DNA of 64,000 bases from an uncultured Isosphaeraceae bacterium (GTDB taxonomy: Bacteria; Planctomycetota; GCA-002687715). The notes beneath the pieces were generated by a model. That model saw only the letters and a program-made list of their open reading frames with translations, ran no database searches and had not been told where the DNA came from. This document shows, one piece after another, positions 1 to 64,000 of the stretch. A program made the position numbers and the translations under genes. How positions within the stretch are numbered: position 1 is the stretch's first letter; the number at the start of each line of letters is the position of its first letter. Location of the stretch: positions 28,613 through 92,612 of the forward strand of contig CAZDQF010000017.1 of NCBI GenBank assembly GCA_964507445.1, read 5' to 3'.

Positions 1-488
1 GGTTCGGACCCGTACAGGCGTTCGACGCCGTGGACGGGGCAGAGGCCGGAGCACCACGCGCTCTTCCAGTCGAAGCGCGTTCCAAGGGTGGCGGACACGA
101 CGGCGACGATGATCAGCGTGACCGCCGTGCTGACGCCACTCGTGTCGAGGATGACGTGCCGCAGCGGAACGAGCAGGAAGAGGAGGATGACGCCGATGAG
201 GAAGAGCCGGCCCTGCAGCTTCGCCGAGGGCCGACGGCGATCGGAGATGCCCATGTGCCGCGCCGCGAGGGCCGTCGTCGCGAGGGGGCAGATGTTGCGC
301 CACAGACCGGGAGCGATGGCGAGGATCGCCGGGGCCGCGGGGATGAGGACGTTCCAGAACGCGTGCAGGCCGACCGTTGGCCAGGCAAGCAACAGGACCA
401 CGATCGCGAGGCCGACGAGCCAGACCGCTCCCTGAGCGGTCCTCCAGGCCCGGATGTTGGTGGTCGTCGTGGTGGCGTTCACGGACAT
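1..488 (-). CDS. N-terminal part (gene continues past window start) of a polytopic membrane protein with two TM-embedded C-x-x-CP motifs (WRNICPLAT, WCSGLCP), reminiscent of NapH/MauN/CcoG-type polyferredoxin membrane proteins
   Basis: ATG at 488-486 on the minus strand; the frame is open to position 1; the residues are hydrophobic with conserved Cys-Pro motifs. It is absent from the ORF track because no stop codon lies inside the window. Confidence 0.35.
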   Translation of the reverse strand, partial: MSVNATTTTTNIRAWRTAQGAVWLVGLAIVVLLLAWPTVGLHAFWNVLIPAAPAILAIAPGLWRNICPLATTALAARHMGISDRRRPSAKLQGRLFLIGVILLFLLVPLRHVILDTSGVSTAVTLIIVAVVSATLGTRFDWKSAWCSGLCPVHGVERLYGSE

Positions 489-778
489 GTCCTCGCAAGC
501 AAGTCGTATGCCGTCATTGGAGATTCCACCCGGATCGGGCGTGAGGGAGCCCCCCGTTCGATGCGTGGCACGGTCGGTCGATCATGAACATCCACGACTC
601 CCATACGCACCTGTTCTCCAGACCGTTCTTCGACGCTCTGGCCGCTCTCTCTGCTTCGGGAGGGGATTCTCCCGAGTTGCTCGCGGAGGTCTCTGCGAAA
701 GGGGGGTGGAGGTGCCTGGCCCCGATCGCGGTCCCCGCCCGGCGATCCTGCAGACACAGACGGCGGGTAGGCGGTTGC

Positions 779-863
779 AATCCCCTGCGCATCGATCCCC
801 TGCGTGTTAATCCCCTGCGTGTTAATCCCCTGCGCGTTGGTCACCTGTGCATTAATCCCCGCC
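779..863. repeat. About 5.5 copies of a degenerate 15-bp direct tandem repeat (atcccctgcgtgtta) in the region upstream of the FG-GAP lipoprotein gene
   Basis: Read directly from the sequence: units at 779-794, 795-809, 810-824, 825-839, 840-854 and 855-863, with 1-4 mismatches per unit. Confidence 0.7.
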
Positions 864-1023
864 GACCGGGCAGGATCAGCGGGCTTCTTGTGGGCCCGCC
901 GCGGGTCTCGCGGGGACACGGAAACAGACGCACCCAGGGAGGGCGGGAAGACCGCCCCCGTCGCGATAGAATCAACGCGTCCCCGCCATGCCCCGGTCCG
1001 GCCCGACGCCGGCGAGGAACTTC

Positions 1024-2742
1024 ATGCGACCTGTCATCGCCACGACCATCGCGGCAACGATCCTCCTCATGCTGCTCGGAGCCTGCTGCGACGCCGAACC
1101 CGATTCGACGTCGGCGACGCCGACCGGCCCCGTCACGTACGAGGACGCGACCACCGCAGCCGGGATCGCGTTCCAGCACTTCAATGCCATCCGGGCATCG
1201 GTCCTTCCCGAAGACATGGGATCGGGAGCTGCCTGGGGAGACGTCGACGGCGACGGCGACGAGGACCTCTATCTCCTCAACTACGCCGGCCCGCTGCTCG
1301 CGCCGATGGAGACCATCAAGAAGCGCAAGGGCAACGAGTTCTTCCGCAATCAGGGCGACGGGACGTTCGTGAACGCGACGGCCGACGTCGGCCTCGCCCG
1401 CAGCGCCCGCGACGCCGCCGCGTTGTTCGCCGACCTCGACCGCGACGGCGACCAGGATCTGGTCGTCACCGGGATGGACGGCTGCATGCTGTACAGGAAC
1501 GACGCCGGCAAGTTCACCGACGTCACGGCGGGCTCCGGCATCGATCGGGTCTCAGGGATGGCGCTCGGCCCGGCCCTGGGCGACTTCGACCTCGACGGCG
1601 ACCTCGATCTCTACATCCCCTGCTACGTCACCTTCCCGACGGAGAAGGCGCGCGACCGCCGCCTCGTCGGAGGGCGTCCCGAACCGTGGACGACGCCGGC
1701 GAGCTATCCCGCCCAACCGAACGTCCTGCTGCGCAATGACGGCGCGCTGAGATTCGTCGACGTCACCAAACAGGCCGGCGTCGAGAACGGCAACGGTCGC
1801 AGCATGCAGGCCGTCTTCGTCGACCTCGACGGTGACCGCTACCCCGAGCTCTTCGTCGGCAATGACCAGTCACCGGACATCCTCTTCTCGAACCGGGGCG
1901 ACGGCACGTTCGAGGACGTGAGCCTCGCTTGCGGCCTGTGGGACCCGCGCGCCAGCATGGGCGTGGCCGTCGGCGACATCGACGGCGATCGCGACGTCGA
2001 CCTTCATCTCACGCACTTCGTGCAGGAGCCTCCTGCGCTCATGCGCAACGACTCGCGCAAGGCGACGGCGGACGAGCCCGGTCACCTCCTGTTCCGGGAC
2101 GTCGCCGAGCAGAGCAGTCTGCTGGCGGCGTGGTACCGCAGCCTGGTCGGCTGGGCGACGGCGCTGCAGGATCTCGACAACGACGGCGACGTCGACCTGA
2201 TCGCGTTCCACGGCAGCACCATCGAGGACGAGCTCACGCAGGAGGTCTTCACCGACCCGAAGCTCCTGCCGCAGCACCCCCTGATCCTCACCAACGATGG
2301 CAAGGGTAACCTGACCGACGTCCGCGCGGGTGCCGGGCCTTTCTTCGAGGAGCTCATGGTCGTCCGCGGCGGCGCCTTCGCCGACTACGACCAGGACGGA
2401 CGCCTCGACGTGGTCGTCAACGTCCACGCGGGGCGCGCCCGGCTGCTTCGAAACACGTCTGGCAACGAGCACGGCTGGCTACGGGTGAAGCTCGTCGGCA
2501 CCAGGTCGAACCCGGACGGGGTCGGCGCCGTCGTCGAGCTCGAGCTCGACGATGGGCGCATCCTGCATCGACAGATCGTCTGCGGGTCGAGCTACCTCGC
2601 GGGTGACTCCCTTGTCGCCGCGTTCGGGACGGGCGCAGCCGCACCGAAGACTCTATCCGTCACCTGGCCGGTGACCGGTCACACCCAGGTCGTCGAAGCG
2701 CCGGAGCCAAACCGCACGATGACCGTCAGGGAGCCTGAATGA
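1024..2742 (+). CDS. CRTAC1/ASPIC-UnbV family FG-GAP (VCBS) repeat lipoprotein
   Basis: Lipobox LLGAC; repeated DxDGDGdxDL FG-GAP/VCBS motifs (DVDGDGDEDLYL, DLDRDGDQDLVV, DLDGDLDLYI, DIDGDRDVDLHL, DLDNDGDVDLIA); C-terminal UnbV-like region (RVKLVGTRSNPDGVGAVVELE). The ORF opens at 988; ATG at 1024 precedes the signal peptide. The stop overlaps the next gene's ATG (ATGA at 2739-2742). Confidence 0.85.
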   Translation: MRPVIATTIAATILLMLLGACCDAEPDSTSATPTGPVTYEDATTAAGIAFQHFNAIRASVLPEDMGSGAAWGDVDGDGDEDLYLLNYAGPLLAPMETIKKRKGNEFFRNQGDGTFVNATADVGLARSARDAAALFADLDRDGDQDLVVTGMDGCMLYRNDAGKFTDVTAGSGIDRVSGMALGPALGDFDLDGDLDLYIPCYVTFPTEKARDRRLVGGRPEPWTTPASYPAQPNVLLRNDGALRFVDVTKQAGVENGNGRSMQAVFVDLDGDRYPELFVGNDQSPDILFSNRGDGTFEDVSLACGLWDPRASMGVAVGDIDGDRDVDLHLTHFVQEPPALMRNDSRKATADEPGHLLFRDVAEQSSLLAAWYRSLVGWATALQDLDNDGDVDLIAFHGSTIEDELTQEVFTDPKLLPQHPLILTNDGKGNLTDVRAGAGPFFEELMVVRGGAFADYDQDGRLDVVVNVHAGRARLLRNTSGNEHGWLRVKLVGTRSNPDGVGAVVELELDDGRILHRQIVCGSSYLAGDSLVAAFGTGAAAPKTLSVTWPVTGHTQVVEAPEPNRTMTVREPE

Positions 2743-3392
2743 TGAAGTCACTCACGACCTCGATCCTCGTCCTCGCCATGGCGTTCGCCTTCGCCGCTTG
2801 CGGCGAGGACGCGCCCGAACAGACCGACCACGAAGCGTCGCACGAGACCGCCCACGGTGATCGGAGCCCAACCGGCGGCAAGCTCGAAACCGATCCGATC
2901 CCGTACCGGGCCAAGGGATCGAAGCCGGCGCTCACCAAGCCCGAGTTCCGGGCGGCTGACGACGTCCCGCTCCCTGACGGGCTGAACGTCATCGGCGTCG
3001 TCATCAACGGCGAGGCCAAGGCCTACCCCACGTTCATCCTCAACCAACATCAGGTCGTGAACGACTGGCTCGGGGGCGTGCCCATCGCCCCCTCCTGGTG
3101 AAGCAGCGAGCAGACGGTCATGGTTCATGACCGACGCGTGGGCGAGAAGGTCCTCGAGCTCGAGATGTCCGGCGAGGTCAAGCTCGGCAACCTCATCATG
3201 TACGACAAGACCACCGACACCCGCTGGCTCCAGATGAACGGCGAGGCCCTTCGCGGCCCGATGAAGGGCGAGGCACTGAAGGCGCTCGAAGACGCCCAGG
3301 TCGAGAAGGCGATCTCGTGGAAGAAGTGGCAGGAGCGCCACCCCAAGACGCAGGTCCTCTGGTGCGGACACTGCTTCAACGAGGGTAAGTAG
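2739..3392 (+). CDS. DUF3179-family lipoprotein interrupted by one in-frame TGA (3099-3101); candidate selenoprotein or nonsense pseudogene
   Basis: ORFs 2739..3101 and 3120..3392 are in the same frame and are separated only by the TGA. The combined product (lipobox FAAC; ...VIGVVINGEAKAYP...VVNDWLGGVPIAPSW[TGA]SSEQTVMVHDRRV...LGNLIMYDKTTDTRWLQ...RHPKTQVLW) matches the DUF3179 family as I recall it. The TGA falls where I recall a conserved Cys. Confidence 0.6.
3116..3132 (+). other. Hairpin ggtcatg-gtt-catgacc, 15 nt downstream of the in-frame TGA, with a G/U-containing apical loop 22-24 nt after the A of the TGA; candidate bacterial SECIS-like element
   Basis: A perfect 7-bp stem read from the sequence. 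The position and the GU apical loop are compatible with a bacterial SECIS, but it is not diagnostic. Confidence 0.25.
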
Positions 3393-3580
3393 ACGGCAGC
3401 AACCAGTCCCCGGCCGGCGACGTCTACTCCCCCGCCGACAGCAGCTTCAGCACCGCCTCCCCCAGCGCCTCCCGAAGACCGGAAACGCCGCCCCATCATC
3501 ACGGTACGACGCCACCAGAGACGTCCATGCCAGATCCGTCGCCTTTGCATCAACGCCGCTGAACACACGACGGCGAACGG

Positions 3581-3830
3581 ATGCCAGCGTTCATCGTCCG
3601 CCTCGTGAACCTGTTCCGCGCCTTCGCAGCCGACGGTGCCCGCATCGCCCTGGAGAACGTCGCTCTCCGGCGGCAGTTGCTCGTCCTGAAGCGCTCGGCC
3701 TAGCGCTCACGCATCAACGAGAGCCGCCGCACCTTCCGGATCTTGATGCGCCGGACGCTCGGCGATTGGAAGGAGTCCCTGCACGTCGTCAAGCCAGGGA
3801 CCGTCATCAGATGCGACTCGATCGAAGATC
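3581..3830 (+). pseudogene. N-terminal fragment of an integrase-type (rve-family) IS transposase, with an in-frame TAG at 3701
   Basis: MPAFIVRLVNLFRAFAADGARIALENVALRRQLLVLKRSA* then ...GDWKESLHVVKPGTVIR. These motifs resemble transposase N-termini (…LEAENLALRQQLAVLQR… and …WRDALVIVKPETVIRWHR…). No catalytic domain follows. Confidence 0.4.
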
Positions 3831-3863
3831 GGCGTCCGTCCGGACGGAGTCAGCGTCACGGTC

Positions 3864-4038
3864 TACCGTCGGGCAATCCGCACGATGGCCCTGCGGATGG
3901 GGTCTTCGGGACCCCTGCACGCCACCATCCTGCACATCCTGGGGCTGGATCACACCCAGGTGACCTGGGTCCAGAACGGCAGCGAACGTCGGCTCACCGA
4001 CGTCCACGGCCACGTCATCACCGACGTGCTGGCCTGAG
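3864..4038 (+). pseudogene. Orphan C-terminal fragment (about 57 codons) of a DUF1501-family gene
   Basis: Translation YRRAIRTMALRMGSSGPLHATILHILGLDHTQVTWVQNGSERRLTDVHGHVITDVLA* parallels the C-terminus of the intact DUF1501 gene at 59921..61300 (…[44 protein letters not shown]). No upstream body is present. Confidence 0.5.
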
Positions 4039-4040
4039 CC

Positions 4041-5666
<1,626 letters not shown>

Positions 5667-5763
5667 GGCATGAACTCCGGTTGAAGCGTGATCCTAACGC
5701 CTGAGCGCGCCCCCGACCGCCCCTCCGGTTGACAGTTGCTCCCCGAGGCGCACAGTCAGCCCC

Positions 5764-6744
5764 ATGAGCGGGCAAAACGCGGACCTGACAGCGGAGGTGC
5801 GGGCGGCGGAGGAGCGCGTCCGGCCCTACGTCCGGGAGACTCCCCTGGAACGCTCCATCCCCCTCTCCGCCCTCGGCGGCGGCGAGGTGTGGCTCAAGAT
5901 GGAGAACCTGCAGCTCACCGGGTCCTTCAAGCTGCGCGGGGCGCTGAACAAGCTGCGCTCCCTGTCCGCGGACGAGCGCTCCCGTGGCGTGGTGGCGGCG
6001 TCGTCCGGCAACCACGGCCTCGGGGTGGCCCGAGGCTGCTCCGAGCTCGAGACCGAGGGGGTGATCTATGTCCCGGAAGACGCCTCCCCCTCCAAGCTGG
6101 ACTTGATCCGCGGCTACGGCGCCAAGGTGGAGATCCACGGCAGCGACTGCATCGAGTCCGAGGCGGAGGCACGGCGGGTGTCGTCGGAGACCGGCGCCGC
6201 CTACGTCTCCCCCTACAACGACGTGACGGTGCTGGCGGGACAGGGGACCATCGGCGTGGAGATCTGTCGGCAAGTGGACCACGCGGACGCCGTGTTCGTG
6301 TCCGTGGGCGGCGGCGGCCTGATCTCCGGCGTGGGCACCTGGATCAAGCACGCATGGCCCGACGCCGAGGTGGTCGCCTGCTCGCCAGCGGCCTCGTGCG
6401 TCATGCACAGTTCGCTCGAGGCGGGTCGCATGCTGGACCTCCCCTCCGATCCGACCCTGTCGGACGGCACGGCCGGCGGCGTGGAGGAAGACACGGTGAC
6501 CTTCCCCATCTGCCAGCGGGTGGTGGACCGGTCGGTGCTGGTGACGGAGGCGGAGATCGGAGACGCCATGCGCTCGGTCATCGAGGGGCACCACGTGCTG
6601 ATCGAAGGCGCCGCCGGCGTCGCCGTCGCGGCCTGGATGAAGGAACGTGACCGATACGAGGGCAAGCGCGTGGTCATCGTCCTCTGCGGCGCCAACATCG
6701 GCACCAAGATCCTGGCGCGGGTGCTGGCGGGAGAGAACGGGTGA
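5764..6744 (+). CDS. PLP-dependent threonine/serine dehydratase-like enzyme (fold type II)
   Basis: PLP-lysine motif LKMENLQLTGSFKLRGALNKL, SSGNHG, and a Gly-rich loop SVGGGGLISG. Confidence 0.8.
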   Translation: MSGQNADLTAEVRAAEERVRPYVRETPLERSIPLSALGGGEVWLKMENLQLTGSFKLRGALNKLRSLSADERSRGVVAASSGNHGLGVARGCSELETEGVIYVPEDASPSKLDLIRGYGAKVEIHGSDCIESEAEARRVSSETGAAYVSPYNDVTVLAGQGTIGVEICRQVDHADAVFVSVGGGGLISGVGTWIKHAWPDAEVVACSPAASCVMHSSLEAGRMLDLPSDPTLSDGTAGGVEEDTVTFPICQRVVDRSVLVTEAEIGDAMRSVIEGHHVLIEGAAGVAVAAWMKERDRYEGKRVVIVLCGANIGTKILARVLAGENG

Positions 6745-7673
6745 GGATCGTCCAGCGCGAGGACATGGACGGGGTGCTGGCGCGGCTGGACGTGGTGGGC
6801 GCCATGGAGGAGGCGTTCGTCGCCTACTCGGCGGGACGGTGCGTGGTGCCTCCCCCCGGAGAGCTCACCTTCGCCGACCCTCCCGGTGACGTCCACATCA
6901 AGTACGGCTATGTGAAGGGTGACGAACACTACGTGGTCAAGGTGGCCTCCGGGTTCTATGACAACCCGACCCTGGGCCTGTCCTCCTGCGACGGCCTCAT
7001 GCTGGTGTTCGCGCAACGGACCGGCGCCCTGGAGGCCATCCTCCTGGACGGCGGGCACCTCACGGACGTGCGCACCGCCGCGGCGGGGGCCGTATGCGCA
7101 CGGCACCTGGCGCCGCCGGCGCGACGCATCGGCGTGTTCGGCACGGGCATCCAGGGCCGGCGCCAGCTGGAGCTCCTGCGGAACGAGACCACCTGCCGCG
7201 ACGTCATGGCCTGGGGCCGGGACGCGGAGCGGCTCGCAGCCTACGCCGCGGACCTCGGCGCCCTCGGCTTCCGGGTCGAGACCTGTCCGGACCCGGACAC
7301 CATCACGTCGTCCTGCAACCTCATCGTCACCTGCACCCCGGCCACGGACCCGCTGATCCGGGCGGCGGCGGTGCAGCGCGGCACCCACATCACCGCCGTG
7401 GGCTCCGACACCCCCACCAAGCAGGAGCTGGAGGGCGCGGTCATCGAAGGCGCGGACGTGGTGGTGGCGGACAGCGTCTCCCAGTGCGAGACCCGCGGCG
7501 AGATCCATCACGCCACGCGGGCCGGCGGCGTCGTGGAGCTGGGCGCGGTCATCAACGGCGACGCGCCGGGGCGCACGTCCGACGACCAGATCACGGTCGC
7601 GGACCTGACCGGCGTGGCGGTGCAGGACGTGGCCATCGCCGCGGCGGTGCTGGGGGGACTGGACGGGCCGTGA
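6741..7673 (+). CDS. Ornithine cyclodeaminase / mu-crystallin family NAD(P)-dependent enzyme
   Basis: The family-typical N-terminus (MRIVQREDMDGVLARLDVVGAMEEAF) and a Rossmann motif GVFGTGIQGRRQLE. The GTG start overlaps the upstream stop (GTGA), so the genes are translationally coupled. Confidence 0.8.
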   Translation: MRIVQREDMDGVLARLDVVGAMEEAFVAYSAGRCVVPPPGELTFADPPGDVHIKYGYVKGDEHYVVKVASGFYDNPTLGLSSCDGLMLVFAQRTGALEAILLDGGHLTDVRTAAAGAVCARHLAPPARRIGVFGTGIQGRRQLELLRNETTCRDVMAWGRDAERLAAYAADLGALGFRVETCPDPDTITSSCNLIVTCTPATDPLIRAAAVQRGTHITAVGSDTPTKQELEGAVIEGADVVVADSVSQCETRGEIHHATRAGGVVELGAVINGDAPGRTSDDQITVADLTGVAVQDVAIAAAVLGGLDGP

Positions 7674-7764
7674 TCACGCGGCGCGTTGACAACGTCGCCG
7701 CCTCGGGCTTCCCTGAGGCCCGCGGCCAGGCCTCCATCTCCGGGATCGGGCCGCGCTGATCACC

Positions 7765-8373
7765 ATGGGCGCCATCCTCGCCGAGTTCATCTTCTTCTTC
7801 GCGGTCATCGACCCTGTCGGGACCGTGCCGGTGTTCATCTCCATCACGCGACAACACACCGCGGAGGAGAAGAAGCGGATCGCCGTCCGCGCCATCCTCA
7901 TCGCCGCCGCCGTGCTCCTGTTCTTCGTGGTGGTGGGAGAGATGCTCTTGAACGCCATGGCCATCGAGCTGGCGGCGTTCGAGATCGCCGGTGGCATCGT
8001 CCTGTTCCTGTTCGCGCTCTCCATGATCTTCGGGGACAGCAAGCCGGACGAGGAGCTGAAGATGGCCAAGCACTGGGGAGAGACCGCCGCCTTCCCGCTG
8101 GCCATCCCGTCCATCGCCGGCCCCGGCGCCATGCTGGCTGCGGTGCTGCTGACGGAGAACGACACCCACGGCTTCGGTGATCAGCTGCTGACCAGCGTGA
8201 TCATGCTCTCGGTGCTCGGGCTGGCCCTCGTGTCCATGCTCGCCGCCGGCTGGATCGGACGGGTCATCGGCAACAGCGGCGCCATCATCGTCAGCCGCGT
8301 CATGGGCCTGATCCTCGCCTCCGTCGCGGTGAACAGCGCCCTGGAGGGGATCAAGACCTACTTCGAGTTGTAG
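7765..8373 (+). CDS. MarC-family (UPF0056) integral membrane protein
   Basis: A 202-aa, 6-TM protein with the characteristic FFAVIDPVGTVPVF motif. Confidence 0.8.
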   Translation: MGAILAEFIFFFAVIDPVGTVPVFISITRQHTAEEKKRIAVRAILIAAAVLLFFVVVGEMLLNAMAIELAAFEIAGGIVLFLFALSMIFGDSKPDEELKMAKHWGETAAFPLAIPSIAGPGAMLAAVLLTENDTHGFGDQLLTSVIMLSVLGLALVSMLAAGWIGRVIGNSGAIIVSRVMGLILASVAVNSALEGIKTYFEL

Positions 8374-8386
8374 GGCCGAGGGCCCA

Positions 8387-9535
8387 TCACTCCGCGAGCG
8401 CAGCGGCCGTCCGCGCCAGACCGTCCAGCAGCTCCTCCGTGTGGGAGCCGAAGCCGATCCTCAGGTAGCGGTCCATGCCGTAGTGGTCTCCGGGCACCAG
8501 CAGCACGCCGTGCTCCGCCCGCATGCGCTCGCACAGCTCCGAGGAGTTCACGTCGTGGGTGTAGCGCAGCCAGAGCATGGCCCCCGCCGCCGGCTTGATG
8601 TGGGTGAGGGCCCCGCCGTGGGCATGAAGCCACTCCGCCATGACCGGGTAGTTCTCCCGCACGATGCCGCGGGTGCGCGCCAGGATGCGGGCCCGCTGAC
8701 CGGGCTCGAGGGCGTGGGCGGCCAGCCGGTCGGACAGGGCCGACGGGGCGATGGTGGTGTAGTCGTGGCGGGTCCAGCAGTCGTCCACCACGTCCGGCGG
8801 ACCGACGATCCAGCCGATGCGCAGCCCCGGTAATCCGTAGGCCTTGGACAGGCCGGAGGTGATGACCACGCGCTCGGACCTCCCCCACATGGAGGGGGTC
8901 TCCTCGTCCGTGTCGATCTCGGCGCCGCGGTAGATCTCGTCCGCGAGCACGTAAGCGCCGACCCGATCCGCCGCCGCTCCGATGGCGTCCAGCTCCTCCG
9001 CCGTGAGGCAGGAGCCGGTGGGGTTGTTGGGGTTGCAGATGGCGATGACCTTGGTGTCCTCGGTCACCAGCTCCTTCAACGCATCCATGTCCGGACGCCA
9101 GCGGCCCTGCTCCTCGTCCTCGATGAGGTTCCAGGCCACGGTCTCCGCGCCGTAGGCGCGACCGAGCCCCCAGACCTGCATGTAGTTGGGCAGCATCACC
9201 ACCATGCGGTCCCCCGGCTCCAGCAGGGTCCAGCACAGCACCTGGTTGGCCTCGGCGCCGCCGGTGGTGATCTCAACGTTCTCCGCCGTGGTGCCCGGAT
9301 ACAGGGCCGCCACCCGCTCCCGCAGAGCAGGTGTCCCGTTGGTCTCGATGTAGCGCAGCTGCATGTCGAGGACCGCGGACTCCAGCTCCGGGTTCCCCTC
9401 CACCAGCTCCCGCACGGTCAGGGGCTCGACCCCGCTCTCCGACAGGTTCACGTCCACGCGGTTCTCCCACGTGGACTGCCAGCGTTCCATCAAGAAGGGT
9501 TCAAATGGCATGAGGACGACCCCTTGCAAGGGCAC
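8387..9535 (-). CDS. Class I/II pyridoxal-phosphate aminotransferase (aspartate/aromatic aminotransferase-like)
   Basis: …ICNPNNPTG…, and SGLSKAYGLPGLRIGW with the PLP-lysine. Alternative ATG starts at 9511 and 9490. Confidence 0.8.
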   Translation of the reverse strand: MPLQGVVLMPFEPFLMERWQSTWENRVDVNLSESGVEPLTVRELVEGNPELESAVLDMQLRYIETNGTPALRERVAALYPGTTAENVEITTGGAEANQVLCWTLLEPGDRMVVMLPNYMQVWGLGRAYGAETVAWNLIEDEEQGRWRPDMDALKELVTEDTKVIAICNPNNPTGSCLTAEELDAIGAAADRVGAYVLADEIYRGAEIDTDEETPSMWGRSERVVITSGLSKAYGLPGLRIGWIVGPPDVVDDCWTRHDYTTIAPSALSDRLAAHALEPGQRARILARTRGIVRENYPVMAEWLHAHGGALTHIKPAAGAMLWLRYTHDVNSSELCERMRAEHGVLLVPGDHYGMDRYLRIGFGSHTEELLDGLARTAAALAE

Positions 9536-9711
9536 AGGAGAGGAGAATGACGCGCCCGTGGCGCGGCCCAGGCGCCACGCTACCTCAGGACCGATCCCGC
9601 AACCATGGACGTTCGGCCCGACCCCCGACGGACTCCACCCAAGACACGGTAGCCCCGCGCTCAGGCTACCAGCGCCAGCTCAGCGGCCAGGCGAGGGCGT
9701 CCCCTCCGCTT

Positions 9712-9737
9712 CGGGACGATCTCGGAGGATCGTCCCG
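9712..9737. promoter_or_regulatory. Perfect 10-bp inverted repeat cgggacgatc-N6-gatcgtcccg in the divergent intergenic region between the aminotransferase gene and the 593-aa lipoprotein gene; candidate operator
   Basis: Read directly from the sequence. It lies 50-75 bp upstream of the plus-strand gene start at 9789. Confidence 0.3.
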
Positions 9738-9788
9738 GGTCTTGCACTAAACTAAGGGGGGCTGGAGCACGCATTCCGCTGGAGGTCG

Positions 9789-11570
9789 ATGGTCATGAAT
9801 CGCACGATTCCCTGGAAGGTACGAGGGGCGTTGATCCTCGTCCTGTTGGTCGTGGCATGTAGCGACGGGGGGCCGGAGGCCACGACCCCGACCTGGGAGG
9901 ACAGGACCGTCCACTGGACCCCGGAGGGGATCCGGCATGACGGTGGTGACGGCAGCGCCCCGAGCTGGGCCTTCGATGCCAGCATCGAGGCCAACAACAA
10001 GCTCACCAGGCACGGGATGCAGATCGGCCTCGGCCTGAAGCAGGCCGGTTTCGCCCTGGAGCGCATCGTCATCCGGACCGAAGAGGCCCACCCCCTGCTG
10101 GGAATCGCCGCGGAACGGATGGTGGAGGAGCTGGCCAAGGTGCCGGGGGTCCAGTGGATCTGGTGCCCGGCGGCCGACAGCCCGCCGCAGGTGGGAGGGT
10201 TGAGACCGGACCTCGAGATCGCCCTCAGACTGGACGGCGCGGTGAGGCCGACGCAGGATCAAGGTCGGGTCAGGATCGAGGCCTACGCGGAGTGCCGCGC
10301 CGCCAACAACCCGGGGTCGTGGATGGTCGCCCGCAACGACCCGGTGTTGCCGTGGAACACCACCTACACCCTTGAACATCGTTCCCTGACCACCCTGTCG
10401 AAGAGCGTGGGGAGGAGCGCCCCCCTGATGCGGATGGCCGGCGTCAACATGGGTGAGCAGTTCGGCGTCGCCATCGCCAAGGCCATCACCGAGCTACGGG
10501 ACGAGAACGGCCCTCCGCCGGAGATGCCGGAGCCCCTGCGCAGGTCGTATGAACCGACGCCGCCCGTGGACTGGCCCGCGGAGTTGCCCTTCAAGCTGAT
10601 CGCCAGCTACCACGGCGACGCGGTCGCCAACATGACCACGTGGACGCTCTCCACCACGCTGGCGAAGCGGGAGGTGATGGCGTCCCTCACCGACGCCATG
10701 ACGGCCCAGGGGTGGGCCAAGGCCCGGGGCTCCAGCGACAACAACCTGCGCATGAGACGCGGCGACGACGAGCTGAACATCGAGGCATCCGTCGCCAGGA
10801 CACCCATCACTCCCGACCGACTCAAGGCGGAGGGACGACAGGCCGTGGACGAGGGGCTGGAGGGCGCCGCCCAGACGACCCGGCCGCCCATCATCTTCAC
10901 CGCGGGGTTCCTGCGCCAGACCCCCACCACGGACCTCACCGAACAGATCAAGGGTCTGGAGTTCTCCAACGAACAGCTGCCCTGGCTGCTCAGCCAGGCC
11001 TCGCTCCTCGATACCGTCACGGAGAAGCGACTCATCGCAGCCCTCGGCAGCCCTCCCGCGGGAGGATGGCGAACCTGTCTCCAGATCGCCCTCATGCAGG
11101 AAGGCCACGGAGACAAGGAAGGTGCTGATCGCTCCACCAGACGAGCGCGCACCCTGGCCTGGATAGCGAACCAACACGGCGCGCTGAAGCGTCAGTGGAT
11201 CGGGTTCCGGGACACCCCGGAGTCCACGCCGACCGCCCAGGACCTGGCGGACTGCGGCGCCGCGACGCTGACGCCCGGCGCAGTCCTGGAGCGCGTCCTC
11301 GGGGTCCATGAATCGGTCCTGGTCATGGACGCGGACGACTCGGGCCGCGTGCGAGCGGTCCGTCGGGTCTCCGTGGGACCCGGCCTCGTGCTCACCGGCC
11401 TGACTCGCACGGCCGGCGGCTCCAGCCGCCGCATCCAGGGCGGGCCGCCGATCGCAGCCAACCTCATGATCGACCTCGAAGGGAGCCGAATCCGGCTCTC
11501 CGCAGCCCTCGTGACCGACACAGACGGTCCTCGCCGCTGCCGGGTGAAGCTGTGGGTGGCGGACCGGTGA
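9789..11570 (+). CDS. Hypothetical lipoprotein (593 aa), with no recognisable domain
   Basis: Lipobox LVVAC at the N-terminus; protein-like amino-acid composition, in contrast to the R/G/P-rich antisense ORFs. Confidence 0.6.
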   Translation: MVMNRTIPWKVRGALILVLLVVACSDGGPEATTPTWEDRTVHWTPEGIRHDGGDGSAPSWAFDASIEANNKLTRHGMQIGLGLKQAGFALERIVIRTEEAHPLLGIAAERMVEELAKVPGVQWIWCPAADSPPQVGGLRPDLEIALRLDGAVRPTQDQGRVRIEAYAECRAANNPGSWMVARNDPVLPWNTTYTLEHRSLTTLSKSVGRSAPLMRMAGVNMGEQFGVAIAKAITELRDENGPPPEMPEPLRRSYEPTPPVDWPAELPFKLIASYHGDAVANMTTWTLSTTLAKREVMASLTDAMTAQGWAKARGSSDNNLRMRRGDDELNIEASVARTPITPDRLKAEGRQAVDEGLEGAAQTTRPPIIFTAGFLRQTPTTDLTEQIKGLEFSNEQLPWLLSQASLLDTVTEKRLIAALGSPPAGGWRTCLQIALMQEGHGDKEGADRSTRRARTLAWIANQHGALKRQWIGFRDTPESTPTAQDLADCGAATLTPGAVLERVLGVHESVLVMDADDSGRVRAVRRVSVGPGLVLTGLTRTAGGSSRRIQGGPPIAANLMIDLEGSRIRLSAALVTDTDGPRRCRVKLWVADR

Positions 11571-11579
11571 CCGGCCCCC

Positions 11580-12422
11580 CTACTTCCGCTTCTTCGCCTT
11601 GATGAACGTGAACGCGAGCGGGGCCGCCTTGCCACCCTCCACCGTCACCTTCTGGTTGTTCGCCCACTTGTACTTCTCGTGCCAGGCACGCACCTCATAG
11701 GTGCCGTCCGGCAGACCGGCGGTGGCGATGTGGAAGGTGCCGTCCTCGGCGGAGACGGCGAAGTAGGGGTGGTCGAAGATCGCGGTGACGGCCTTCATCC
11801 AGGGGTGGATGTCGCACTTGAAGACCGCTGTCCCCACCTCCGCCTTGGTGAATGGCATCCGCAGCCCGTCGGTGCGATCAGGAGACTGGGTGATGTTCCA
11901 GTCACCGTTGAGCTTCGAGGAGAAGCGGACGTTGTGCATGCCCGGATCCGAATTGCGGATCCTCACCTCCTGGCCCAGCTGCACCGTCAGGACGTGGGGC
12001 GTGTAGCGACAACCCACCTGATCCAGGATCGCCGTGGGGCGCTCCGCGCCCTGCACGCCCTTGTGATCGGAGGGCACGCCTTTCAGGTACACGACCACGT
12101 TCGCCAGATTGCCGTCGCGGTCGATACGGACGTGTTCAAGCTTGAATCCGTAGGGATTGGCGCTCGAACATTGGGGGTCACAGCTGACATCGATCACGCG
12201 CGGCTTGGGCCGCTCCCCCTCGAAGGTCACGCGGCCAACCAGCCCCGACCCTTCAGGCTGAGACACGTCCGTGCTGCGGGCGGCCGAATCCCCTGACCCA
12301 CCGGCGCCCGGGCCATCATCGGAACGAGCGCAGGCCCCCAGGGTCACCAACCCTCCCAGCAGGATCACCACCAACAATCGGCGCGCAGATCTAGGAGCTA
12401 CTGAGTCTCCGTGTCGGCTCAT
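11580..12422 (-). CDS. Secreted cupredoxin-like (type-1 copper?) domain protein
   Basis: Signal peptide/lipobox (LVTLGAC). Candidate copper ligands H…C-x2-H-x2-M (GMHNVRF … KCDIHPWMKA). ATG at 12422; the track ORF begins at the upstream TTG 12575. Confidence 0.5.
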   Translation of the reverse strand: MSRHGDSVAPRSARRLLVVILLGGLVTLGACARSDDGPGAGGSGDSAARSTDVSQPEGSGLVGRVTFEGERPKPRVIDVSCDPQCSSANPYGFKLEHVRIDRDGNLANVVVYLKGVPSDHKGVQGAERPTAILDQVGCRYTPHVLTVQLGQEVRIRNSDPGMHNVRFSSKLNGDWNITQSPDRTDGLRMPFTKAEVGTAVFKCDIHPWMKAVTAIFDHPYFAVSAEDGTFHIATAGLPDGTYEVRAWHEKYKWANNQKVTVEGGKAAPLAFTFIKAKKRK

Positions 12423-12608
12423 GGGTGGGGTCTCCCTTGCATGCGGAACCGGTGCGCGGCGGTTCGCCCTATCCCATGTGGAGCATGGTGAACAGGACAA
12501 ACGAAGTGGTTGAAGCCCGTTTGATCTGGACCGGCGCCTGCCACGGGCGTGAGGCCGCAACGGAGGGCCGAGCACGAGGCCCGCTGTCGAAGGTCGCGGG
12601 CGGGGAGC

Positions 12609-13394
12609 TCAGACGCCCGCCGCCACCCGCAGCCCGAGGCTGCAGTTGCGGAGGGTCGGCTCGAAGGCGAGGAAGTACGCGGGCCGGCAAGCGGAGCGAT
12701 CCAGCAACCAGGACCCGCCACGCACGGTGCGAGCGTTACCGTCCTTGATGAGAGGGTCGATGAGGCTGCCGCGGCAGGCCTCCACGTCGCCGTCACCGTC
12801 ACCGTCACCGTCGGCGCACCACTCGAACACGTTGCCGTGCATGTCGTGGAAGCCCCAGGGATTCGCAGCCTTGGTCCCCACGTCGTGGGTCCTGTTGCTG
12901 GCGTTGCCACCATGCCAGGCCACCGCGTCCAGGTCCTCAGGCAACGCGCCCTCGACTCCGGCGCGACACGCGTACTCCCACTCGGCGTCGGCGGGGAAGC
13001 GCAGACCGGTCTGCTGCAGGAAGGTGGAGGCGTCCTGCCACGAGACCTGCTCAACCGGGCGGTCCCGGCCGTCGAACAGGGAGGGGTTGGCGCCGATGAC
13101 ATCGAACCACTGGCCCTGGGTCACCGGATAGCGACCGAGATAGAACGGACGGCTGATGATCACACGATGCTGTGGGCGTTCGTTGACGGCGACGAACGGG
13201 TCGTCGGGCCCGGAGCCGCGCAGGTAGGAGCCCGCGGGGACCAGCAGAAGCTCGATGCCCGCCCGATCCTCGCGGATATGCCACGGGTGCCCGCTCTGGA
13301 GGATGGCCTCACGGGCGGCCGGCTCCGTGACCACCTCGGCGTCGGGCTCGTAGGCAACAACCTTCGAGACAATGGTTTGTGTCGTCATGCCCAT
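12609..13394 (-). CDS. Formylglycine-generating-enzyme (FGE/SUMF1) family protein
   Basis: Family motifs RFPADAEWEYACRAG and GGSWLLDRSACRPAYF…LGLRVA. Alternative starts at 13472 and 13388. Confidence 0.8.
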   Translation of the reverse strand: MGMTTQTIVSKVVAYEPDAEVVTEPAAREAILQSGHPWHIREDRAGIELLLVPAGSYLRGSGPDDPFVAVNERPQHRVIISRPFYLGRYPVTQGQWFDVIGANPSLFDGRDRPVEQVSWQDASTFLQQTGLRFPADAEWEYACRAGVEGALPEDLDAVAWHGGNASNRTHDVGTKAANPWGFHDMHGNVFEWCADGDGDGDGDVEACRGSLIDPLIKDGNARTVRGGSWLLDRSACRPAYFLAFEPTLRNCSLGLRVAAGV

Positions 13395-13542
13395 CCCCCT
13401 CTCTCGGAACGACGGAAGGAAAAGGGCTCGCCCCACGCTCGCCTCTGAGGGACCGCGTGCGACCAGCACCATGAGAGAATACCCCCAAATTGGGCGCGGA
13501 ATCTAGGAAAAACCGCGCACAAACGGAGATATGGAAAGGACT

Positions 13543-14580
13543 TCAGCGAGAGAGGGCCGCGTGGCTGCCGTCCAGGAAGGACGCGCACTCGGTCACGTCG
13601 TCACCGGAGCCCATGAAGATGGACGTGCGCTGATGCAGCTCCGTCGGTTGCACGTCCAGGACCCGCCCTCCGGTCCCGGTGATGGCGCGGCCGCCCGCTT
13701 GCTCGACCACGAACGCCAGCGGGTTGACCTCGTACTGCAGCCGCAGCTTGCCCCCCGGCTTGGACACGGTCCCCGGATACATGAAGATCCCGCCCTTGAT
13801 CAAGGTGCGGTGCACGTCGGAGATCATGCTGCCGATGTAGCGCGACGTCCGGGGGCGTCGGGTCTCGCCGTCGCTCTCCTTGAGCCAGCCGACGTAACGC
13901 TGGAGGTTCGGATCCCAGGAGTGGGTGTCCCGCTCGTTGATGGAGTAGATCTTGCCGTGGTCGGGGATCCGGATGTTCTCATGAGAGAGCAGGAACTCGC
14001 CGAGGGTCGGGTCCAGGGTGAACCCGTGGACCCCGTGCCCCGTGGTGTACACCATCACGGTGGATGATCCGTAGATCACGTATCCGGCGGCCACCTGGGC
14101 GTGCCCGGGCTGCAGACAATCGTCCTCCGTGCCATGAGCGCCAGAGGAGATACGTTGGTGGATGCTGAAGATGGTGCCGATGGAGGCGTTGCAGTCGATG
14201 TTGGACGACCCGTCCAGGGGGTCGAACATGAGCACGTATTTGGCGTCCTCTGAGGCGAACTTCTCCGGGATGGGGATGATCTCCTCCTGCTCCTCGGAGG
14301 CCATGACGCACACCCGGCCGGTGTGGTCGTTCATCCGGTAGATGGCCTTGTCCGCGTAGATGTCGAGCTTCTTCACCTCATCGCCGGAGACGTTCACCGT
14401 CCCTTCGTCTCCCAGGATGTCCCCGAGCCCGGCCCGGCGAACCTCCCTGGAGATGATCTTGGCGCTGGCCGCCACGTCGTTGAGGAGCAGGGTGAGGGCT
14501 CCCGTGGCGCCCGGCCGGAAGCTCTGCTGCTGGAGGATGTGACGCTCGATGGTGACGATCTTGCTGGAGAAGGTAGCCAT
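13543..14580 (-). CDS. fbp: Fructose-1,6-bisphosphatase class 1
   Basis: 345 aa with characteristic segments (…LMFDPLDGSSNID…, GYVIYGSSTVMVYTTG, MRYIGSM-like YIGSMISDVHRTL). Confidence 0.9.
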   Translation of the reverse strand: MATFSSKIVTIERHILQQQSFRPGATGALTLLLNDVAASAKIISREVRRAGLGDILGDEGTVNVSGDEVKKLDIYADKAIYRMNDHTGRVCVMASEEQEEIIPIPEKFASEDAKYVLMFDPLDGSSNIDCNASIGTIFSIHQRISSGAHGTEDDCLQPGHAQVAAGYVIYGSSTVMVYTTGHGVHGFTLDPTLGEFLLSHENIRIPDHGKIYSINERDTHSWDPNLQRYVGWLKESDGETRRPRTSRYIGSMISDVHRTLIKGGIFMYPGTVSKPGGKLRLQYEVNPLAFVVEQAGGRAITGTGGRVLDVQPTELHQRTSIFMGSGDDVTECASFLDGSHAALSR

Positions 14581-14625
14581 GGGCTCCGAGATTAGGCCTC
14601 GAGGAGGCCCAAATCAACGCATGGC

Positions 14626-15744
<1,119 letters not shown>

Positions 15745-15757
15745 CCCGGTAACCCCG

Positions 15758-17137
15758 TTGAACCCACCTCGATCCCGAACTCGCGAGATCGTCGCCCTGG
15801 CGGCCCCGGTGGTCCTGGGGCAGGTCTCCAACGTGGTGGTCGGCCTCACCGACACCATCATGATCGCGGACACGGGACAGGCGCCCCTGGCGGCGCTCGG
15901 CCTGGCGGCGCCGGTCTTCCTCATCGGATTCCTGGTGTTCTCCGCCTTGTTTCAAGGCACCCAGACCATCTGCGCCCGACGCCTGGGCGAGGAGCGGGTC
16001 AAGGAGACCGGCGTGGTCCTCTCCAGCGCCCTGGTGCTGGCCATGGTCATCGGCATCCCGGCCAGCGCCCTGGGGTTCCTCCTCCCCGGCCCGCTGATGG
16101 ATGTGATCGCCACCGACGGCGAGACCGCAACCATCGCCACGGAGTACCTCAACTACCGCTGGGGCGGCGGCATGTGGCTCATCGTCATGGCCTTCGCCTT
16201 CCGCGGCTTCTACTGGGGCCTCGGGCTGACGCGCACGGACCTGCTGGTGAGCCTGATCTTCAACCTGGCCAACGTGGTCCTCAACTGGGTCTTCATCTAC
16301 GGCAACCTTGGGGCCCCCTCCATGGGCGCCGCGGGTGCGGGACTGGCCTCCGCCCTGGCGAACCTCCTCTCCGTGGTGACGTTCCTCGTCCTGACCCTGA
16401 GGCCGAAGATCCAGGCCCGCTGCGGCGGGTTCCCCTGCCGTCCGCAACGGAAGATCTCCCTCAACGTACTCCGGCTCTCCCTGCCCAGGTCGGCCCAGGC
16501 CATCGCCTTCACCCAGACCATCCTGTTCTTCAAGATCGTCGGCGACAGCGCCGGCCAGGAAGGGCTGGCGGCGTCCGCGGTGATCTGGCGCTTCATCGGC
16601 TTCACGGTCCTCGTGTCCCTCGGGTTGGGCACGGCCACCGCCACCCTCGTGGGTCGCGAGCTGGGCGCCGGACGCCCGGACTCCGCCGAGAAGTTCGGCT
16701 GGGCGTCCATGCGCGTGGGCATGGTCACGGTGTTCTGCCTGGCCGGGATCTTCGCCCTGTTGCGGGAGCCGATCCTGGTGATGTTCTTCCAGCGGGACCC
16801 TGACGTGGGGTCGACCACGGCTCTGACCCCCGAACAGCTCGTGGCCCTCACCACGGCCCCGTTCCTGCTGATGCTCGGCTTCCAGGTGGTGGACGCCGTG
16901 GGCATCGTCCTGGCCCGCGCCCTCAACGGCGCCGGCGCGGTGATGTACGTCATGTGGACGGAGTTCGTCGTGGCCTGGGCGGTGTGCATCCCGGCGACGT
17001 ACCTGGGCGTTCACCTGTTGAACGACTCCGACCCGCTGCTCGGTGCGTGGTGGGGATGGGCCGCCTACTGCACCGCCTGGGCCGCCGCCATGCTCTGGCG
17101 CTGGCGGGGCGGCACGTGGAAGGGCATCAAGGTCTGA
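15758..17137 (+). CDS. MATE-family multidrug/solute efflux transporter
   Basis: A 459-aa 12-TM protein with the NorM/DinF-like N-terminus (IVALAAPVVLGQVSNVVVGLTDTIMIA). Confidence 0.85.
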   Translation: MNPPRSRTREIVALAAPVVLGQVSNVVVGLTDTIMIADTGQAPLAALGLAAPVFLIGFLVFSALFQGTQTICARRLGEERVKETGVVLSSALVLAMVIGIPASALGFLLPGPLMDVIATDGETATIATEYLNYRWGGGMWLIVMAFAFRGFYWGLGLTRTDLLVSLIFNLANVVLNWVFIYGNLGAPSMGAAGAGLASALANLLSVVTFLVLTLRPKIQARCGGFPCRPQRKISLNVLRLSLPRSAQAIAFTQTILFFKIVGDSAGQEGLAASAVIWRFIGFTVLVSLGLGTATATLVGRELGAGRPDSAEKFGWASMRVGMVTVFCLAGIFALLREPILVMFFQRDPDVGSTTALTPEQLVALTTAPFLLMLGFQVVDAVGIVLARALNGAGAVMYVMWTEFVVAWAVCIPATYLGVHLLNDSDPLLGAWWGWAAYCTAWAAAMLWRWRGGTWKGIKV

Positions 17138-17186
17138 CCGTCGATCACACCTTGACCTGACGGACCCCACCGGGTGTCATGCGCCC

Positions 17187-17678
17187 ATGCCCGGCTCACC
17201 TCCGCAGGTCAACGCCTTCGTCATCTGTGATCAGGCCTTCCCCCAGGCAGGGACGGGGAAGTGGTGCGTCATCGGGACGTTCGGCGTCATCTGGGCGCAA
17301 CGGTTCCCGGTCACCCACGCGCCCCTGGTGCTGTTCATCGGCCTCTCCGACTTCGAAGGCAACTGCACCGTGGCGGTGGGGATCCGGAACGGGAGCGGCG
17401 CCCCGGTGACCCTCCCCGCTCAGGATCAGGAAGGCAATCAGATCACCGAGATCAAGATGCAGTTCCAGGCCGTGCCCATGAGCGTGGCGGAGTTCGCCGT
17501 GCCGTTCCCTCCGGTGACCTTCGAAGAGCCGGGGAGCTACACGCTGGAGCTGAGCGCGGACGGCGTCATGCTGGCGGCCCGCTCCTTCCGGGTGGAGAAG
17601 GCCCCACCCGCACCGCCTCCGGGCAAGATGCCCCCCGGCGGCTTCCCCCAACCTCCCATGTCGGGGAACGAGGAATAG
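17187..17678 (+). CDS. Hypothetical protein (about 163 aa) with a Pro-rich C-terminus
   Basis: ATG at 17187 inside the longer ORF 17043..17678. It has non-antisense-like composition and sits between MATE and top6A. Confidence 0.4.
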   Translation: MPGSPPQVNAFVICDQAFPQAGTGKWCVIGTFGVIWAQRFPVTHAPLVLFIGLSDFEGNCTVAVGIRNGSGAPVTLPAQDQEGNQITEIKMQFQAVPMSVAEFAVPFPPVTFEEPGSYTLELSADGVMLAARSFRVEKAPPAPPPGKMPPGGFPQPPMSGNEE

Positions 17679-17696
17679 CGGGCAGCCCCGTCGGCC

Positions 17697-19103
17697 TCAG
17701 GGCAGGAACCCGCGGGGGTTCTTGAGCTTGGCCGGCAGGTACGTGTCCAGCACGTAGTTCAGGCCCCATTTGGCGAGGGCCTGCTGCTCCGCCCTGACCC
17801 CCATCTTCAGCAGCTGCTGCATGGCCTTCGTCCACGGCTTGTGGGCCTTGAAGAACGGGTCGTTCTTCAAGGCGTCCTTGGCCCGCCTCACGTCCACGTC
17901 CTTCAGCGGGTGGGTCGGCAGCTTGTAGTCCAGGATGTCCTGGGGAGTCACCCCCAGGAAGCGAGCCTTGGGGACGCAGTAGAACTGGTTGATGTGGGCG
18001 GCGTTGCCCGATCCCACCTTCAGGCTGCGGTAGATGTTGCTGATCCCATAGGGGTCGCAATCCACGAAGGCGTAAACGGGGATCTTCTGGCTGTCCGACA
18101 GACGCCGGATGAACCGGCGGCAGGCCCGGGTGGGGACCCCGCTCATGGAGACGATCACACAGCGGGCATTGGCCGGGTAGGCGTGGTACTGCAGGCGCTG
18201 GAACATGCCGCCCGTCTCGATGGCGAGGATGAACCGGGCCTTGGTCCTGAACTTCAGGTGCTCCACCGAGTGCGGGATGGTGTAGGCGCCGGACCCGAAC
18301 TGGGTGCAGTCGATCTCGATCTGCTTGCCGGTGGCCGGATCGCGATCGATCACCACCAGCTCTCCCGCCACGGCGCCGCCATGCTCGTCCGGATAGAAGC
18401 GGAGCTGTTCTCGGGTGACGCCATCGAGGGAGAAGGTCGCCTCGATGTCATCCATGACCGTGTCCGACTCGGTCTGCTGATCGAACCGGGCGTCCCCCCA
18501 GTTCTTGCTCTGGTAGTAAGCGTCCCGCTTGGTGGCGAACGTGTCCTCGCGCACCATCTCCTTGGACAAGGCCATCATCCGCAGGGTCTGGGCGAAGGTC
18601 CGCACCGTGTTCACGGTCAGGGTACGGGTCTTGCGCTGGCGACCGATCTGGAAATAGCCCACGCGAGCGTCGTAGCGGACGTTGGAGAGGGCCCGCACGG
18701 GCAGACTGAGCTCGGGCTTGGCGCCCCGCTTGATGCGGGCGTGCACGCCCGCCGCCGCCTTGTCGATGGCCACGACCACCTTGGCCTTCTTCCACGCGTC
18801 CCGGCGAGCCCGCCTGCGGGACGCCCCGCGGGCCCGGCCACCCACCCCTGGTGGTAAGCCCTGGGGTTCATCCGCCGACTCCTGCCGAGGCAGCTCGTCC
18901 GCGGCGGCGTAGGCTCGCTTCCGCACGCTGACCGTGGCCTCCAGAGCGGCCTTGGGGGACGAACGGCCGCCGGCCGCGGGCTTCTTCCTCGCGGCGGGCT
19001 TCTTCCTGCTCGCCTTCTTCTTCGCGGCGGGCTTCTTCCTGCTCACCTTCTTCTTCGCGGCGGGCTTCTTGCGCTTGGCTGCGACCTTCTTCTTTCCGGC
19101 CAT
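17697..19103 (-). CDS. top6A: DNA topoisomerase VI subunit A (Spo11/Top6A) with a Lys/Ala/Pro-rich N-terminal tail
   Basis: Toprim motif YAFVDCDPYGISNIYRSLKVGS and a winged-helix region (…TLVRTFAQTL…). The first 55 or so residues are KKPAAKKK-type repeats. Its start lies 1 nt after the top6B stop. Confidence 0.85.
   Translation of the reverse strand: MAGKKKVAAKRKKPAAKKKVSRKKPAAKKKASRKKPAARKKPAAGGRSSPKAALEATVSVRKRAYAAADELPRQESADEPQGLPPGVGGRARGASRRRARRDAWKKAKVVVAIDKAAAGVHARIKRGAKPELSLPVRALSNVRYDARVGYFQIGRQRKTRTLTVNTVRTFAQTLRMMALSKEMVREDTFATKRDAYYQSKNWGDARFDQQTESDTVMDDIEATFSLDGVTREQLRFYPDEHGGAVAGELVVIDRDPATGKQIEIDCTQFGSGAYTIPHSVEHLKFRTKARFILAIETGGMFQRLQYHAYPANARCVIVSMSGVPTRACRRFIRRLSDSQKIPVYAFVDCDPYGISNIYRSLKVGSGNAAHINQFYCVPKARFLGVTPQDILDYKLPTHPLKDVDVRRAKDALKNDPFFKAHKPWTKAMQQLLKMGVRAEQQALAKWGLNYVLDTYLPAKLKNPRGFLP
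18976..19075. repeat. Imperfect roughly 39-bp tandem duplication (gcgggcttcttcctgctc[g/a]ccttcttcttcgcggcg) that encodes the KKPAAKKK tail of Top6A
   Basis: Read from the sequence; it is coding. Confidence 0.6.
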
Positions 19104-19104
19104 C

Positions 19105-20775
19105 TCAGAGCTTCCGACTACGCTCGAGGATGTCCTCGAGCCTGGCCACGGCCTTGTCCGTGTCCTTGTCCGACAGCTCCAGGATCTCCTGGAGCGCCAC
19201 GCCGATCTGGGGCAGGTAACGGGAGATGAAGTCGCGCTTCTTCATCTCGTCCGCCTCACGACGGCGGCGGGAGAGGAAGGCCCCGAGCTTGCGTCCGCAC
19301 TCGTTGAGGGCGAGGCGGATCTCCTTGATGATCTCCGGGTAGTGCGCCACCGCCTCCTTGCTCTCCGAGGTGAAGGGCACCCAGACGGACGCCACGTGAA
19401 CCAGGACGGTCAACGGGCCAACGGGCAACGCGCCTCGCGACTGCTGCAGGCCGTAGTTCTTCCACGACGTCCCGACAATGGCCTTGTTGATGGCGCAGGC
19501 GCCGGGCTGATACAGCAAGGGCACCCGGTTGGCCAGACGGAGCACCCGGGCCAGGTCGTCCGCGGGGAGGCTCCCCCCCCAGGCGATGCCGGCTTCAACC
19601 ACGAACGGGTTGCCCCGGTAGACCGCGGGCGGACGGGTGACGGCGGTGAAGAAGTCCGCGTCCACTTCCTTCTTGAGCCCTTCCAGGATCAGGTCCTGGC
19701 CCACCGGGACGACGCAATCCGTGGCGGGCGCCATGACCCTCGTCTTCTGGATGGCCTTGTAGAGCAGGTCCGCCTCTCGATTGGCGATGGTCGTGGGGCG
19801 AGCCTTGGGCGAGATCCCCGCCTGTTCGCAGATGGCGTCCGCCACCGCCGCGGACACCCTCGAGAACGTGTCCTGCAGCGCCCCCTTGAGGGTGCGTGCG
19901 CCGCTCTCCTTCATGAGGCGTGCGAGCACCCCCAGCTCCACGCCATGGGGGTGAGGCTTGATCTGCCTGGCGGGTTCCGGGACCACCTTGCAAGCGCGCC
20001 TGAACACCACCAGCTCCTCCCCCGGAGCGCGGTAACTGATGGCGGCGTGGGGGTTGGCCATGGCGGTCTGCTGCAGGTACTCGTCCACGGACTGCCGCCC
20101 CTTCAGGTAGCGACCCTCCAGCTCGATCTCCACCCGGGTCCCCGACCCCTTGCGGAAGCCCTTGGCCTCCCGCTCCCGGGACACCTCCGGACGGTTACGG
20201 GCGGTGTCGATGCGCACGTCCATTCGCACCGCCTTCCCGGTCCTCGAGGTGCGCGTGGTGATGCGCATGGGCTTGCCCGTGGTCAGCTGCCCGTACATCC
20301 CGGCGGCGGAGATGCCGATCCCCTGCTGACCGCGGCTCTGCTTCAGGCTGTGGAACTTGGAACCGTACAGGAGCTTGCCGAAGATCTTCCCCACCTGCGC
20401 CTTGACGATCCCCGGACCGTTGTCCTCCACGGCGACCACGAAGCGGTCGTCCTCACCCTCCACGGGGATGATCTCCACCAGGATGTCCGGCAGGATCTCC
20501 GCCTCCTCACAGGCGTCCACGCTGTTGTCCACCGCCTCCTTGATGGTGGTCAGCAGCGCCTTGCGGGGGTTGTCGAAGCCGAGGAGGTGCCGATTCTTGG
20601 CGAAGAACTCGGACACCGAGATCTCGCGCTGGCCGCGGGCCATGGTCTCCGCCGTGGCCTTGGTGCGCCTCGCCTTGGAGCGGGAAGGGGCCGCGCCGGA
20701 CGAACGCCCGACCGCCTTCTTGCGAGGCCGCTTCTTCGCCGCTGCCTTCTTCTTCCTGCCGCCGCCGACCGCCAT
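19105..20775 (-). CDS. top6B: DNA topoisomerase VI subunit B (GHKL/Bergerat ATPase) with a Lys/Arg-rich N-terminal tail
   Basis: …SEFFAKNRHLLGFD…, the Bergerat-fold ATP-lid VEDNGPGI, …GQQGIGISAA…, and a transducer domain. The N-terminal 45 or so aa are RKKKAAAKKRPRKK. Confidence 0.85.
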   Translation of the reverse strand: MAVGGGRKKKAAAKKRPRKKAVGRSSGAAPSRSKARRTKATAETMARGQREISVSEFFAKNRHLLGFDNPRKALLTTIKEAVDNSVDACEEAEILPDILVEIIPVEGEDDRFVVAVEDNGPGIVKAQVGKIFGKLLYGSKFHSLKQSRGQQGIGISAAGMYGQLTTGKPMRITTRTSRTGKAVRMDVRIDTARNRPEVSREREAKGFRKGSGTRVEIELEGRYLKGRQSVDEYLQQTAMANPHAAISYRAPGEELVVFRRACKVVPEPARQIKPHPHGVELGVLARLMKESGARTLKGALQDTFSRVSAAVADAICEQAGISPKARPTTIANREADLLYKAIQKTRVMAPATDCVVPVGQDLILEGLKKEVDADFFTAVTRPPAVYRGNPFVVEAGIAWGGSLPADDLARVLRLANRVPLLYQPGACAINKAIVGTSWKNYGLQQSRGALPVGPLTVLVHVASVWVPFTSESKEAVAHYPEIIKEIRLALNECGRKLGAFLSRRRREADEMKKRDFISRYLPQIGVALQEILELSDKDTDKAVARLEDILERSRKL

Positions 20776-20817
20776 GGGCCGGTCAGTATAGCGGCTGCGG
20801 ACCGACCGGTGCCCGGC

Positions 20818-22134
20818 TCAGGACCCGATGGCGCGATCCACCACGTGCAACGCCTTGTCAATGATGGCGAAGCCCTCCCGCAGCTGCTCCTCGTTGATCA
20901 CCAGGGGCGGGTTGACGAAGAAGGTCCCCCCCCAGACCACGGTGAACAGGCCGCGGTTCAGCAGCTCGGCGTTGAACTCCTTCATCACCGGGTGGGCGCC
21001 CCTGAAAGGCACCAGCCGGGCACCGTCCTGCGTACCCAATTCCACCAGACCGAACAGCCCGATGTTCCGTGTGGTGCGCACGGAGGGGTGGGCCTCCTCA
21101 AGGCGCTCCATCTCCTCCCGCATGACCGGTCCCAGACGAGCGGCGTTGCCGACCAGATCCTCGTCAGCGATGACGTCCAGCACCGCGAGGGCCGTGGCGC
21201 AGGCCAGGGCGTGGGAGTTGTAGGTCAACCCACCCCAGTACACGTTCTCGCGGAAGTGCTCCGCCAGGTGGCGGCGCATGCCCACGGCCCCCATGGGGAC
21301 GTAGGAGCTGGTCAGGCCCTTCGCCATGGTCACGAGATCCGGGACGATCCCCGCGTGCTCGAAGGCGAACATCCTGCCCGTCCGACCGAACCCGGACATG
21401 ACCTCGTCGCACACCAGGAGGATGCCGTGGCGCTCGGTCAGCTCCCTGACGCCTTCCACCCAGCCCGCCGGGGGCGGGACGACGCCGTTGGTGCCGATGA
21501 TCGGCTCCATGAAGAAGGCGGCGATGTGCTCGGGGCCCTCGTACTGGATCACCTCCTCCAGGTAGGTCAGGTGATTGCGCGTGATCTCCTCCGCGGACTC
21601 GCCGAAGGAGTAGTCGTAGGGCTGCGGGTCCATGACACGCACCACCCCCGGCATCCCCGGCTCATGTTGCAGGCGCCGCGGGTCACCGGACAGCTGCATG
21701 CAGGCGTGGGTACCCCCGTGGTAGCTGCGGTATCGGGACAGGATCTTGTGCCGGCCCGTGTACTGCCGCGACACGTTGATGGCGCTCTCGTTGGCGTCCG
21801 CCCCTCCGAGGGTGAAGAAGAAGGCGTCCATGTCCCCGGGCATGATGGCCGCCAGCCGCTCACCGAGGCGGGCGCGAGGCTCCGTGGCCGATCCGGGCCA
21901 GGCGAAGGTCAGCTTGTCCATCTGCTCCTTCATGGCTTCGAGGACGCGAGGGTGGCCGTGGCCCACGTGGACGGACATGAGCTGGCTGTTGAAGTCCAGG
22001 TACCGCTTGCCGTCCGGGTCCGTGAAGTGCACCCCCTGAGCGCTCTCCACCGGCAGGGGCTTCACCTGTCCGGTGGCGGACCACGCGAACAAGGTGTGCT
22101 CCTGACAGAGCCGGATCATCTCCTCTGCATTCAT
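20818..22134 (-). CDS. Class III (omega) aminotransferase, beta-alanine/3-aminoisobutyrate--pyruvate transaminase-like
   Basis: …LLVCDEVMSGFGRTGRMFAFEH… with the PLP-lysine in DLVTMAKGL. It lies 4 nt downstream of mmsA. Confidence 0.85.
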   Translation of the reverse strand: MNAEEMIRLCQEHTLFAWSATGQVKPLPVESAQGVHFTDPDGKRYLDFNSQLMSVHVGHGHPRVLEAMKEQMDKLTFAWPGSATEPRARLGERLAAIMPGDMDAFFFTLGGADANESAINVSRQYTGRHKILSRYRSYHGGTHACMQLSGDPRRLQHEPGMPGVVRVMDPQPYDYSFGESAEEITRNHLTYLEEVIQYEGPEHIAAFFMEPIIGTNGVVPPPAGWVEGVRELTERHGILLVCDEVMSGFGRTGRMFAFEHAGIVPDLVTMAKGLTSSYVPMGAVGMRRHLAEHFRENVYWGGLTYNSHALACATALAVLDVIADEDLVGNAARLGPVMREEMERLEEAHPSVRTTRNIGLFGLVELGTQDGARLVPFRGAHPVMKEFNAELLNRGLFTVVWGGTFFVNPPLVINEEQLREGFAIIDKALHVVDRAIGS

Positions 22135-22138
22135 CGCT

Positions 22139-23626
22139 TCAGCTCATCCATGTCTGGTCTCTCTGCGACGCCCACTTGGACGTGATCTTCCGTGGTCGGG
22201 TCCAGAACCGGAACCCGTCCCGGCCCGTGAGGTTGCCGTGTCCGAACAGGGAGTTGTTCCAGCCACCGAACCCGAAGGGCTCCCGCGGCACCGGCACCCC
22301 CACGTTGACGCCGCACATGCCCGCGGACACCCGCTCCATGACCTCCCGGGCCACCTCCCCGGAGGTGGTGTAGACGCTGGAGGCGTTGCCGTACTCGGAC
22401 CCGTTCTCCACGGCGATGGCCTGATCCAGGCTGTCCACGCGGATCACGGAGAGCACCGGCCCGAACACCTCCTCGCTGCCCACGGGCATCTCCGGCCGGA
22501 CGCCGTCGAGGATCGTGGGGCCGACCCAGTACCCGCCGTCCGTGGCCCGCTGCCCCCGACCGTCCACCAGCACCCGGGCCCCGGCCGCCACGGCGGCGTC
22601 GATGTAGGCGTTGATACGCTCCATGGAGTGCTGGCTGGTGACCGGTCCCATGTCCTCCCCCACCCGGATACCGGCGGCGCTCTGCACCACCTCGTCCAGG
22701 ATGTGATCCACGTCGCCGACCCCCAACATGACCGACGCGGCCATGCAACGTTGACCGGCGCATCCGGTGAAGGAGTCCACCACATTCCGGGCGGTCAATT
22801 CCACATCAGCGTCGGGGACGACGATGAGGTGGTTCTTGGCGCCGCCGAGGCACAGCAGGCGCTTGCCCGTGGCGGCTCCCCGTTCGTAGACGTTCCGGGC
22901 GACGGCCGTGGACCCCACGAACGCCAGGGCCGCGATGTCAGGAGCAACCGCCAACGCCTCCACCGCCTCGCGGCCACCGTTCACCACGTTCAGGATCCCG
23001 TCCGGGAGCCCCGCCTCCTTGAACAACGCGGCCAGACGCTGCATGGACAGGGGCACCTGCTCCGAGGGTTTGATGATGAAGGCGTTGCCGCCGACGATGG
23101 CCTGGGGGAGCATCCACATGGGGACCATCACCGGGAAGTTGAAGGGGCAGATCCCCGCCACGACCCCCAGGGGCTCGTGCACCATCATGCAGTTGACGCC
23201 GCGGCTCACGTCCAGCTGCTGTCCCGTGGCCAGGTTGGGCAGCGAGCACCCGAACTCGACGCACTCGATGGCCTTGGCCACGCTGGCGGACGCCTCCGCG
23301 AAGGTCTTGCCGTTCTCGTGGGACGCCAGCCACGCCAGCTCTTCCTGGTCACGGATCAGGAGCTCGCGCAGCCCATAGAACACCTGCGCCCGGTCCCGGA
23401 TGGACGCCTGCCCCCAGCTGGGCTGGGCCGCCCGCGCCGCCTTCACGGCCGCCTCCACCGCCGCGGCGCCGCTCAACGGGACGCGCCCCATGGCCTCACC
23501 GTGCCGCGGATTCACCACGTCCACCAACGCCGCGTCCGGGTCCTCCACGAACACCCCGTCGATGAAGTTCCGCGCGTCCACGAACCGGCGGAAGGCGTAG
23601 CTGGTGGCCTCGAACTTGCCGAGCAT
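22139..23626 (-). CDS. mmsA: Methylmalonate-semialdehyde dehydrogenase (CoA-acylating)
   Basis: ALDH fold with the mmsA-type catalytic region FTGCAGQRCMAAS and …FVGSTAVA…. ATG at 23626; the track ORF begins at TTG 23653. Confidence 0.85.
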   Translation of the reverse strand: MLGKFEATSYAFRRFVDARNFIDGVFVEDPDAALVDVVNPRHGEAMGRVPLSGAAAVEAAVKAARAAQPSWGQASIRDRAQVFYGLRELLIRDQEELAWLASHENGKTFAEASASVAKAIECVEFGCSLPNLATGQQLDVSRGVNCMMVHEPLGVVAGICPFNFPVMVPMWMLPQAIVGGNAFIIKPSEQVPLSMQRLAALFKEAGLPDGILNVVNGGREAVEALAVAPDIAALAFVGSTAVARNVYERGAATGKRLLCLGGAKNHLIVVPDADVELTARNVVDSFTGCAGQRCMAASVMLGVGDVDHILDEVVQSAAGIRVGEDMGPVTSQHSMERINAYIDAAVAAGARVLVDGRGQRATDGGYWVGPTILDGVRPEMPVGSEEVFGPVLSVIRVDSLDQAIAVENGSEYGNASSVYTTSGEVAREVMERVSAGMCGVNVGVPVPREPFGFGGWNNSLFGHGNLTGRDGFRFWTRPRKITSKWASQRDQTWMS

Positions 23627-23804
23627 GGTGCGGTCTCCGTCAGAGGACGCCAACCGGGCGGGGGGTGCCGCCGGGGTGATCCTCCTGGAAGACCACCGGA
23701 CCGGACGTCGCGGTCATCTCAACGCCGGAGCGCACCGTTGTCCAGCACCGGGTTCAAGCAGAACGGAGTTGGCGAGTACGGACCTGGCAGCGTCGGACTG
23801 CGCC

Positions 23805-26800
23805 TCAGGGGCTGGTGCGGACGTCCACCTGACGGATCCGGATGAGCTCCGCGCCCTCCAGGGGTGCCACGCGGAACCAGCGGACGCCGACCCCCTCGAG
23901 AGGCGGGAACACCGCGGTCCGCTCCACCCACTCACCGTCGGCGGGGATGGGCAGGTTCATGGAGCGCATGGGAGCCTCCCCCGGCATGGAGCCGTAGGCC
24001 ACGTCCACCCTGACGCGAGCCACCTCCTGGTGACGGGAGACCGCGGCCAGCGCCACCTTGACCTGCAACGGCTGCCCCTCGTCCTTCAGCAACGGGCTCA
24101 TGAGCCATGCCTCGTCGCCGGTGGCGGCCCACGTGAACGCTCCCTCCGCGTCCACGGACGCCGCGGTCACCTGCGGCGACAGGATCCAGGCACCTCGGAT
24201 CGCCTCCCCATCGTGGGACAAGGCTGCGGGGTCCGCCCCCTCCGCACCGCGCCCCGGAAACGACAGCGGCAGGGTGCGTTCGAACGCCGCGGGCACGTTC
24301 ACCGCGTCGGCTCCGGGCCAGACCCCTGCCAGGCGCACGGACAGGTCCCCCCCTTCCGCGGGCGCCACCCCGGGCAACCACACCCACGCGGTCTCACCGG
24401 CCGGGAGTCCGCCGTCCGCCAGGGGGAGCTTCCTCACGCTGAAGGGCAGCCGATCCTCACCACGGGCAAAGCCCGCCAGGAACAGGGGCGCCACAGGCCA
24501 GCGGCCTCCGGGCAGGAAGGCCGGCCCCGGATTCCGCACCCGAGCACGCCACAGCCCGGGCTGCGACGGCACCTGAGACACCAGGGGCGACGCCTCCACC
24601 TCCTCGATCACCAAGGGGAGGCGATCCGGCGCCCGGAGCGCCGCGGGCAGATGGCGCGCCGCCGTCTTCCACGCGTCCACGGCGCCGCTGGCACGCACAC
24701 GGTCACACAGGGCGTCCCGTTCTTCCGTTCGGCCCAGCAGATGCCACGAGCGCGCCGCCTGCAACAGGCACGGCGCGGCGGAACGATCGTCTCCCAGTGA
24801 CGCCGCGGCCTTCAACCAGAGGTCCACGGCCGCCCGCGTCCGCCCTGCGGCCGCACCATCCCGGGCCTCCGCGGCCGCACGACCTGCCGCCTCGAGCTCG
24901 GCGCGACGCGCCGGCCCCAGGACCTGATCCGCCACCTGACGGGCGCGCTGCTGCCCCTCCGGGTCCCACGCGGAGAGAGAGGCGGACCAGGCGATGGCGG
25001 CGTCCGCGGGATCAAGCCGCGACAGCAACGAGAGGGCGGCGGCCCGCACCCGATGATCTACGAACGGCTCCTGCAGCAGGTCCCAGAGCGCCGGGACCAC
25101 GGAAGAGGCAGGCACGCCGGCGAGGCCCTCCAGCACCAGCACCGCACGCTCCGGATGGGTCGCCAGCGGAACGACGCGGGCCTCGAGAGAGGGACGGTGC
25201 GAGGCGTCCCCCGACATGCTCAGGCCCACCTGACCCAGGAGCCGATCCAACCCTCGCGGCCCCGCCGCCGCACCCTGCAAGACCGTACGCCCGGCGTCGT
25301 CCCCGGCCCGCGCCAGCATCACCGCGGCGCGCAGCGCGACAGGTCGCGGCGCCGTCAACAGAGACCGCAGGGTCTCGTCGCGCTCCTCGGCGGCGGTCCG
25401 GTCGTCCCGCGGCCCCCGCAACAACAAGTCCAGCCCCGCCACGGCGCTGGCCCACCCATGGTCCGGCGCCAGCAGGCCCCAGGCGAAGGGGCGCACATCC
25501 GATCCCAGCACCGGCTCACAGGCCAGCAACAGGAGCCGACGCTCCCGCTCGCCCACCCCGGGGTCCTGGAGCACCAGGGGCAACGCCTCCCTCAGGCCCG
25601 GCTCCCGACCCCGCACCGCCTTCATGAGCCGCCCGACGCGCTCCTCCGACGGCAGCTCGCGGACCTGATCCAGCAAGCCCGGCGCGGCCTCCACCGGGTC
25701 ACGGTTGATGGTCCTGCACTCCCGCTTCAACACCGCCAGCATGCCCTGCATGCGCGCCAGGACATCGGGTCGCTCGGCGGCGACGTTCAACAACTCCCCC
25801 GGGTCCACCGCCATGTCATAGAGCTCGGCGATGCCGTCCGTGGGGTTCCAGATGAACTTGTACTGCTCGTGACGGAAGGCGTCCCGGTTGGCGGAGGTGG
25901 AGGACAGCTCCGCGATGGTCCCGGGGAGCTCCGCCAGCTGCACCTGCTCCGGTGCGTCCTCGTCGCCGTCGCCTCCGAGCATGAGGGGGATCAGGCTGCT
26001 GCCCTGCAAGGGGAGCTCGTGGTCGATGTCGAGCAGGTCGAGCACCGTGGGCATGATGTCCACGTTCTCCACCAGGTTGGTGATGACCCGCGGCCCCACC
26101 TGGGGGGCGCGCACGATCAAGGGAACATGGAGCTGTTCTTCATAGAGGGTCGAGCCGTGATACCAGGTGCCGTGGTGGCCGAAGGCCTCGCCGTGGTCCG
26201 AGTTCACCACGATGACCGTCCTGTCCAGTTCCCCTCGCTCCCGCAGGGCCTCCATGACCCTGCCGATCTCCGCGTCGGCGCGGGCGATCTCCGACAGGTA
26301 GCGCTCCTCGAGACCGTTGCCGAAGTCGTGCTCCTCGTGGAATCGATAGGGGCGGTGCGGCTCCATGTAGTGCAGCCACAGGCACCACCGGCGATCCCCC
26401 GCCTGCTCCAGGAAGGTCAGGGCGCAGTGGGTCTGCGCCGGCCCGTCATATCGCCAGGTCTTGGGTCTCCCCGGCTGGACCACCTCGAAGCCCTCGGCCA
26501 TGACCTGGTATTGACCGGCGCCCAGCTCCGTCGCCGGCACCCCCGGGACCGTCCCCGTGTAGAACCCGCGCTCTCGCAGCAGGCCCGCGAGGGTCAGGTT
26601 GTTCTCCTGTCGCTCGTCGATGTCGCGGCTGGACCGGAACAGCGGCGTGGCCGTGGGGTATCGGCCGTAGAACATGGACTGGAAGGAGTAGTGGGTGATG
26701 GGGAATTGGGACGCCGCGTTGGCGAACCGGGTCCCCTTGGCGGCCAGCTGGTCCAGCACCGGCGTGGTCACCGGACGCCGACCGTAGCAGGACAGCCCGT

Positions 26801-27710
26801 CGGCCCTCAGGGTGTCCACGGTGATCCAGAGCAGGTTCCAGTCCCCGCGGTCCGGCACCGCGGCGTCCAGTCGGCTCCGGATGCGATCGCGACGGGCGGG
26901 GCTCAACTCCGCCAGCCTGCGAGCGGCGAACCCCTCGTCCTCCGTCACGTCACCGCGGTCCGTCTCGGAGCGCGACAGCAGCCGCCACAGATCCAGGCAC
27001 CGGGCGCCGTAACGGGTGCGCTCTCGAAACGCGAAGCGGACGAAGTCCTCCGGCGGCGCCAGCGCCGCGAGGAGCCCCGCCACCAGCACCAGCGTCATGC
27101 CCCGCCCGGCGCCGTGGCCGCACTTGGCGCTCCAGGGGATCGCCACCGCCAGCCCCAGGCACGCCATCACCAGGACCCACAGGATGGTGCGCAGGTAGCC
27201 GTACGCTCCCAGGACCGCCCATGTATCCAGGGTGTCTCCGCAGACCGCCGCGGCGACGAACACGGACGCCACGACGGCCCCTCCCAACGAGGATCCGGAC
27301 CGGCCCGCGGCGAAGGCCAGCACCCGGACGAACACCGCGGCGCCGACCGCCACCGCCAGAGGAGTCACCAGCCGCAACGGCCACACCATGGGGTGGTCGC
27401 TGATGGCGGGACCGGAGTAGAGCTTCCAGGAGAGGGCCGCGCCCAGCCCCAGGCCCACCAGCGCCGCCGCCCGGTCGCGCCCGCGCGGGGCCAGCCGCCG
27501 CCCGGTGACGGTCATGAACCCGAACAACAGCCCCAGCGCCGCGCCCGTGACTCCGTAGCGGCCCAGCAACGCCATGCACAGGGGGATCACGTTGCCCGAC
27601 GACTGGGATCCCAGGGCCGCGACGCCCCGGGCCGTATCCACCAGACCGATCCCCAGGCCGCCCACCGCGCCGGCGACACAGACCACCACGAGGGTCCGCG
27701 GAGCGCTCAT
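23805..27710 (-). CDS. About 1300-aa membrane protein made of N-terminal multi-TM helices, an LtaS/sulfatase-like alkaline-phosphatase-superfamily domain (Thr in place of the FGly-Cys) and a roughly 700-aa HEAT-like/beta-rich C-terminal extension
   Basis: WITVDTLRADGLSCYG metal-binding N-motif. The nucleophile position reads ...FPITHYSF... and the sulfatase C-x-P-x-R is absent. Alpha-repeat stretches follow (…LLQDPGVGERERRLLLLACEPVLG…). ATG at 27710 overlaps the upstream stop (ATGA). Confidence 0.7.
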   Translation of the reverse strand: MSAPRTLVVVCVAGAVGGLGIGLVDTARGVAALGSQSSGNVIPLCMALLGRYGVTGAALGLLFGFMTVTGRRLAPRGRDRAAALVGLGLGAALSWKLYSGPAISDHPMVWPLRLVTPLAVAVGAAVFVRVLAFAAGRSGSSLGGAVVASVFVAAAVCGDTLDTWAVLGAYGYLRTILWVLVMACLGLAVAIPWSAKCGHGAGRGMTLVLVAGLLAALAPPEDFVRFAFRERTRYGARCLDLWRLLSRSETDRGDVTEDEGFAARRLAELSPARRDRIRSRLDAAVPDRGDWNLLWITVDTLRADGLSCYGRRPVTTPVLDQLAAKGTRFANAASQFPITHYSFQSMFYGRYPTATPLFRSSRDIDERQENNLTLAGLLRERGFYTGTVPGVPATELGAGQYQVMAEGFEVVQPGRPKTWRYDGPAQTHCALTFLEQAGDRRWCLWLHYMEPHRPYRFHEEHDFGNGLEERYLSEIARADAEIGRVMEALRERGELDRTVIVVNSDHGEAFGHHGTWYHGSTLYEEQLHVPLIVRAPQVGPRVITNLVENVDIMPTVLDLLDIDHELPLQGSSLIPLMLGGDGDEDAPEQVQLAELPGTIAELSSTSANRDAFRHEQYKFIWNPTDGIAELYDMAVDPGELLNVAAERPDVLARMQGMLAVLKRECRTINRDPVEAAPGLLDQVRELPSEERVGRLMKAVRGREPGLREALPLVLQDPGVGERERRLLLLACEPVLGSDVRPFAWGLLAPDHGWASAVAGLDLLLRGPRDDRTAAEERDETLRSLLTAPRPVALRAAVMLARAGDDAGRTVLQGAAAGPRGLDRLLGQVGLSMSGDASHRPSLEARVVPLATHPERAVLVLEGLAGVPASSVVPALWDLLQEPFVDHRVRAAALSLLSRLDPADAAIAWSASLSAWDPEGQQRARQVADQVLGPARRAELEAAGRAAAEARDGAAAGRTRAAVDLWLKAAASLGDDRSAAPCLLQAARSWHLLGRTEERDALCDRVRASGAVDAWKTAARHLPAALRAPDRLPLVIEEVEASPLVSQVPSQPGLWRARVRNPGPAFLPGGRWPVAPLFLAGFARGEDRLPFSVRKLPLADGGLPAGETAWVWLPGVAPAEGGDLSVRLAGVWPGADAVNVPAAFERTLPLSFPGRGAEGADPAALSHDGEAIRGAWILSPQVTAASVDAEGAFTWAATGDEAWLMSPLLKDEGQPLQVKVALAAVSRHQEVARVRVDVAYGSMPGEAPMRSMNLPIPADGEWVERTAVFPPLEGVGVRWFRVAPLEGAELIRIRQVDVRTSP

Positions 27711-28348
27711 GAGCTCACCCCTCCCGGCCCTCCACCGAGCAGTCCATGGTTCCACGCAGCCACCACGGGGGCGTCCCCCTGATAGCGAATGACGCTGAGT
27801 CCGAACGGGTCGAGCTGCATACGCTGCACCTGTTCCAACCCTACCCCCAGGGCGTTGGCCAGCAGGCAACGAATCGGCCCGGCGTGGCCGACGTAACAGA
27901 CCACCTGCCGCTGCTGCCGCCGCAGCTCGGCGTTGACCCCCTTGAGGACGCGGCGGGAGACGGTCACCAGGCTCTCCCCCTCGGGAGGTTCGGAGCGGCA
28001 GAAGTCATGCAGGAACTCCACCGCCGCGGCCTCCTCGCTGGCCACGATCTCGCTCCACGCCCTCCCCTGCCAGGACCCGAAGCGCTGCTCTCGCAGATCG
28101 CGGCGCACGCCGAGGGAGGCGTCCGCGTACCGCGCGATGCGCTCCGCCGTGCCGCGGGCGCGGCGCAGGTCCGACGTGATGACACGGCTGGGGTTCAGGG
28201 TGGCGATGGTCTCGCAGACCTGCCGCTCGTCCGCCGAGGCCTCGCGGGCGAGGGGCGGGTCCGACTGGCCGAGGGCCGCCTGGTCCCACCGAGCGGCCAC
28301 GGGGCCCCGTCGAAGCAACAGCAGGGTGGCGTGGATCTCTCGCGCCAC
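27707..28348 (-). CDS. Histidine phosphatase (phosphoglycerate-mutase-like) family protein
   Basis: 213 aa; …VVCYVGHAGPIRCLLANALG… is characteristic of the CobC/PGM-like branch. It is translationally coupled to the downstream giant gene. Confidence 0.65.
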   Translation of the reverse strand: MAREIHATLLLLRRGPVAARWDQAALGQSDPPLAREASADERQVCETIATLNPSRVITSDLRRARGTAERIARYADASLGVRRDLREQRFGSWQGRAWSEIVASEEAAAVEFLHDFCRSEPPEGESLVTVSRRVLKGVNAELRRQQRQVVCYVGHAGPIRCLLANALGVGLEQVQRMQLDPFGLSVIRYQGDAPVVAAWNHGLLGGGPGGVSS

Positions 28349-28350
28349 GG

Positions 28351-29127
28351 TCAGCTCCTCCTCCGCAGCACCAGGGTCACGTCGCCGCAGTTCGGGTGCA
28401 GCCCCCGGTCCGGGTAGCCCTCCTCCTCCATGGCGTGGACCGCCATGAGGTCGAACCCACCCAGGTCCTCCAGGAGCTGGAGCAGCTCCGGGTAGCGAAA
28501 GGTCTGCAGCTCGTACTCGTCATCCAGCCGCGGTGGGCAGGCCGCCACGCTGCTGGTGAGCAACGTCAGCCTGATGGTCTCGCGACAGGTCGCGGGATCA
28601 CGGCGCACGCTCTCGTAGCGCACCGCCGCCATGCCGCCGGATGGGATCAGGGTCGGGGGGCTCTCGAACAGCTCCAGGACCTCCTCGTCCACCCGGTCGC
28701 CGTCGAAGACACAGAGCCCCATGAAGTAGAGGCCCCCGGGGCGCAGCTGACCGTGCACGGACCGCAGGTGCGCGGTCACCGCCTCCAGATCCGGGAGGTG
28801 CCCGACGGAGGCGCTCATGTTCACCGCCACGTCGAAGGGGCCGCCCGTGAACTCCAGGGCGCGCATGTCTCCCTGGATCAGCTCCGCGCCCTCTCCGAGC
28901 CGTCGGCGTGACTCCTCGATCATCACCGCGGACAGGTCGTTGCCCGCCACCCGATGACCGTAGACGGAGAACGGCAGCAGCCAGGTCGCGGGCCCGCAGC
29001 AAGGGTCCATGACCGACTCCCGCGGGCCGTCCATGTACAGGTCAAGCCAGCGGAGCACCTCCTGAAACAGGTCCGGCTCCGGGGCGAGCAGCGTGGCGTA
29101 GACCTCCGGGTGTGCGTAGAGCTTCAT
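28351..29127 (-). CDS. Class I SAM-dependent methyltransferase
   Basis: Motif I (VMDPCCGPATW) and the overall 258-aa MTase fold pattern; its stop directly abuts the phosphatase start. Confidence 0.7.
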   Translation of the reverse strand: MKLYAHPEVYATLLAPEPDLFQEVLRWLDLYMDGPRESVMDPCCGPATWLLPFSVYGHRVAGNDLSAVMIEESRRRLGEGAELIQGDMRALEFTGGPFDVAVNMSASVGHLPDLEAVTAHLRSVHGQLRPGGLYFMGLCVFDGDRVDEEVLELFESPPTLIPSGGMAAVRYESVRRDPATCRETIRLTLLTSSVAACPPRLDDEYELQTFRYPELLQLLEDLGGFDLMAVHAMEEEGYPDRGLHPNCGDVTLVLRRRS

Positions 29128-29175
29128 CTGCGCGCACAGGGTAGCACCCCGCCCGGTCCGGTTAGACTTCCGTCC

Positions 29176-31089
29176 ATGCTGTCTCTGCTGAAGGCCCTTC
29201 GATCCACGCTCAAGACCCTGAACGGCGATTCCACGCCGGCGTCATGCGCCGCCGCGGTGTTGTTCGGCGCCCTGCTGGGGCTCACGCCCTTCGGGTTCCA
29301 CACCGTGCTGCTGTTCGCCCTGTTGCTGGTCTTCCGGGTCCCCGTGGGTCTTGGGATGGTCTGCGGCGCCGTCATGGGCCTGCTACGGCTGGCGGTGCTG
29401 CGGCTGGCCATCGGCCCCCTCGGGGCCACCCTCCTCGCGGAGGGGAGCGCCACCCGGGGCCTCGTGACCTGGCTGCTCGACATCCCCGTGGTGGGCCTGA
29501 TCCCCCTGGAGCGCCACGCGGTCCTGGGAGGTCTGGTCATGGCCTCGGTGATCGGAGCGCTGCTCTGGTATCCGACGGTGCTCCTGGTCCGCCGGTATCG
29601 GGAGCGGCTGCAGGACCGGCTGACCGGCTCCCGCGCCTACGACAAGGTGGCGTGGCTGCTGGGGCGCCCTCCGCAGCCCGACCCCGACCGCAAGGCCCCG
29701 TCCATGATCCGGTTCAAGCTGACGGGGACGGTGCTCGTGCTCCTCGTGCTCCTCGGATGGTGGGGCGCCGGCCCCGCCGTGGATCGGGCGTTGTCCTCGT
29801 CCCTGGAGGAGCTCCTGGCGGAGGACGTGGAGATCGGCCGGGTGACCTGCTCCGTGTTCTCCGGCGACCTGCTCATCGAAGACCTCCGGGTCGGCGGCGA
29901 CGGCGCCGAAGGGACCGAGACCCTGGGGGCGGACCGGGCCCGGGCCAACGTCTCCGTCCTCGACCTGCTGCGACGCAAGGCGGTCATCGAGGACCTGGAG
30001 ATCGACCGGCCCCGGCTGCGGCTGGAGACGGACCAGGACGGCAAGCTGGTGATCCTCAAGCGCCACGAAGAGCGCGACCGGGAGACCGGCCTGGACCCGG
30101 TGGAGATCCTCCAGGTCGCCCGCGAGAATCACGGCAAGCTGAGCGAAGCCCGCGACTGGTTGCAGCGGGTCCGCGAGCTGATGGCCTATCTGGGAGCCCG
30201 GGACGACGCCGCGGAGGAGCAGGACCTGCTCGACTTCACGGAGCTGCCGGAGCTCGGCCCTCGGCTGGTGGTGGGGTCTCTGCGCATCAGCGGGCTCCGC
30301 GTCGGCCTGGGAGACGACGGTCCCGCGCTGCGGGAGTTCCGCATCGACGGCACCCAGATCAGCACCGACCCTGCGCGCCACCCGGAGCCCATGACCGCCG
30401 GGGTCACCGGGCTGCTGGGGACCGACGACCCGGCGAACCTGGTGCTGCAGAGCACGTCGCGGAGCGCGGGGGGCGTGCTGCGGGTGGACTTCCCATCCGG
30501 CGAGCTCAGCAACGTGGGGGTCTCCATGATCGGGCCCTTGCTCTCCGACACCCTTCCCTTCGTCTTCAAGGGCGGCACCGTGGCCCTGGATCTGGGGGAA
30601 CCCAACGACTGGATCACCGGTGACGGCCGGCTCGACCTCACCACTCGCCTGATCCTGAAGGACATCCGGGTGGCCCCCCGCCCCGGCTTCAAGACCCTGG
30701 CGGGCATCGACGCGGGCAAGCTCTGCGCCGCCATCTCCGACGCCGGGACCTTCGGGCTCGACGTCCGGGTGAGCGGGGACTCCTCCGATCCTCAGGTGGA
30801 CGTGGGCGACACCATGGACAACCTCATGCGGCTGGGAGCGGCGGCCTTCCGCAAGCAGGCCCTGGGAGAGCTGGAGCGACGCTACCCCGGCATCGGCGCC
30901 GTCCTCTCCAACGACGGGCCCCTGGGGCTGCCCACGGACGCGGCCGGGATCGCCGGCGCCGTGGGTGGGCTCCTCGACCTGAAGAAGAAGCCCTTGGGGT
31001 CCGGCGCCAAGCCCGACCCCAAGGATGAGCTCATCAAGGGCCTCGGCGGCCTGCTGGGCGGCAAGAAGAACAAGAAGAAGAAGGACTGA
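29176..31089 (+). CDS. Membrane protein with an N-terminal DUF2062-like domain and a long AsmA/DUF748-like C-terminal region; the C-terminus is KKNKKKKD
   Basis: ATG at 29176 (MLSLLKALRSTLKTL…, TM helices), then roughly 500 aa of beta-rich repeats. Confidence 0.55.
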   Translation: MLSLLKALRSTLKTLNGDSTPASCAAAVLFGALLGLTPFGFHTVLLFALLLVFRVPVGLGMVCGAVMGLLRLAVLRLAIGPLGATLLAEGSATRGLVTWLLDIPVVGLIPLERHAVLGGLVMASVIGALLWYPTVLLVRRYRERLQDRLTGSRAYDKVAWLLGRPPQPDPDRKAPSMIRFKLTGTVLVLLVLLGWWGAGPAVDRALSSSLEELLAEDVEIGRVTCSVFSGDLLIEDLRVGGDGAEGTETLGADRARANVSVLDLLRRKAVIEDLEIDRPRLRLETDQDGKLVILKRHEERDRETGLDPVEILQVARENHGKLSEARDWLQRVRELMAYLGARDDAAEEQDLLDFTELPELGPRLVVGSLRISGLRVGLGDDGPALREFRIDGTQISTDPARHPEPMTAGVTGLLGTDDPANLVLQSTSRSAGGVLRVDFPSGELSNVGVSMIGPLLSDTLPFVFKGGTVALDLGEPNDWITGDGRLDLTTRLILKDIRVAPRPGFKTLAGIDAGKLCAAISDAGTFGLDVRVSGDSSDPQVDVGDTMDNLMRLGAAAFRKQALGELERRYPGIGAVLSNDGPLGLPTDAAGIAGAVGGLLDLKKKPLGSGAKPDPKDELIKGLGGLLGGKKNKKKKD

Positions 31090-31093
31090 AGAG

Positions 31094-31717
31094 GTGAGCG
31101 CTCGCGTCCCCCGAGACATGCCCGCGGAGGTCCTGGCTCCCTACATCGTGGAGCTACCGGACCCGCCGCGCCCCCTGGACCTGCCCGGGCTGTTCCGGCA
31201 GCAGGGCCCCCTGGAGCTGGAGATCGGGTTCGGCAAGGGGCGGTTCCTGGTCACCGCCGCGGAGCTGGAGCCCCACAAGAACCTCCTCGGCATCGAGGTC
31301 CGTCACGTCCTGCGGGACTTCGTGGCCTCACGCCTGGCGCGGCGAGCGCTCACCAACGCCCGGGTCATGCAGGGAGACGCGGTCACGTTCATGGCCCACA
31401 TGGTCGGCGACGGATGCCTGGACGCCATCCACTTCTACTTCCCTGATCCGTGGTGGAAGAAGCGCCACCACAAGCGACGCATCTGGACCGCCCCCCTGTT
31501 CGCCGACCTGGAGCGCGCGCTGCGCCCTGGTGGCGTGCTTCACCTGGCATCCGATGTCCCCATGGTGTTCGAAGAGCTGTGCGCACAGGCCGAGGCCCGG
31601 CCCGGATTGACCCGGGACGACGACGCCACCCTGGCGCCGCCGTGCACCACCAACTTCGAGGACAAGGCCGCACGGGACGCCAGGACCGTGGGACGTACGG
31701 CCTTCCTGCGCGCCTGA
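31094..31717 (+). CDS. trmB: tRNA (guanine46-N7)-methyltransferase
   Basis: …LELEIGFGKGRFL…, …IHFYFPDPWWKKRHHKRR…; GTG at 31094 or ATG at 31118. Confidence 0.8.
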   Translation: MSARVPRDMPAEVLAPYIVELPDPPRPLDLPGLFRQQGPLELEIGFGKGRFLVTAAELEPHKNLLGIEVRHVLRDFVASRLARRALTNARVMQGDAVTFMAHMVGDGCLDAIHFYFPDPWWKKRHHKRRIWTAPLFADLERALRPGGVLHLASDVPMVFEELCAQAEARPGLTRDDDATLAPPCTTNFEDKAARDARTVGRTAFLRA

Positions 31718-31723
31718 ACGGCC

Positions 31724-33670
31724 CTACTTCCAGTGGAACCGGGCCCGCTGCTTCACGTGGCAGTCACGGCAGGAGGCGTCCGATTCCGACGGGATCGGCA
31801 CGTCCTGGAGGCGCGAGGCCCCCTCGGTTCCCCGATGGCAATCGGCGCAGTCGGCGTCCACGTGGCCACGACTGCGGTGCGAGAAAGTGTTGGGCTGGGG
31901 CCAGGACCGCATGAGCTCGCCGCCGGTGTAGACCGGGTCCCCTTCCAGGTGACACGCGTCGCAGTCCCCGCCGCCCACGTTGTCATGGTTCTCGTGACAC
32001 GGCGTGCAGGATCTGGCCTCCGCCGTGGTGCCGGGCACACTTGAAGACCGCAGGTCGTCCCCCATGGTGTGGCAGGAGAAGCAACCGTTCTTAAGGCCGG
32101 GCTTGCTGGTGTCCAGGTGCTTGCCGTGGGGGAACTGGTTGACCCCGATCAACCCCGGCAGCCCCGGACGCAGGCCCGCCTCGGGGACGCCGGTGTCATG
32201 ACACTCCGCGCAGGCGGCGTCGCCCGCCGGCCCGCGGTAGATCCCCTTGGTCAATCCCGCCGACGCCTCCCCGGAGACCACGTCGAGGTGACATGACCGG
32301 CACTCGCCGTCCGCCGCCGCGTCCATGGACGAGAGGTGCACGCCGTGCAGGAACGGTCGGTCCGCGAGCTTCGAAGCAAACACCTTGCCGTCGCGATGAC
32401 AGTCCGCGCAATCCTTCCCGCCGGTGTCGAACTCGTGCTGATGGTCCCGCAGGGCCAGGGCGTAGACGTGGGCCCCCACCGTGAGCTCCGCCCGGGCCAG
32501 GCGCTCCACGGTCTTCAATGGAGCCGCGTGCAGGGTCTGGTGGCACTGGGCGCAGCTGACCCCCTGGTCCGCGTCCGCCCCGTGCCACGTCGCCTGCCAG
32601 CGCACCGCCTCCGGCGCCGCCTCCGACCCGTGGCACTCCTGGCAGCGCTCGTACTTGATGCGTTTGAACTCCCGCTCCGGGATGCCCCGCGATGGATCGG
32701 ACGCCTGGGCCACGTCCGCGTACTCGTGGCAGGTCTCACAATCCTCGATCCGCATGGCGCCGGCGCCCTCTCCCATGGCCTCCGCAGACAGGTGCTTGTC
32801 ATGGGGGAAGGTGTCGTAGGTCAGCGCCACCCAGGGGGTGTCGTCACGGGGAGGCACCGGCGCGGTGATCTCCGGGATCAGGTCTCCGTGGCAGTCCACG
32901 CACGTGTCCTCCGCGCGCACGGAGGTCAGGCTCGCCGTGTCCGTGCCGCGATGATCCACGTGACACGGCTGACACGATTGCCCGTCCCAGGAGACGGGGT
33001 GGGTCGGGTTCTCCACGATGTCCGCGTGGCAGGCGCTGCAGGCGGAGGGAGGTGTCCCCACCCAGCCCGAGTGGCACGCCGCGCACGAGCCGTCCCCGTG
33101 CCCCGCCGCCCGGAGCGCCGCCAGCTGCTCCGGCGCGTGGGTCGCCCAGTACCCCGGCGTGTGCACGCGGGCCAGGGAGCCGGGGTTCACCAGGGGCTCC
33201 TCCACGGCGTCCACGAACGACAGGGCGAACAGCGCGCCCACCAGCACCACGGCGGCGTAGTTGCCCCAGCGCAGAGGGCGGAACCGGCCGAACTCCACCT
33301 CGTAGCGAGACCACCGCAGCGGGTCCTCCTTCTTGTCATAGAAGAAGGACTGCTCCTTGAGGGCGCAGGTGAGGGTCCCCTTCTCCTCGTCGATCTCGCA
33401 GGTGAACTTGGAGACCCCGATGACGACGCCGATCTTGCCCTCGCCCTTGATCTCCGTGCGCTCGTCCACGGAGACCCCGGCCATGTAGGTCCCGGACGAG
33501 GTCCCCAGGTCCTCGATGAAGAAGCGGCCGTCTTCGTGGGTGAACGCACAGTGACGTTCCGCGACCATGGGGTCGTCCACCACCAGGTCGCAGGTGGAGC
33601 GTGTCCCCACCACCCCCGCGCGGTTCTCGATGGTGGCGGTCGCGCCTTTCTTCTTCAGGACAATCGCCAC
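31724..33670 (-). CDS. FHA domain - transmembrane helix - multiheme cytochrome c (15 CxxCH) fusion protein
   Basis: N-terminal FHA signature (VGTRSTCDLVVDDPMVAERHCAF…IEDLGTSSGTYMAGV), a TM segment (YAAVVLVGALFALSFV), then 15 CxxCH motifs. The probable start is GTG 33670, 1 nt after the upstream stop; the track ORF begins at GTG 33736. Confidence 0.8.
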   Translation of the reverse strand: MAIVLKKKGATATIENRAGVVGTRSTCDLVVDDPMVAERHCAFTHEDGRFFIEDLGTSSGTYMAGVSVDERTEIKGEGKIGVVIGVSKFTCEIDEEKGTLTCALKEQSFFYDKKEDPLRWSRYEVEFGRFRPLRWGNYAAVVLVGALFALSFVDAVEEPLVNPGSLARVHTPGYWATHAPEQLAALRAAGHGDGSCAACHSGWVGTPPSACSACHADIVENPTHPVSWDGQSCQPCHVDHRGTDTASLTSVRAEDTCVDCHGDLIPEITAPVPPRDDTPWVALTYDTFPHDKHLSAEAMGEGAGAMRIEDCETCHEYADVAQASDPSRGIPEREFKRIKYERCQECHGSEAAPEAVRWQATWHGADADQGVSCAQCHQTLHAAPLKTVERLARAELTVGAHVYALALRDHQHEFDTGGKDCADCHRDGKVFASKLADRPFLHGVHLSSMDAAADGECRSCHLDVVSGEASAGLTKGIYRGPAGDAACAECHDTGVPEAGLRPGLPGLIGVNQFPHGKHLDTSKPGLKNGCFSCHTMGDDLRSSSVPGTTAEARSCTPCHENHDNVGGGDCDACHLEGDPVYTGGELMRSWPQPNTFSHRSRGHVDADCADCHRGTEGASRLQDVPIPSESDASCRDCHVKQRARFHWK

Positions 33671-33671
33671 C

Positions 33672-35147
33672 CTACATCCCCACGATGTCCGCCGGGTCCA
33701 CCCTGGAGATGGCGCTGCACGGACAGTTATAGACACACGCTTCGAACGGCAGGCCCGCGCACAGGTCGCACTTGATGGCCTTCTTGTCGGGCTTCTTGGG
33801 TTTCTTGGGCTTCTCCGCCTCCTCCGAAGCCGCCTCCGGTTCCTGCGCCGGTGTCCCCTTGGAGCGCTTGATGAAGGGCAGCATGCGGGAGAAGAATGAG
33901 CGCCGCTCCTTCTCTTCGCCGCCGGGCTCCGTCAGGGTGGCCATGCGGATGACGCCGTAGGGGCACTTGATCTCGCACGCCATGCATCCGGTGCAGTTGG
34001 GCAGGATGAAGTGGATGGCGCCGTTGACGTCACGGCGGATGGCGCCGTAGTTGCAACCGATCATGCACTCGGGGACCGTGCAGTTGTAGCAGGCGCTGGT
34101 GAGCATGACGTCGCCGGTCTTGATGCCACGCTTGGACAACCGGGGGACACCGTCCTCGTGGACCGAGACGCAGGCCTCCACGCAGGCGTTGCATCGGGTG
34201 CAGCGCTTGAGATCGATGAGCAGGGCCTCCCCTCCCTTCACCGCCTCCTTGCCCACCATGAGGTCCATGGCCGCGGTCCTGGACAGGTCCACCACAGGCG
34301 CCGGGTCGTTCTTCACCTCCTGCCCCTGCTCCTGGGCCAGCAGCAATCCCACGGTCTGCTGGATGCGGGTCCCCGCCTGCACGTCGCGCTTGTACAGGGC
34401 CAGGAAGACCTCTCGGCGCAGCCGCACAACGTCCACCCGGGTCATGGCCACCATGCTGGATGGCCAGGTCTTGTCATCCGCCAGGGACCGCTCACCGAAG
34501 GAGGAGTTGTCCCGCAGGAACGCCACCACCTTGGAGCCCTCCGGCGTGGCCCGCTCTTCCTTGACGATGCCGCTGCGGACCAGATAGACGGCGTCCGCCT
34601 CCTTGCCCTCTTCTGCGATGGCCTTGCCCTCGGCGAACGTCAGCAGCTCCGCGTCCTCCGCCACGGCGGCGAGGACGTGACGATCAACGCCCTTGAACAC
34701 CGGCGCCGACCTCAGGTGGACCGCGAGGGCCCGCTCCCGGTATCGCTCGTCGATCAGGTCCCTGAACGACCCGCCGCCCTTGTAGAGGGTCTTGAACAGC
34801 GGCGCCCCCACCACCATCAGGGTGCAGTGGGCCTCCGCCTTCACGGTGCTGAACTGAGGCTGGTTGGCCAGGGCCGTCATCTCTCCGAACCAGTCATGGA
34901 CCCCGTGGGAACCCATGTTCTCGACGCTGCCGTCCGACTCCGTCCGGTAGGCGGTGGCGATGCCGTCCAACACCACGAACAGCTCTTCCAGGAACTCCCC
35001 CTGCCGGACCAGGGTGTCCCCTGGCATGGCTCGGCGAAACTCCACCTCGCTCTCAGCCGCAGCCATGGCCTTCGGCTTCACCTTGCCGAACAACGGGACC
35101 TGCGTCAGCAGGGCCTTGAGTTCTCCAAACTGCGCAGCGCCGCTCAT
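33672..35147 (-). CDS. Cytoplasmic protein with two cyclic-nucleotide-binding (cNMP) domains and C-terminal multi-cluster 4Fe-4S ferredoxin domains
   Basis: cNMP signatures (…WFGEMTAL…, …FGERSL…); Cys motifs CTRCNACVEAC, CYNCTVPECMIGC, CTGCMACEIKCP and CDLCAGLPFEACVYNCPC; no signal peptide. Confidence 0.8.
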   Translation of the reverse strand: MSGAAQFGELKALLTQVPLFGKVKPKAMAAAESEVEFRRAMPGDTLVRQGEFLEELFVVLDGIATAYRTESDGSVENMGSHGVHDWFGEMTALANQPQFSTVKAEAHCTLMVVGAPLFKTLYKGGGSFRDLIDERYRERALAVHLRSAPVFKGVDRHVLAAVAEDAELLTFAEGKAIAEEGKEADAVYLVRSGIVKEERATPEGSKVVAFLRDNSSFGERSLADDKTWPSSMVAMTRVDVVRLRREVFLALYKRDVQAGTRIQQTVGLLLAQEQGQEVKNDPAPVVDLSRTAAMDLMVGKEAVKGGEALLIDLKRCTRCNACVEACVSVHEDGVPRLSKRGIKTGDVMLTSACYNCTVPECMIGCNYGAIRRDVNGAIHFILPNCTGCMACEIKCPYGVIRMATLTEPGGEEKERRSFFSRMLPFIKRSKGTPAQEPEAASEEAEKPKKPKKPDKKAIKCDLCAGLPFEACVYNCPCSAISRVDPADIVGM

Positions 35148-35149
35148 GA

Positions 35150-36160
35150 TCAGTACCAGATCACCGAGACCGTGTGGACGATGGCGAAGCCGAGCAGCAA
35201 CAACGAGCAGGGCACGTGGACGACGCGCCAGACGTTGATGCTGAACTTGACCCGGGCAGCGGCGGCCAGGTCATCGAGGATCCGGCGTCGCTGGGAGACC
35301 AGCACCATGACATCTTGCAGATCCTGCCGCCCCTCAGGCGCCTCCTCCATCATGCTCATGAGAGCGGTGCGGTGCACCAGGGCCCGGGTCGTCGCCTTCC
35401 CCGCCCCCTTGAGCCGCTTCACCTCGTGCGCGTCCAGCCCATCGTAGGCTTCCCGGATCTTGGCCTTCAGGCTCCGCTCCAGCACGAAGGCCTGCTCGTG
35501 GTTCATGTCGCGCTCCGCGCGGGTCATCCAACGCGGGCCCAGGGCGAACAACACCGTACCGACGACGCCGGTGACGATGACCAGCACGGCCAGCCCGTTG
35601 AGGATCACCCCCATGGGCGAGACCATGGAGAACCCTCCGTGGACCCACAAGGTGACGCCGGAAGCCAGACCCAGGTAGACGTGGAAGTGGAGCCACCTGG
35701 ACATGCGCCCGAGGGGTTCCGTGGGCTCCACCCCGACGATGAACGCCGGTCCACCGACCGCTCCCGGAGTGACCTTGGCCTTACAGATCCGATCGGCCCC
35801 GTGAGCCGCCAACTCCCGCTGCGCCATCTCCCTGATCTCGGCGGCGTTGTTCAGCAACCCCAGGAGCACCCGGCGTCGGATGTCGTTCAGGCCTTGCTCC
35901 GCCTGCTCCAGCTGCTCCAGGGGCACCTTCAGCTTGAACTCGGGCGAGATCCCCAGGCGATGCATGAACTTGCGCAGAGAGTAGACGCAAACCGCCACCA
36001 TGATCCCCAACGTGGTCCACCCACTGGCGAGCACGATGTCCACGTCGGAGCCTTCCCGGGCCCCCGCAGCGCTCCCAGCGGCCGCCAACCACCAGACGAA
36101 CCCGCCTGACACGATGACGGCGACCACGGACCACCAGCTCCTGAACAGGGAGACGTTCAC
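35150..36160 (-). CDS. 5-TM integral membrane protein with conserved intramembrane histidines (possible b-type haem or quinone-interacting subunit)
   Basis: TM helices containing WLHFHVYLG…WVHGG and RVVHVPCSLLLLGFAIVHTV. It overlaps the upstream gene by 4 nt and sits 2 nt from the downstream gene. Confidence 0.55.
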   Translation of the reverse strand: MNVSLFRSWWSVVAVIVSGGFVWWLAAAGSAAGAREGSDVDIVLASGWTTLGIMVAVCVYSLRKFMHRLGISPEFKLKVPLEQLEQAEQGLNDIRRRVLLGLLNNAAEIREMAQRELAAHGADRICKAKVTPGAVGGPAFIVGVEPTEPLGRMSRWLHFHVYLGLASGVTLWVHGGFSMVSPMGVILNGLAVLVIVTGVVGTVLFALGPRWMTRAERDMNHEQAFVLERSLKAKIREAYDGLDAHEVKRLKGAGKATTRALVHRTALMSMMEEAPEGRQDLQDVMVLVSQRRRILDDLAAAARVKFSINVWRVVHVPCSLLLLGFAIVHTVSVIWY

Positions 36161-38193
36161 CGGCGTCTCCCAGGGAAGCCATCGAGCTCGCCGCCGAGCG
36201 ATTCAGCGATCCGCCTCCACTCCGGACGCGTCTTCCCCGAACCGGTGAGCCCCTTCTCGATCAGCTCGTGCCAGTGGCAGTCCGCACAACCTTCCGGGTC
36301 GCTCCGGGACGCCTGCCGCGCGCCCCTGTGATAGCCGTTGCGCTCGTACTTCATGTCCGCATGGACCAGCACGTCCTCCCGGACGTTGAACACGGCCGCG
36401 CCGGGCAGGTGGCAGGTGCCGCACTTCTGTTCCGCCGGATAGGGGTGCCACTGAGCCCCGGCGACGCCCGTCACCCGGACCCGGAAATCGCTCACCGCGA
36501 CGTCCGCCTCGGGGCCGTCAGGGCCGTGGCAACGGGCGCAGGACTGGACGTAGTCCCTCCCCTTGTCCGCGCAGATCTCCGGACGCTCGCCGTGGTCGTG
36601 GCACGCCGAGCAGTCCATGGCGCCGGGCAGGGTCCCGACCCCTGGCGCCCCTCCCTGCGCCGGCACGTGGCAGGACACGCAACCGTCCTCGAGGAGCGGG
36701 TCTCTCAACGCCTTCGCCGTCATGTGGACGTCGTGGGGGAACGTCGGCACCCTGCGAGGAGCCACCGTCTCCTCGCTCCGGATCACGCTCAGCTCGCCGC
36801 CCTTGTGACACTCTCCGCACGCCTTGTCGGAGTAGAGGCTCAGGTCCTCGGGCCGGGTCGACCCCGTGATGTCGCCGTGGCAGGCCACACAGTCCTGGTT
36901 GGTGGGGTTCGGCGGCAGGTGGGTGTCATGAGAGAACGCCTTGCCGCTGATACGAGAGGGCAGCCCGCCCTCGATCCTGGCCCGATGGCACTTGCGACAG
37001 TCTTCCCCCTGCACCAGCTTCCCGCCCCGGCGGGTGATCATGGGGTGGTCGTGGCTGGTCACGGCGAACCCCACCGGCCGGGTCCGCGACACCTCCACCT
37101 GGGGGCGGAGAGTCTTCATGGGGCCGTCGCCGAAGGCGTGGCACGGCGCGCAGCTCTCCACCTTGCCGTGGTCGTCGATTCCCTGGGCGTCCCGCACCGC
37201 CAGCGGGTTGTCCTCGAGGCGGTCGTGGCATTCCGCGCAGGCGCTGTAACGGCGCTCCCGGAACTTGCTCTGCAGCCCGTAGGTGCGGCCTTCCTCCGCC
37301 GGCTCGTGGCAGGCGAGGCACCCCTTGGAGCGCAACGCCGGGTCCTTGTTCAGCGCATCCGCGTCCATGTGAGGACCGTGGGGGAAGGTCCCCAACAGGA
37401 CACACTCGTGAGCAGCGCGTTCCAGCTGCTCGGGCCCCAGCAGTCCCTCCCCCGACCGGTCCTTGTGACAGTCGGCGCAAGAGTCCAGCTTCACCATGGA
37501 GGGGCCGATGGCGGCGCCTGGGTCCGTGAGGAGATCGCCGTGGCATGTCCCGCACGCCGCCGCGTCCGCGCCGCTGCCCGCGGGCAGGTGCTCATCGTGG
37601 CGAAACGCCGCGGGCCGAGGGCCCGTCGCCTTGCCGAGGTAGGCGTTCAGTCCATCGACGAATTCGACGTTCTTCGTCCCCGACGGGTCGGCGTCGATGG
37701 CGTTCGCACCCTCCGGATCGTGACACTCGAAGCAGGTGTGCCACCCGGGCCGGAACTTGATGTCACCGCGCCTGCCCAGATCATCCGGGCGTCCGGAAGC
37801 CCCCTCGTGGCATCGCTTGCAGTCGTAGGCCGCATGGGACCAGTGCCTGAACGGACGCCCGTCAGCGCGGAGCACGTCCAGGTCTTCCAGGAACGACGGA
37901 CTCGTGTCCTCTCGGTCGAGCTCCAGGGCTGGGGCGCCTCCGCCGCTGCTGTGGCAGGCGTCGCACACCTGCTGCGGGTCCCGGGTCTCGGTCTCGCTCT
38001 TGTAGAGATGGCAGCCCCGACAATCCCTGGCGTATTCGCTGCCGCCCTCCTGGCGCCAGCCCGCACGGACGTGGTCCGCGTGTCGAAACGGCTTGCTGGT
38101 CGACGGCGGCGAGTCGCTCCGCTCGTTGGAGGACGGCACCATCAGGACGAGCTGGGCGGTGGTCACAACCGCCAGGGCCAGAGACCGTCCCAT
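36157..38193 (-). CDS. Secreted multiheme cytochrome c (17 CxxCH)
   Basis: ATG at 38193 precedes a signal peptide (MGRSLALAVVTTAQLVLMVP); 17 CxxCH motifs. The start lies 2 nt after the stop of the tandem-FHA gene. Confidence 0.8.
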   Translation of the reverse strand: MGRSLALAVVTTAQLVLMVPSSNERSDSPPSTSKPFRHADHVRAGWRQEGGSEYARDCRGCHLYKSETETRDPQQVCDACHSSGGGAPALELDREDTSPSFLEDLDVLRADGRPFRHWSHAAYDCKRCHEGASGRPDDLGRRGDIKFRPGWHTCFECHDPEGANAIDADPSGTKNVEFVDGLNAYLGKATGPRPAAFRHDEHLPAGSGADAAACGTCHGDLLTDPGAAIGPSMVKLDSCADCHKDRSGEGLLGPEQLERAAHECVLLGTFPHGPHMDADALNKDPALRSKGCLACHEPAEEGRTYGLQSKFRERRYSACAECHDRLEDNPLAVRDAQGIDDHGKVESCAPCHAFGDGPMKTLRPQVEVSRTRPVGFAVTSHDHPMITRRGGKLVQGEDCRKCHRARIEGGLPSRISGKAFSHDTHLPPNPTNQDCVACHGDITGSTRPEDLSLYSDKACGECHKGGELSVIRSEETVAPRRVPTFPHDVHMTAKALRDPLLEDGCVSCHVPAQGGAPGVGTLPGAMDCSACHDHGERPEICADKGRDYVQSCARCHGPDGPEADVAVSDFRVRVTGVAGAQWHPYPAEQKCGTCHLPGAAVFNVREDVLVHADMKYERNGYHRGARQASRSDPEGCADCHWHELIEKGLTGSGKTRPEWRRIAESLGGELDGFPGRRR

Positions 38194-38195
38194 GG

Positions 38196-39707
38196 TCACG
38201 CGCCGATCCCCAGCACCGCCGGGAACCAGAAGAACAGCACCACGAGGACGACGAGTAGAAGCGCGAGCGCCACGACCGCGACCTTCAGCCCTGCGCCGCC
38301 ACCGCTCTGCTGCCGCATGACGCTCAGGAACGGAGCCTTCGCCATGGCATCGCACCACTGAGCCACCGTCACCCGACCCGACAACAGCAGCGCCTCGCCC
38401 GGGTGCTCCGAATCCGATGCCGCCTCTGCGCTCACCCGCTTCATGGCCGACGCGCTCACCACGTCCTCCGCCGAGAGGATCTCCAACGCATCATGCCAAC
38501 TCTGAACGGAGACGCGGTTCCCGCCGCTGCCCACGTCCGCGACCCAGAGCGCGTCCACGGTTCCGAACCGGACATGGGTGTCCGGATGGAGCTCTCGAGG
38601 CTGATCCGGCATCACCCGATCGGGACCCAAGAACGTGCCGTTGCGGCTGTCCAGATCGTGCAGGAAGAACCGCCCACCCTGGAACCGGATCCGGGCGTGG
38701 GTCGAGGAGACCGCGTCGTGAGACAACCGGCAATGGACACCCTTCTCCTGGTCGTCACTCCTCCCCACCACGACGTTGGGGCCGGAGATATCAAACCGGG
38801 TTCGGATGGCCTCCGTGGCGATGATCAACCGGGCGTTCGCAACCCGGAACGCCGCCATCTCCGCCAGCCCCGCCGCAGCACCCGCCTCCGCCAGCGCTTG
38901 ACCGACGCCATGAGCGAACACGGTCCGCGGTTCGGACGGGGCCGGGCGAGGCTCCTCCGCTTCCGCCTCCTTGGCCGCCGCTTCCTTCGCCGCAGCTTCC
39001 TTGGCCGCCGCCTCCTTGGCCGCCGCCTCCTTGGCCGCCGCCTCCTTGGCCGCCGCTTCCTTGGCCGCCGCTTCCTTGGCCGCCGCCTCCTTGGCCGCAG
39101 CTTCCTTGGCCGCAGCTTCCTTGGCCGCAGCTTCCTTGGCCGCCGCTTCCTTGGCCGCCGCTTCCTTCGCCGCCGCTTCCTTCGCTGCCGCTTCCTTCGC
39201 CGCCGCTTCCTTCGCCGCCGCTTCCTTGGCCGCCGCTTCCTTGGCCGCCGCTTCCCTGGCCTTCTCTGCTTCGAGGCTCCGGATCTTCTCTGCCGCCAAC
39301 CTCGCCTGTTCGGCCGCCGCTCGCGCCTGCTCAGCGACCGCACCGGGCAGCGTGCTCTGCTCGGCGAAGGCGAGCTCCGCTGCGCTGCCCGTCCCCTCCT
39401 GAGGCCCACCCGACACGACGATCGTGGTTCGGCCGATGGTGAGAGTCAGCCCACAGCGGATGGGGTAGGACTCGCCATCGCTGAGGATGGGGCCGGACTC
39501 AATGAGGGTCTTGTTCGTGCTACCACAATCCAGAATCGCGAGGCCACCGTCGACGCCCTCGGCGAACTTGGCGTGAAACGCCGACGCCTTCGCATCATCA
39601 AGAACGAGGTCGTTGCTCGGATGACGTCCTACTCGAAGACCGGCGTGACACGGGACGGTCCTCGGTGCCTTGTCGGGCTCCTCAACCCGCAATTCCCACT
39701 TGCTCAT
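38196..39707 (-). CDS. Tail-anchored protein with two FHA domains separated by an (A/E)AAKE pentapeptide-repeat spacer
   Basis: N-terminal FHA (LRVGRHPSNDLVLDDAKASAFHA…ILDCGSTNKT) and C-terminal FHA (VVVGRSDDQ…VSSTHARIRF…LHDLDSRNGTF); about 21 copies of KEAAA; a C-terminal TM helix (VAVVALALLLVVLVVLFFWF). Confidence 0.8.
   Translation of the reverse strand: MSKWELRVEEPDKAPRTVPCHAGLRVGRHPSNDLVLDDAKASAFHAKFAEGVDGGLAILDCGSTNKTLIESGPILSDGESYPIRCGLTLTIGRTTIVVSGGPQEGTGSAAELAFAEQSTLPGAVAEQARAAAEQARLAAEKIRSLEAEKAREAAAKEAAAKEAAAKEAAAKEAAAKEAAAKEAAAKEAAAKEAAAKEAAAKEAAAKEAAAKEAAAKEAAAKEAAAKEAAAKEAAAKEAAAKEAAAKEAEAEEPRPAPSEPRTVFAHGVGQALAEAGAAAGLAEMAAFRVANARLIIATEAIRTRFDISGPNVVVGRSDDQEKGVHCRLSHDAVSSTHARIRFQGGRFFLHDLDSRNGTFLGPDRVMPDQPRELHPDTHVRFGTVDALWVADVGSGGNRVSVQSWHDALEILSAEDVVSASAMKRVSAEAASDSEHPGEALLLSGRVTVAQWCDAMAKAPFLSVMRQQSGGGAGLKVAVVALALLLVVLVVLFFWFPAVLGIGA
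38942..39260. repeat. About 21 copies of a 15-bp tandem repeat (gccgccgcttccttg and variants) encoding the (KEAAA)n spacer
   Basis: Read from the sequence (39001-39240 is almost pure repeat); coding, in frame. Confidence 0.8.
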
Positions 39708-39757
39708 GGTGCTCGGTAATCCCCGCTTGTTTGCGGGTATGGTAGCGCATGGTGGGA

Positions 39758-43618
<3,861 letters not shown>

Positions 43619-43630
43619 CTTCCGACTCCC

Positions 43631-45556
43631 CTACCAGGTGAACGTGAGCTCAGCGAACGCGTGCCACAGCAGATCGTCGCTCTCGTAGATCTTCCGCAAC
43701 CCACCGCCGGGCCTGAGCACAGAGCCACCGAAGGTGAAGATGATGTTGTTGGTCAACAGCGGCCGGTACTGGACCCCCATGAGGGCCTCCACGCCGATGT
43801 CACGGGGGATCTCCTCCAGCTCCACCAACGTCTCCAGCGGGTTGGTGGTGGCGAAGCGCAGCCCCTGAATCGCGGCCGTCATCTTCACCGTCGGGGTGAG
43901 CTCGATGTCCGTGCCGATGCCGTAGATGGCGATGCCCGGATTGACGAACGCCGCCTGCCCCTCGAACTTGGACGCCTGCAGGTCCGCCAGCGGGCTCAGC
44001 CTGTTGGTCAGGAAGGTCCCGAACAGGGGCACCGCCTGACGGTTCCAGTAGGAGAACTCGCCGCCGGCGAAGTTGGGAGCGTCCACGATGGCGTCGAATC
44101 CGCCGCCCTTGCCGTCTCGCGCGTCGTGGTCGCCAGACCCGTAGAACACGTAGGCCTTGAGCCGGAACCAGTCCCAGTCATAGGAGACCTCCACGGCCGC
44201 CAGCTGCGCGTCGATGTCGATCTCCCGCGCGGCGATGGGGTCTTCCGTGTCGTGCCCCCAGACCTGGTAGACGGCCCCCGTGAGGTTGAAGCGTCCGATG
44301 TGGCCGTCGAACGCCCACCCCAGGTAGTAGGTGTCGATCTCGTGCTCCTGGAAGCTCCCGATGGGGGTCGGTCGCGTCAGGAAGTCGTTGTCGTTGAAGT
44401 GGACCCCGCCGCCGTCGTGGCTCCAATGGAACGACAGCTCCTGATTGAATCCCTTGAAGGGGAAGTCGAAGCGGTAGACGTTGGCGATCAGCACCTCCTG
44501 GTTGCGATCATCGAACGTGTTGAGCTCCGAGTTGGTGTTCTTCTCCAGCAGGTGGAAGTAGGCCAGGTTGTACTGCCACTTGTTGTCGTCCGCGTTGCCG
44601 AAGATCCGGGCGCCCAGATTCACGTCGTCAAAGATGAAGCCTCGGAAGTCACTCCGAAACTCGAGGATCCCCGCCTCGAAAGACAAGAAGTCGTAGCGGT
44701 CGTTCCAGTCCAGCAGGTGGATCTCGATGAACGCTTCTTCCAGCGCGATGTCGTCGGTCAGGCGATCCGTGCCCTGCCCGGGGTTGATGTTGACCCCGCC
44801 GGTCTCTTCCAGGTTCAGGTAGGTGACGTTGGCGGCGAGGACCGCCTTCAACCGCCAGTCCACGGGCTTGAAGAACTGCTGGCCCTTGAAGATGTCGATC
44901 TCCAGGGCGGTGATGTTCAGGAGGAAGTCCTGGTTCCCGTCACCGAAGAAGGGCTCGTTGTTGGGAACGGGGCCGGTGTTCCCGGTGCCGATGGGCACCT
45001 TGCGCGTCTCCAGGATGGAGAAGCTCTCCAGCTCCAGGGAGAGGAACACGTCATCGCCGATGATGGGGTAGTCCCCCTTCAGCGTGTTCAGGTTGTACGG
45101 GTCGAGGGAGCTCTTCCCCTTGTTGATCACGTAGGCGGGGTTGAACAGGGGGACCGGGTCAATGGCCCAGCGATCAGGCATGGGCTCGAAGTGACGCGGC
45201 TTCTCCTGGGGAGCGGTCACCGGCTTGCTCTCGGCGACGGTCACCGGCTTGCTCTCGGCGACGGCCACCGGCTTGCTCTCGGCGACGGCCACCAGCTTGC
45301 TCTCGGCGACGGCCACCGGCTTGCTCTCGGCGACGGCCACCGGCTTGCTCTCGGCGACGGCCACCGGCTTGCTCGACGCCACCGGACGGTCAACCGCCAC
45401 GGGGTCCGACCCAACCCGCGAGCCCACCATGGTCGGCTCAGGATGCGGAGGGTCCTCCGGCGGGGGCCGGTGCCCAGCGCTGGAGCAGGCCGCAACCAAC
45501 AACACGCAACCCCCAAGGCACGACCGCCCCAGGAATCTCCGCGAGCTTGTATCCAT
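43631..45556 (-). CDS. Putative outer-membrane beta-barrel (porin-like) lipoprotein with an N-terminal (ESKPVAVA)n repeat
   Basis: Lipobox LLVAAC; a G/D/N/aromatic-rich body with alternating hydrophobics; C-terminal …AFAELTFTW-COOH, the aromatic terminus typical of OMPs. It ends 12 nt upstream of the lipoprotein cytochrome gene. Confidence 0.6.
   Translation of the reverse strand: MDTSSRRFLGRSCLGGCVLLVAACSSAGHRPPPEDPPHPEPTMVGSRVGSDPVAVDRPVASSKPVAVAESKPVAVAESKPVAVAESKLVAVAESKPVAVAESKPVTVAESKPVTAPQEKPRHFEPMPDRWAIDPVPLFNPAYVINKGKSSLDPYNLNTLKGDYPIIGDDVFLSLELESFSILETRKVPIGTGNTGPVPNNEPFFGDGNQDFLLNITALEIDIFKGQQFFKPVDWRLKAVLAANVTYLNLEETGGVNINPGQGTDRLTDDIALEEAFIEIHLLDWNDRYDFLSFEAGILEFRSDFRGFIFDDVNLGARIFGNADDNKWQYNLAYFHLLEKNTNSELNTFDDRNQEVLIANVYRFDFPFKGFNQELSFHWSHDGGGVHFNDNDFLTRPTPIGSFQEHEIDTYYLGWAFDGHIGRFNLTGAVYQVWGHDTEDPIAAREIDIDAQLAAVEVSYDWDWFRLKAYVFYGSGDHDARDGKGGGFDAIVDAPNFAGGEFSYWNRQAVPLFGTFLTNRLSPLADLQASKFEGQAAFVNPGIAIYGIGTDIELTPTVKMTAAIQGLRFATTNPLETLVELEEIPRDIGVEALMGVQYRPLLTNNIIFTFGGSVLRPGGGLRKIYESDDLLWHAFAELTFTW
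45205..45394. repeat. About 7 copies of a 24-bp tandem repeat (ctcggcgacggccaccggcttgct) encoding ESKPVAVA
   Basis: Read from the sequence; coding, in frame. Confidence 0.75.
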
Positions 45557-45767
45557 GGCCCCTCTCTCCTTTGGCCGCCCCGGCTCTGGTCACCGCAGGT
45601 CCTCGCAGGAACACGGATGCGCCCCGGGCCTGCACAAGCTAATTCCGCGGCTGCCCCCCGTCAAAGAGAACCGGTCGGCCGCGTCCTGCCGCAGTGGCGC
45701 ACGGCGGGTGCTTGGCATAGCCTGTAGCCGTCGCAGGCAGGAGGAACCAAGAGGGGGATTCTGAGCG

Positions 45768-47498
45768 ATGAGAGAGAACTGCGTCCTGATCCGGCCGGCG
45801 GTCACCGTGCTGCTGATGCTGTGCCTCGGCACCACCCTCGGTTGCGGAGGCGCCGGCGGAGATGTGCCCGGGCAGTTGTTCTCCCCCGACTTCGGGACCG
45901 TAGATCCCCTGACGGCGGCGGACGTTCAGCTCATCGTCGAACGCGCGGTCGCCTCCATCGCGGCTCCCGATTTCCACGTGGCGGTCGTGGACCGACGCGG
46001 ATTTCCTCTCGCCGCGTTCAGCACCGCCGGCCCCGCCATCACCGACGAGGCGAACATCGCCCTGAGCCTCGCCCGCACCACGGCGTTCTTCTCCAACAGC
46101 CAGGCGCCGTTGACGTCGCGCACGGTCCAGGCCATCTCCACCTTCCACTTCCCGGCCACCTTCGGCAACGCCTTCGTACCCTCGGTCTGTCCCACCTCGG
46201 GGGTCGCCGGGTGCATGGACACGGCCATCGCTCCGCAGCAGGCCACCACCGGAGTGGACGGGACCCCGCAAGGGCCCCTGTGGCAGATCAACGCCACCAA
46301 CCGGGGGGCTCCCATCGCCGATCCGGATGGGCTCCCCAACTTCAACCTCCCGGTACAGACCGTCCGCCCGACGTTCTTCAACCCGGGACAGCAGTACCCG
46401 CGGTCCACCAACCTGGACGGCACGTTCCCGAGCCCCGGCATCACGGTGCTGCCCGGAGCCGTCCCCCTGTACAAGGACAACCTGGAGGGGACCATGAAGC
46501 GGCTGGTGGGCGGCGTCGGTGTCTTCATCCGGCCCGGCGGCGCCGCCGCGGACCCGGACATCCTGGGGGCGGAGTTCGCCGCGTTGAGCGGAGCCACCGG
46601 CGTCCCCGCTGGGGGGCCCACAGACTTCCGTCTGCCGGGGGTCCCCAACACGGGCGCGGTCTACCTGAACGGCATCCTCCTGCCCAACGTGGAGCAGACC
46701 ACCCTGCCCGCCGGCGCAGCGCCAGGGGCCCCGCCGCCACCGCCGGGTGACCCGCTCTGGATCGTGAACCCCATGGCCGGCGATGTCCCTGCCGACGGCT
46801 ACCTCATCGGCCCCCGGGCCAGCATGGAACCCAACGGGCCCACCCTCGCGGAGGTCATGCAGGTCATCGACCAGTGCCAGGCGACGGCGGACCTGAACCG
46901 CTCCGCCATCCGCCTTCCTCTGGGCAGCACCTCCAAGATCATCGCCACCGTGGTGGATACACGGGGCCTGATCCTCGCCCACTTCCGTATGGAGGACACC
47001 CTGACGGACGCCGTGGACGTGGTCCCCGCGAAGGCCCGCACCGTGGCCTACTACAGCCAACCCGGCGGTCCAGCGGCAGCGGATCAGTGGCCCGGGTTCC
47101 CCGTGGACCCGGTGAACGGGGTCGCCGTCACCACCACAGCCCTCGGCTTCCTGTCCCAGCCCTACTACCCGCCGGGCATCAGCTCCTCCGGCGTCCAGGG
47201 CCCCCTGTTCCCGCGCGCCGTGGACAACCAGCTCCCCGTGCAGGCCACCCTCATGGGCGCCGCGCCGCCGGACCCGGGCTACCAGAACGGCCTGATCTTC
47301 TTCCCGGGGGCGGTCCCCCTCTACCGCAACGGGGTGCTCATCGGCGCCCTCGGGGTCTCCGGAGACGGGGTCGAGAACAACGACTTCATCGCCGCCGGAG
47401 GAGCGGTCTCCTTCGAGCCTCCCCCGGCCCTCCGGATCGACAACTTCTTCTTCGACGGGGTGCGGATCCCCTACCTGAAGTTCCCCACCAACCCCTGA
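45768..47498 (+). CDS. Lipoprotein with two GlcG/HbpS-like (DUF336, haem/tetrapyrrole-binding-type) domains
   Basis: Lipobox LGCG; two copies of the GAVPL(Y)…GVSG…D…A motif (GAVPLYKDN…LVGGVGVF and GAVPLYRNGVLIGALGVSGDGVENNDFIAAGG). It is divergent from the porin-cytochrome operon. Confidence 0.55.
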   Translation: MRENCVLIRPAVTVLLMLCLGTTLGCGGAGGDVPGQLFSPDFGTVDPLTAADVQLIVERAVASIAAPDFHVAVVDRRGFPLAAFSTAGPAITDEANIALSLARTTAFFSNSQAPLTSRTVQAISTFHFPATFGNAFVPSVCPTSGVAGCMDTAIAPQQATTGVDGTPQGPLWQINATNRGAPIADPDGLPNFNLPVQTVRPTFFNPGQQYPRSTNLDGTFPSPGITVLPGAVPLYKDNLEGTMKRLVGGVGVFIRPGGAAADPDILGAEFAALSGATGVPAGGPTDFRLPGVPNTGAVYLNGILLPNVEQTTLPAGAAPGAPPPPPGDPLWIVNPMAGDVPADGYLIGPRASMEPNGPTLAEVMQVIDQCQATADLNRSAIRLPLGSTSKIIATVVDTRGLILAHFRMEDTLTDAVDVVPAKARTVAYYSQPGGPAAADQWPGFPVDPVNGVAVTTTALGFLSQPYYPPGISSSGVQGPLFPRAVDNQLPVQATLMGAAPPDPGYQNGLIFFPGAVPLYRNGVLIGALGVSGDGVENNDFIAAGGAVSFEPPPALRIDNFFFDGVRIPYLKFPTNP

Positions 47499-47589
47499 CC
47501 CCGCCAGCGGGGACACGATGCGCCCCGCTGATTCTCCCCCTTGGCGACGGTGCTCCAGGTCCTAAAGTGACGGACACGGAGGCCGTCCC

Positions 47590-49110
47590 ATGAGAGATCT
47601 GCTCAGAGAGTTGGGTGTTGAAGAGGTCAGCCACGGAGCCCACGACGGTGCCCGCTGGCTGGAGACCGATGGGGGCGATGAGCTCGTCTCCCACTGCCCG
47701 GCCACCGGGGAGCCCATCGGCAAGGTGATTCAGGCCAACGAGGCCACCTACGAGCGGCTCATGGAGCAGGCCCAGGAGGGGTTCCGCAAGTGGCGATCCA
47801 TGCCCGCCCCCGCCCGGGGCGAGGTGGTGCGCCAGATCGGCAACGCCCTGCGGGAGAAGAAGGAGCCCCTGGGCCGGCTGGTCAGCCTGGAGATGGGCAA
47901 GATCTACACCGAGGGCCAGGGTGAGGTGCAGGAGATGATCGACATCGCGGACTTCGCGGTGGGGCTCTCCAGGCAGCTCTACGGCCTCACCATGCAGAGC
48001 GAACGACCCGGTCACCGCATGTACGAACAGTGGCACCCCCTCGGCGTCATCGGCATCGTCACCGCGTTCAACTTCCCCGTGGCGGTGTGGGCATGGAACG
48101 CCATGATCGCCGGCGCCTGCGGCGACGCCATGATCTGGAAGCCCTCCTCCAAGACCCCCCTGTGCGCCGTCGCTACCCAGAAGATCATCGAGCCCATCGT
48201 CAAGGAGCACGGCATCGAAGGCGTGTTCTCCATGATCATCGGTCGCGGCTCCTCCGTGGGCGAGAAGCTCATCAGCGATCGCCGGGTCCCCCTGGTCTCC
48301 GCCACCGGGTCCTGCCGCATGGGCAGACGCATCGGTGAGGTGGTCAGCAAGCGCCTGGGCCGCAGCCTCCTGGAGCTCGGCGGCAACAACGGCATCATCG
48401 TCATGGACGACGCGGACCCCGAGCTGGTGCTGCGCGCCGTCCTCTTCGGCGCCGTGGGCACCGCGGGACAACGCTGCACCTCCACCAGGCGCCTCTTCCT
48501 CCACGAGAAGATCCACGATCAGGTGCTGGACCGTCTGGGGAAGGCCTACGGTTCGGTGAAGATCGGCGATCCGCTGGACTCAGAGACCGTCATGGGTCCG
48601 CTCATCGACGACGGCGCGGTGAAGGAATACGAAGACGCCATCACCCAGGCCGCGGATGAAGGCGGAGAGGTCCTGTGCGGAGGCTCGAGGGTCGGCGGCA
48701 CCGGCAGCTACGTACGCCCCACCATCATCAAGGCCCACAAGGACATGAAGATCGTCCGCGAAGAGACCTTCGCCCCGATCCTCTACGTGTTCCGTATCCG
48801 GTCCTTCGACGAGGCCCTCGAGATCCACAACTCCGTGGACCAGGGCCTGTCATCCGCGGTGTTCACCAACAACCTGCTGACCGCCGAGCGCTGGCTCTCC
48901 CCGGCGGGCTCCGACTGCGGCATCGCCAACGTCAACATCGGCACCTCGGGCGCCGAGATCGGCGGCGCCTTCGGCGGCGAGAAGGACACGGGCGGCGGAC
49001 GGGAAGCAGGCTCCGACTCCTGGAAGACCTACATGCGTCGCCAGACCGTCACCATCAACTACACGGACGACCTCCCCCTGGCCCAGGGGGTCAGCTTCGA
49101 CGTCGACTGA
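47590..49110 (+). CDS. Aldehyde dehydrogenase, ALDH7/AmaB-like (alpha-aminoadipic/piperideine-6-carboxylate semialdehyde dehydrogenase type)
   Basis: …SLEMGKI…, LELGGNN, catalytic Cys in GQRCTS, 506 aa. The subfamily assignment is from memory. Confidence 0.75.
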   Translation: MRDLLRELGVEEVSHGAHDGARWLETDGGDELVSHCPATGEPIGKVIQANEATYERLMEQAQEGFRKWRSMPAPARGEVVRQIGNALREKKEPLGRLVSLEMGKIYTEGQGEVQEMIDIADFAVGLSRQLYGLTMQSERPGHRMYEQWHPLGVIGIVTAFNFPVAVWAWNAMIAGACGDAMIWKPSSKTPLCAVATQKIIEPIVKEHGIEGVFSMIIGRGSSVGEKLISDRRVPLVSATGSCRMGRRIGEVVSKRLGRSLLELGGNNGIIVMDDADPELVLRAVLFGAVGTAGQRCTSTRRLFLHEKIHDQVLDRLGKAYGSVKIGDPLDSETVMGPLIDDGAVKEYEDAITQAADEGGEVLCGGSRVGGTGSYVRPTIIKAHKDMKIVREETFAPILYVFRIRSFDEALEIHNSVDQGLSSAVFTNNLLTAERWLSPAGSDCGIANVNIGTSGAEIGGAFGGEKDTGGGREAGSDSWKTYMRRQTVTINYTDDLPLAQGVSFDVD

Positions 49111-49236
49111 CCCCGCGCCCCCCGCTGCCTCCCGGACCTGCGGTGAGGCAGCGGCCTGAGGCCGGGAATATCCCCGAGGACGGCCCTCGCCACGGCACCC
49201 GGGCGCGCACGCCGCAAGTCGCGTATGTTCTGTGCC

Positions 49237-50934
49237 ATGACTCGAATCCTGCTGGCCACGTTGCTGCTCGTCACGACGGGGGGCGCCCAGACCCGCGACG
49301 CCCCTGACCCCAAGTGGACCGTGTATCACGACACCGCCGCGGCCCACGGCATGCTCGAGGAATGGAGCGTCCGGCATCCCCGGCTGTGCCGGTTGATCGA
49401 CATCGGACGCACCCTCAAGGGTACGCCGCTGCTGGTGCTCGAGATCACCAACCAGGACACGGGATCGGGTGACACCAAGCCCGGCTACTACTACGACGGC
49501 AACATCCACTCGTCCGAGCTGACCGGGTGCGAGGTGGTGCTGCGGTTCGCCGATCACGTCCTCACCTCGTATTCCCGGGGGCACGAGCGCAGCAAGCGAC
49601 TGCTCGACACCCGGGTCCTGTACCTGCGCCCCAAGTTCAACCCCGACGGCGCGGACCTCGCCCTGCACACCATCCATGGCCCGCGCAGCACGCCGCGGCC
49701 TTACGACCAGGACGCTGACGGGCTGTTGGATGAAGACCCTCCCAACGACCTGGATGGGGACGGCTTCGCGACCCGCATGCGGCGCCAGAACCCCAAGGGA
49801 GCCTGGCGCACGCACTCGGAAGAGCCCTCCCTCATGGTGCGCCGCCGCAAGGGCGACAAGGACGGCCCGTTCTACGACGTGTGGTCCGAGGGCATCGACG
49901 ACGACGGCGACGGCGAGATCAACGAGGACGGCGTCGGCGGCATCGACATGAACCGCAACTTCCCCCGCAACTGGGGCATGGAATTCGAGCAGCGGGGCGC
50001 CGGCCCGTACCCGCTGTCGGAGCCCGAGACCCGGGCCACGGTGGAGTTCTTCCAGTCACACAAGAACATCACCGGCGCCTTCCACGGCCACACCAGCGGC
50101 GGGTTCCTCTACCGGCTCCCGTCCACGGCCCCCTGGGACACGTTCCATCCCCTCGATCAGGCGCTGATCACGGAGCTGGCGGACGGCTACGCCAACACCA
50201 CCGGACAACCGGTGCGACCCAGCTACACCAACCCCAAGGTCCACCGCCACGGCACCCTGATCTCCTGGCTCTACTGGGATCGGGGCATGGTGGGTACGGT
50301 CCCCGAGTTCTGGGGCGGCATCCGCTCGTCGGCGGACCCGAAGAAGCGAGCCAGCGAGCTGGAACGATTCCGTTACGACCGGGATCACCTGGGGAGCGCC
50401 CACTTCGCCCCGTGGAAGAAGATCCAGCACCCGGCGCTCGGTGAGGTGGAGGTGGGCGGTTGGCGTGGTCGGTTCATCTCCAGCAACCCGCCGCCGTCCC
50501 TTCTGTCGGAGGAGACCGCGCGCTACATCCCGTGGATGGTCCAGCTGGCGGAGGTGGCCCCGCGCGTGGAGCTGGAAGACCTCAAGGTAGCGGCCCTCGG
50601 GGACGACCGGTACGAGGTCATCGCCACGGCACGCAACACCGGATACCTCCCGACCTTCCTCACCCAACGAGCCCTGGACAGCGAGATCGCCGTTCCGGTC
50701 CGGGCCCTGTTGACCATGCACGGAGCGAAGCTCGTCAGCGGCGATGGTCGCGGCGTCATGGGGCACCTCGTTGGGCAACGCCATGGCCTGCGGGCCATCA
50801 AGCGATCGGGACCTGCGGCGTCATCCGCCACGGTCCGGTGGCTCGTCAAGAAGACCGCGGCCTCCGCCACCGTCACGGTCACCGTGGTCTCCGAGAAGGG
50901 GGGCGTGGCGCGAGAGACCGCGCCCCTCCGCTGA
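49237..50934 (+). CDS. Secreted M14-family zinc carboxypeptidase
   Basis: Signal peptide; zinc-ligand HxxE (GNIHSSELTG), …IDMNRNF…, …FHGHTSGG…; the track ORF opens at 49225. Confidence 0.75.
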   Translation: MTRILLATLLLVTTGGAQTRDAPDPKWTVYHDTAAAHGMLEEWSVRHPRLCRLIDIGRTLKGTPLLVLEITNQDTGSGDTKPGYYYDGNIHSSELTGCEVVLRFADHVLTSYSRGHERSKRLLDTRVLYLRPKFNPDGADLALHTIHGPRSTPRPYDQDADGLLDEDPPNDLDGDGFATRMRRQNPKGAWRTHSEEPSLMVRRRKGDKDGPFYDVWSEGIDDDGDGEINEDGVGGIDMNRNFPRNWGMEFEQRGAGPYPLSEPETRATVEFFQSHKNITGAFHGHTSGGFLYRLPSTAPWDTFHPLDQALITELADGYANTTGQPVRPSYTNPKVHRHGTLISWLYWDRGMVGTVPEFWGGIRSSADPKKRASELERFRYDRDHLGSAHFAPWKKIQHPALGEVEVGGWRGRFISSNPPPSLLSEETARYIPWMVQLAEVAPRVELEDLKVAALGDDRYEVIATARNTGYLPTFLTQRALDSEIAVPVRALLTMHGAKLVSGDGRGVMGHLVGQRHGLRAIKRSGPAASSATVRWLVKKTAASATVTVTVVSEKGGVARETAPLR

Positions 50935-50940
50935 CGGGCG

Positions 50941-52086
50941 TCAGATCCAGTCGTTGACCCGGTCCCACCGACCGACCACCTCGTCCCCGTCCGTGACGTG
51001 GTAGCCGGAGTACGCGGCGGCGGTCATGCACGCGTGGTTGGGCAGGATCATGAGACGGGTCCCCAGGGGCAGGGAGCGCGGGTCGGCGCCGGGGCCGCGG
51101 ATCAGGCCGTGCTCCTGGTAGGCGTCCTCCACCTTGAGCCCCTCGAGCAATCGCCCATGCAGGTCGGTGACCAGGCCGTAGCCACAGTCTCCTCCCGGCC
51201 CCAGGTCCCGGGTGCTGCGGTCCTTGGAGAGGGCCATGCCACCGGCGTCCACCAGGACCGTACCGAACTGCGGCTGGTGCCCGATGACCGTGGTCAGCAC
51301 CACGGCGCCGATGTCCTCGAGGGAGCAGCAGCCGAGGGCGGCCTGATAGAGATCATGGAACACACAGACACCCGCCCTCGCCTCGGTGACCCCGTCCATG
51401 TGGGCCGCGTGGGTGAGGGTCGGCGTGGAGCCCACGGAGATGATCTCGCAGGGGCTCCCCTCGTGCGCGCAGCGCTCCGCCGCCGTCACCGCCGCCGCCC
51501 GCTCCTGCTCGGCGATCTCCGCGATCTCTTTCGATGAACGCGCGCCGTAGGCGTGCCCCCCGTGGGTGAACACACCGCCGAACGCCACGCCCTCGTGGTC
51601 GTTCAGCCGCCGCGCCAGGGCAGGCATATCGGGATCATCCGGGGACAACCCGGAGCGGTGTTCGCCGCAGTCGATCTCCAGCAGGACGTCGAACACCACA
51701 CCGGACTCCCGGGCCGTCTCCTCCACCGCCGCCGCCGCCGCCACGCTGTCCACCGCGAGGCGGAGGGTGACGCCGCTCCGCGCCAGCTCGGCGGCCCGGG
51801 GGAGCTTGTCCGGGGTGACGCAGACCGCGTACAGGATGTCCGAGAACTCGTGTCCCGCGAAATACTCGGCCTCCTTCAGCGTGGAGACGGTGATCCCGTG
51901 CGAAGAAGCCGACGGGATCATGCGGGCGATGTCCGCGGACTTGGCGGTCTTCAGATGAGGGCGGAAGCGGACCCCCAGGTCCCGGCAGCGTGCCTCCGCC
52001 CGCCCCACGTTGGCCGCGACGCGCTCGCGACGAACCACCAGCGCCGGTGTCTGAACCTGTTGCAGGCTACTTCCGCAAGAGGTCAC
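50941..52086 (-). CDS. DSD1/alanine-racemase-N-domain family PLP enzyme (D-serine dehydratase-like or D-threonine aldolase-like)
   Basis: …[38 protein letters not shown]… (PLP-Lys in HLKTAK) and a C-terminal DSD1-type beta domain. The start overlaps the tkt 3' end by about 20 nt and is uncertain. Confidence 0.7.
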
Positions 52087-54067
52087 GGGTCACGCGGGCC
52101 ACGTTCTCAGCGGTGAGGCCGAACTTCTCGAACAGGGTCTGCCACGGCGCCGACGCCCCGAACCGGTCAACGGTCACGAAGGCCCCATCAGGCCCGACCC
52201 ATCGATCCCAGCCCTGGCGGATACCCGCCTCGACCGCGACCCGGGCCGTCACTGCGGACGGCAACACGGACTCGCGATACGCCGCGTCCTGAGCCTCGAA
52301 CAGCTCGAACGAGGGCATGCTCACGACGCGAGCGGACACCCCCTCGCCGGCGAGGGCCGTGGCTGCATCGAGGGCCACCGCCACCTCGGAGCCCGTGGCG
52401 AGCAGGATGATATCCGGGTCCCCGTCCCCGCCATCCCGGACCACGTAGGCGCCGCGAGCCAGACCATCCGCGGGGCCGGTCGTGGAGCGATCCAGGGTGG
52501 GCAGATTCTGGCGGGTCAGGACCAGCGCGCAGGGACCCTCCGTCTCCATGGCGACCTTCCAGGCCTCACGGGTCTCGTTGCCGTCGCACGGACGGATCAC
52601 GGACAAGCCGGGGATGGCCCGCAGGGCGGCCAGGTGCTCCACCGGCTGGTGGGTGGGCCCGTCCTCCCCCAATCCGATGGAGTCGTGGGTGAAGATGTAG
52701 CGGGTGTTGAGCCCCATGAGGGCGGCCAGCCGGATGGCGGGCCGCATGTAGTCGCTGAACACGAGGAAGGTGGCGCCGTAGGGGATCACGCCGCCATGCA
52801 GCGCCATCCCGTTCATGATGGAGCCCATGCCGTGCTCGCGGACGCCGTAGTGAACGTTGTTGGGGACGCCCTCCCCCTGGTCGAACGACGCCTTGTCCTT
52901 CTGCCACGAGTTGTTGGACCCGGCCAGGTCGCAGGACCCTCCCACCAGATTGGCCACGCTGGCCGCCACGGCGTTGAGCACCTGACCGCTGGCCTTGCGT
53001 GTGGGGACCCCCTTGGGGTCGGGGCTGAACACCGGCAGCTCCGCGTCCCAGCCGTCGGGGAGGTCTCCGGCGAGGGTGGACTCCAGCGCTCGCGCCGCCT
53101 CCGGATGCGCGGCCTTGTACGCCTCGAGGCGCTCTCCCCACTCCGCCCACAGGGTGGCGCCACGGTCGCACACCTCAGCGGCCAGGGCGCTCACCGACTC
53201 CGGCACATGGAAGGGCTCATTGGGGAGACCGAGGATCTCCTTCGTCCTGGCGATCTCATCGTCCCCGAGGGGCGCCCCGTGAGCCCCGGAGGTGTCCTGC
53301 TTGTTCGGCGCGGGGTATCCGATGACCGTACGCAAACGGATCATGGAGGGGCGCGAGGTCTCCGCCGCCGCCGCGTTGGCCGCGGCCTCGATGGCGTCCA
53401 GGTCATTGCCGTCCTCCACGGTGGCGGTGTGCCACCCGTAGGACTCATACCGCGCGAGCACGTCCTCGGTGAAGCTGAGGTCGGTGCCGCCGTCGATGGT
53501 GATCCGGTTGTCGTCCCAGAACACGATCAGCTTGCCAAGGCCCAGGTGCCCGGCGAGGGAGGACGCCTCGGACGCCACGCCCTCCATGATGTCTCCATCG
53601 GAGGCGATGACCCAGACTCGATGATCGAAGAGCTCGTGCCCCGGCCGGTTGAAACGGGCCGCCAGGTGCCGCTCCGCCATGGCCATGCCCACGGCGTTGC
53701 CGATGCCCTGACCGAGCGGCCCCGTGGTGGTCTCCACGCCGGGGGTGTGCCCGTACTCCGGGTGCCCCGGCGTCCGGCTGTCCCACTGGCGAAAGTCCTT
53801 GATGTCCTGCAGGGAGACGTCGTAACCGCTCAGATGAAGCAGCGCGTACTGCAGCATGGAGGCGTGCCCGCAGGACAGCACGAACCGATCCCGATCCGGC
53901 CACTCCGGGTGACGCGGGTCATGCCGCCGGACCCGGCTGAACAGGACATGGCCCACGGGAGCCAACGCCATGGGTGTTCCTGGGTGACCGGAGTTGGCCG
54001 CCTGCACGGCGTCCATGGAAAGACACCTGACGGCGTCTACTGCTGCCTGATCTTGTGCGGGGGACAT
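52067..54067 (-). CDS. tkt: Transketolase
   Basis: TPP motif …GHPG…, GDGDIMEG, …[18 protein letters not shown]…; ATG at 54067 (the track ORF opens at 54115). Confidence 0.9.
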
Positions 54068-54444
54068 CGCGCAACCTCCCCGGAGGTCCTCTGCCTCCGG
54101 ACGTCGTTGTACCACGCACGGAACGAGTCAGAACCTCGCCCAAGAAACGCGCCCCGGGGATTGATTGTGGAGAACCTCACCCGCCCCGCGCGCCTCGCCT
54201 TCTGCACGTCTTCGTGCACGCCAGCGAACCGGCCACCGTCCCCTCGGGAGGACAGTCCCGCCGTCCGTGCGGACGGGCAGCAGCGGTGGATGGGGCCAGA
54301 AGTGACTGCTCAACAGTCTCTTGAGACCGGCCAGGGGCCATCCGACCGTCCCCGGCACGGCGGGTGCTCTTCTCTTCAACCCGGGCCGGTGACGACGCGG
54401 TCTGAAGAAGCCCGTCGTGACCGGACCCGCAAGGAGACAGGACG

Positions 54445-54885
54445 ATGAAGACACGAATCACCATGCTCGCCCTCGCCGGGCTCCTCGCCCTGTCTCTCGC
54501 CCCGACGGCCGCGGCCCAGGGAGGCATCAGCCTCTCGTTCGGGAAGCACAAGAAGGGCAAACACATCGGCTTGAACATCAACCTGCCCCTCGGACACGGC
54601 CGTCGGCACCACCGCCAGCCCCATGTCCACGTCCATGGTCACGCCTGCCGTCACTGGGTCGCGGGACGGGTCGAGCTCGTCCAGGAGAAGGTCTGGGTCC
54701 CCGGCTGCAGCCGCCAGGTCTGGATCGCCCCGGTCTACCGCACGGACCATGACGCCTGCGGGCACCCGGTCCAGGTGCTCGTGACCCCGGGACGCTATCA
54801 GACCGTGACCCAGCCAGGACGATTCGAGGTGCGACCGCGGCGGGTCCAGCGCCCCGGTCACTGGGTGTACGTCTGCGGGCGCTGA
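54445..54885 (+). CDS. Small secreted His/Arg-rich, 4-Cys protein of unknown function
   Basis: Signal peptide (MKTRITMLALAGLLALSLAPTAAAQG); a His-rich stretch HGRRHHRQPHVHVHGHACRHW. Confidence 0.5.
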   Translation: MKTRITMLALAGLLALSLAPTAAAQGGISLSFGKHKKGKHIGLNINLPLGHGRRHHRQPHVHVHGHACRHWVAGRVELVQEKVWVPGCSRQVWIAPVYRTDHDACGHPVQVLVTPGRYQTVTQPGRFEVRPRRVQRPGHWVYVCGR

Positions 54886-55059
54886 CCGCACGAGCCCCAG
54901 GAGACGACCCCATCCGATCCCCCCAGGAGGGGCTGCCCTCACGGTCGGCCCCCCGTGTCCGCTCCTCAACCCGCAAAACCCTTTGCGTCCGGCGGCCGTA
55001 TCGGTCGATAAACCCATTGGTGGTGGGACCGTGCCCTCACTCGAGGCACGAGGGGAACC

Positions 55060-55980
55060 GTGAGCTTGGACTTCAGTCGCTATCTGTCACCCGCCGGAGA
55101 TCCGGCGGGGAATCGGACGACCTCCATGGTCGCTCCGGCACGTCTGCGATCCGTCCAGGAGCTGGTCCGCCGCCTGCCACCGCTCCCCGGCATGATGTTC
55201 GAGTTGATCACCGAGCTGGGGGAACCGGACGCCGAGATCGACCGGCTGGAAGATCACATCTCCCGCGACCCCACCCTGACCACCCGCTTGCTGAAGATGG
55301 CCAACAGCGCCTTCTTCGCGCCGGCCGTACCCGTGGCCACCGTCGGCCACGCCCTCATGATCCTCGGGCTGGACGCCGCCCGAAACCTGGTCCTCGCCAC
55401 CGCCATGAGGGCCGCCATGGGCGCTTCACGATCCTCGCCGACGCACCAGGGAAGAGAGGTCTTCCGCCACAGCCTCGCCGTCGCCATCGCAGCCCGTCGA
55501 CTGTGCCGACTGCGAGACACCCGTGACCCGCACGAACCCGACCCGTTCGTAGCGGGCCTGCTCCACGATGTCGGCCTGGTAGCCCTCGCGCCGCTCTACG
55601 CCAACGAGGCGGGCGTCCTGGAATCCGCCGGAGGGCTCTCACCGGAGGTGGAACGGAGCGTCCTGGGGATTGACCACGTCCTCGCGGGACGCATGGTGCA
55701 CGCCCACTGGAAACTCCCCGACTCCCTGCTGGACCCGATCCTCGGCCACCACTCCGATCCACGAGACCTGGATGGAGGGTCCACCACCACCATCGTCGCC
55801 CTGGCCGACGCCCACGCGGAGGCCACGGGATGGGAGCCTCACCCGGCCACGAACCGTCACGGCGCCCTGGAGCGGCGAGACGCCATCATCGCCCACGTCG
55901 GTCTCGAACCGGACCGAGTCCATGACGTCCTCGACGGCATGGAGCAGGAGTTCGCCAGCTTCCTGGGGTCCGCGTCATGA
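55060..55980 (+). CDS. HDOD-domain signalling protein
   Basis: …DPTLTTRLLKMANSAFF… and GLLHDVG are characteristic of HDOD. Confidence 0.75.
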   Translation: MSLDFSRYLSPAGDPAGNRTTSMVAPARLRSVQELVRRLPPLPGMMFELITELGEPDAEIDRLEDHISRDPTLTTRLLKMANSAFFAPAVPVATVGHALMILGLDAARNLVLATAMRAAMGASRSSPTHQGREVFRHSLAVAIAARRLCRLRDTRDPHEPDPFVAGLLHDVGLVALAPLYANEAGVLESAGGLSPEVERSVLGIDHVLAGRMVHAHWKLPDSLLDPILGHHSDPRDLDGGSTTTIVALADAHAEATGWEPHPATNRHGALERRDAIIAHVGLEPDRVHDVLDGMEQEFASFLGSAS

Positions 55981-57626
55981 GCTCCGCCGCGGCCCAAGGG
56001 GGCATCGAGGGGGTCCGGGAGCTCTATCTCTCCCTCAACCCGGAGGAGGCTTATCAACGCCTGCGAGAGCTGGCGCCTCAGCTGCTCGGGGCTGAGATTC
56101 GGGGCGCGTACATGGCCGACGAGTCCCGCGGGTTCGTCCTGGACAAGGCGTTCGGCGTCACCGCCGCGCCGCGGACATGGCACCCCACCCGCGATCCCCT
56201 TCCCAGCTCTCTGGACGGGATCATCTTCCGCTACAAGGGGCGGCCCCTGGGCGCGGTTGTCGTAGATATGGCGGCGAGCGTGGATACGTCCGCCGCGCAG
56301 CAGTCCCTGGAGTGGCACTTCGCGCCGGTGCTGTTCCGCACCAGCTGGCTCAACGAGGCCATCGATGAAGTCGCCCAAGCCCGCGACCAGGTGCGCTTCC
56401 TCCTCGAGATGGGCGGCCTGTTGGGTCGCATCGACCTGGAGCCATTGCTCATCAACGTGCTGGAGCTGCTCAGCGACTTCCTGGACGTGCCCATCGGCGC
56501 GGTGGTGCTCCAGGAGGGGGACGAGGAGCCGAGCCTGGCCGTCGACTGGGGCCTCCCCATGACCGTGCTCGAAGGCATCCGAACCAGCTCGGGCACGGAC
56601 CTGCTGCGGTTCGCCCGAGAGCACCAGGAAGCCCACATCTTCACGGACGCGGAGCTGAGCGTGCGAGCAGGTGCGAGATCGCCGGACCGGCTGCTCGTCA
56701 TGCCCCTGGTCTCCAGCACGGGCTACATCGGGACCATCGTCCTGGCGTCCGGCGCCCCCGGCACGCGCCTCTCGGAGGACCTCCTGCACATCGTGGAGCC
56801 GGCGGTCAAGCTGGCGGCCACGGCCATCGAGAACGCCCGCCTGTTCGCCATCAAGCTGCAGCACGAGAAGGAGCAGCAGCAGCTGGCGCTGGCGCGCCGC
56901 ATCCAGGCGGGGCTGCTGCCCAGCACGCCGCCGGAAGTTGACGGCGTCCAGCTGGCGGCCACGTCCGTCTCCGCCAACATGATCGGCGGCGACTACTTCG
57001 ACTACTTCACCCTCCCGGACGGGTCCCTCGGATTGGCCGTGGCGGACGTCGCCGGGAAGGGGATCCCCGCAGGGCTCATCATGACCGCGGCGCGGGCCAT
57101 GTTCCGGACCGCCGCCCTGCAACACGCCAGCCCGGCCGCCATCCTGGACTGCGTCAACCGGAACCTCGCGGAGGAGGAGTTCAGCAACCGGTTCGTCACC
57201 GCCGTGTTCGCCCGCCTGGACCTGCGCTCCGGGGCGTGCACCGTCGCCTGCGCCGGACACGAACCGGCCATGGTGCGTCGCGCCGACGGCGCCATCGAGA
57301 GGGTCGGCGGACCGGCCCTCCCCCTCGGCGTCATGAACGACGCTCGCTACAAGGACCACCAGGTCCACGTCGCGCCGGGGGATGTGCTCGTGCTGTTCAC
57401 GGATGGCGTCACGGAAGCCATGAACGGCGACCGCCAGCAGTTCGGGGTGGAGCGGCTGGAGACGTTGCTCGCCGACGGGCTGCAGGAGGCGGAGGCCGTC
57501 CGGGATCAGATCCTGGCGGACATCTCGGACCACGTGGGATCGAGCCCCCGCCATGACGACACCACCCTGATCGTGGCCAGCATCGTCCCGCCGGACGGGC
57601 GCGGCGCCCTCCTCGAAGCACCGTGA
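55977..57626 (+). CDS. GAF-domain(s) + PP2C/SpoIIE-type Ser/Thr phosphatase (RsbU-like)
   Basis: …SANMIGGDYFDYF…, VADVAGKGIPAG, FTDGVTEA; its start overlaps the HDOD stop (ATGA). Confidence 0.8.
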   Translation: MSSAAAQGGIEGVRELYLSLNPEEAYQRLRELAPQLLGAEIRGAYMADESRGFVLDKAFGVTAAPRTWHPTRDPLPSSLDGIIFRYKGRPLGAVVVDMAASVDTSAAQQSLEWHFAPVLFRTSWLNEAIDEVAQARDQVRFLLEMGGLLGRIDLEPLLINVLELLSDFLDVPIGAVVLQEGDEEPSLAVDWGLPMTVLEGIRTSSGTDLLRFAREHQEAHIFTDAELSVRAGARSPDRLLVMPLVSSTGYIGTIVLASGAPGTRLSEDLLHIVEPAVKLAATAIENARLFAIKLQHEKEQQQLALARRIQAGLLPSTPPEVDGVQLAATSVSANMIGGDYFDYFTLPDGSLGLAVADVAGKGIPAGLIMTAARAMFRTAALQHASPAAILDCVNRNLAEEEFSNRFVTAVFARLDLRSGACTVACAGHEPAMVRRADGAIERVGGPALPLGVMNDARYKDHQVHVAPGDVLVLFTDGVTEAMNGDRQQFGVERLETLLADGLQEAEAVRDQILADISDHVGSSPRHDDTTLIVASIVPPDGRGALLEAP

Positions 57627-57701
57627 GCGGGCTCGGCCGGCGTCCCTCCGGTGATGACAACCGGGGCGCACGGATCGCCCGCGAGTCCGTAGAATGGGCT
57701 C

Positions 57702-59924
57702 GTGACCGCCCGCAACGGCATCCTCGTCCTCGCCCTGTTGACCGCCCTGTGCAGCGGCCAGGAGGTCTCCTTCAATCGTCAGGTCCTGCCGATCCTGTCG
57801 GAGAACTGCTTCCCCTGCCACGGACCGGACCCCACCACCCGGGAGGCCGGGCTGCGTCTCGATCAACGGGTCGCCGCCACCTCCATGGGTGAACGCGGCG
57901 CGGCGGTCGCCCCCGGCGACCCGGACGCCAGCCTCCTGATCCGACGCATCACCGCCACGGACCCGGCGGTCATCATGCCTCCCCCGGGCAGCCACAAGGA
58001 GCTGAGCGACCTCCAGCGGCAGACCCTGCGCCGGTGGATCTCGGAGGGGGCCCCCTATGAGCAGCCCTGGGCCCTCGTCCCCCCACGACGCACCCCCGCC
58101 CCCGCCGTCCGCGATCAGGCCTGGTCCTCCGCTCCCCTCGACCGTTGGCTGCGCGCCCGCATGGAACGCGAGGGGGTGAACCCGGCCCCGCCCGCCCCGC
58201 GACAGACCCTCATCCGTCGGCTCTCCCTCGACCTCACGGGCCTCCCGCCGTCACCGGCGCAGGTCAGGGAGTTCCTCGAGGACACCCGCGACGGCGCTTA
58301 CGAGGCCCTCGTGGATCGGCTCCTGGCTTCGCCCCACTACGGCGAACGCCTGGCCATGTACTGGCTGGACCTGGTGCGCTACGCCGACACCGTGGGGTAC
58401 CACGGAGACCAGGAACACCACATCGCGCCCTACCGGGACTGGGTCATCGACGCGTTCAACGCGGACATGGGCTTCGACCGGTTCACCATCGAACAGCTCG
58501 CCGGCGACCTCCTGGAGCAACCGAGCCCGCAACAGCTGATCGCCACCGGCTACAACCGGGTGCTGCAGACCACTCACGAGGGAGGCGCCCAGGCGAAGGA
58601 GTACCTGACCATCTACGCCGCGGACCGGGTGAGGAACTTCGGTCAGGTGTGGCTCGGCGCGACCACGGGCTGCGCCCAGTGCCACGACCACAAGTACGAC
58701 CCGTACACCACTCGGGACTTCTATCGCCTGGCGGCGTTCTTCGCGGACATCGAGGAGAAGGGGGACTTCGCCGGGAGCCCCAACTCCTCTCCCACCAAGC
58801 GGCCGCCGGAGATGGTCGTGGACGAGGCGTCCGGACGACGCAGCATGATCACCCGGGCCCGCAAGGAGCCGCGCACGGTGCGCGTCCTCCCCCGCGGCGA
58901 CTGGCTGGACGAATCAGGGGAGGTGGTGACCCCTCAGGTGCCGTCCTGCTATGAGCCCCTGGAGGAAGGGCAGGGACGGCTGACCCGCCTCGACCTGGCC
59001 CGATGGCTCGTCTCGGGAGAGCACCCGCAGACCGCCAGGGTCCTGGTCAACCGCCTCTGGTACCTGGTCTTCGGGGACGGCATCAGCCGGACCCTTGACG
59101 ACCTCGGGGCCCAGGGAGAGCCGCCGACCCACCCCGAGCTCCTGGATCACCTCGCCATCCGGCTGGTGGAAGCGAGGTGGAGCCTCAAGACCGTGATCAA
59201 GGAGCTGGTCATGTCCCGGGCCTACCGGCAGTCCTCCAGGGCGGCCCCGGACGAGCTCCGCAGGGACCCGGAGAACCGGCTCTACTCGCGGCAGGGCAGG
59301 TGGCGCCTGCCAGCGGAGATGATCAGGGACAACGCCCTCACGGCCGCCGGCCTGATGGTCTCCCGCGTCGGCGGAGACAGCGTCCGTCCCTACCAACCCG
59401 CCGGGCTCTACCGGCACATGAACTTCCCCCCGCGCAAGTACAAGGTCGACCAGGACGATCGGCAGTGGCGTCGCGGCGTCTACATGCACTGGCAGCGCAT
59501 GTTCCTCCACCCCATGCTCCTGGCCTTCGACGCCCCCACACGGGAGGAGGGCTGCGCCCGTCGCGCCGTATCCAACACGCCTCGAGCAGCGCTCACGCTG
59601 CTGAACGACCCCACCTTCGTCGAGGCCGCCCGACACCTCGCCGCTCGTTGCGCACGGGAAGGGGACACGGATCGGCGACGGCTGCGGCGCATGTTCAGCC
59701 TCGCCACCGGGCGGCTGAGCATGGAGGAACGGGAGGAAGAGGTCCTGCTCGGCCTCCTGAGGCGTCACCGGGAGGCCTACGGACGAGCCCCTAACGCGGC
59801 GGCGGCCCTGCTCGCCGTCGGAGTCAGCCCCGCCCACACCGGACCGGACACGGCCGACCTGGCGGCGTGGACATCCGTGGCCCGCACCATCCTCAACCTG
59901 GACGAGACGATCACGAGGCGATGA
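57702..59924 (+). CDS. Planctomycete-type PSCyt1/DUF1549/DUF1553 protein
   Basis: Signal peptide; N-terminal CFPCHG cytochrome-like motif; a second CAQCHD; DUF1549/DUF1553-typical segments. Confidence 0.8.
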   Translation: MTARNGILVLALLTALCSGQEVSFNRQVLPILSENCFPCHGPDPTTREAGLRLDQRVAATSMGERGAAVAPGDPDASLLIRRITATDPAVIMPPPGSHKELSDLQRQTLRRWISEGAPYEQPWALVPPRRTPAPAVRDQAWSSAPLDRWLRARMEREGVNPAPPAPRQTLIRRLSLDLTGLPPSPAQVREFLEDTRDGAYEALVDRLLASPHYGERLAMYWLDLVRYADTVGYHGDQEHHIAPYRDWVIDAFNADMGFDRFTIEQLAGDLLEQPSPQQLIATGYNRVLQTTHEGGAQAKEYLTIYAADRVRNFGQVWLGATTGCAQCHDHKYDPYTTRDFYRLAAFFADIEEKGDFAGSPNSSPTKRPPEMVVDEASGRRSMITRARKEPRTVRVLPRGDWLDESGEVVTPQVPSCYEPLEEGQGRLTRLDLARWLVSGEHPQTARVLVNRLWYLVFGDGISRTLDDLGAQGEPPTHPELLDHLAIRLVEARWSLKTVIKELVMSRAYRQSSRAAPDELRRDPENRLYSRQGRWRLPAEMIRDNALTAAGLMVSRVGGDSVRPYQPAGLYRHMNFPPRKYKVDQDDRQWRRGVYMHWQRMFLHPMLLAFDAPTREEGCARRAVSNTPRAALTLLNDPTFVEAARHLAARCAREGDTDRRRLRRMFSLATGRLSMEEREEEVLLGLLRRHREAYGRAPNAAAALLAVGVSPAHTGPDTADLAAWTSVARTILNLDETITRR

Positions 59925-61300
59925 TGGATCGACGGTTGTTTCTCAATCAAGCGGGCTTCGGACTCGGCGCCGCCGCCGTCCACTTCCTGGGCGGGCGCCC
60001 GGCTCCAGGCCTGATCGGGCGCAAGCCCGCCCGCGCACGGCGTGTCATCTTCCTCTGCATGGCCGGGGGCCCCTCGCAGCTCGAGACCTTCGACTACAAG
60101 CCGGAGCTCCAGCGTCGAGACGGCGAGCCCATGCCGCCGTCCTTCACCGCGAACCAGCCGATCGCACAACTCCAGGGTCAGAAGCTGCGCATCCTGCGCC
60201 CCCTGGCGAAGTGGGGGCGCTACGGTGAGTCAGGTCAGACCATCTCCCACTGGTTGCCCTGGACCTCCCGCCTGGCGGACGACATCGCCATCGTCCGCTC
60301 CATGACCACCACCCAGATCAACCACGACCCCGCCCACACGGTCATGAACACCGGCACCGCCATCTCCGGGCGCCCCTCCATGGGCTCCTGGATCCAGTAC
60401 GGGCTCGGCACCGACACCCACGACCTCCCGGGGTTCGTGGTGCTGACCTCCGCCAAGGGCCGGAACCCGCAGCCCATCGCCGCCCGGCAGTGGCACTCCG
60501 GGTTCCTCCCATCCCGCTTCCAGGGAGTGGAGTTCCAGTCCAAGGGGGACCCGGTCCACTACCTGTCGAGCCCGCCCGGAGTGACCAGCGATCGGCAACG
60601 GGATGTGGTGGACGCCGTCAACAGGCTCAACGGGCTGCGCAACGAGGTCGAGCAGGACCCGGAGACCGCGGCTCGCGTCGCCCAGTACGAGCTGGCGTTC
60701 CGCATGCAGGCCAGCGTCCCCGGCCTCGCCGACTTCTCGGACGAACCCTCCGAGGTCCTGGACATGTACGGGATCAAGGGGATGGACGGCAGCTACGGGG
60801 CCAACTGCCTGCTGGCGCGGCGTCTGGCGGAGCGCGGGGTGCGCTTCATCCAGCTCTATCACCGGGGATGGGATCATCACGGCGACCTGGATCGCTGGAT
60901 GAAGGTCTGCTGCGGCGCCACGGACCAACCCACCTGGGCCCTGGTGACCGACCTCAAGCGCCGCGGCCTGCTGGACGACACCCTGGTGGTGTGGGGCGGC
61001 GAGTTCGGACGCACCCCCATGTTCCAGGGCAAGGGCAAGACGCCGGGCCGCGACCATCACATCAAGGGCTTCTCCATGTGGCTGTGCGGCGGCGGCATCC
61101 GGGGCGGGGTCACCCACGGCGCGACGGACGAGCTCGGCTACCACGCGGTCGAAGACGTGGTCACCGTCCACGACCTCCACGCCACCATGCTCCACCTGCT
61201 CGGCATCGACCACCAACGGCTGACCGTCAAACACCAGGGCCTGGACATGCGCCTGACCGGAGTGGAGCCCGCCCGGGTGGTGCGCGAGATCATCACCTGA
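59921..61300 (+). CDS. DUF1501-family (sulfatase-like fold) protein with a twin-arginine signal
   Basis: MMDRRLFLNQAGFGLGAAAV Tat-like leader; …HDLHATMLHLLGIDHQRLT…; its start overlaps the upstream stop. Confidence 0.85.
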   Translation: MMDRRLFLNQAGFGLGAAAVHFLGGRPAPGLIGRKPARARRVIFLCMAGGPSQLETFDYKPELQRRDGEPMPPSFTANQPIAQLQGQKLRILRPLAKWGRYGESGQTISHWLPWTSRLADDIAIVRSMTTTQINHDPAHTVMNTGTAISGRPSMGSWIQYGLGTDTHDLPGFVVLTSAKGRNPQPIAARQWHSGFLPSRFQGVEFQSKGDPVHYLSSPPGVTSDRQRDVVDAVNRLNGLRNEVEQDPETAARVAQYELAFRMQASVPGLADFSDEPSEVLDMYGIKGMDGSYGANCLLARRLAERGVRFIQLYHRGWDHHGDLDRWMKVCCGATDQPTWALVTDLKRRGLLDDTLVVWGGEFGRTPMFQGKGKTPGRDHHIKGFSMWLCGGGIRGGVTHGATDELGYHAVEDVVTVHDLHATMLHLLGIDHQRLTVKHQGLDMRLTGVEPARVVREIIT

Positions 61301-61330
61301 TCTCCTCCCCTGGGGCCGCAGGCCGGCGAC

Positions 61331-62746
61331 TCAGGTCAACTCGCGGAGCAACCCACGCAGGGCGCGCTCCGCGGCGTCGGGCTCCCGTCCCTTCATCACG
61401 TCCTTGATGAGCCGCCGCAGTTCGCGGTCCATGGAAGCCCGCAGCCCTCCGTCCGCCACGGACACCACACCCTGCTTCGGCGACCCATCCTGCCCGCAGG
61501 TGAGGACGTCGGAGCGGGCGTGGGCACGGTCCCGGATCGCCGCGTGGTGTACCAGGGCCCGGTCGAGCACCATCCAGGCGAAGCGGGGGCTGGTGGCGGG
61601 CCCCATGGCGAGGAAGCGGCCGGTGTCGCCCGGGAAGAACGCGCGGGCGAGCCTGCTGCTCTCCCCCCAGGAACGGGCGACCCGCGTCCCGCCGAAGAAG
61701 CCCGCGACGCCGCCCGTCGCCGCACCCACGGCCGCCCCCGTCAAGAAAGACAGGCCTCCGGTCATGGCGTCGATGGCCCCGCCGATGGCCGCACCCCAGG
61801 CGGCTCCGTACTGGGACAGCTGCCGACGGGTCAGGCCGAACGCCCGCCAGCTCTCCTCCGAGAACAGGTCCGTCTCATGCATCCCGAGGGCCTGCTCTGA
61901 CCGCCTCACCTGACGGTGCCGGTAGATCCCCTCCACCTCGGTCCGCGCGCTCTCCTCGTGATCTCGCAGCCCCTCCAGGTACGCCCGCTCCAGAGCCTGG
62001 CGATCAGCGTCCGTGGCGGCCCCATCGAGGCGCCGGCGCTCCACGTGCCCGAGGACGCGCGCCATGAGCTCGGCGATCACCGCGGCGGAGCGATCCCGGA
62101 AGGCCTCCCGCTCTTCGCGCATGAAGCCGACGGCGGCGTCCAGGTCCCGGCGCCAGTCCTCCCGCAGGTCCCGGAAGCTCTCCAGCAACCGCACCCGGTC
62201 GTCGAAGCCGGCGCCCTGAGCGTCGAAGGTCCTGACCACGTTGAAGAACTGCTCCAGGTAGGGGCGCCAGGCCTCCGCGCAGTCCCGCTCCCGGGTCTGG
62301 TTGATGAGCGCCATCCCCGCCCGGCCGGTCCAGCGCAGGATCTCCATCTCCGCCTCGTTGGATGGCTGCGGAGGACCGGACGCGTCCACCACGTACAGGA
62401 CGCTCGCTCCGTCCAGGATCGGCTCCAGGAGGCGCACCTCGTCACGAAACCGCGCCTCCCCGCGGTGCTCCTCAACGAAGGAACGCACCACGTCCGGGTG
62501 ATCCACGGCGGAGACGGAGCGGCTCCGCATCCACTTGAGCGCGGCGCGGGCTTCCTGGAACCCCGGGGTGTCGATGACGCGGAACAGCACCCGGTCACCC
62601 GCTGCGAAGGCGTACTCCCCGCTCCGAGCCGTGGTCCCGGGGTCCGCGGAGATGGGGACTTCCGGGTTCTCCGCCAAGGTCGCCACGATGGACGACTTGC
62701 CCTGGTTGACGTTTCCCACGACGACAAAGGCCGGCCCGTCGCTCAT
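61331..62746 (-). CDS. P-loop GTPase with a DUF3482-like C-terminal region
   Basis: G1 GNVNQGKSS and G3 DTPG; the C-terminal Gly/Ala-rich amphipathic stretch is typical of DUF3482. It overlaps the upstream gene by 4 nt. Confidence 0.65.
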   Translation of the reverse strand: MSDGPAFVVVGNVNQGKSSIVATLAENPEVPISADPGTTARSGEYAFAAGDRVLFRVIDTPGFQEARAALKWMRSRSVSAVDHPDVVRSFVEEHRGEARFRDEVRLLEPILDGASVLYVVDASGPPQPSNEAEMEILRWTGRAGMALINQTRERDCAEAWRPYLEQFFNVVRTFDAQGAGFDDRVRLLESFRDLREDWRRDLDAAVGFMREEREAFRDRSAAVIAELMARVLGHVERRRLDGAATDADRQALERAYLEGLRDHEESARTEVEGIYRHRQVRRSEQALGMHETDLFSEESWRAFGLTRRQLSQYGAAWGAAIGGAIDAMTGGLSFLTGAAVGAATGGVAGFFGGTRVARSWGESSRLARAFFPGDTGRFLAMGPATSPRFAWMVLDRALVHHAAIRDRAHARSDVLTCGQDGSPKQGVVSVADGGLRASMDRELRRLIKDVMKGREPDAAERALRGLLRELT

Positions 62747-64000
62747 GCCGTGACCTCGTCGATCCTCAGGTAGGGATCACCCTCGTCGGCCACGCGAGCG
62801 GCCCACGCGTCCCCCTCCGCCTGATCAGGACCCGCCCACCGGTCACCGTCCCTTCTGACCAGCGACACCACCAGCTGGGCCCGGGCCCCGAGGCCGTCCC
62901 GCAGCTCCCGGAGGAAAGAGAAGATCTCCCGCGTCGGCTGCACGCCCACCTCCACGGCGACCACGACCATGGTCACGCCGGCCTCCGCCAGGACCCTGAT
63001 GGCGTCATCGTCCGCGTCCAGGTCAGGGCCGCCGGCGACGACCACGGGCTCCACCACACGATCGAATCTCCGCTGCACCACGTCAGGGAGCCCCGCGACT
63101 CCCTCCGCCAACCGGCCCCAGGTCACGAGGCCCACGGCGCTGGAGACCGGCGGCGCCGCGGCCTCACGTCGCCCGGCCCGGCCCTTCCGACGCCCCCGCG
63201 TCGAAGCGCGCACCTGGTCCGGGTCCGGCCCGGTCCAGCCCGCCGTCGGCGGCAGCAGGCGCTCATACAGCCGTTGGAAGGCGGCGTGGTCCAGGGAGGT
63301 GGTGGCCAGGGATCGCTGCACCCGCCAGCGCCCCAGGGAATAGGCCACCACCCGTGGCAGCAGCCCCCAACAGATCAGGGCCGCCACCAGGAACCGCCAC
63401 CACTGACCGGCCCAACGCCGGACCTCGTCAGGGTCCGCGCCGTCACCGACGAACCGACCGCCCCCTCTCCGCACCCACTGGCTCTGCTCGATCACCTCCG
63501 GCGACGGCACCGCATGGGAGACGCACCAGGACCACGGCGTCGCCACCACGTCGAGGACCGCGCGGACATCCTCCGCGTCCGTGTCCAGGGTGGTGCTCCA
63601 GGAGAACTCCAGGTCCGTGAAGCTGACGAGGGCCAGGGACGTCACCAGGGCGGCGCCGTTGAACACCACCCCGAGCCGTTGCGCCATGGAGAAGAGCAGC
63701 CAGCGCTCCACGTCGCCGTACAGCCGCACCCCGGCCCCAGCACGCAGCTCCGGCGGGCCGTCGTCCGGGGTCTTGAGGACCCGGTCCACCCACCGCGTGC
63801 GGCTGGCCCACACCACCAGCCCCTGCACCCAACCAACGGCGAGGGACGCCCCCAGGGCCCGACGCACGGACATGAGGCAGACCATGAGCACCAGCAGCAA
63901 CGCCTGCAGCAGCACGAACACCGCCATGAAACCGAACACGTTGACCGGAGTGCCGCCGTCGTAGGCGAGGGCAGCGCTCGCGGCGCCGGCCCCCGCGACC
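62743..64000 (-). CDS. DUF2868-like membrane protein, 5'-truncated by the window edge
   Basis: The frame stays open to position 64000 and the N-terminal TM helices are visible. It forms the usual pair with the DUF3482 GTPase. Confidence 0.5.
   Translation of the reverse strand, partial: VAGAGAASAALAYDGGTPVNVFGFMAVFVLLQALLLVLMVCLMSVRRALGASLAVGWVQGLVVWASRTRWVDRVLKTPDDGPPELRAGAGVRLYGDVERWLLFSMAQRLGVVFNGAALVTSLALVSFTDLEFSWSTTLDTDAEDVRAVLDVVATPWSWCVSHAVPSPEVIEQSQWVRRGGGRFVGDGADPDEVRRWAGQWWRFLVAALICWGLLPRVVAYSLGRWRVQRSLATTSLDHAAFQRLYERLLPPTAGWTGPDPDQVRASTRGRRKGRAGRREAAAPPVSSAVGLVTWGRLAEGVAGLPDVVQRRFDRVVEPVVVAGGPDLDADDDAIRVLAEAGVTMVVVAVEVGVQPTREIFSFLRELRDGLGARAQLVVSLVRRDGDRWAGPDQAEGDAWAARVADEGDPYLRIDEVTA

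Follow-up and report, generated by a model that had tools for sequence, protein, structure and literature searches.

An in-frame UGA in the gene for a predicted short-form DUF3179 lipoprotein of Planctomycetota is very likely decoded as selenocysteine

Results

Organization of the locus

The window (the whole stretch of DNA analyzed here, 64,000 nucleotides) contains a gene for a small DUF3179-family protein that is interrupted by a single TGA and preceded by a gene for an FG-GAP/ASPIC-UnbV repeat protein. The features discussed below are as follows.

988 to 2742, plus strand: gene for an FG-GAP/UnbV_ASPIC repeat protein, 584 aa (Pfam FG-GAP_3, 6e-34; UnbV_ASPIC, 2.8e-11)
2739 to 3392, plus strand: predicted short-form DUF3179 selenoprotein ORF, 217 codons, of which codon 121 encodes Sec; the Pfam match crosses the TGA
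2739 to 2801, plus strand: putative lipoprotein signal peptide, assigned by inspection, with lipobox F-A-A-C (Cys21, 2799 to 2801)
3099 to 3101, plus strand: UGA predicted to be read as selenocysteine (Sec121), at the column of the invariant Cys that opens CPL[C/T]
3115 to 3133, plus strand: predicted bacterial SECIS stem-loop, from the fold and an alignment of 34 Sec-type genes
3363 to 3374, plus strand: C-terminal C-G-H-C motif (Cys209, His211, and Cys212), specific to the short form
3390 to 3392, plus strand: true stop codon (TAG) of the DUF3179 selenoprotein gene, read from the sequence

The stop codon of the FG-GAP/ASPIC-UnbV gene overlaps the start of the selenoprotein gene by 4 nt (ATGA), and because of this overlap the two genes are probably cotranscribed and translationally coupled. 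The N terminus of the FG-GAP/UnbV_ASPIC protein resembles a lipoprotein signal (…LLGAC). A transposase-like fragment further downstream (3581 to 3859) gave no Pfam match.

In public records, the selenoprotein gene is split into two "hypothetical proteins" of 120 aa and 90 aa. An initial annotation of this DNA had placed both pieces (ORFs 2739 to 3101, 120 aa, and 3120 to 3392) in one frame, and this was confirmed: the sole stop inside 2739 to 3392 is the TGA at 3099 to 3101 that lies between them. The joined 217-aa product matched Pfam DUF3179 (PF11376) with an E value of 4e-39 and a score of 135.2 bits (gathering threshold, 27), and the match formed one uninterrupted stretch, residues 63 to 207, with the TGA included. 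The product had also been described as a full-length DUF3179 homolog, which did not hold. It covers profile positions 5 to 147 of 292 and contains one internal repeat of DUF3179 (the first) instead of the full two-repeat domain (about 292 positions, with the FWFAW…P.T end); typical DUF3179 members match the query in two stretches. In all lineages, a conserved Cys closes the hydrophobic N terminus (VSAC, LPAC, MGSC, and VGGC), and NCBIfam lipoprotein-signal models gave weak matches to residues 2 to 36 (E values of 0.03 to 0.7).

A six-frame scan of the window identified 3099 to 3101 as the only TGA that joins two in-frame segments of high GC3. A region on the minus strand (19105 to 22143) was considered as a second TGA-split gene and rejected; it consists of separate genes for a class III aminotransferase and a topoisomerase VI B subunit.

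The UGA occupies an invariant cysteine column

Alignment to DUF3179 (PF11376), which had been proposed as a check, placed the TGA on a column that is Cys in 16 of 16 Cys-type homologs and that forms the first residue of CPL[C/T]. The earlier assignment of the TGA to the first Cys of a C-P-L-C segment was therefore right about the column and wrong about its surroundings, since S-S-E, rather than P-L-C, follows the TGA. In 80 metagenomic loci, this column held a Cys codon (TGC or TGT) in 51 cases and TGA otherwise; by codon, the loci gave TGA (32), TGC (31), and TGT (20), and neither TAA nor TAG occurred. All five distinct short-form lineages and the more distant locus L026 had the TGA, as did more than 25 DUF3179 loci of the long form from unrelated samples. 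The short-form relatives that share the TGA are 62 to 83% identical to the window protein in the four other lineages and 48% identical in L026, and the layout of the window gene recurs, with 218 codons, in L001, L007, L018, and L019. Cys homologs are abundant; among the DUF3179 relatives closest to the window protein, about one third of those sampled here use Sec. Values of dN/dS were 0.19 to 0.39 downstream of the TGA versus 0.26 to 0.39 upstream, and purifying selection acts on the sequence 3' of the TGA just as it does on the part 5' of it.

A covarying stem-loop follows the UGA in Sec-type genes

The initial annotation had noted a 7-bp hairpin with a G/U loop at 3116 to 3132, 15 nt downstream of the TGA. 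The hairpin is real and its loop does contain G-U, but the stem starts at 3115, and its base lies 13 nt past the UGA. The family-conserved stem has 7 bp (3115 to 3121 paired with 3127 to 3133) and an apical loop of GGUUC (3122 to 3126); in the window sequence, G3122 and C3126 can make an eighth pair, resulting in a stem of 3115 to 3122 and 3126 to 3133 with the loop GUU. The loop bases G3123 and U3124 are invariant in the family and correspond to G25 and U26 in numbering that begins at the U of the UGA. Taken from this sequence by itself, thermodynamic support for the hairpin is modest, with a minimum free energy (MFE) of −16.7 kcal/mol, a z-score of −2.0, and 8 of 200 shuffles folding equally well.

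Covariation was assessed in a gap-free alignment of 34 Sec-type (TGA-containing) genes (alignment A4). Pairing was found in 90.8% of cells, compared to 27 to 39% in slid controls. Compensatory changes occurred in four of the seven pairs, with 32 doubly changed cells, and the observed pairing and covariation values were matched by none of 500 shuffles. At the same columns, 6.4 of 7 pairs formed in Sec-type genes versus 3.2 of 7 in Cys-type genes, and the MFE z-scores were −1.25 and 0.03, respectively (Mann-Whitney P = 1.4e-7). The helix is conserved with covariation in TGA-containing members and is absent from the Cys-encoding forms. Depletion of synonymous-site changes over the SECIS was not significant in the short-form clade (4/11 versus 55/96; P = 0.16); the clade lacks the depth for this test, and the informative comparison is covariation across the whole family. 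An Rfam search gave no match at the gathering threshold and, around the hairpin, only chance matches at E values of ≤10.

Alternatives to selenocysteine insertion

The UGA could mark the junction of a split gene, with translation stopping there and restarting at AUG 3120 to give chains of 120 and 90 aa that form one domain. Within the U-S-S-E clade this AUG is conserved, gene callers begin the second ORF there, and purifying selection downstream of the UGA would be equally expected of a split gene. However, AUG 3120 is buried in the stem (3115 to 3122) with no evident Shine-Dalgarno sequence upstream, and no AUG is found at this place in L026 or in the long forms, with GUU or GUC in many of them. 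Between the UGA and the AUG lie six codons that can be aligned to residues of the family. The stop codon is UGA in every case, with no UAA or UAG, and the hairpin covaries in the UGA forms only, both of which argue against restarting; we consider a split gene very improbable.

We assign a similarly low likelihood to decoding of the UGA as an ordinary amino acid, such as Trp or Cys, by read-through or recoding with no selenocysteine involved. In favor of such decoding, no stop codon is leakier than UGA, and Sec genes were missing from the DNA covered here. SelA, SelB, and SelD were not detected by a Pfam scan of about 40 ORFs of the 64-kb window, the selA, selB, and selD genes were not found in the retrieved loci, and tRNA-Sec was found neither in the 64-kb window nor in 104 loci. 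The missing Sec genes in the window say little, because the window is only part of a genome. Complete Sec-insertion gene sets are reported for some Planctomycetes (PMC4807772), and the supplement of that study, a list of planctomycete selenoproteins, does not mention DUF3179. Read-through to a standard amino acid is opposed by the fact that about three quarters of the window ORFs (about 33 of 44) end in TGA as their normal stop, so that the genetic code is not reassigned. It is also opposed by the position of the hairpin and its invariant loop G-U, which are typical of a SelB-binding SECIS, and by the location of the site in the Cys column of a catalogued selenoprotein family.

A pseudogene or a sequencing or assembly error (the TGA being a nonsense mutation or a miscalled TGC or TGT) would fit the lone in-frame stop and the separate 120-aa and 90-aa database ORFs, but this least probable alternative is effectively excluded by the recurrence of the TGA in five short-form lineages, L026, and more than 25 long forms from unrelated samples, by an independent assembly (L017) that is 100% identical to window positions 1 to 4803 and has the same TGA, by the downstream dN/dS of 0.19 to 0.39, and by a covarying hairpin specific to the TGA forms.

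The refutation tests that could be run all favored the selenoprotein reading. The candidate selenoprotein of the initial annotation is supported by the Cys column, the conserved TGA, the downstream purifying selection, the covarying hairpin, and the literature. We conclude that positions 2739 to 3392 very likely encode a 217-residue DUF3179-family selenoprotein whose UGA at 3099 to 3101 is decoded via a SECIS; the in-frame TGA almost certainly specifies selenocysteine in a small protein that is predicted to be a periplasmic lipoprotein.

The short form has a distinct C terminus and a fixed neighbor

In the window protein, 96 residues follow the Sec, compared to 200 to 258 in the long forms. 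The Sec motif is U-S-S-E (U-P-S-E in L026) and departs from the published UxxC/T, with the second Cys lost and Glu at the fourth position. At the C terminus, the short form ends in a C-x-H-C tail, which reads WCGHC[F/V] in the window, L001, L007, L018, and L019 and HCRHCL in L026; long forms have the second repeat in place of this tail. The tail probably supplies a resolving thiol or extra ligands. A Cys-containing short form was found neither among the best 150 of 6311 HMMER matches nor in 80 metagenomic loci.

By tblastn, the FG-GAP/ASPIC-UnbV gene lay directly upstream in all short-form loci with enough upstream sequence, which derive from Planctomycetota MAGs (L001, L007/L010, L017, L018, L019, and L025; 60 to 100% identity). 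It was not found upstream in the long-form loci checked in the same way (L014, L015, and L021). The co-encoded FG-GAP protein, a putative lipoprotein, is likely the substrate or partner of the short form.

Discussion

DUF3179 is already catalogued as a selenoprotein family, and the case described here is largely ordinary apart from its shortened architecture. Prokaryotic selenoproteome reviews list DUF3179 among selenoprotein families with the motif UxxC/T (PMC9312934; PMC13188914), and one of them (PMC13188914) credits the listing to Zhang and Gladyshev 2007 (PMC1976440). The window protein belongs to the same Pfam family (PF11376) as the published examples and has Sec at the first Cys of CxxC/T. 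It differs from them in its single repeat, its U-S-S-E motif, its C-x-H-C tail, and its fixed FG-GAP/ASPIC-UnbV neighbor. Understanding of selenocysteine decoding itself is unchanged by these results. Once the Sec codon is recognized, at least four MAG species of Planctomycetota type regain a predicted lipoprotein of 217 aa.

A working model for synthesis of the protein has the following steps: (i) the gene is probably transcribed jointly with the upstream FG-GAP/ASPIC-UnbV gene; (ii) when the ribosome reaches the UGA at 3099 to 3101, the stem-loop at 3115 to 3133 (loop GGUUC) would serve as a bacterial SECIS; (iii) the SECIS would bring in SelB with Sec-tRNA(Sec), as expected for SelB-dependent decoding; (iv) selenocysteine would enter at position 121, and translation would continue to the TAG at 3390; and (v) directed by the N-terminal lipobox (Cys21), the product would cross the inner membrane and become a lipid-anchored periplasmic protein, the export and lipidation being predicted from the signal.

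The E. coli fdhF SECIS is SelB dependent, with a spacer of about 11 nt in the minimal element and with G23 and U24 in its loop. Like this element, the window stem-loop is part of the coding region and closely follows the UGA on its 3' side; its spacer is 13 nt, and its apical loop carries an invariant G-U, at +25/+26 in the window family and thus close to G23/U24 of fdhF. Unlike the fdhF-type element, the window stem has no evident bulged U, its sequence is unrelated, and it has no matching Rfam model. Long-form DUF3179 genes such as L028, L034, and L054 have the same SECIS hairpin at the same codon-aligned position. A search model specific to the family could be built on the covarying SECIS common to Sec-type DUF3179 genes.

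The protein most likely functions as a selenol-based periplasmic oxidoreductase. A catalytic redox role is likely because, at CxxC/T sites, a Sec/Cys pair usually marks the catalytic redox residue; the pair found here points to residue 121 as the one likely to be catalytic in DUF3179, a large family with 6311 representative clusters (HMMER). The AlphaFold2 model, in which position 121 was entered as X, is all-beta and places Sec121 in a loop after a beta-strand. The window protein resembles exported selenoproteins of the thiol:disulfide oxidoreductase-like kind (UxxC/CxxU motifs) in its predicted periplasmic location and in having Sec for a Cys of a CxxC-type motif; two such groups, the DsbA-like and the thiol:disulfide interchange proteins, appear in the same reviews that name DUF3179 (PMC9312934; PMC13188914). 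The predicted all-beta fold of the window protein, in contrast, is not thioredoxin-like. The C-terminal WCGHC is similar to the PDI active site as a letter string only, there being no thioredoxin fold around it.

A PDB sequence search returned no solved homolog, and NCBIfam had no family-level model for the window protein. In a Foldseek search of the PDB, 12 of the 12 top matches were of the Rieske/NirD type, all weak (E values, 0.056 to 0.5; TM scores, 0.41 to 0.52 for the target and 0.24 to 0.27 for the query). The invariant His104 and the Cys121-x-x-Cys124 spacing may loosely recall the CxH…CxxH ligand loops of Rieske proteins. The window protein has no sequence-level (Pfam) match to Rieske families, and the structural scores were not significant; the modeled Rieske/NirD resemblance is a weak lead and not a classification.

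We tentatively raise the possibility, though we think it rather doubtful, that the short form is a distinct and undescribed subfamily of DUF3179 selenoproteins found in marine Planctomycetota only. The single repeat would then have had the resolving Cys of UxxC moved to the C-x-H-C tail, which would join Sec121 either in a selenylsulfide or in a metal site made of Sec, Cys, and His, and the protein would be dedicated to the cotranslated FG-GAP/ASPIC-UnbV lipoprotein as its redox or metal partner. If true, this would be the first functional handle on DUF3179 and on bacterial CRTAC1/ASPIC-like proteins. The fixed pairing of the short form with the FG-GAP/ASPIC-UnbV gene suggests where its function should be sought.

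A single in-frame TGA at the conserved Cys of a DUF3179 gene

The gene under study and its nearest surroundings comprise the following features.
988-2742: FG-GAP_3/UnbV_ASPIC protein gene (Pfam), upstream neighbor
2739-3392 (+): candidate selenoprotein gene, one frame of 218 codons
3099-3101: TGA, sole internal stop of that frame
3390-3392: terminal TAG

The initial annotation had joined two ORF pieces into one frame, and this was correct, as no other stop lies between 2739 and 3390. Once a residue was substituted for the TGA, the 217-amino-acid product matched Pfam DUF3179 (PF11376) in one unbroken stretch across the TGA (residues 63 to 207; E = 4e-39; 135 bits, with a cut-off of 27). The description of this product as a full-length homologue was not borne out, since it spans only positions 5 to 147 of the 292-position profile. 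In an exhaustive HMMER search, typical DUF3179 members matched the window query twice, indicating that the family is an internal duplication of which the window protein is a single repeat (here, the short form; two-repeat genes are the long form). The two top-scoring representatives of that search, P0022 (1,004 amino acids) and P0023 (1,587 amino acids), had four and six repeat matches, so the repeat is also found in multicopy arrays. Both halves of the window gene have coding-type composition (GC3, 0.88 and 0.92; GC2, 0.47 and 0.36), and a six-frame scan of the 64-kb window revealed coding-composition segments abutting across a TGA only at 2739-3392. A reassigned genetic code was ruled out because TGA is the usual stop, ending ∼33 of 44 composition-selected window ORFs.

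Alignment by MAFFT to 16 Cys-type homologues (those with Cys at the column in question) confirmed the proposal that the TGA occupies the first Cys of a conserved motif: Cys is invariant at this column, which opens the motif CPL(C/T). Further invariant positions were A95, Y96, P97, H104, D109, G112, G145, Q165, G173, and L180. Among the window, previously fetched loci, and 80 metagenomic DUF3179 loci, the codon at the Cys column was TGA in 32 cases, TGC in 31, TGT in 20, and AAC in 2, with zero cases of TAA or TAG. In the AAC genes (L050:1733 and L073:3115), Asn fills this otherwise invariant column and the second Cys is retained (N-P-L-C). Almost all Sec-type genes encode Trp immediately before Sec (window 3096-3098), where Cys-type genes mostly encode Tyr or Phe; this difference may stem from common descent or from a demand that UGA decoding places on its context.

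Conservation of the TGA and selection downstream of it

The nearest database proteins were three fragments of 119 to 120 amino acids, each ending exactly at W120. Their contigs read 120 codons, TGA, and 96 codons in the same frame, with 62 to 69% identity to the window protein. A search of GTDB with one genome for each species located the gene in four MAG species: L019, L018, and L020 (83%, 78%, and 67% identity, respectively) and L017, which derives from a different assembly and is 100% identical to window positions 1 to 4803. Locus L026 (48% identical) has the same layout with the motif U-P-S-E. The TGA also occurs at the same column in long-form genes, as U-P-L-C, U-P-I-C, U-P-L-T, or U-P-L-A. 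Neither a sequencing error nor a nonsense mutation confined to one lineage, which would make the gene a pseudogene, can account for the same TGA across short-form relatives and long forms; these alternatives are effectively excluded.

Selection was assessed among three lineages by the Nei-Gojobori method. The dN/dS ratio was 0.20 to 0.38 downstream of the TGA (codons 122 to 217), 0.19 to 0.39 past the SECIS codons (codons 136 to 217), and 0.26 to 0.39 in the mature part upstream of the TGA (codons 45 to 120). The stretch after the TGA is translated.

In a rough neighbor-joining tree, Sec forms fell into at least three clades, and the short-form clade adjoined L027, a long Sec form with UPLA. 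One metagenomic contig, L055, carries tandem Sec-type DUF3179 genes. The first (L055:1128) is short, with U-P-L-A, 89 residues after the Sec, and no C-x-H-C tail, and represents another single-repeat Sec form, independent of the one in the window; the second (L055:1933) is full length with U-P-L-C.

A covarying SECIS hairpin

The hairpin with a G/U loop proposed downstream of the TGA also held up. The window stem consists of 3115-3122 and 3126-3133 and encloses a GUU loop; the minimum free energy of the 52 nt counted from the UGA was −16.7 kcal/mol (z = −2.0), which is modest taken alone. The decisive evidence is comparative, not single-sequence folding. From the UGA to +48, 34 Sec-type genes aligned gap-free, with a conserved 7-bp helix at columns 17-23/29-35 counted from the U of UGA (window 3115-3121/3127-3133). 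This helix was paired in 90.8% of cells, compared to 27 to 39% when the 3' arm was slid by 1 to 3 columns, and both-sided changes occurred at four of the seven pairs (32 cells); none of 500 shuffles came up to these levels of pairing or covariation. In the loop, G25 and U26 (window 3123 and 3124) were invariant.

Sec-type genes paired a mean of 6.4 of 7 positions (perfect helix in 23 of 32), whereas at the same codon-aligned columns 50 Cys-type genes paired a mean of 3.2 and a maximum of 5. Folding z-scores differed likewise (−1.25 versus 0.03; Mann-Whitney P = 1.4e-7). The hairpin thus follows the UGA rather than the protein sequence. At columns 19-21/31-33, Ser switches codon family from UCC to AGC or AGU as Gly GGA changes to Ala GCU, such that GGA stands opposite UCC and GCU opposite AGC or AGU (for example, L028, L031, L033, and L044 versus L037, L039, L058, and L066), an unusually clear example of codon choice under constraint from RNA structure.

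In Escherichia coli fdhF, the minimal hairpin begins ∼11 nt past the UGA and loop bases G23 and U24 contact SelB. The window stem begins 13 nt after the UGA, and its family's invariant loop bases are G25 and U26.

Features of the short form

The hydrophobic N-terminal signal ends in F-A-A-C, and the Cys at that place is kept in all lineages; by inspection and from weak matches to NCBIfam signal models, the product is probably a lipoprotein. An AlphaFold2 model (17-sequence alignment, X at residue 121) gave a confident all-beta core (mean pLDDT of 80.8, >90 for residues ∼60 to 210 and ∼52 for the last seven). No solved homologue was found by sequence, and the best Foldseek PDB matches were all Rieske/NirD-type domains at nonsignificant scores (E = 0.056 to 0.5; TM = 0.41 to 0.52), a possible fold resemblance to be treated as a lead only.

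Three linked features set the short form apart from the family as published. It lacks the second DUF3179 repeat and has Glu in place of the motif's second Cys/Thr (U-S-S-E, or U-P-S-E in L026). At its C terminus, a C-x-H-C is conserved, as WCGHC[F/V] in five lineages and as HCRHCL in L026. No Cys-encoding short form was present among the best 150 of 6,311 HMMER matches or the 80 metagenomic loci. The upstream FG-GAP/UnbV_ASPIC gene shares 4 nt with the start of the selenoprotein gene. It directly precedes that gene (60 to 100% identity) in all short-form loci that extend far enough; it was not found beside the long forms checked (L014, L015, and L021).

Proposed mechanism and relation to known selenoproteins

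The Cys column, the conserved TGA, the downstream dN/dS, and the SECIS covariation support the selenoprotein reading of the initial annotation, and SelB- and SECIS-dependent Sec insertion at codon 121 of what is probably a periplasmic lipoprotein is very probable. At the position of the conserved redox or ligand Cys of the family, Sec121 would serve as a catalytic selenol. The C-terminal C-x-H-C would most likely give a resolving thiol or extra ligands, with the FG-GAP lipoprotein, probably cotranslated, as the likely partner; as a specific model, this combination of tail and partner is tentative and may well prove wrong.

DUF3179 is already catalogued as a prokaryotic selenoprotein family with the motif UxxC/T (PMC9312934; PMC13188914), a listing that PMC13188914 credits to Zhang and Gladyshev (2007), so the window gene is an added member of a known family. 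Some Planctomycetes are reported to have complete Sec insertion gene sets (PMC4807772); DUF3179 is missing from the candidate list of that study. Like the published family, the window protein scores above the Pfam threshold and has Sec at the known site; unlike it, the protein has neither the two-repeat architecture nor the UxxC/T motif. The finding is real yet unsurprising to a specialist. Its practical value is that split annotations are corrected, a covarying family SECIS is supplied, and a short, tail-bearing, FG-GAP-linked subfamily is flagged.

Other features of the window

Neither SelA, SelB, or SelD nor any tRNA gene is encoded within the 64-kb window, the remainder of which holds ordinary metabolism and the planctomycete hallmark families PSCyt1/PSCyt2/PSD1 and DUF1501. 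L017 (CAZETS010000099.1), compared with window 1-4803 and 57693-61297, bears the label "uncultured Spirochaetaceae bacterium"; given these hallmark families and operon relatives that are all Planctomycetota MAGs, its label or binning is probably wrong.

No high-GC3 ORF lies in 3393-4040, between the selenoprotein gene and a convergent aldehyde dehydrogenase gene. This stretch, 3581-3859 (+) in particular, resembles a decayed N-terminal IS-type transposase fragment (…ALENVALRRQLLVLKRSA*RSR…VVKPGTVIRC…). A TAG interrupts its frame at 3701, and Pfam gave no match.

Two further regions were observed.
31727-45589 (-): large multiheme cytochrome gene cluster with Cytochrome_C7 and MtrC/MtrF-like domains
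17700-20817 (-): adjacent genes for topoisomerase VI subunits A (Spo11/Toprim) and B (transducer/HATPase)

One of the cytochrome genes in this cluster encodes an FHA domain and another LVIVD repeats; interspersed with the cytochrome genes are a gene for a cNMP-binding 4Fe-4S protein and two large ORFs with no Pfam match (35153-36202 and 43634-45589). Topoisomerase VI is of archaeal type and is uncommon among bacteria.

Follow-up and report, generated by a model that had tools for sequence, protein, structure and literature searches.

Paired topoisomerase VI genes from a Planctomycetota-type bacterium, with basic N-terminal tails that recur on most bacterial relatives

The systems closest to the locus described here are the bacterial topoisomerase VI (Topo VI) enzymes catalogued by Allen and Maxwell (2024; PMC11302465), which comprise at least 17 families, five of them planctomycetal. 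The enzyme is the same there and is catalogued from the same phylum; the set includes, for example, Pirellula staleyi, Thermogutta terrifontis, Anaerohalosphaera lusitana and Anaeromyxobacter dehalogenans. That study proposed a decatenase role for Topo VI in bacteria that have gyrase and lack topo IV; it used trimmed alignments, does not mention N-terminal tails and does not use the words 'lysine' and 'disordered'. No experimental work on any bacterial Topo VI, and no description of basic tails on it, was found in the literature that we searched. Structures have been solved for the archaeal enzymes of M. mazei (2q2e), S. shibatae (2zbk) and M. jannaschii (1d3y), and in M. mazei the KGRR loop, the stalk/WKxY residues and the basic residues of the H2TH region function in DNA sensing (PMC5922973).

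We analysed a stretch of 64,000 nucleotides (64 kb; hereafter the window) whose species is absent from those covered by Allen and Maxwell. Judged from its sequence, the locus is a chromosomal pair of Topo VI genes from a bacterium of Planctomycetota type, of the ordinary kind and with nothing essential to set it apart from the catalogued enzymes. The pair is laid out as follows.

19105 to 20775, minus strand: top6B, coding for the Topo VI B (ATPase) subunit of 556 aa (open reading frame and HMMs)
17697 to 19103, minus strand: top6A, coding for the Topo VI A (DNA-cleavage) subunit of 468 aa (open reading frame and Pfam)
19101 to 19107, minus strand: junction TGA-g-ATG, that is, the top6B stop, a 1-nt spacer and the top6A start, an arrangement typical of translational coupling

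An earlier note on this DNA, made from the letters alone, had read the region as a bacterial Topo VI B and A pair, adjacent and coupled across a 1-nt spacer, and both readings are borne out. Top6B exceeds the Pfam gathering scores of Topo-VIb_trans (3e-58) and HATPase_c, and Top6A those of TOP6A-Spo11_Toprim (6e-55), Topo_VI_alpha and TP6A_N. Top6B is also recognised by the NCBIfam equivalog NF003218 (682 bits, cutoff 274) and by TIGR01052 (524 bits, cutoff 381). Top6A scores below the cutoffs of all six PRK04342 sub-models, which describe narrow sub-families (the best, NF003337, gives 436 bits against 675), yet its three Pfam domain models all pass. The alignments to M. mazei Top6B (2q2e_B) and M. 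jannaschii Top6A (1d3y) reach 512 and 350 bits, respectively, and the best species-level genome match for Top6B is 65% identical. A plus-strand open reading frame of 1083 aa (18934-22185) lies opposite both confirmed genes and was rejected as an antisense artefact of the high GC content.

The close junction is shared by relatives. In three of three related genomes the top6A start lies 1-2 nt past the top6B stop, reading TGA-c-GTG in locus L082 and TAG-cc-ATG in locus L083, and spacings between -4 and +9 nt occur commonly at further loci of bacteria and archaea, the archaeal ones showing the same B-then-A order and tight coupling. Among 80 related loci, top6A lay directly 3' of top6B on the same strand in 48. 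When the first start past the upstream stop was taken as the N-terminus at all 80 loci, genes were badly over-extended where GC content is high, and seemed to overlap by as much as 1978 nt; we used only loci with -35 to +60 nt between the top6B stop and the top6A start.

The domains of the two subunits were located as follows.

20212 to 20562, minus strand: GHKL/Bergerat ATPase domain of Top6B (Pfam HATPase_c and HATPase_c_3)
19732 to 19953, minus strand: H2TH-equivalent region of Top6B, placed by a gap-free alignment block to 2q2e_B and a site survey
19237 to 19728, minus strand: transducer domain of Top6B (PF09239, residues 350-513), with switch lysine K473 and stalk residue R495
18402 to 18602, minus strand: 5Y-CAP/winged-helix domain of Top6A (Pfam TP6A_N, residues 168-234, 55 bits against 26)
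18513 to 18515, minus strand: codon of the catalytic tyrosine Y197 of Top6A, in the motif AYY and aligned to M. jannaschii Y103
17724 to 18233, minus strand: Toprim domain of Top6A (PF21180, 6e-55), with metal-binding residues E296 and D348-C-D350

The catalytic residues that were checked in the two subunits are all intact, and a B subunit with an intact ATPase, encoded next to its A partner, marks the pair as Topo VI and not as a Spo11/Top6B-like complex. In Top6B, the residues of the N box (E80 and N84, aligned to M. mazei E44 and N48), the G1 box (D118-N-G120-P-G122) and the G2 box (G149-Q-Q-G152-I-G154) are invariant in 42 homologues (alignment A2). The same alignment keeps K473, R495 and, from the transducer motif W438-K439-N440-Y441, W438 and Y441 invariant; K473 corresponds to S. 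shibatae K427, and the transducer was also aligned to M. mazei K401/R457. In Top6A, Y197, E296, D348 and D350 are invariant in our Top6A alignment (A1) and across both Top6A lineages considered below, the last three aligning to M. jannaschii E197, D249 and D251; the T2BI box (PMC7671362), R437-x-E439-x-x-A442, is invariant in A1 as well.

Domains and catalytic residues are common to the pair and the three archaeal structures, and the WKxY motif, stalk R495 and two of the three basic H2TH residues are also kept (R306 and R346, in the places of M. mazei K268 and K308). The archaeal enzyme of M. mazei differs in having a C-terminal Ig-like domain, which the window's Top6B, like the catalogued bacterial enzymes, lacks, and a KGRR loop, which here is KGRQ and one residue shorter; in addition, its K399 is replaced by Ser and its R263 by Gln (Q301). 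Six of the nine positions mutated in M. mazei are basic in Top6B (K225, R227, K439, R495, R306 and R346) and three are not (the equivalent of R189 is deleted, with Q228 following, and the others are S437 and Q301), a pattern that is also present in archaeal relatives.

Two other known systems share parts of this design. Topo VIII and Mini-A, type IIB relatives borne by mobile elements, have the GHKL, transducer, 5Y-CAP and Toprim modules in common with the pair (PMC7671362), but Topo VIII joins both parts in one polypeptide, bears the signature RVELNAM and resides on plasmids or integrated elements. The pair was rejected as a Topo VIII, being two separate chromosomal genes with the signature GVRAEQQAL in a window that holds no mobile-element genes. 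Plant Topo VI, with RHL1 and BIN4, is a non-archaeal Topo VI that has parts beyond the A and B cores, and these two show some similarity to the C-terminal domain of eukaryotic topo IIA (PMC2647321). The plant additions are, however, separate proteins, whereas here the extensions are fused to A and B.

The surroundings of the pair are those of a resident locus, as the earlier note had supposed. No transposase or integrase gene, and no further topoisomerase gene, was found in the 64 kb, which contain housekeeping genes and planctomycete-specific families. The order Aldedh, Aminotran_3, top6B, top6A, DUF6941, MatE, MoxR, FBPase is the same in the Planctomycetota MAG GCA_036337665.1. With this synteny, an even GC content and no mobile-element genes, an origin as mobile element or recent cargo was rejected. 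One candidate regulatory element lies in the 42-bp gap after the aminotransferase gene.

20785 to 20790, minus strand: TATACT, a hexamer that resembles a -10 element and stops 9 nt short of the top6B ATG

The sequence GCTATACTGAC is kept in locus L082 and missing in L083, and a strict sigma-70 scan of 17000-24200 returned no promoter, so that the hexamer is no more than a lead. Two terminator-like matches, one of them inside the Top6A repeat, were discarded as being at chance level.

Each subunit also carries an N-terminal extension.

20656 to 20775, minus strand: polycationic tail of Top6B, residues 1-40 (9 K, 7 R, no D or E)
18969 to 19103, minus strand: Lys/Ala/Pro-rich tail of Top6A, residues 1-45, net charge +22
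18981 to 19070, minus strand: tandem repeat in the Top6A tail, 33 bp in 2.7 copies, in frame (Tandem Repeats Finder)
18828 to 18950, minus strand: bipartite island of Top6A, residues 52-92, consisting of ALEATVSVRKRAY and, about 25 residues on, GLPPG

The tails of both subunits are almost certainly translated, given that their GC3 is the same as that of the cores (0.91 for Top6B residues 1-45 and 0.94 for Top6A residues 1-50), that conserved residues lie upstream of the internal starts and that the stop/start junction is kept in relatives. In Top6A, ALEAxVSVRxRAY and GLPPG stand upstream of every internal start except a GTG at codon 20; in Top6B, the internal ATG of codon 45, where several homologues have Leu, is flanked by two conserved residues, A42 and A46. 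The earlier note had named true starts at internal ATGs, such as that at 20643 in top6B, as what would overturn its reading, and we weighed the case in which translation begins at this codon 45 and, in top6A, at a GTG near codon 109. Some annotation agrees with such short proteins: NCBI gives the L082 orthologue 356 aa (MEE2711341.1), another member of its cluster has 344 aa, and a JGI call of the identical Top6A (P0001) has 360 aa; moreover, no Shine-Dalgarno-like sequence precedes the top6B ATG. The JGI call, however, is artefactual, its contig breaking off within the tail. In L082 the frame begins with a GTG 1 nt past the top6B stop, and its product has both a basic tail and the conserved island. 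Twelve members of the MEE2711341.1 cluster are called at 450 aa, and on an identical ENA contig (L084) Top6A is called with the same 468 aa as here. Together with the GC3 values and the upstream conserved residues, these data favour the full tails and make the shorter proteins very improbable. In some genomes, NCBI annotation drops the Top6A tail and labels the product 'topoisomerase IV subunit A'; trimming of alignments would likewise conceal the tails.

The tails are strongly cationic, in a GC-rich genome with few Lys elsewhere. Residues 1-45 of Top6A contain 18 Lys (all AAG), 4 Arg, 12 Ala, 4 Pro and no Asp or Glu. Lys thus makes up 40% of this tail, a 16-fold enrichment over the average of 2.5% in the window's other 38 open reading frames (binomial P = 1e-17 for Top6A and 5e-7 for Top6B). 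Both tails are predicted to be intrinsically disordered, AlphaFold2 giving a pLDDT below 50 for residues 1-91 of Top6A and 1-36 of Top6B. The earlier note had called the tails histone-H1-like and lysine-rich; they are indeed rich in Lys, Ala and Pro, but the likeness to histones is one of composition alone, as Pfam searches with the isolated tails gave no family match even at E <= 10, linker histone H1, Hc1, Hc2 and AlgP included. The duplication that the note had put at 39 bp has a unit of 33 bp (11 codons, 96% matches, score 166), with the copies KKPAAKKKVSR, KKPAAKKKASR and KKPAARKK, the first two one base apart; similar internal repeats occur in locus L072.

Nor are the tails peculiar to this locus, as the note had implied, and Topo VI itself is not rare in bacteria, contrary to its statement. 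Each subunit has more than 8000 homologues, relatives occur in at least 551 species-level genomes, and the gene pair falls in a multi-phylum bacterial cluster adjoining DPANN and Methanococcales archaea, which fits the two-cluster picture of PMC11302465. Basic tails, about 20 to more than 200 residues long among homologues, are present on 88 of 120 Top6A and 92 of 120 Top6B relatives. A second, divergent Top6A lineage of Phycisphaerales (32% identical) has them in 120 of 120 members, which are 76-100% identical to each other and hence not independent samples. Among seven archaeal relatives, 10-14 non-basic residues precede the Top6A core, apart from one possibly over-extended outlier, and mostly 10-25 residues precede the Top6B core; the crystallised archaeal enzymes have 4-22 residues ahead of the aligned core and lack cationic tails. 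As far as these sequences show, basic tails are general on bacterial Topo VI and absent from the sampled archaeal relatives, that is, seven loci and three solved structures.

By homology, the enzyme would be an A2B2 heterotetramer in which two Top6B subunits bind ATP and dimerise, capturing one DNA duplex, while two Top6A subunits cut a second duplex by means of Y197 and the Toprim metal site, so that the first could be passed through the break. Translation of top6A would be coupled to that of top6B through the TGA-g-ATG junction. The cellular job would be to unlink replicated chromosomes and to remove positive supercoils. Each heterotetramer would carry four disordered cationic tails, one on each subunit, which may raise the local affinity for DNA, hold the enzyme on the nucleoid and aid the capture of DNA crossings. 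We consider it probable, with some reserve, that the locus is a functional Topo VI operon whose product serves as decatenase in place of topo IV and whose tails act as sequence-independent electrostatic DNA tethers. The DNA or nucleoid binding suggested by the earlier note is plausible by analogy with the C-terminal Lys repeats of actinobacterial TopA, likewise a degenerate, disordered, histone-H1-like Lys/Ala/Pro end in a GC-rich host, which have been reported to stabilise the enzyme-DNA complex and to raise processivity (PMC7398561). The resemblance is a functional analogy only; TopA belongs to an unrelated class, being a monomeric type IA enzyme of single-strand passage, and it bears the repeats C-terminally on a single polypeptide, not N-terminally on two subunits. 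A compensatory role, in which the tails would make up for basic contacts to DNA that the Top6B core has lost, was rejected, because tail-less DPANN relatives lack the same residues and their KGxQ loops are even less basic.

The tails evolve fast, with a dN/dS of 0.4-0.6 against about 0.1 in the cores (1.09 over 14 alignable codons of one Top6B pair) and with frequent length changes, always in frame. We propose that selection acts on their charge, not on their sequence, and that they evolve by in-frame slippage, of which the 33-bp repeat would be an example. Fast evolution and slippage are also expected of neutral low-complexity sequence. Hence the tails might be tolerated low-complexity expansions produced by replication slippage in AAG-rich stretches, weakly selected and with little or no function, and the dN/dS values, the wide range of lengths, the very recent duplication with copies one nucleotide apart and the repeats of L072 all agree with this. 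What makes such an origin quite unlikely is that the tails stay cationic from phylum to phylum, on either subunit and in two Top6A lineages that share only 32% identity, that Asp and Glu are all but missing and Lys is strongly enriched where it is otherwise rare, that the sampled archaeal relatives have no tails and that every length change keeps the frame.

A role of the tails mainly as protein-interaction or regulatory modules, rather than as plain DNA tethers, seems to us less far-fetched, if still unlikely; they might bring the enzyme to the replisome or to some other partner, serve as acetylation or phosphorylation switches, or promote condensates with DNA. The island in the Top6A extension, with its fixed spacing, resembles a short linear motif more than bulk charge; residues 52-68 are predicted, with low confidence, to form a helix, and the motif pair recurs in 19-21 of 120 Top6A homologues and in a three-genome alignment. 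It is confined to the sub-clade nearest the window's protein, however, while tail charge is universal, and Top6A residues 46-115 recovered nothing outside the family (no match at E <= 0.001 among 1.84 billion representative proteins), although so short and biased a query could not have reached significance and is uninformative on occurrence elsewhere. The motif QxSLF, which resembles the bacterial sliding-clamp-binding consensus, occurs in 13 of 120 Top6B and 4 of 120 Top6A tails, where shuffled sequences lead one to expect 0.1-0.2, but the window's own two tails do not contain it. Lysine acetylation has been suggested to regulate the TopA repeats (PMC7398561). Protein interaction and DNA tethering can both hold.

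In summary, the locus adds one more Topo VI to a phylum in which the enzyme is already catalogued, and draws attention to clade-wide basic tails, an under-described feature of bacterial Topo VI that its nearest archaeal relatives lack. It is possible, though we hold this only tentatively, that the tails are a bacteria-specific adaptation of an archaeal Topo VI acquired by horizontal transfer, which two or more independent Top6A lineages have gained or retained and which in some cases is furnished with QxSLF, and that by tethering the enzyme to a histone-free nucleoid or to the replisome they let Topo VI take over from topo IV as the replicative decatenase in phyla that include Planctomycetota, Myxococcota and Acidobacteriota. 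The role of Topo VI in bacteria has been openly stated to be unknown (PMC11302465), and the tails, together with the clamp-binding-like motifs of some relatives, offer concrete handles on it.

In the window, top6B and top6A form a gene pair that fills the interval 17697-20775 of the earlier note exactly:

19105-20775, minus strand: top6B ORF, 556 aa
17697-19103, minus strand: top6A ORF, 468 aa, downstream of top6B

Their junction, TGA-g-ATG, confirms the adjacency and the 1-nt spacer. HMM assignment held for both subunits in Pfam, with all matches above the gathering scores (Topo-VIb_trans, 3e-58, and HATPase_c for Top6B; TP6A_N, Topo_VI_alpha and TOP6A-Spo11_Toprim, 6e-55, for Top6A), and for Top6B in NCBIfam (equivalog NF003218, 682 bits, cutoff 274), but not for Top6A in the NCBIfam sub-models, the best of which, a narrow model, gave 436 bits against a cutoff of 675. 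Most NCBIfam PRK04342 sub-models (NF003332-NF003337) label Top6A 'DNA topoisomerase IV subunit A', a naming that invites mix-up with ParC. Top6B scored 512 bits against the solved M. mazei structure 2q2e_B, and the Top6A core 350 bits against the solved M. jannaschii structure 1d3y. The catalytic sets are present in Top6A (Y197, equivalent to M. jannaschii Y103; E296; D348/D350; the R437-x-E439-x-x-A442 box) and in Top6B (E80/N84, the G1 and G2 boxes, switch lysine K473, W438-K-N-Y441 and stalk R495), and all residues checked are invariant among 42-45 relatives. The Pfam matches, NF003218 and intact catalytic residues show that the pair was correctly identified as a bacterial topoisomerase VI (Topo VI).

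The view that Topo VI is rare in bacteria goes back to 2009, when the enzyme was found in three of ~500 genomes (PMC2647321), and it no longer holds. Each subunit has at least 8000 homologues (E <= 1e-10), the best being 60-83% identical and assigned by name to Planctomycetota, Acidobacteriota, Hydrogenedentota, Eisenbacteria, Elusimicrobia and other groups. When one genome was scanned for each species, at least 551 carriers came up, distributed over Planctomycetota, Myxococcota, Acidobacteriota, Spirochaetales, Fibrobacterota, Thermodesulfobacteriota and DPANN/Methanosarcinales archaea. Allen and Maxwell (2024) reported at least 17 bacterial families with Topo VI, five of them planctomycetal, with gyrase in all and no topo IV outside Pseudomonadota and Terrabacteria, and a decatenase role has been suggested (PMC11302465). 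In line with that work, a simple neighbour-joining tree without support values placed the window's Top6A within a multi-phylum bacterial cluster, with DPANN as the nearest archaeal group and M. jannaschii outside. The locus is a typical member of a known, now very large group. The earlier note was right in most of what it observed, but not in its framing of the enzyme as rare, of the tails as peculiar to this locus and of the repeat as a 39-bp duplication. Top6A cores from DPANN/Methanosarcinales-labelled MAGs (L029, L030, L037, L055, L061, L064) are 66-67% identical to the window's, the level of some Planctomycetota relatives (M. jannaschii, 53%), which is consistent with either fairly recent inter-domain transfer or mis-binned contigs.

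The earlier note took the pair to be resident, and its surroundings bear this out. No transposase, integrase, gyrase or topo IV was found among the window's genes, and the order Aldedh, Aminotran_3, top6B, top6A, DUF6941, MatE, MoxR, FBPase is identical in the Planctomycetota MAG GCA_036337665.1, whose Top6B is 83% identical. GC content is even over the whole window (0.65-0.74 in 2-kb bins), the neighbours are housekeeping or metabolic genes (FBPase, transketolase, MoxR ATPase, MatE transporter, aminotransferases, aldehyde dehydrogenases), and planctomycete-type families are present (PSCyt1/PSCyt2/PSD1, DUF1501, sulfatases, an FGE-sulfatase domain protein). As in the window, the two genes lie next to each other on one strand in 48 of 80 loci; the other 32, many from Phycisphaerae, Pirellulales and Sedimentisphaerales (including L010, L015, L017, L021, L025-L028, L031, L035, L039 and L043-L045), have no top6A within 6 kb of top6B and appear unlinked, although a few contigs are short and some absences may be contig-end effects. 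At 31724-45556 (minus strand), the window also has large multihaem cytochrome-c proteins clustered together, bearing MtrC/MtrF-like and cytochrome c7/c3 domains. Among them are an unusual fusion to an N-terminal FHA domain (31724-33736) and a 1286-aa protein with LVIVD repeats (39758-43618); beside them lies a protein with cNMP-binding and 4Fe-4S domains (33672-35147).

Both subunits carry the K/A/P-rich N-terminal extensions described previously:

Top6A residues 1-45: K 18 (all AAG), R 4, A 12, P 4, no D/E, net charge +22
Top6B residues 1-40: K 9, R 7, A 9, P 2, no D/E, net charge +16
18981-19070, minus strand: tandem repeat in the Top6A tail, 33-bp unit (11 codons), 2.7 copies, 96% matches
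18828-18950, minus strand: conserved island, Top6A residues 52-92, [AP]S[VFY]x[VI]RxRA[FY], then GLPPG ~25 residues on

Because the window's other 38 ORFs average 2.5% Lys, the tail Lys runs lie far beyond chance (P ~ 1e-17 for Top6A, 5e-7 for Top6B). The 'roughly 39-bp duplication' noted before is more precisely the 33-bp repeat, whose first two copies differ by one base. AlphaFold2 with homologue alignments gave pLDDT below 50 for Top6A residues 1-91 and Top6B residues 1-36, and confident cores. 'Histone-H1-like' holds for composition but not for family, and is a compositional description only, since the isolated tails matched no Pfam family. Elsewhere in the window, Lys-dense spots were confined to three proteins: a DUF748/YhdP-like plus DUF2062 protein (28954-31089, plus strand) ending in a short tail, ...GGKKNKKKKD (31033-31089); a patch near residue 446 of ORF 33672-35147; and a 503-aa protein (38196-39707, minus strand) with two FHA domains, a C-terminal membrane anchor and ~25 tandem AAKEA copies. 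Lys-rich tails are no general habit among this genome's proteins. The AAKEA array resembles a rigid helical spacer of the (EAAAK)n type, and the protein's match to Pfam 'Histone H1-like nucleoprotein HC2' (39.7 bits, below the cutoff of 40) is compositional.

By homology to M. mazei, Top6B would dimerize with ATP, capturing the transfer duplex, and Top6A would cut the gate duplex. In M. mazei, DNA crossings and bends are sensed by the KGRR loop, the stalk/WKxY region and the H2TH domain (PMC5922973). Of the nine basic residues mutated there, the window's Top6B retains six, and its KGRR loop is shorter by one residue (KGRQ). That the tails make up for the three lost basic residues was considered and rejected, tail-less archaeal relatives being equally or less basic there. 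We favour the inference that the four tails per heterotetramer would act as non-specific electrostatic tethers. Judging from archaeal structures, two would reach out from the ATP gate at the entry point of the transfer duplex, and two would sit at the Top6A N-termini by the A/B interface; together they would retain the enzyme on DNA and promote the capture of another duplex. Actinobacterial TopA offers a precedent, in that its H1-like lysine repeats are reported to stabilise the enzyme-DNA complex and raise processivity with the step rate unchanged (PMC7398561).

The earlier note named untranslated tails, with true starts at internal ATGs (e.g., 20643), as a condition that would refute it. Some database entries could imply this improbable alternative, but the evidence shows that the tails of both subunits are almost certainly translated. 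GC3 in the tails (0.91-0.94) equals that of the cores. ATG-45 (20643) cannot be the Top6B family start, because residue 41 is where the core alignment with M. mazei starts, both A42 and A46 are conserved, and several homologues have Leu at 45. In top6A, codon 1 is the only ATG, and the island (ALEAxVSVRxRAY...GLPPG) lies upstream of all internal GTGs but codon 20. L082 and L083, the two genomes closest to the window's, start the Top6A frame 1-2 nt past the top6B stop (TGA-c-GTG and TAG-cc-ATG, respectively), and in both it codes for a basic tail. A 360-aa call of an identical Top6A was rejected as an internal start; its source contig ends inside the tail, it is the sole such call, and an identical ENA contig carries the full 468 aa. 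Orthologous Top6A proteins are also called from an internal start (L082 6431-7783; MEE2711341.1 and MAB89273.1; 356 or 344 aa). NCBI annotation shortened the L082 MAG orthologue to 356 aa, leaving a 283-bp 'intergenic' gap that in fact codes for the tail, and 12 other members of its 90% cluster are called at 450 aa. Upstream of the pair, GCTATACTGAC, containing a -10-like TATACT (20785-20790, minus strand), ends 9 nt 5' of the top6B ATG; it is common to the window and L082 and absent from L083, where a Shine-Dalgarno-like GGGAGAG stands instead. The strict promoter scan did not report this TATACT. The conservation could reflect a near-leaderless top6BA transcript.

Were the tails merely tolerated low-complexity sequence, rapid change would be expected, and in comparisons with L082 and L083 dN/dS was 0.4-0.6 for the tails versus 0.09-0.14 for the cores. 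The 33-bp repeat, which is almost perfect, and comparable repeats in the Myxococcales relative L072 point to slippage as the origin of new tail sequence. Length differences are many, yet all are in frame, and charge is kept while sequence is not, as is typical when selection on a disordered region acts on composition. The tails could also be protein-partner or regulatory modules. The island is conserved within the otherwise fast-evolving extension, is present in 19-21 of the 120 closest Top6A homologues and is predicted only as a low-confidence helix; the four longest Top6A relatives (P0007, P0008, P0012, P0017) open with a D(D)WDVT motif.

The tails are not special to this locus. With a basic tail defined as at least 15 aa with at least 25% K+R, 88/120 Top6A and 92/120 Top6B relatives carry one. 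Lys/Thr-rich tails of 30-76 aa occur in 120/120 members of a divergent Phycisphaerales Top6A lineage (core 32% identical to the window's, catalytic residues intact), although these members are 76-100% identical mutually and are not independent samples. In seven archaeal loci, 10-14 non-basic residues precede the Top6A core (the 48 in L030 may be over-extended) and mostly 10-25 the Top6B core (50 in L064), and three crystallised archaeal enzymes start 4-22 residues ahead of the aligned core. At the Phycisphaerales locus L079 (5794-9014), a Top6B resembling the window's (59% identical) is paired with a highly divergent Top6A (32% identical to the window's, 44% to that of unclassified archaeon L006), and the L079 Top6B also bears a C-terminal Lys-rich tail (...GDLFGNAIPAKKKRRTKKKAKKTKKKSTRSRS); this suggests that subunit lineages can mix and that either terminus can carry a tail.

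Some bacterial Topo VI tails contain QxSLF-type motifs (LNPQQATLFAAP, RQGSLFDG, QKSLFGKD), which are similar to QL[SD]LF, the consensus for binding the bacterial sliding clamp. Across several unrelated sequence contexts, these motifs were found in 13/120 Top6B tails (e.g., P0166, P0197, P0141, P0198, P0205, P0211) and 4/120 Top6A tails (P0012, P0017, P0029, P0108), against 0.1-0.2 expected from shuffled tails; QLDLM in the L046 Top6A tail is possibly related, and the window's own subunits lack the motif. Our search of the Topo VI literature found no mention of basic tails, and these clade-wide, bacteria-specific tails are apparently undescribed so far. The residual interest of the locus lies in them, together with the clamp-binding-like motifs of some of its relatives.

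Follow-up and report, generated by a model that had tools for sequence, protein, structure and literature searches.

A 15-haem periplasmic cytochrome joined through one membrane helix to an FHA-fold domain that has lost most of its phosphothreonine-binding residues

A gene in the 64 kb stretch of planctomycete DNA analysed here (hereafter the window) raises the question of what an FHA domain does when it is attached to a periplasmic electron carrier. The first-pass annotation had described the product as an FHA domain fused through a single transmembrane (TM) helix to a 15-haem c-type cytochrome, and had interpreted it as a phosphothreonine reader tethered to the redox domain. The answer depends on whether the fusion is genuine, on whether the FHA domain retains the residues that hold phosphothreonine, and on the proteins encoded alongside.

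The 648-residue protein is encoded by one continuous open reading frame on the minus strand (31724..33670), and Pfam models for FHA, Cytochrome_C7, Mtrc-MtrF_II-IV and Paired_CXXCH all match it. The GTG start codon at 33670 is preceded by a Shine-Dalgarno-like GGGGA run and is coupled to the stop of the upstream gene (33672..35147), beyond which it lies by 1 nt. A longer alternative beginning at GTG 33736 would run into that upstream gene and is used by none of the 22 aligned homologues of the FHA-cytochrome, all of which start at the same methionine. Identities of the FHA and cytochrome regions in close homologues were 75/66, 72/54 and 62/51%; the former region is conserved no less than the latter, and is therefore translated and under purifying selection. 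Full-length homologues retain the fusion and the start codon in more than 140 cluster representatives (50% identity) from independent assemblies, and the architecture was found from 100% down to ~22% identity. It follows from this conservation that neither a frameshift nor a wrong start produced the gene. Both had been named in the first-pass annotation as findings that would undo its proposal, either because a sequencing error had fused two genes or because translation in fact began after the FHA-coding part; a high GC content and further GTG codons here aside, nothing was found in favour of an artefact, and we regard its probability as negligible.

The description of the fusion was likewise borne out by the hydropathy profile and the CxxCH count. 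Only one hydrophobic segment is present, with a Kyte-Doolittle maximum (19-residue windows) of 2.16 at residues 138-156 and a best value elsewhere of 0.67. This single TM helix (residues ~136-156; 33203..33265, minus strand; residues 131-150 in the AlphaFold2 model) lies between the two domains. The flank before it has five Lys/Arg residues and the flank after it one, which indicates an N-in, C-out signal anchor. Independent support for this topology comes from 12-13 relatives arranged as FHA-TM-10 haem-TM-FHA, in which a second helix returns the chain to the cytoplasm and a second FHA domain stands at the end. The orientation assigned by the first-pass annotation thus stands.

Beyond the helix is the periplasmic multihaem domain (31727..33184, minus strand), in which alignment revealed an invariant His170 ~14 residues past the membrane, followed, from 40 residues past it, by exactly 15 CxxCH motifs between residues 196 and 638. 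The run of CxxCH motifs after an N-in signal anchor, along with matches to Cytochrome_C7 (79.3 bits against a cutoff of 24.8) and Mtrc-MtrF_II-IV (60.9 against 30), identifies it as a multihaem c-type cytochrome of the c7/c3 type. Membership in the NapC/NirT (NrfH/CymA) quinol dehydrogenases was rejected, as the TIGR03153 (NrfH) match was partial, reached 37.4 bits against a cutoff of 134.2, and fell at residues 529-640, far from the anchor helix. The DmsE/MtrA decahaem family was rejected as well (TIGR03508, 62.8 bits against 192.2). In the full-length AlphaFold2 model, calculated without haems, the overall pLDDT was 60.6 and the cytochrome domain was unreliable. The gene is real, and its single product joins an FHA-fold domain in the cytoplasm, by way of one membrane helix, to a 15-haem cytochrome in the periplasm.

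The cytoplasmic domain (residues ~10-107; 33350..33643, minus strand) was matched by Pfam PF00498 (FHA) over residues 20-74 with an E value of 5.9e-12 and 46.3 bits against a cutoff of 20.7, and by the Yop-YscD_cpl model with 35.5 bits against 33.2. AlphaFold2 predicted these residues to be all-beta with pLDDT values of 79-90, in agreement with the eleven-stranded FHA beta-sandwich, and Foldseek returned many solved FHA domains at a probability of 1.00. The domain shares this fold with the canonical bacterial readers GarA/OdhI, FhaA and Rv1747, and its sequence similarity to GarA was detectable (E 2.4e-5).

The alignment with GarA was used to score five residues of the phosphothreonine pocket, namely the Gly-Arg of the beta3-4 loop, the Ser-x-x-His of the beta4-5 loop, and the Asn of the beta6-7 loop. 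Two of the five, Gly22 and His40, are left in the window protein, along with Gly60-Thr61; where GarA has the GR arginine, the SxxH serine and the NG asparagine, the window protein has Thr23, Ala37 and Ser59. Judged by the presence of all five residues, the domain does not qualify as a functional phosphothreonine-binding FHA. These losses are common to the clade with at least 13 haems (n = 104), in which the arginine is found in 6, the serine in 12 and the asparagine in none. An arginine one residue past the canonical one, at position 24, is seen in the close clade, and since only 53 of the 104 proteins (51%) have this +1 residue, the canonical arginine has no conserved stand-in. The substitute Ala37 is 77% conserved, and this points to a loss that is stable and not due to drift. 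Related domains served as internal controls, and all five canonical residues were recovered in the C-terminal FHA of the FHA-TM-cytochrome-TM-FHA relatives (14 of 14) and in both FHA domains of the 2xFHA proteins encoded in the operons. In the 10-haem sister clade, 42 of 44 members have the GR arginine, while the listed members of the Usitatibacter clade have no Pfam FHA match, apart from a single Yop-YscD_cpl match.

We conclude that the FHA domain of the window protein has lost most of its phosphothreonine-binding residues, and its description as a phosphothreonine reader is not supported. The loops that bind peptide in canonical FHA domains are well conserved in the close Planctomycetota group (GTRSTCDL, DDPMVAExH and DLGTSSGTY), so this surface is evidently still used. 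Judging from these residues, a non-canonical phospho-ligand may be bound.

Examination of the neighbouring genes revealed that the FHA-cytochrome gene closes a tightly packed operon of seven co-oriented genes with spacings of -4 to +50 nt, with an eighth conserved gene divergently oriented. No intrinsic terminator was found on the minus strand in the intergenic gaps of the operon; a promoter scan gave no promoter-like site, and terminator-like matches were close to the number expected by chance. At the upstream end of the operon, 43631..45556 (minus strand) encodes a protein of about 640-652 residues without a known family, having a lipobox (LVAAC), ESKPVAVA repeats and a C-terminus (...AELTFTW) by which it resembles an outer-membrane beta-barrel. 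Counterparts of the same size and position are found in related loci L004, L005, L007, L008 and L015. The adjacent gene (39758..43618, minus strand) encodes a 1286-residue secreted protein with 10 CxxCH motifs and LVIVD beta-propeller repeats, weakly similar to ExtM and conserved in L003, L004, L005, L007, L008 and L015. A PDB sequence search with either of these two proteins returned nothing useful. There follow genes for a tail-anchored protein of 503 residues (38196..39707, minus strand), with two canonical FHA domains in which GR, SxxH and N are intact, an (AAKEA)n linker and a C-terminal TM helix, and for a 17-haem periplasmic cytochrome c (36157..38193, minus strand; 678 residues from ATG 38193) with an N-terminal signal or anchor, which is present in the loci of the 15-haem clade. 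The divergent gene (45768..47498, plus strand) encodes a secreted HbpS-like protein with a haem-binding/degrading fold, conserved in L004, L005, L007, L008 and L015.

A check for Ser/Thr kinases had been suggested along with the reader interpretation. In the 64 kb window none was found, either with an HRDLKxxN regular expression or by Pfam scans of all 41 large open reading frames; the related locus L007 does have a Pkinase gene inside its cluster. The only phosphatase-like gene in the window is of the GAF-SpoIIE type (55926..57626).

The two genes directly upstream of the FHA-cytochrome gene encode a 5-TM membrane protein and an Fe-S protein. The 5-TM protein (336 residues; 35150..36160, minus strand) belongs to no Pfam or NCBIfam family. 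It has His160 and His174 in TM3 and His315 and His329 in TM5, and all four are found without exception in 30 sequences, the most distant at 21% identity, and are conserved in Usitatibacter as well. Both pairs have the spacing H-x13-H on two parallel helices, as in dihaem b proteins, and this sequence pattern suggests that the four histidines would ligate two b haems. The Fe-S protein (491 residues; 33672..35147, minus strand) has no signal peptide, and combines two cNMP-binding-fold domains with a four-cluster module of the DmsB/ArrB type, in which 16 cysteines are arranged in four groups; residues 309-479 align to ArrB (PDB 6cz7_B) with an E value of 5.7e-9, and the assignment is also based on Pfam and NCBIfam, on the cysteine motifs and on the phosphate-binding cassette. 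Distant orthologues have an additional Pyr_redox_2 domain for NAD(P)H/FAD at the N-terminus, and this identifies the end of the chain that lies in the cytoplasm. The genes for the 5-TM, Fe-S and FHA-cytochrome proteins are adjacent in every locus on a long enough contig (the window, L001, L003-L008 and L011-L013). The Usitatibacter cluster has no adjacent Fe-S gene, so not all of these systems need that subunit.

This trio has precedents. A Gallionellaceae pangenome table from 2023 contains a cytochrome cluster labelled 'Forkhead-associated protein, 10 CXXCH' (PMC9900912), and a 2026 preprint describes a novel nonahaem 'NHC' of Ferrigenium straubiae, with the trio of FHA-1TM-multihaem, 5-TM and [4Fe-4S] proteins expressed under all tested conditions (bioRxiv 10.64898/2026.01.22.701106). 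The NHC has been put forward as a marker of Fe(II) oxidisers that reduce nitrate. The window cluster matches that of the iron-oxidising Gallionellaceae by architecture, in that a protein without a signal peptide has its FHA in the cytosol and, beyond one TM helix, a multihaem c domain in the periplasm, and a 5-TM protein without a recognised motif and a [4Fe-4S] protein are encoded alongside. It differs in having 15 haems in place of 9-10, a degenerate FHA pocket and a planctomycete host, and in the addition of the 17-haem cytochrome, the 2xFHA protein, the LVIVD 10-haem protein, the putative outer-membrane barrel and the HbpS-like protein. The FHA-multihaem architecture is thus not new to the literature, having been listed in 2023 and called novel in 2026, and since it is also widespread in metagenomes, "highly unusual", as the fusion had been called, is too strong.

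The domain content, the topology signals, the pocket residue losses, the conserved gene order and the invariant histidine pattern point to a reading to which we assign a probability of about 0.5, namely that the FHA-cytochrome serves as the c-type cytochrome subunit, anchored in the inner membrane, of a membrane-spanning, multi-subunit electron conduit, with the FHA domain acting as a phospho-independent docking module. In such a complex, electrons could move in either direction along a path from Fe-S through haem b to multihaem c, analogous to that of Tmc/Hmc. The cytoplasmic wire would be formed by the four [4Fe-4S] clusters of the 33672..35147 product, and the membrane would be crossed by two b haems bound to the 5-TM protein, with His160/His315 toward the cytoplasmic side and His174/His329 toward the periplasmic side. 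The 15-haem and 17-haem proteins would provide periplasmic wires leading onward to the LVIVD 10-haem protein and the putative outer-membrane barrel. As the FHA domain lies at the cytoplasmic face without the residues that hold phosphothreonine, it is most likely a docking or scaffolding module, and might tie the cytochrome's membrane helix to the Fe-S subunit, to the cytoplasmic inserts of the 5-TM protein or to the 2xFHA protein. Any phosphorylation input would then probably enter through the two canonical FHA domains of the latter.

Two other explanations of the protein were weighed against the conduit. If the FHA domain were a working phosphothreonine reader, a Ser/Thr kinase would mark a partner or the cytochrome itself, and binding of the phosphothreonine would switch the assembly or activity of the carrier. 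The Pfam match above threshold, the confirmed fold, the retained Gly22, His40 and Gly60-Thr61, the arginine at position 24 in the close clade, the GR arginine of the 10-haem sister clade, the kinase gene of L007 and the canonical FHA proteins encoded in the same operons are all compatible with this. The pocket itself argues otherwise, with three of five residues replaced here, the asparagine missing throughout the clade with at least 13 haems, the serine and arginine rare in it, the +1 arginine in about half of its members, and the alanine in place of the serine conserved; the near lack of Pfam FHA matches in the listed Usitatibacter-clade members and the lack of a kinase in the 64 kb window also weigh against it, and we consider a working reader improbable.

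The second explanation follows the hypothesis put forward for the NHC (10.64898/2026.01.22.701106), in which the cytochrome is a NapC/NirT/CymA-like quinol dehydrogenase or quinone reductase whose first haem, at the membrane surface, trades electrons with the quinone pool, the 5-TM and Fe-S proteins are accessory, and the FHA domain is regulatory. The case argued in that preprint fits a multihaem c domain anchored by one N-terminal helix, the invariant His170 shortly after that helix, and a weak partial NrfH match. That match, however, is far below its cutoff and lies away from the helix, the first CxxCH motif is 40 residues removed from the membrane, and the constant adjacency of a 5-TM protein with four invariant intramembrane histidines is left unexplained. 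We therefore view the quinol dehydrogenase as unlikely.

Further comparisons concern systems whose parts resemble those of the proposed conduit. In the Tmc and Hmc complexes of Desulfovibrio (TmcABCD, HmcABCDEF), electrons are moved across the inner membrane by a periplasmic multihaem c protein, which in the case of HmcA has 16 haems, an integral dihaem b protein and a cytoplasmic Fe-S protein. The layout logic is the same here, with a multihaem c, a proposed dihaem b and a cytoplasmic Fe-S subunit. The components differ, as the 17-haem neighbour reached 56.7 bits with TmcA against a cutoff of 114, and the Fe-S protein 20.4 with HmcB against 420; the putative b subunit comes from an unrelated family that Pfam does not contain, the Fe-S subunit, with its cNMP-binding folds, resembles DmsB/ArrB and not HdrD/CCG, and the cytochrome has an FHA domain. 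No subunit reached a family cutoff, so that membership was rejected and the layout is analogous only. NrfH/CymA (NapC/NirT) and the Geobacter proteins ImcH and CbcL are inner-membrane multihaem quinol dehydrogenases that start periplasmic electron chains, and CbcL joins a dihaem b module to a multihaem c module. They share with the window protein an inner-membrane-anchored multihaem c domain, whereas in the window cluster the proposed b module and the c module are carried by different proteins, with an Fe-S subunit and an FHA domain as further parts on the cytoplasmic side.

For the FHA domain itself, the closest parallel is most likely to be found, by analogy, in secretion systems. YscD/EscD/PrgH of type III systems and EssC of type VII systems have FHA-like domains without the phosphothreonine residues, which act as docking modules. 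In these proteins, too, an FHA fold at the N-terminus lies in the cytoplasm and a TM helix leads from it to a large domain outside the cytoplasm, which is part of a secretion-system ring in their case and a redox protein here.

How electrons cross the inner membrane to acceptors in the periplasm or outside the cell is understood in detail in only a few models (such as Shewanella, Geobacter and Desulfovibrio), and none of the components of this cluster, conserved in Planctomycetota, Thermoanaerobaculia and Usitatibacter, has so far been characterised. Were the 5-TM protein a new dihaem-b family and the FHA fold a docking module, a concrete and testable model of a widespread respiratory module would result, and it would extend to the NHC protein. 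A broader reading, which we hold tentatively and at less than even odds, is that the cluster represents an unrecognised class of envelope-spanning conduit, in which a cytoplasmic Fe-S protein with four clusters, to which some lineages add an NAD(P)H/FAD domain, is linked by dihaem-b membrane proteins of a new family to FHA-anchored multihaem wires, and these in turn to the LVIVD protein and an outer-membrane barrel. The FHA of the cytochrome and the cNMP-binding folds of the Fe-S subunit, once used in signalling, might then have become structural 'pseudo-sensor' modules in Planctomycetota, while staying ligand-competent in sister lineages with kinases or cyclases nearby. For annotation, 'FHA domain-containing protein' should not be equated with phosphothreonine signalling until the pocket residues have been checked.

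The operon occurs in other Planctomycetota, and its core recurs in Thermoanaerobaculia and Usitatibacter. A scan of genome contigs (alignment A5) returned only six loci, all from Planctomycetota. When the search was begun from the betaproteobacterial Usitatibacter relative P0022, the best 120 matches included none from Gallionellaceae, and among them was a large Usitatibacter/Burkholderiales clade.

The minus-strand open reading frame at 31724..33670, the last of seven genes in its operon, is uninterrupted and encodes a protein of 648 residues, the FHA-cytochrome. Its GTG start at 33670 is preceded by a GGGGA run and lies one base past the stop codon of the upstream gene; an alternative GTG at 33736 overlaps the upstream gene and is used by no homologue. 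Residues 20-74 matched the Pfam FHA model (E 5.9e-12, 46.3 bits versus a cutoff of 20.7), and the T3SS Yop-YscD_cpl model also matched the N-terminal domain. One hydrophobic helix was found at residues 138-156 (hydropathy peak 2.16; next best elsewhere, 0.67), and 15 CxxCH motifs span residues 196-638. AlphaFold2 returned a confident all-beta domain at residues 10-107 and a helix at residues 131-150, and Foldseek matched the N-terminus to solved FHA domains with a probability of 1.00. The first-pass annotation, which described an FHA domain joined through a single transmembrane helix to a 15-haem cytochrome, was therefore correct. The N-in orientation it proposed is indicated by five Lys or Arg residues before the helix versus one after, and is independently confirmed by two-helix, two-FHA relatives, in which the two FHA domains are cytoplasmic and the haem domain lies outside.

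The same annotation had named two ways in which the fusion might be spurious, a true start downstream of the FHA region or a frameshift joining two genes. Full-length homologues were recovered from 5.8 billion proteins at identities from 100% down to about 22%, and in the alignment they all share one starting Met. When 1.84 billion cluster representatives were searched with the family profile, well over 100 proteins of 500-800 residues matched it end to end. In close homologues, the FHA region is better conserved than the cytochrome region (75 versus 66%, 72 versus 54%, and 62 versus 51% identity). We thus regard an artefactual fusion as practically excluded. When the profile-search representatives, the homologues from the larger search, and the window protein were classified together, 83 had the FHA-TM-15 haem architecture, 27 were FHA-TM-10 haem, 12-13 were FHA-TM-10 haem-TM-FHA, and smaller classes carried 9, 13, 14, or 16 haems. 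The profile search also yielded giant multihaem proteins (P0065, P0163, P0171, P0194, and others) of 2,200-5,300 residues, in which 55-120 CxxCH motifs occur in repeats of this family's haem module.

The seven operon genes are co-oriented on the minus strand with gaps of -4 to +50 nt. The first (43631..45556) encodes a ~640-residue protein of unassigned family that has a lipobox and ESKPVAVA repeats and ends in AELTFTW, a C-terminus characteristic of outer-membrane barrels. Next come a 1286-residue protein having 10 CxxCH motifs, LVIVD repeats, and weak similarity to ExtM (39758..43618), a tail-anchored protein in which an (AAKEA)n linker accompanies two canonical FHA domains (38196..39707), a 17-haem cytochrome (36157..38193), a 336-residue 5-TM protein without a Pfam or NCBIfam match (35150..36160), and a 491-residue Fe-S protein combining two cNMP-binding folds with a 16-Cys Fe-S module (33672..35147). 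An HbpS-like gene (45768..47498, plus strand) is divergent from the operon. Two near-perfect, in-frame tandem repeats were observed, the AAKEA linker at 38963..39261 (15-nt unit, ~20 copies) and ESKPVAVA at 45214..45374 (24-nt unit, ~6.7 copies), the latter close to the N-terminal end of the putative outer-membrane protein. Strains are likely to differ in the length of both.

Two partner proteins suggest a transmembrane redox function. In the 5-TM protein, H160 and H174 on TM3 and H315 and H329 on TM5 do not vary across 30 sequences with identities as low as 21%, and the spacing on both helices is H-x13-H. Such a pattern is that of the ligands of dihaem transmembrane b cytochromes, as in helices B and D of cytochrome b and TM3 and TM5 of NOX/FRD. 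Since the positive-inside residues (R63 invariant, K64 nearly so, and Arg/Lys before TM3 and TM5) place TM3 parallel to TM5, H160 and H315 would share a depth near the cytoplasm, and H174 and H329 near the periplasm. The Fe-S protein carries four Cys groups (CxxCxxCxxxC, CxxCx4Cx3C, CxxCxxCxxxCP, and CxxCx7Cx3CP) and aligns to ArrB, a four-cluster subunit; it has no export signal, and its N-terminal domains are of cytoplasmic type. In the FHA-cytochrome itself, a P-G-x-L-x-x-x-H motif (33161..33184, residues 163-170) lies ~14 residues past the membrane helix; all 22 sequences have His170, and Pro163 and Gly164 are nearly invariant. His170 is a candidate distal ligand of a membrane-proximal haem that might sit opposite the His pair on the periplasmic side of the 5-TM protein.

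The first-pass annotation further took the FHA domain for a phosphothreonine reader. In a HMMER alignment with GarA, a canonical reader, the window domain keeps Gly22 and His40, but Thr23 stands at the Arg of the Gly-Arg pair, Ala37 at the Ser of Ser-x-x-His, and Ser59 at the Asn of the NG motif. Among the 104 family members with at least 13 haems, Arg is found in 6, Ser in 12, and Asn in none; only 53 have an Arg one position after the canonical site, as does the window protein, and the Ala37 position is itself 77% conserved. By comparison, all five pocket residues are present in 14 of 14 C-terminal FHA domains of the two-FHA variants, and both domains of the separate 2xFHA proteins of these operons are canonical. 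Because of these losses, set against the intact domains, the N-terminal domain is probably an FHA fold that has abandoned its phosphate pocket, and a true phosphothreonine reader is unlikely. Since its loops are conserved within the close Planctomycetota group, its surface probably still binds something. A similar absence was seen in the window Fe-S protein, where the phosphate-binding cassettes of both cNMP-binding folds (residues ~80-100 and ~215-235), PQFSTV and WPSSMVA, are missing their Arg; it is kept in Fe-S orthologues of the 10-haem clade (RRTASA and ERTATV) and at the related locus L006. With the cassette Arg gone too, both "sensor" domains of the window lineage, FHA and CNB, seem to have shed ligand-binding residues.

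We consider it about an even chance (0.5) that the FHA-cytochrome is the membrane-anchored c-cytochrome subunit of a conduit, with its FHA fold serving as a phospho-independent docking module. Electrons would pass between an Fe-S wire in the cytoplasm, two haems held within the membrane by the 5-TM protein, and long periplasmic haem wires, and any phosphorylation input would come via the canonical 2xFHA protein; we infer that haem b is bound and that a complex forms, and likewise which way electrons flow and what the FHA partner is. Tmc and Hmc complexes of sulfate reducers have the same layout, although no window subunit reaches those families' cutoffs, and the docking role resembles that of the FHA-like cytoplasmic domains of YscD/PrgH and EssC. 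A 2026 preprint on the Ferrigenium "NHC" (10.64898/2026.01.22.701106) instead models the cytochrome as a NapC/CymA-like direct quinone partner, which we find doubtful, given that the NrfH model scores far under cutoff and its match falls at the wrong end of the protein, and that the four-His 5-TM protein is left unexplained. Rather than as a phosphothreonine reader on an electron carrier, the protein should be described as a multihaem cytochrome that a degenerate FHA fold anchors within an uncharacterised redox complex of the membrane.

The operon's gene arrangement and order recur on a 4.3 Mb metagenomic contig and, as far as contigs reach, in Planctomycetota MAGs (L001, L003, L011-L013). Thermoanaerobaculia and other MAGs (L004, L005, L007) carry the genes in a rearranged form, with an extra N-terminal Pyr_redox_2 (FAD/NAD(P)H) domain on the Fe-S protein. 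A CHASE2-adenylate/guanylate cyclase (14157..15290) flanks the L005 cluster, and an FHA-GAF-cyclase and a class II cNMP phosphodiesterase (662..3380) flank that of L006; such signalling enzymes are absent from the window. The cultured betaproteobacterium Usitatibacter rugosus (CP053069.1, 2075399-2093147), a possible experimental host, has 5-TM, cytochrome, HbpS-like, ~640-residue, LVIVD, and c554-like genes directly adjoining its ccm cytochrome-maturation operon, with no Fe-S gene adjacent to the cluster. The four His of the 5-TM protein are kept there, and the N-terminal FHA-like domain of the cytochrome is too decayed for Pfam detection. That Burkholderiales clade is large (>340 matches), and among the matches listed no Pfam FHA domain was found, one Yop-YscD_cpl match excepted.

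The architecture itself has been seen before and is as yet unexplained, in that the preprint stated the FHA and multihaem combination to be previously unreported and left its function open, and a 2023 Gallionellaceae pangenome table (PMC9900912) records, for 27 genomes, a "Forkhead-associated protein" having 10 CXXCH; we matched these cases by architecture. What is new here is how large and widespread the family is, that its phosphothreonine pocket is systematically lost while other FHA domains of these systems are intact, that four His are invariant in the 5-TM partner, that the Fe-S partner is of the four-cluster kind, and that a larger set of genes is conserved. The fusion itself is genuine and conserved, and the system to which it belongs is of more interest than the fusion alone.

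The suggested check for Ser/Thr kinases found none within the 64-kb window; one lies inside the related L007 cluster (3929..5380). An HDOD-domain protein followed by a GAF-SpoIIE (PP2C-type) phosphatase is encoded at 55012..57626 (plus strand). No other phospho-signalling enzyme was seen in the window, and the phosphatase lies ~22 kb away from the operon. Planctomycete-like content is present at 57693..61300 (plus strand), where a PSCyt1/PSCyt2/PSD1 protein is encoded beside a DUF1501 protein; this pair is the signature of Planctomycetota and agrees with the taxonomic origin of the window. This bacterial genome also encodes, at 17697..20817 (minus strand), the two subunits of type IIB topoisomerase VI, enzymes that are mainly archaeal and eukaryotic, as Top6A/Spo11 (Toprim, E 7.7e-55) and Top6B (transducer, E 3.2e-58).

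Follow-up and report, generated by a model that had tools for sequence, protein, structure and literature searches.

The window analyzed here, a 64,000-nucleotide stretch of DNA from an uncultured Isosphaeraceae bacterium, carries a gene for a 491-residue protein that joins cyclic-nucleotide-binding (CNB) domains to a polyferredoxin. The locus raises two questions: what such a protein (hereafter the CNB-FeS protein) does among cytochrome genes, and whether its CNB domains answer to cAMP or cGMP. A first-pass annotation had suggested that the protein provides a cAMP/cGMP-gated electron input on the cytoplasmic face of a conduit, next to a His-rich 5-TM protein that could be the membrane haem-b or quinone subunit.

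The CNB-polyferredoxin and its gene cluster

The open reading frame of the CNB-FeS protein has a GC3 of 0.87, as in real genes of this window of about 68% GC. Using Pfam models, we found that cNMP_binding matched two stretches of the protein (120.8 bits against a cut-off of 27.5), and that several Fer4 models matched residues ~309 to 404. The N terminus contains no hydrophobic segment, no Tat motif and no TM segment. The order proposed in the first pass, two cNMP modules followed by at least four Cys groups in a protein without a signal peptide, was thus borne out by the domain models and by the N terminus. The two CNB folds were modelled by AF2 with a pLDDT above 90, and the Fe-S domain with a pLDDT of only 50-70.

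Table 1. Features of the gene cluster and of the CNB-FeS protein (positions are those of the window)
Feature	Position (nt)	Strand	Residues	Remarks
FHA-anchored 15-haem c-type cytochrome	31724..33670	(-)	648 aa	N-terminal cytoplasmic FHA, TM residues ~135-158, periplasmic haem part
CNB-CNB-[4Fe-4S]x4 protein	33672..35147	(-)	491 aa	cytoplasmic; ATG start
Four-cluster ferredoxin domain	33693..34235	(-)	~305-485	16 invariant Cys, four motifs
CNB domain B	34362..34715	(-)	~145-262	HMMER/CRP alignments and family columns
Domain B cassette FGERSLADDKTWPSSMV	34449-34499	(-)	217-233	
CNB domain A	34773..35093	(-)	~19-125	HMMER alignment to Bcy1 3of1; BLASTP to CRP; family columns; AF2 pLDDT >90
Domain A cassette FGEMTALANQPQFSTVK	34839-34889	(-)	87-103	
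5-TM putative dihaem cytochrome b	35150..36160	(-)	336 aa	DUF4405/cytochrome b561-like
17-haem c-type cytochrome	36157..38193	(-)	678 aa	N-terminal signal/anchor
Double-FHA protein	38196..39707	(-)	503 aa	(AAKEA)n spacer, C-terminal TM anchor
Lipoprotein-like protein	39758..43618	(-)	1286 aa	10 CxxCH motifs and LVIVD (beta-propeller) repeats
Lipoprotein-like protein	43631..45556	(-)	641 aa	first cluster gene

The best solved-structure matches of the CNB half are the tandem CNB domains of PKA regulatory subunits (Foldseek E value of 1.7e-21), and the tandem CNB-A/CNB-B of PKA/PKG regulatory subunits gave the best matches in both sequence and fold. Unlike these subunits, the CNB-FeS protein is bacterial, is fused to a putative Fe-S wire and regulates no kinase. 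It also has the CNB fold in common with the CRP/FNR transcription factors, and the NCBIfam models FtrB, CRP and NtcA matched its CNB part only, weakly and far below the family cut-offs. However, the C-terminal half of the CNB-FeS protein is a four-cluster ferredoxin in place of a helix-turn-helix domain, for which no HTH model gave a match. The Pfam and NCBIfam models also detected no kinase, GGDEF or other output domain in the protein.

The ferredoxin half contains four Cys groups (C316/319/322/326, C353/356/361/365, C385/388/391/395 and C460/463/471/475) with the motifs CxxCxxCxxxC, CxxCx4CxxxC, CxxCxxCxxxCP and CxxCx7CxxxCP. All 16 Cys residues are invariant among 53 homologues of 39-83% identity, and a variable insert rich in Lys, Glu and Pro (residues ~403-458) separates motifs III and IV. 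All four groups align (E value of ~1e-9) with solved four-cluster ferredoxins, namely ArrB (6cz7_B), the AOR subunit (8c0z_C), HycB (7z0s_B) and HycB3/4 (7qv7, chain 7qv7_A). The four-cluster Cys motifs are shared with the DmsB/HycB/HydN/ArrB superfamily, in which HycB and HydN likewise lack a Tat signal. Unlike the CNB-FeS protein, none of the DmsB/HycB/HydN/ArrB proteins has an N-terminal tandem CNB fusion. No molybdopterin, hydrogenase or formate-dehydrogenase catalytic partner and no NrfD-type anchor was found in the seven-gene cluster and its flanks, and the named equivalogs in NCBIfam (HycB, HydN, ArrB, NrfC, HybA, DsrO, HmcB and others) scored 18-40 bits against cut-offs of 200-1000.

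The genes around the CNB-FeS gene encode c-type cytochromes with 17, 15 and 10 haems. The intergenic gaps in the cluster run from -4 to 50 nt: the gene of the FHA-15-haem cytochrome starts 1 nt past the stop of the CNB-FeS gene, and the 17-haem gene shares 4 nt with the start of the TM gene. Because of these flanking genes and short gaps, the placement of the gene inside a cytochrome operon was correct. Together, the results support the assignment of the 491-residue protein as a cytoplasmic polyferredoxin with tandem CNB folds, encoded inside a multihaem-cytochrome operon.

FHA domains are found in two other members of the cluster. Both domains of the double-FHA protein are canonical. In the 15-haem cytochrome, the canonical Ser and Asn are missing from the FHA domain, so that control by phospho-Thr is not certain there. 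Searches of PDB sequences gave no useful match for the two lipoprotein-like proteins at the head of the cluster. The LVIVD decahaem protein is conserved at the cluster head in four other loci (L004, L005, L008 and L012), and the 641-residue protein in five (L004, L005, L014, L016 and L017). Membership of the LVIVD protein in the ExtM/N/O group of the selenite/tellurite operon was rejected, because the NCBIfam scores, that of ExtM among them, were weak and far below the cut-off and the matches covered c3-type haem stretches only. The LVIVD protein mentioned in a Tenderiales preprint is an unrelated surface protein.

Phosphate-binding cassettes of the CNB tandem

In canonical CNB domains, the Gly-Glu pair of the phosphate-binding cassette contacts the ribose 2'-OH, and the cassette Arg (R82 in CAP, R209 and R333 in PKA RI-alpha) binds the cyclic phosphate. 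Inspection of the Arg and Glu ligand residues had been set beforehand as the test of cAMP/cGMP gating, and its outcome speaks against such gating. The Glu residues are kept: G88 is invariant and E89 at least 90% conserved in domain A, and G218 and E219 are both invariant in domain B. The Arg residues are lost in both domains. In the domain A cassette, FGEMTALANQPQFSTV, the Arg position is taken by Q98, which is followed by F99; a by-eye alignment with F99 at this position was ruled out, since both HMMER and BLASTP place Q98 there. In domain B, the Arg position is occupied by W228 in the HMMER register or by P229 in the CRP register, and W228 is invariant in 53 of 53 Planctomycetota-type homologues.

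Because both cassettes lack the phosphate-binding Arg, cAMP/cGMP gating of the CNB-FeS protein in this window appears unlikely from its residues, and the gating claim of the first-pass annotation was not sustained. The clade conserves its replacement motifs (NQPQF[AS]TV and the invariant Trp), which suggests that the pockets are non-canonical rather than decayed. Canonical cassettes are kept in relatives: a sister Planctomycetota subclade (P0021, P0022, P0028-33, P0041-46 and others) has Arg-Ser-Ala in domain A, and both domains are canonical in a Nitrospinota relative (L020). Control by cNMP may therefore be ancestral, or may operate elsewhere in the family and not in the window protein.

These observations bear on what the tandem could bind. 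The reading in which cAMP or cGMP binds both CNB domains and gates the electron input of the polyferredoxin to the conduit would accord with two intact CNB folds modelled with confidence, with the Gly-Glu pairs in both cassettes, and with the canonical cassettes of the relatives. However, PKA, CAP and HCN mutants without the cassette Arg lose cNMP affinity by orders of magnitude, the replacement of Arg by W228 or P229 in domain B and by Q98 in domain A falls at that very position, and no cyclase or phosphodiesterase gene was found in the cluster; we consider this reading quite improbable. Somewhat better placed, although still tentative, is the possibility that the tandem senses another small molecule, such as a nucleoside or a ribose-containing metabolite, and allosterically controls docking or electron transfer. 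The ribose-contacting Gly-Glu pairs, invariant or nearly so, and the conservation of the replacement motifs both argue for it, but the conserved aromatic residues F99 and W228 could instead fill the pocket. In KCNH channels, an intrinsic ligand fills the CNB pocket. A precedent for binding without Arg comes from the PKA regulatory subunits of trypanosomes, which bind inosine and guanosine via an Arg-less "ribose binding cassette" with Gly-Glu (PMC10959531). Trypanosome PKA regulatory subunits (6hyi and 6flo) were among the top structural matches of the CNB tandem in Foldseek. The cAMP-independent PKA regulatory subunit of Trypanosoma and the CNB-FeS protein both keep Gly-Glu and miss the Arg, whereas the replacement residues of the CNB-FeS protein (Gln-Phe and Trp) are unlike those of the trypanosome proteins.

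The membrane partner and a proposed electron conduit

The 5-TM protein contains 10 His residues, four of which (H160, H174, H315 and H329) do not vary among 24 close homologues or among 49 distant homologues of ~22% identity. The invariant residues lie on TM3 and TM5 in two pairs, H160/H174 and H315/H329, spaced 14 residues apart within each helix. Two large loops (residues 63-150 and 212-305), both rich in Lys and Arg and opposite the short loops, were assigned to the cytoplasm by the positive-inside rule. The protein of the window itself matched no Pfam model at an E value of 0.01 or below, its weak matches being Ferric_reduct (E value of 0.21, 12.1 bits against 28) and CopD (E value of 0.97), and Foldseek found no solved structure for it at an E value of 0.001 or below. 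Among the close homologues, DUF4405 matched 11 of 24, with a best E value of 9.3e-6. The models matched by the distant homologues were Ni_hydr_CYTB (18 of 49, E value of 1e-7), DUF4405 (11 of 49) and Ferric_reduct (6 of 49). The family has about 2100 representatives at 50% identity, and its longer members (P0189, P0194 and others) carry no additional Pfam domains.

Two His pairs on two TM helices with 14-residue spacing are also the arrangement of the DUF4405, MsrQ, PepSY_TM, ferric-reductase (NOX-type) and cytochrome b561 proteins. Binding of haem b by a DUF4405 protein was shown by pyridine haemochrome or UV-vis spectra of the purified protein (PMC11334425). With its four invariant His residues, their spacing and the models matched by its relatives, the 5-TM protein very probably carries haem b as two bis-His haems, and the first-pass suggestion of a haem-b subunit is well supported. 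H160 and H315 would ligate the inner haem, and H174 and H329 the outer haem. The logic of NOX or Fre-MsrQ, in which a cytoplasmic reductant feeds two stacked haems and an extracytoplasmic acceptor, would be shared. Unlike the DUF4405/b561 group, however, the 5-TM protein falls below all Pfam thresholds and combines five TM helices with two cytoplasmic inserts of ~90 residues. In place of a flavoprotein or flavinylated protein, its presumed partner is a polyferredoxin; its presumed acceptors are multihaem cytochromes, and the cluster has no apbE gene.

The company of the genes is highly conserved. The genes for the double-FHA, dihaem-b, CNB-FeS, FHA-15-haem and 17-haem proteins are syntenic in every examined Planctomycetota locus with enough flank, and conservation of the module extends to many uncultured Planctomycetota, marine ones among them. 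The TM gene lies directly upstream of the CNB-FeS gene in every such locus with flank, and the FHA-15-haem gene directly downstream (both in L001-L008, L010-L018 and L021). Complete copies of the two cytochromes consistently have 17 and 15 haems, and fewer are counted in truncated ORFs. The CNB-FeS gene also recurs beside a dihaem-b gene in three other phyla (Gemmatimonadota, Nitrospinota and Acidobacteriota), whose MAGs have the order CNB-FeS, then TM, and the pair was found in a deltaproteobacterial MAG as well. In one further locus (L036), the order is FeS, TM, FHA-cytochrome. In one MAG (L023), a single ORF of 726 residues combines two CNB domains with the four Fe-S motifs and with the dihaem TM domain. 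This natural fusion supports the view that the CNB-FeS and 5-TM proteins act together at the cytoplasmic face, as the first pass had envisaged. Five loci (L006, L007, L011, L013 and L018) contain within the cluster a gene with FHA, FAD_binding_6, NAD_binding_1 and Fer2 domains. When this FHA-FNR-like donor was searched for in the window with tblastn, only the FHA part matched, and the window's cluster encodes no cytoplasmic donor.

From these features we propose, with moderate confidence, that the 491-residue protein serves a trans-membrane conduit as its cytoplasmic Fe-S subunit, and that non-canonical CNB and FHA domains are regulatory or adaptor modules of this conduit. The four [4Fe-4S] clusters would form a wire docked to the 5-TM protein at its two large cytoplasmic loops, and the two haems b of the 5-TM protein would be stacked across the membrane. 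Electrons would then pass to the periplasmic FHA-anchored 15-haem and 17-haem cytochromes and onward, probably, to the 10-haem LVIVD lipoprotein, giving a chain of four [4Fe-4S] clusters, two haems b and about 42 haems c. Judged from typical cofactor potentials, the flow would most likely be outward, from a low-potential cytoplasmic donor to the periplasm or the cell surface. The adjacent FHA-FAD/NAD(P)H-[2Fe-2S] reductase would be the likely donor in sister lineages. The PKA regulatory subunit-like CNB tandem at the N terminus would serve as a regulatory or adaptor module. Because the phosphate-binding Arg is lost in both pockets in this lineage, canonical recognition of cAMP/cGMP is not expected, and the tandem would bind another, perhaps ribose-type, ligand or act ligand-free. 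It would act together with the FHA domains that all other components facing the cytoplasm carry.

The same design of periplasmic multihaem cytochromes, membrane haem b and cytoplasmic Fe-S protein is known from Hmc/Tmc of sulfate reducers and from CbcL/ImcH/Cbc of Geobacter, which link the cytoplasmic and periplasmic redox pools as proposed here; the likeness is one of analogy, not homology. In contrast to these systems, the window cluster has no NarI-type cytochrome b, no NrfD subunit and no CCG/HdrD-like Fe-S protein, and the known systems lack its CNB and FHA domains. No component of Hmc/Tmc gave a qualifying match in Pfam or NCBIfam (TmcA, 56.7 bits against 114; HmcB, 20.4 against 420).

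Two other roles for the module were weighed. Proteins of the cytochrome b561/HyaC/FdnI type normally react with quinones, so the membrane subunit could be a quinol/quinone site and not a pure through-conduit. It would then be a quinone-reactive cytochrome b comparable to HyaC, FdnI or CybB; a cytoplasmic redox partner would be linked via the polyferredoxin to the quinone pool, quinol would serve the periplasmic cytochromes, and there would be no direct conduit from Fe-S clusters to the periplasm. Ni_hydr_CYTB (prokaryotic cytochrome b561), a family with quinone-reactive members, is indeed the commonest model among the distant homologues, but the match covers the His-bearing helices only. The single-TM FHA-anchored cytochrome is always adjacent, and the L023 fusion, with FeS at the cytoplasmic end of the TM domain and cytochromes on the other face, fits through-transfer. 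We therefore regard a quinone-linked role as rather unlikely. The protein could also be a redox sensor or signal transducer whose clusters report the redox state of the conduit without carrying electrons. The many signalling domains of the cluster (two CNB and several FHA) and the lack of an encoded catalytic subunit or donor in the window would agree with this role, but the protein has no output domain, and an NAD(P)H-reductase-like gene lies in the same cluster of sister lineages. Moreover, a set of four clusters arranged as in DmsB/HycB is the signature of an electron wire, and a single cluster is typical of sensors. A sensor role is thus very improbable in our judgment.

Implications for electron export

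In the routes known so far, electrons from the cytoplasm reach periplasmic or extracellular multihaem cytochromes through the quinone pool (CymA, ImcH and CbcL) or through Hmc/Tmc-type complexes, and to our knowledge control of these routes is transcriptional. In the literature searched, neither a CNB-polyferredoxin nor this gene cluster was described. The constant company of the dihaem membrane protein and the giant periplasmic cytochromes points to an undescribed, regulated electron route across the cell membrane. If the proposed conduit is true, electrons would run along one direct wire, from Fe-S clusters via haem b to haem c.

It is conceivable, although speculative at this stage, that the whole module is an electron export (or import) machine of a class not recognised before, and that it is widespread, quinone independent and post-translationally controlled. 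In such a machine, cytoplasmic NAD(P)H or ferredoxin would feed electrons directly via two haems b into ~40 haems of the periplasm, and FHA recognition of phospho-Thr together with a CNB small-molecule switch would adjust flux or assembly. The CNB tandem would sense cAMP/cGMP in some lineages, and its specificity would here have shifted to a non-cyclic ligand. The natural series of CNB pockets in the family, from canonical to Arg-less, is useful for the study of how ligand specificity evolves in bacteria. With a signalling domain, either CNB or FHA, on every cytoplasm-facing part, respiratory electron export would come under rapid control at the post-translational level.

The CNB-FeS gene and its operon

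The window has a GC content of ~68%, and GC3 > 0.8 distinguishes real genes from spurious ORFs in it. The ORF for the CNB-FeS protein, in which two cyclic-nucleotide-binding (CNB) domains, A and B, precede a four-cluster ferredoxin, is a real gene encoding 491 aa. It belongs to a cluster of seven co-directional genes with intergenic gaps of -4 to 50 nt, and its neighbors carry 17, 15, and 10 CxxCH motifs, in agreement with its earlier placement inside a cytochrome operon.

Genes of the cytochrome operon in the window
Feature	Coordinates	Strand
Lipoprotein-like, 641 aa, function not assigned	43631-45556	-
Lipoprotein-like, 1286 aa, 10 CxxCH, LVIVD repeats	39758-43618	-
FHA2: two canonical FHA domains, (AAKEA)n spacer, C-terminal TM anchor	38196-39707	-
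17 CxxCH cytochrome, signal/anchor	36157-38193	-
TM protein, dihaem-b candidate	35150-36160	-
CNB-FeS protein	33672-35147	-
FHA-15-haem: cytoplasmic FHA domain, one TM helix, 15 CxxCH	31724-33670	-

In the FHA domain of the 15-haem cytochrome (residues 1-105), Ala replaces the Ser of SxxH and Ser/Thr replaces the Asn of NG, and both substitutions are conserved family-wide. This domain may lack canonical phospho-Thr binding. Since the canonical Ser and Asn are missing, not every FHA domain here need read phospho-Thr classically.

Two tandem repeats lie within the operon. A 15-bp repeat (38963-39261; ~20 copies, 94% matches) encodes the (AAKEA)n spacer of the tail-anchored FHA2 protein, between its first and second FHA domains. 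A 24-bp repeat (45214-45374; 6.7 copies, 97% matches), located close to the 5' end of the gene for the 641-aa lipoprotein-like protein, specifies a peptide repeat of 8 residues.

The flanks of the cluster, with sulfatases, PSCyt1/PSCyt2/PSD1, and DUF1501, are marks of a Planctomycetota genome; a PSCyt1-PSCyt2-PSD1 protein followed by a DUF1501 protein (57693-61300, +) is a typical planctomycete pair that supports the taxonomy. Identical proteins are carried by marine metagenome contigs. Divergent from the head of the operon is a gene (45768-47498, +) whose 576-aa product carries an HbpS-like (haem-degrading/haem-sensing) domain at its C-terminus. A possible element of signalling by Ser/Thr phosphorylation lies ~10 kb away from the FHA-rich operon (55012-57626, +), where an HDOD-domain protein precedes one of GAF-SpoIIE type (PP2C-type Ser/Thr phosphatase). 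Elsewhere in the window, genes for subunits A (TP6A_N/Toprim) and B (transducer/HATPase) of topoisomerase VI, an archaeal/eukaryotic-type enzyme uncommon in bacteria, are neighbors (17697-20817, -).

The two halves of the CNB-FeS protein

Pfam analysis bore out the arrangement of two CNB modules ahead of four Cys clusters: cNMP_binding matched in two stretches (120.8 bits; cut-off, 27.5), and a series of 4Fe-4S models matched residues ~309-404. Neither a hydrophobic N-terminus nor a Tat motif was found in the sequence, consistent with the reported lack of a signal peptide. Database names are generic (e.g. 'CRP-like cAMP-binding protein/Fe-S-cluster-containing hydrogenase component 2'), and a full-text literature search found no study of the protein or its gene cluster.

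The Cys groups read CxxCxxCxxxC, CxxCx4CxxxC, CxxCxxCxxxCP, and CxxCx7CxxxCP, and all 16 Cys residues are invariant among 53 aligned homologues (39-83% identity). The region aligns motif-for-motif with the solved four-cluster ferredoxins 8c0z_C (AOR polyferredoxin subunit), 6cz7_B (ArrB), 7qv7 (HycB3/4), and 7z0s_B (HycB), at E ~1e-9. A variable Lys/Glu/Pro-rich insert between motifs III and IV was modelled at pLDDT < 50, and ArrB likewise carries an insert there. By sequence, the Fe-S half is an electron wire of four predicted [4Fe-4S] clusters of the cytoplasmic HycB/HydN-like kind. It would work as HycB/HydN/ArrB-type wires do, although the protein falls outside every named equivalog of that type, with only sub-threshold NCBIfam matches (CNB-containing and HycB/HydN/ArrB/NrfC-type models).

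The CNB half (residues ~10-275) was modelled by AF2 at pLDDT > 90, and the top Foldseek matches were CNB-A/B tandems of PKA regulatory subunits (E 1.7e-21). By aligning the protein to yeast Bcy1 with HMMER and to E. coli CRP with BLASTP, we placed the phosphate-binding cassettes at FGEMTALANQPQFSTV in domain A and FGERSLADDKTWPSSMV in domain B. Domain A retains Gly88 and Glu89, and its Arg position is occupied by Gln98, followed by Phe99. In domain B, Gly218 and Glu219 are invariant; at the Arg position, the HMMER register puts Trp228 and the CRP register Pro229, so that no Arg is present under either. Trp228 is invariant across the family; the next residue is highly variable, being Pro in the window protein and Arg in its five closest homologues. 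The domain A motifs are conserved clade by clade: QPQ[FY][AS]T in the window's clade, the canonical QPRSATV in one Planctomycetota subclade, and QPE[LP]AT or QPSLAT in others. Among distant full-length relatives, canonical cassettes occur in both domains of L020 (Nitrospinota), in domain B of L019 (Gemmatimonadota), and in domain A of L022 (Acidobacteriota).

The first-pass annotation had proposed cAMP/cGMP-gated electron input and had named loss of the Arg/Glu ligand residues as the sign of degenerate pockets. The Arg is lost in both domains, but the Glu is present in both. Thus, despite its resemblance to the PKA regulatory-subunit tandem, canonical cAMP/cGMP binding by the window protein is unlikely because the cassette Arg is missing, and the gating proposal found no support for this protein. 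Their sequences suggest pockets that were retuned, not ones that decayed. The best Foldseek matches also included the trypanosome PKA regulatory subunit that is independent of cAMP (6hyi, 6flo), which retains the Gly-Glu and binds nucleosides via a 'ribose binding cassette' (PMC10959531; PMC6440977). By analogy, it offers a documented precedent for pockets that keep Gly-Glu without the Arg.

The TM protein and its linkage to the CNB-FeS protein

The adjoining 336-aa TM protein had no significant Pfam or NCBIfam match, and Foldseek found no solved homologue. It contains five TM helices and two ~90-residue soluble inserts (AF2 pLDDT 82; hydropathy). By the positive-inside rule, both inserts (13 and 18 K+R) are cytoplasmic, and the short loops and C-terminus are periplasmic. 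Among the positions invariant in 24 homologues are two His residues on TM3 (H160, H174) and two on TM5 (H315, H329), 14 residues apart within each pair. A profile search against 1.84 billion representatives returned 2127 relatives at E <= 1e-3; in 49 distant ones (~22% identity), the sole invariant positions are K64, H160, H174, G198, G201, W311, H315, and H329.

DUF4405 was matched by 11 of the 24 close homologues (best, 9.3e-6) and 11 of the 49 distant relatives, Ni_hydr_CYTB (cytochrome b561) by 18 of the 49 (1e-7), and Ferric_reduct by 6. A DUF4405 protein binds haem b experimentally, with four central His residues placed as in MsrQ and PepSY_TM (PMC11334425). The TM protein is a probable member of the dihaem-b superfamily, below each single Pfam threshold. 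Based on the predicted topology, we infer one haem on the cytoplasmic side, bound by H160/H315, and another on the periplasmic side, bound by H174/H329. The earlier suggestion of a haem-b or quinone subunit thus stands as a haem-b candidate, through the two His pairs and the relatives' matches; the subunit may also be quinone-reactive, given the Ni_hydr_CYTB affinity of its distant relatives.

The seven-gene set is found in unchanged order in L004 (60% identity; 4.3-Mb contig) and L005 (48%). The gene order FHA2, TM, CNB-FeS, FHA-15-haem holds in every Planctomycetota locus with sufficient flank, and most of these loci have a 17-haem cytochrome close by; complete copies keep 17 and 15 haems down to 37% identity. 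In Gemmatimonadota, Nitrospinota, and Acidobacteriota MAGs, the CNB-FeS gene is directly followed by a shorter TM homologue, and L036 has the order polyferredoxin, TM, FHA-cytochrome. In L023:7869-10046 (MAG 'Deltaproteobacteria bacterium D1-CHI-08', JAVJQW010000061.1), one 726-aa ORF unites the dihaem TM domain with two CNB domains and four Fe-S motifs; its TM part has both 14-spaced His pairs and lacks the two cytoplasmic inserts of the window protein. This Rosetta-stone fusion argues for physical association of the two proteins, and in it the Fe-S domain sits at the end of TM1 that faces the cytoplasm. Two tandem CNB-FeS paralogues of far greater size (~940-960 aa stop-to-stop) precede a TM homologue in L024:3278-8945 (Planctomycetaceae MAG IP29b_bin.4). 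Some lineages have an FHA domain fused onto the CNB-FeS protein (P0075, P0114). In one Planctomycetota subclade (L006, L007, L011, L013, L018), the cluster includes an FHA-FAD_binding_6-NAD_binding_1-Fer2 gene (L006:3527-5122, L007:5890-7695), by its domains an FHA-bearing NAD(P)H:[2Fe-2S] reductase; a search of the 64-kb window found no such gene.

A putative trans-membrane electron conduit

The cluster combines a cytoplasmic four-cluster ferredoxin, a 5-TM protein whose two His pairs are invariant and whose adjacent position is conserved (in one case as a fusion), and periplasmic cytochromes that carry 15, 17, and 10 haem motifs. The Fe-S clusters, two haems b, and haems c would form a single trans-membrane chain. 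Electrons would flow outward, given the typical potential order of [4Fe-4S], haem b, and haem c and the NAD(P)H-reductase-like gene in sister clusters. The overall design is analogous to the Hmc/Tmc complexes and to NOX or Fre-MsrQ logic, but the defining subunits of these systems are absent. We read the module as a putative conduit for electrons across the membrane that is assembled from known cofactor modules but whose combination of subunits and regulatory load are undescribed. Every cytoplasm-facing component bears a signalling-type domain. Electron export via such a conduit would be electrogenic and non-conserving, which would give a reason for tight control at the post-translational level through the CNB and FHA modules.
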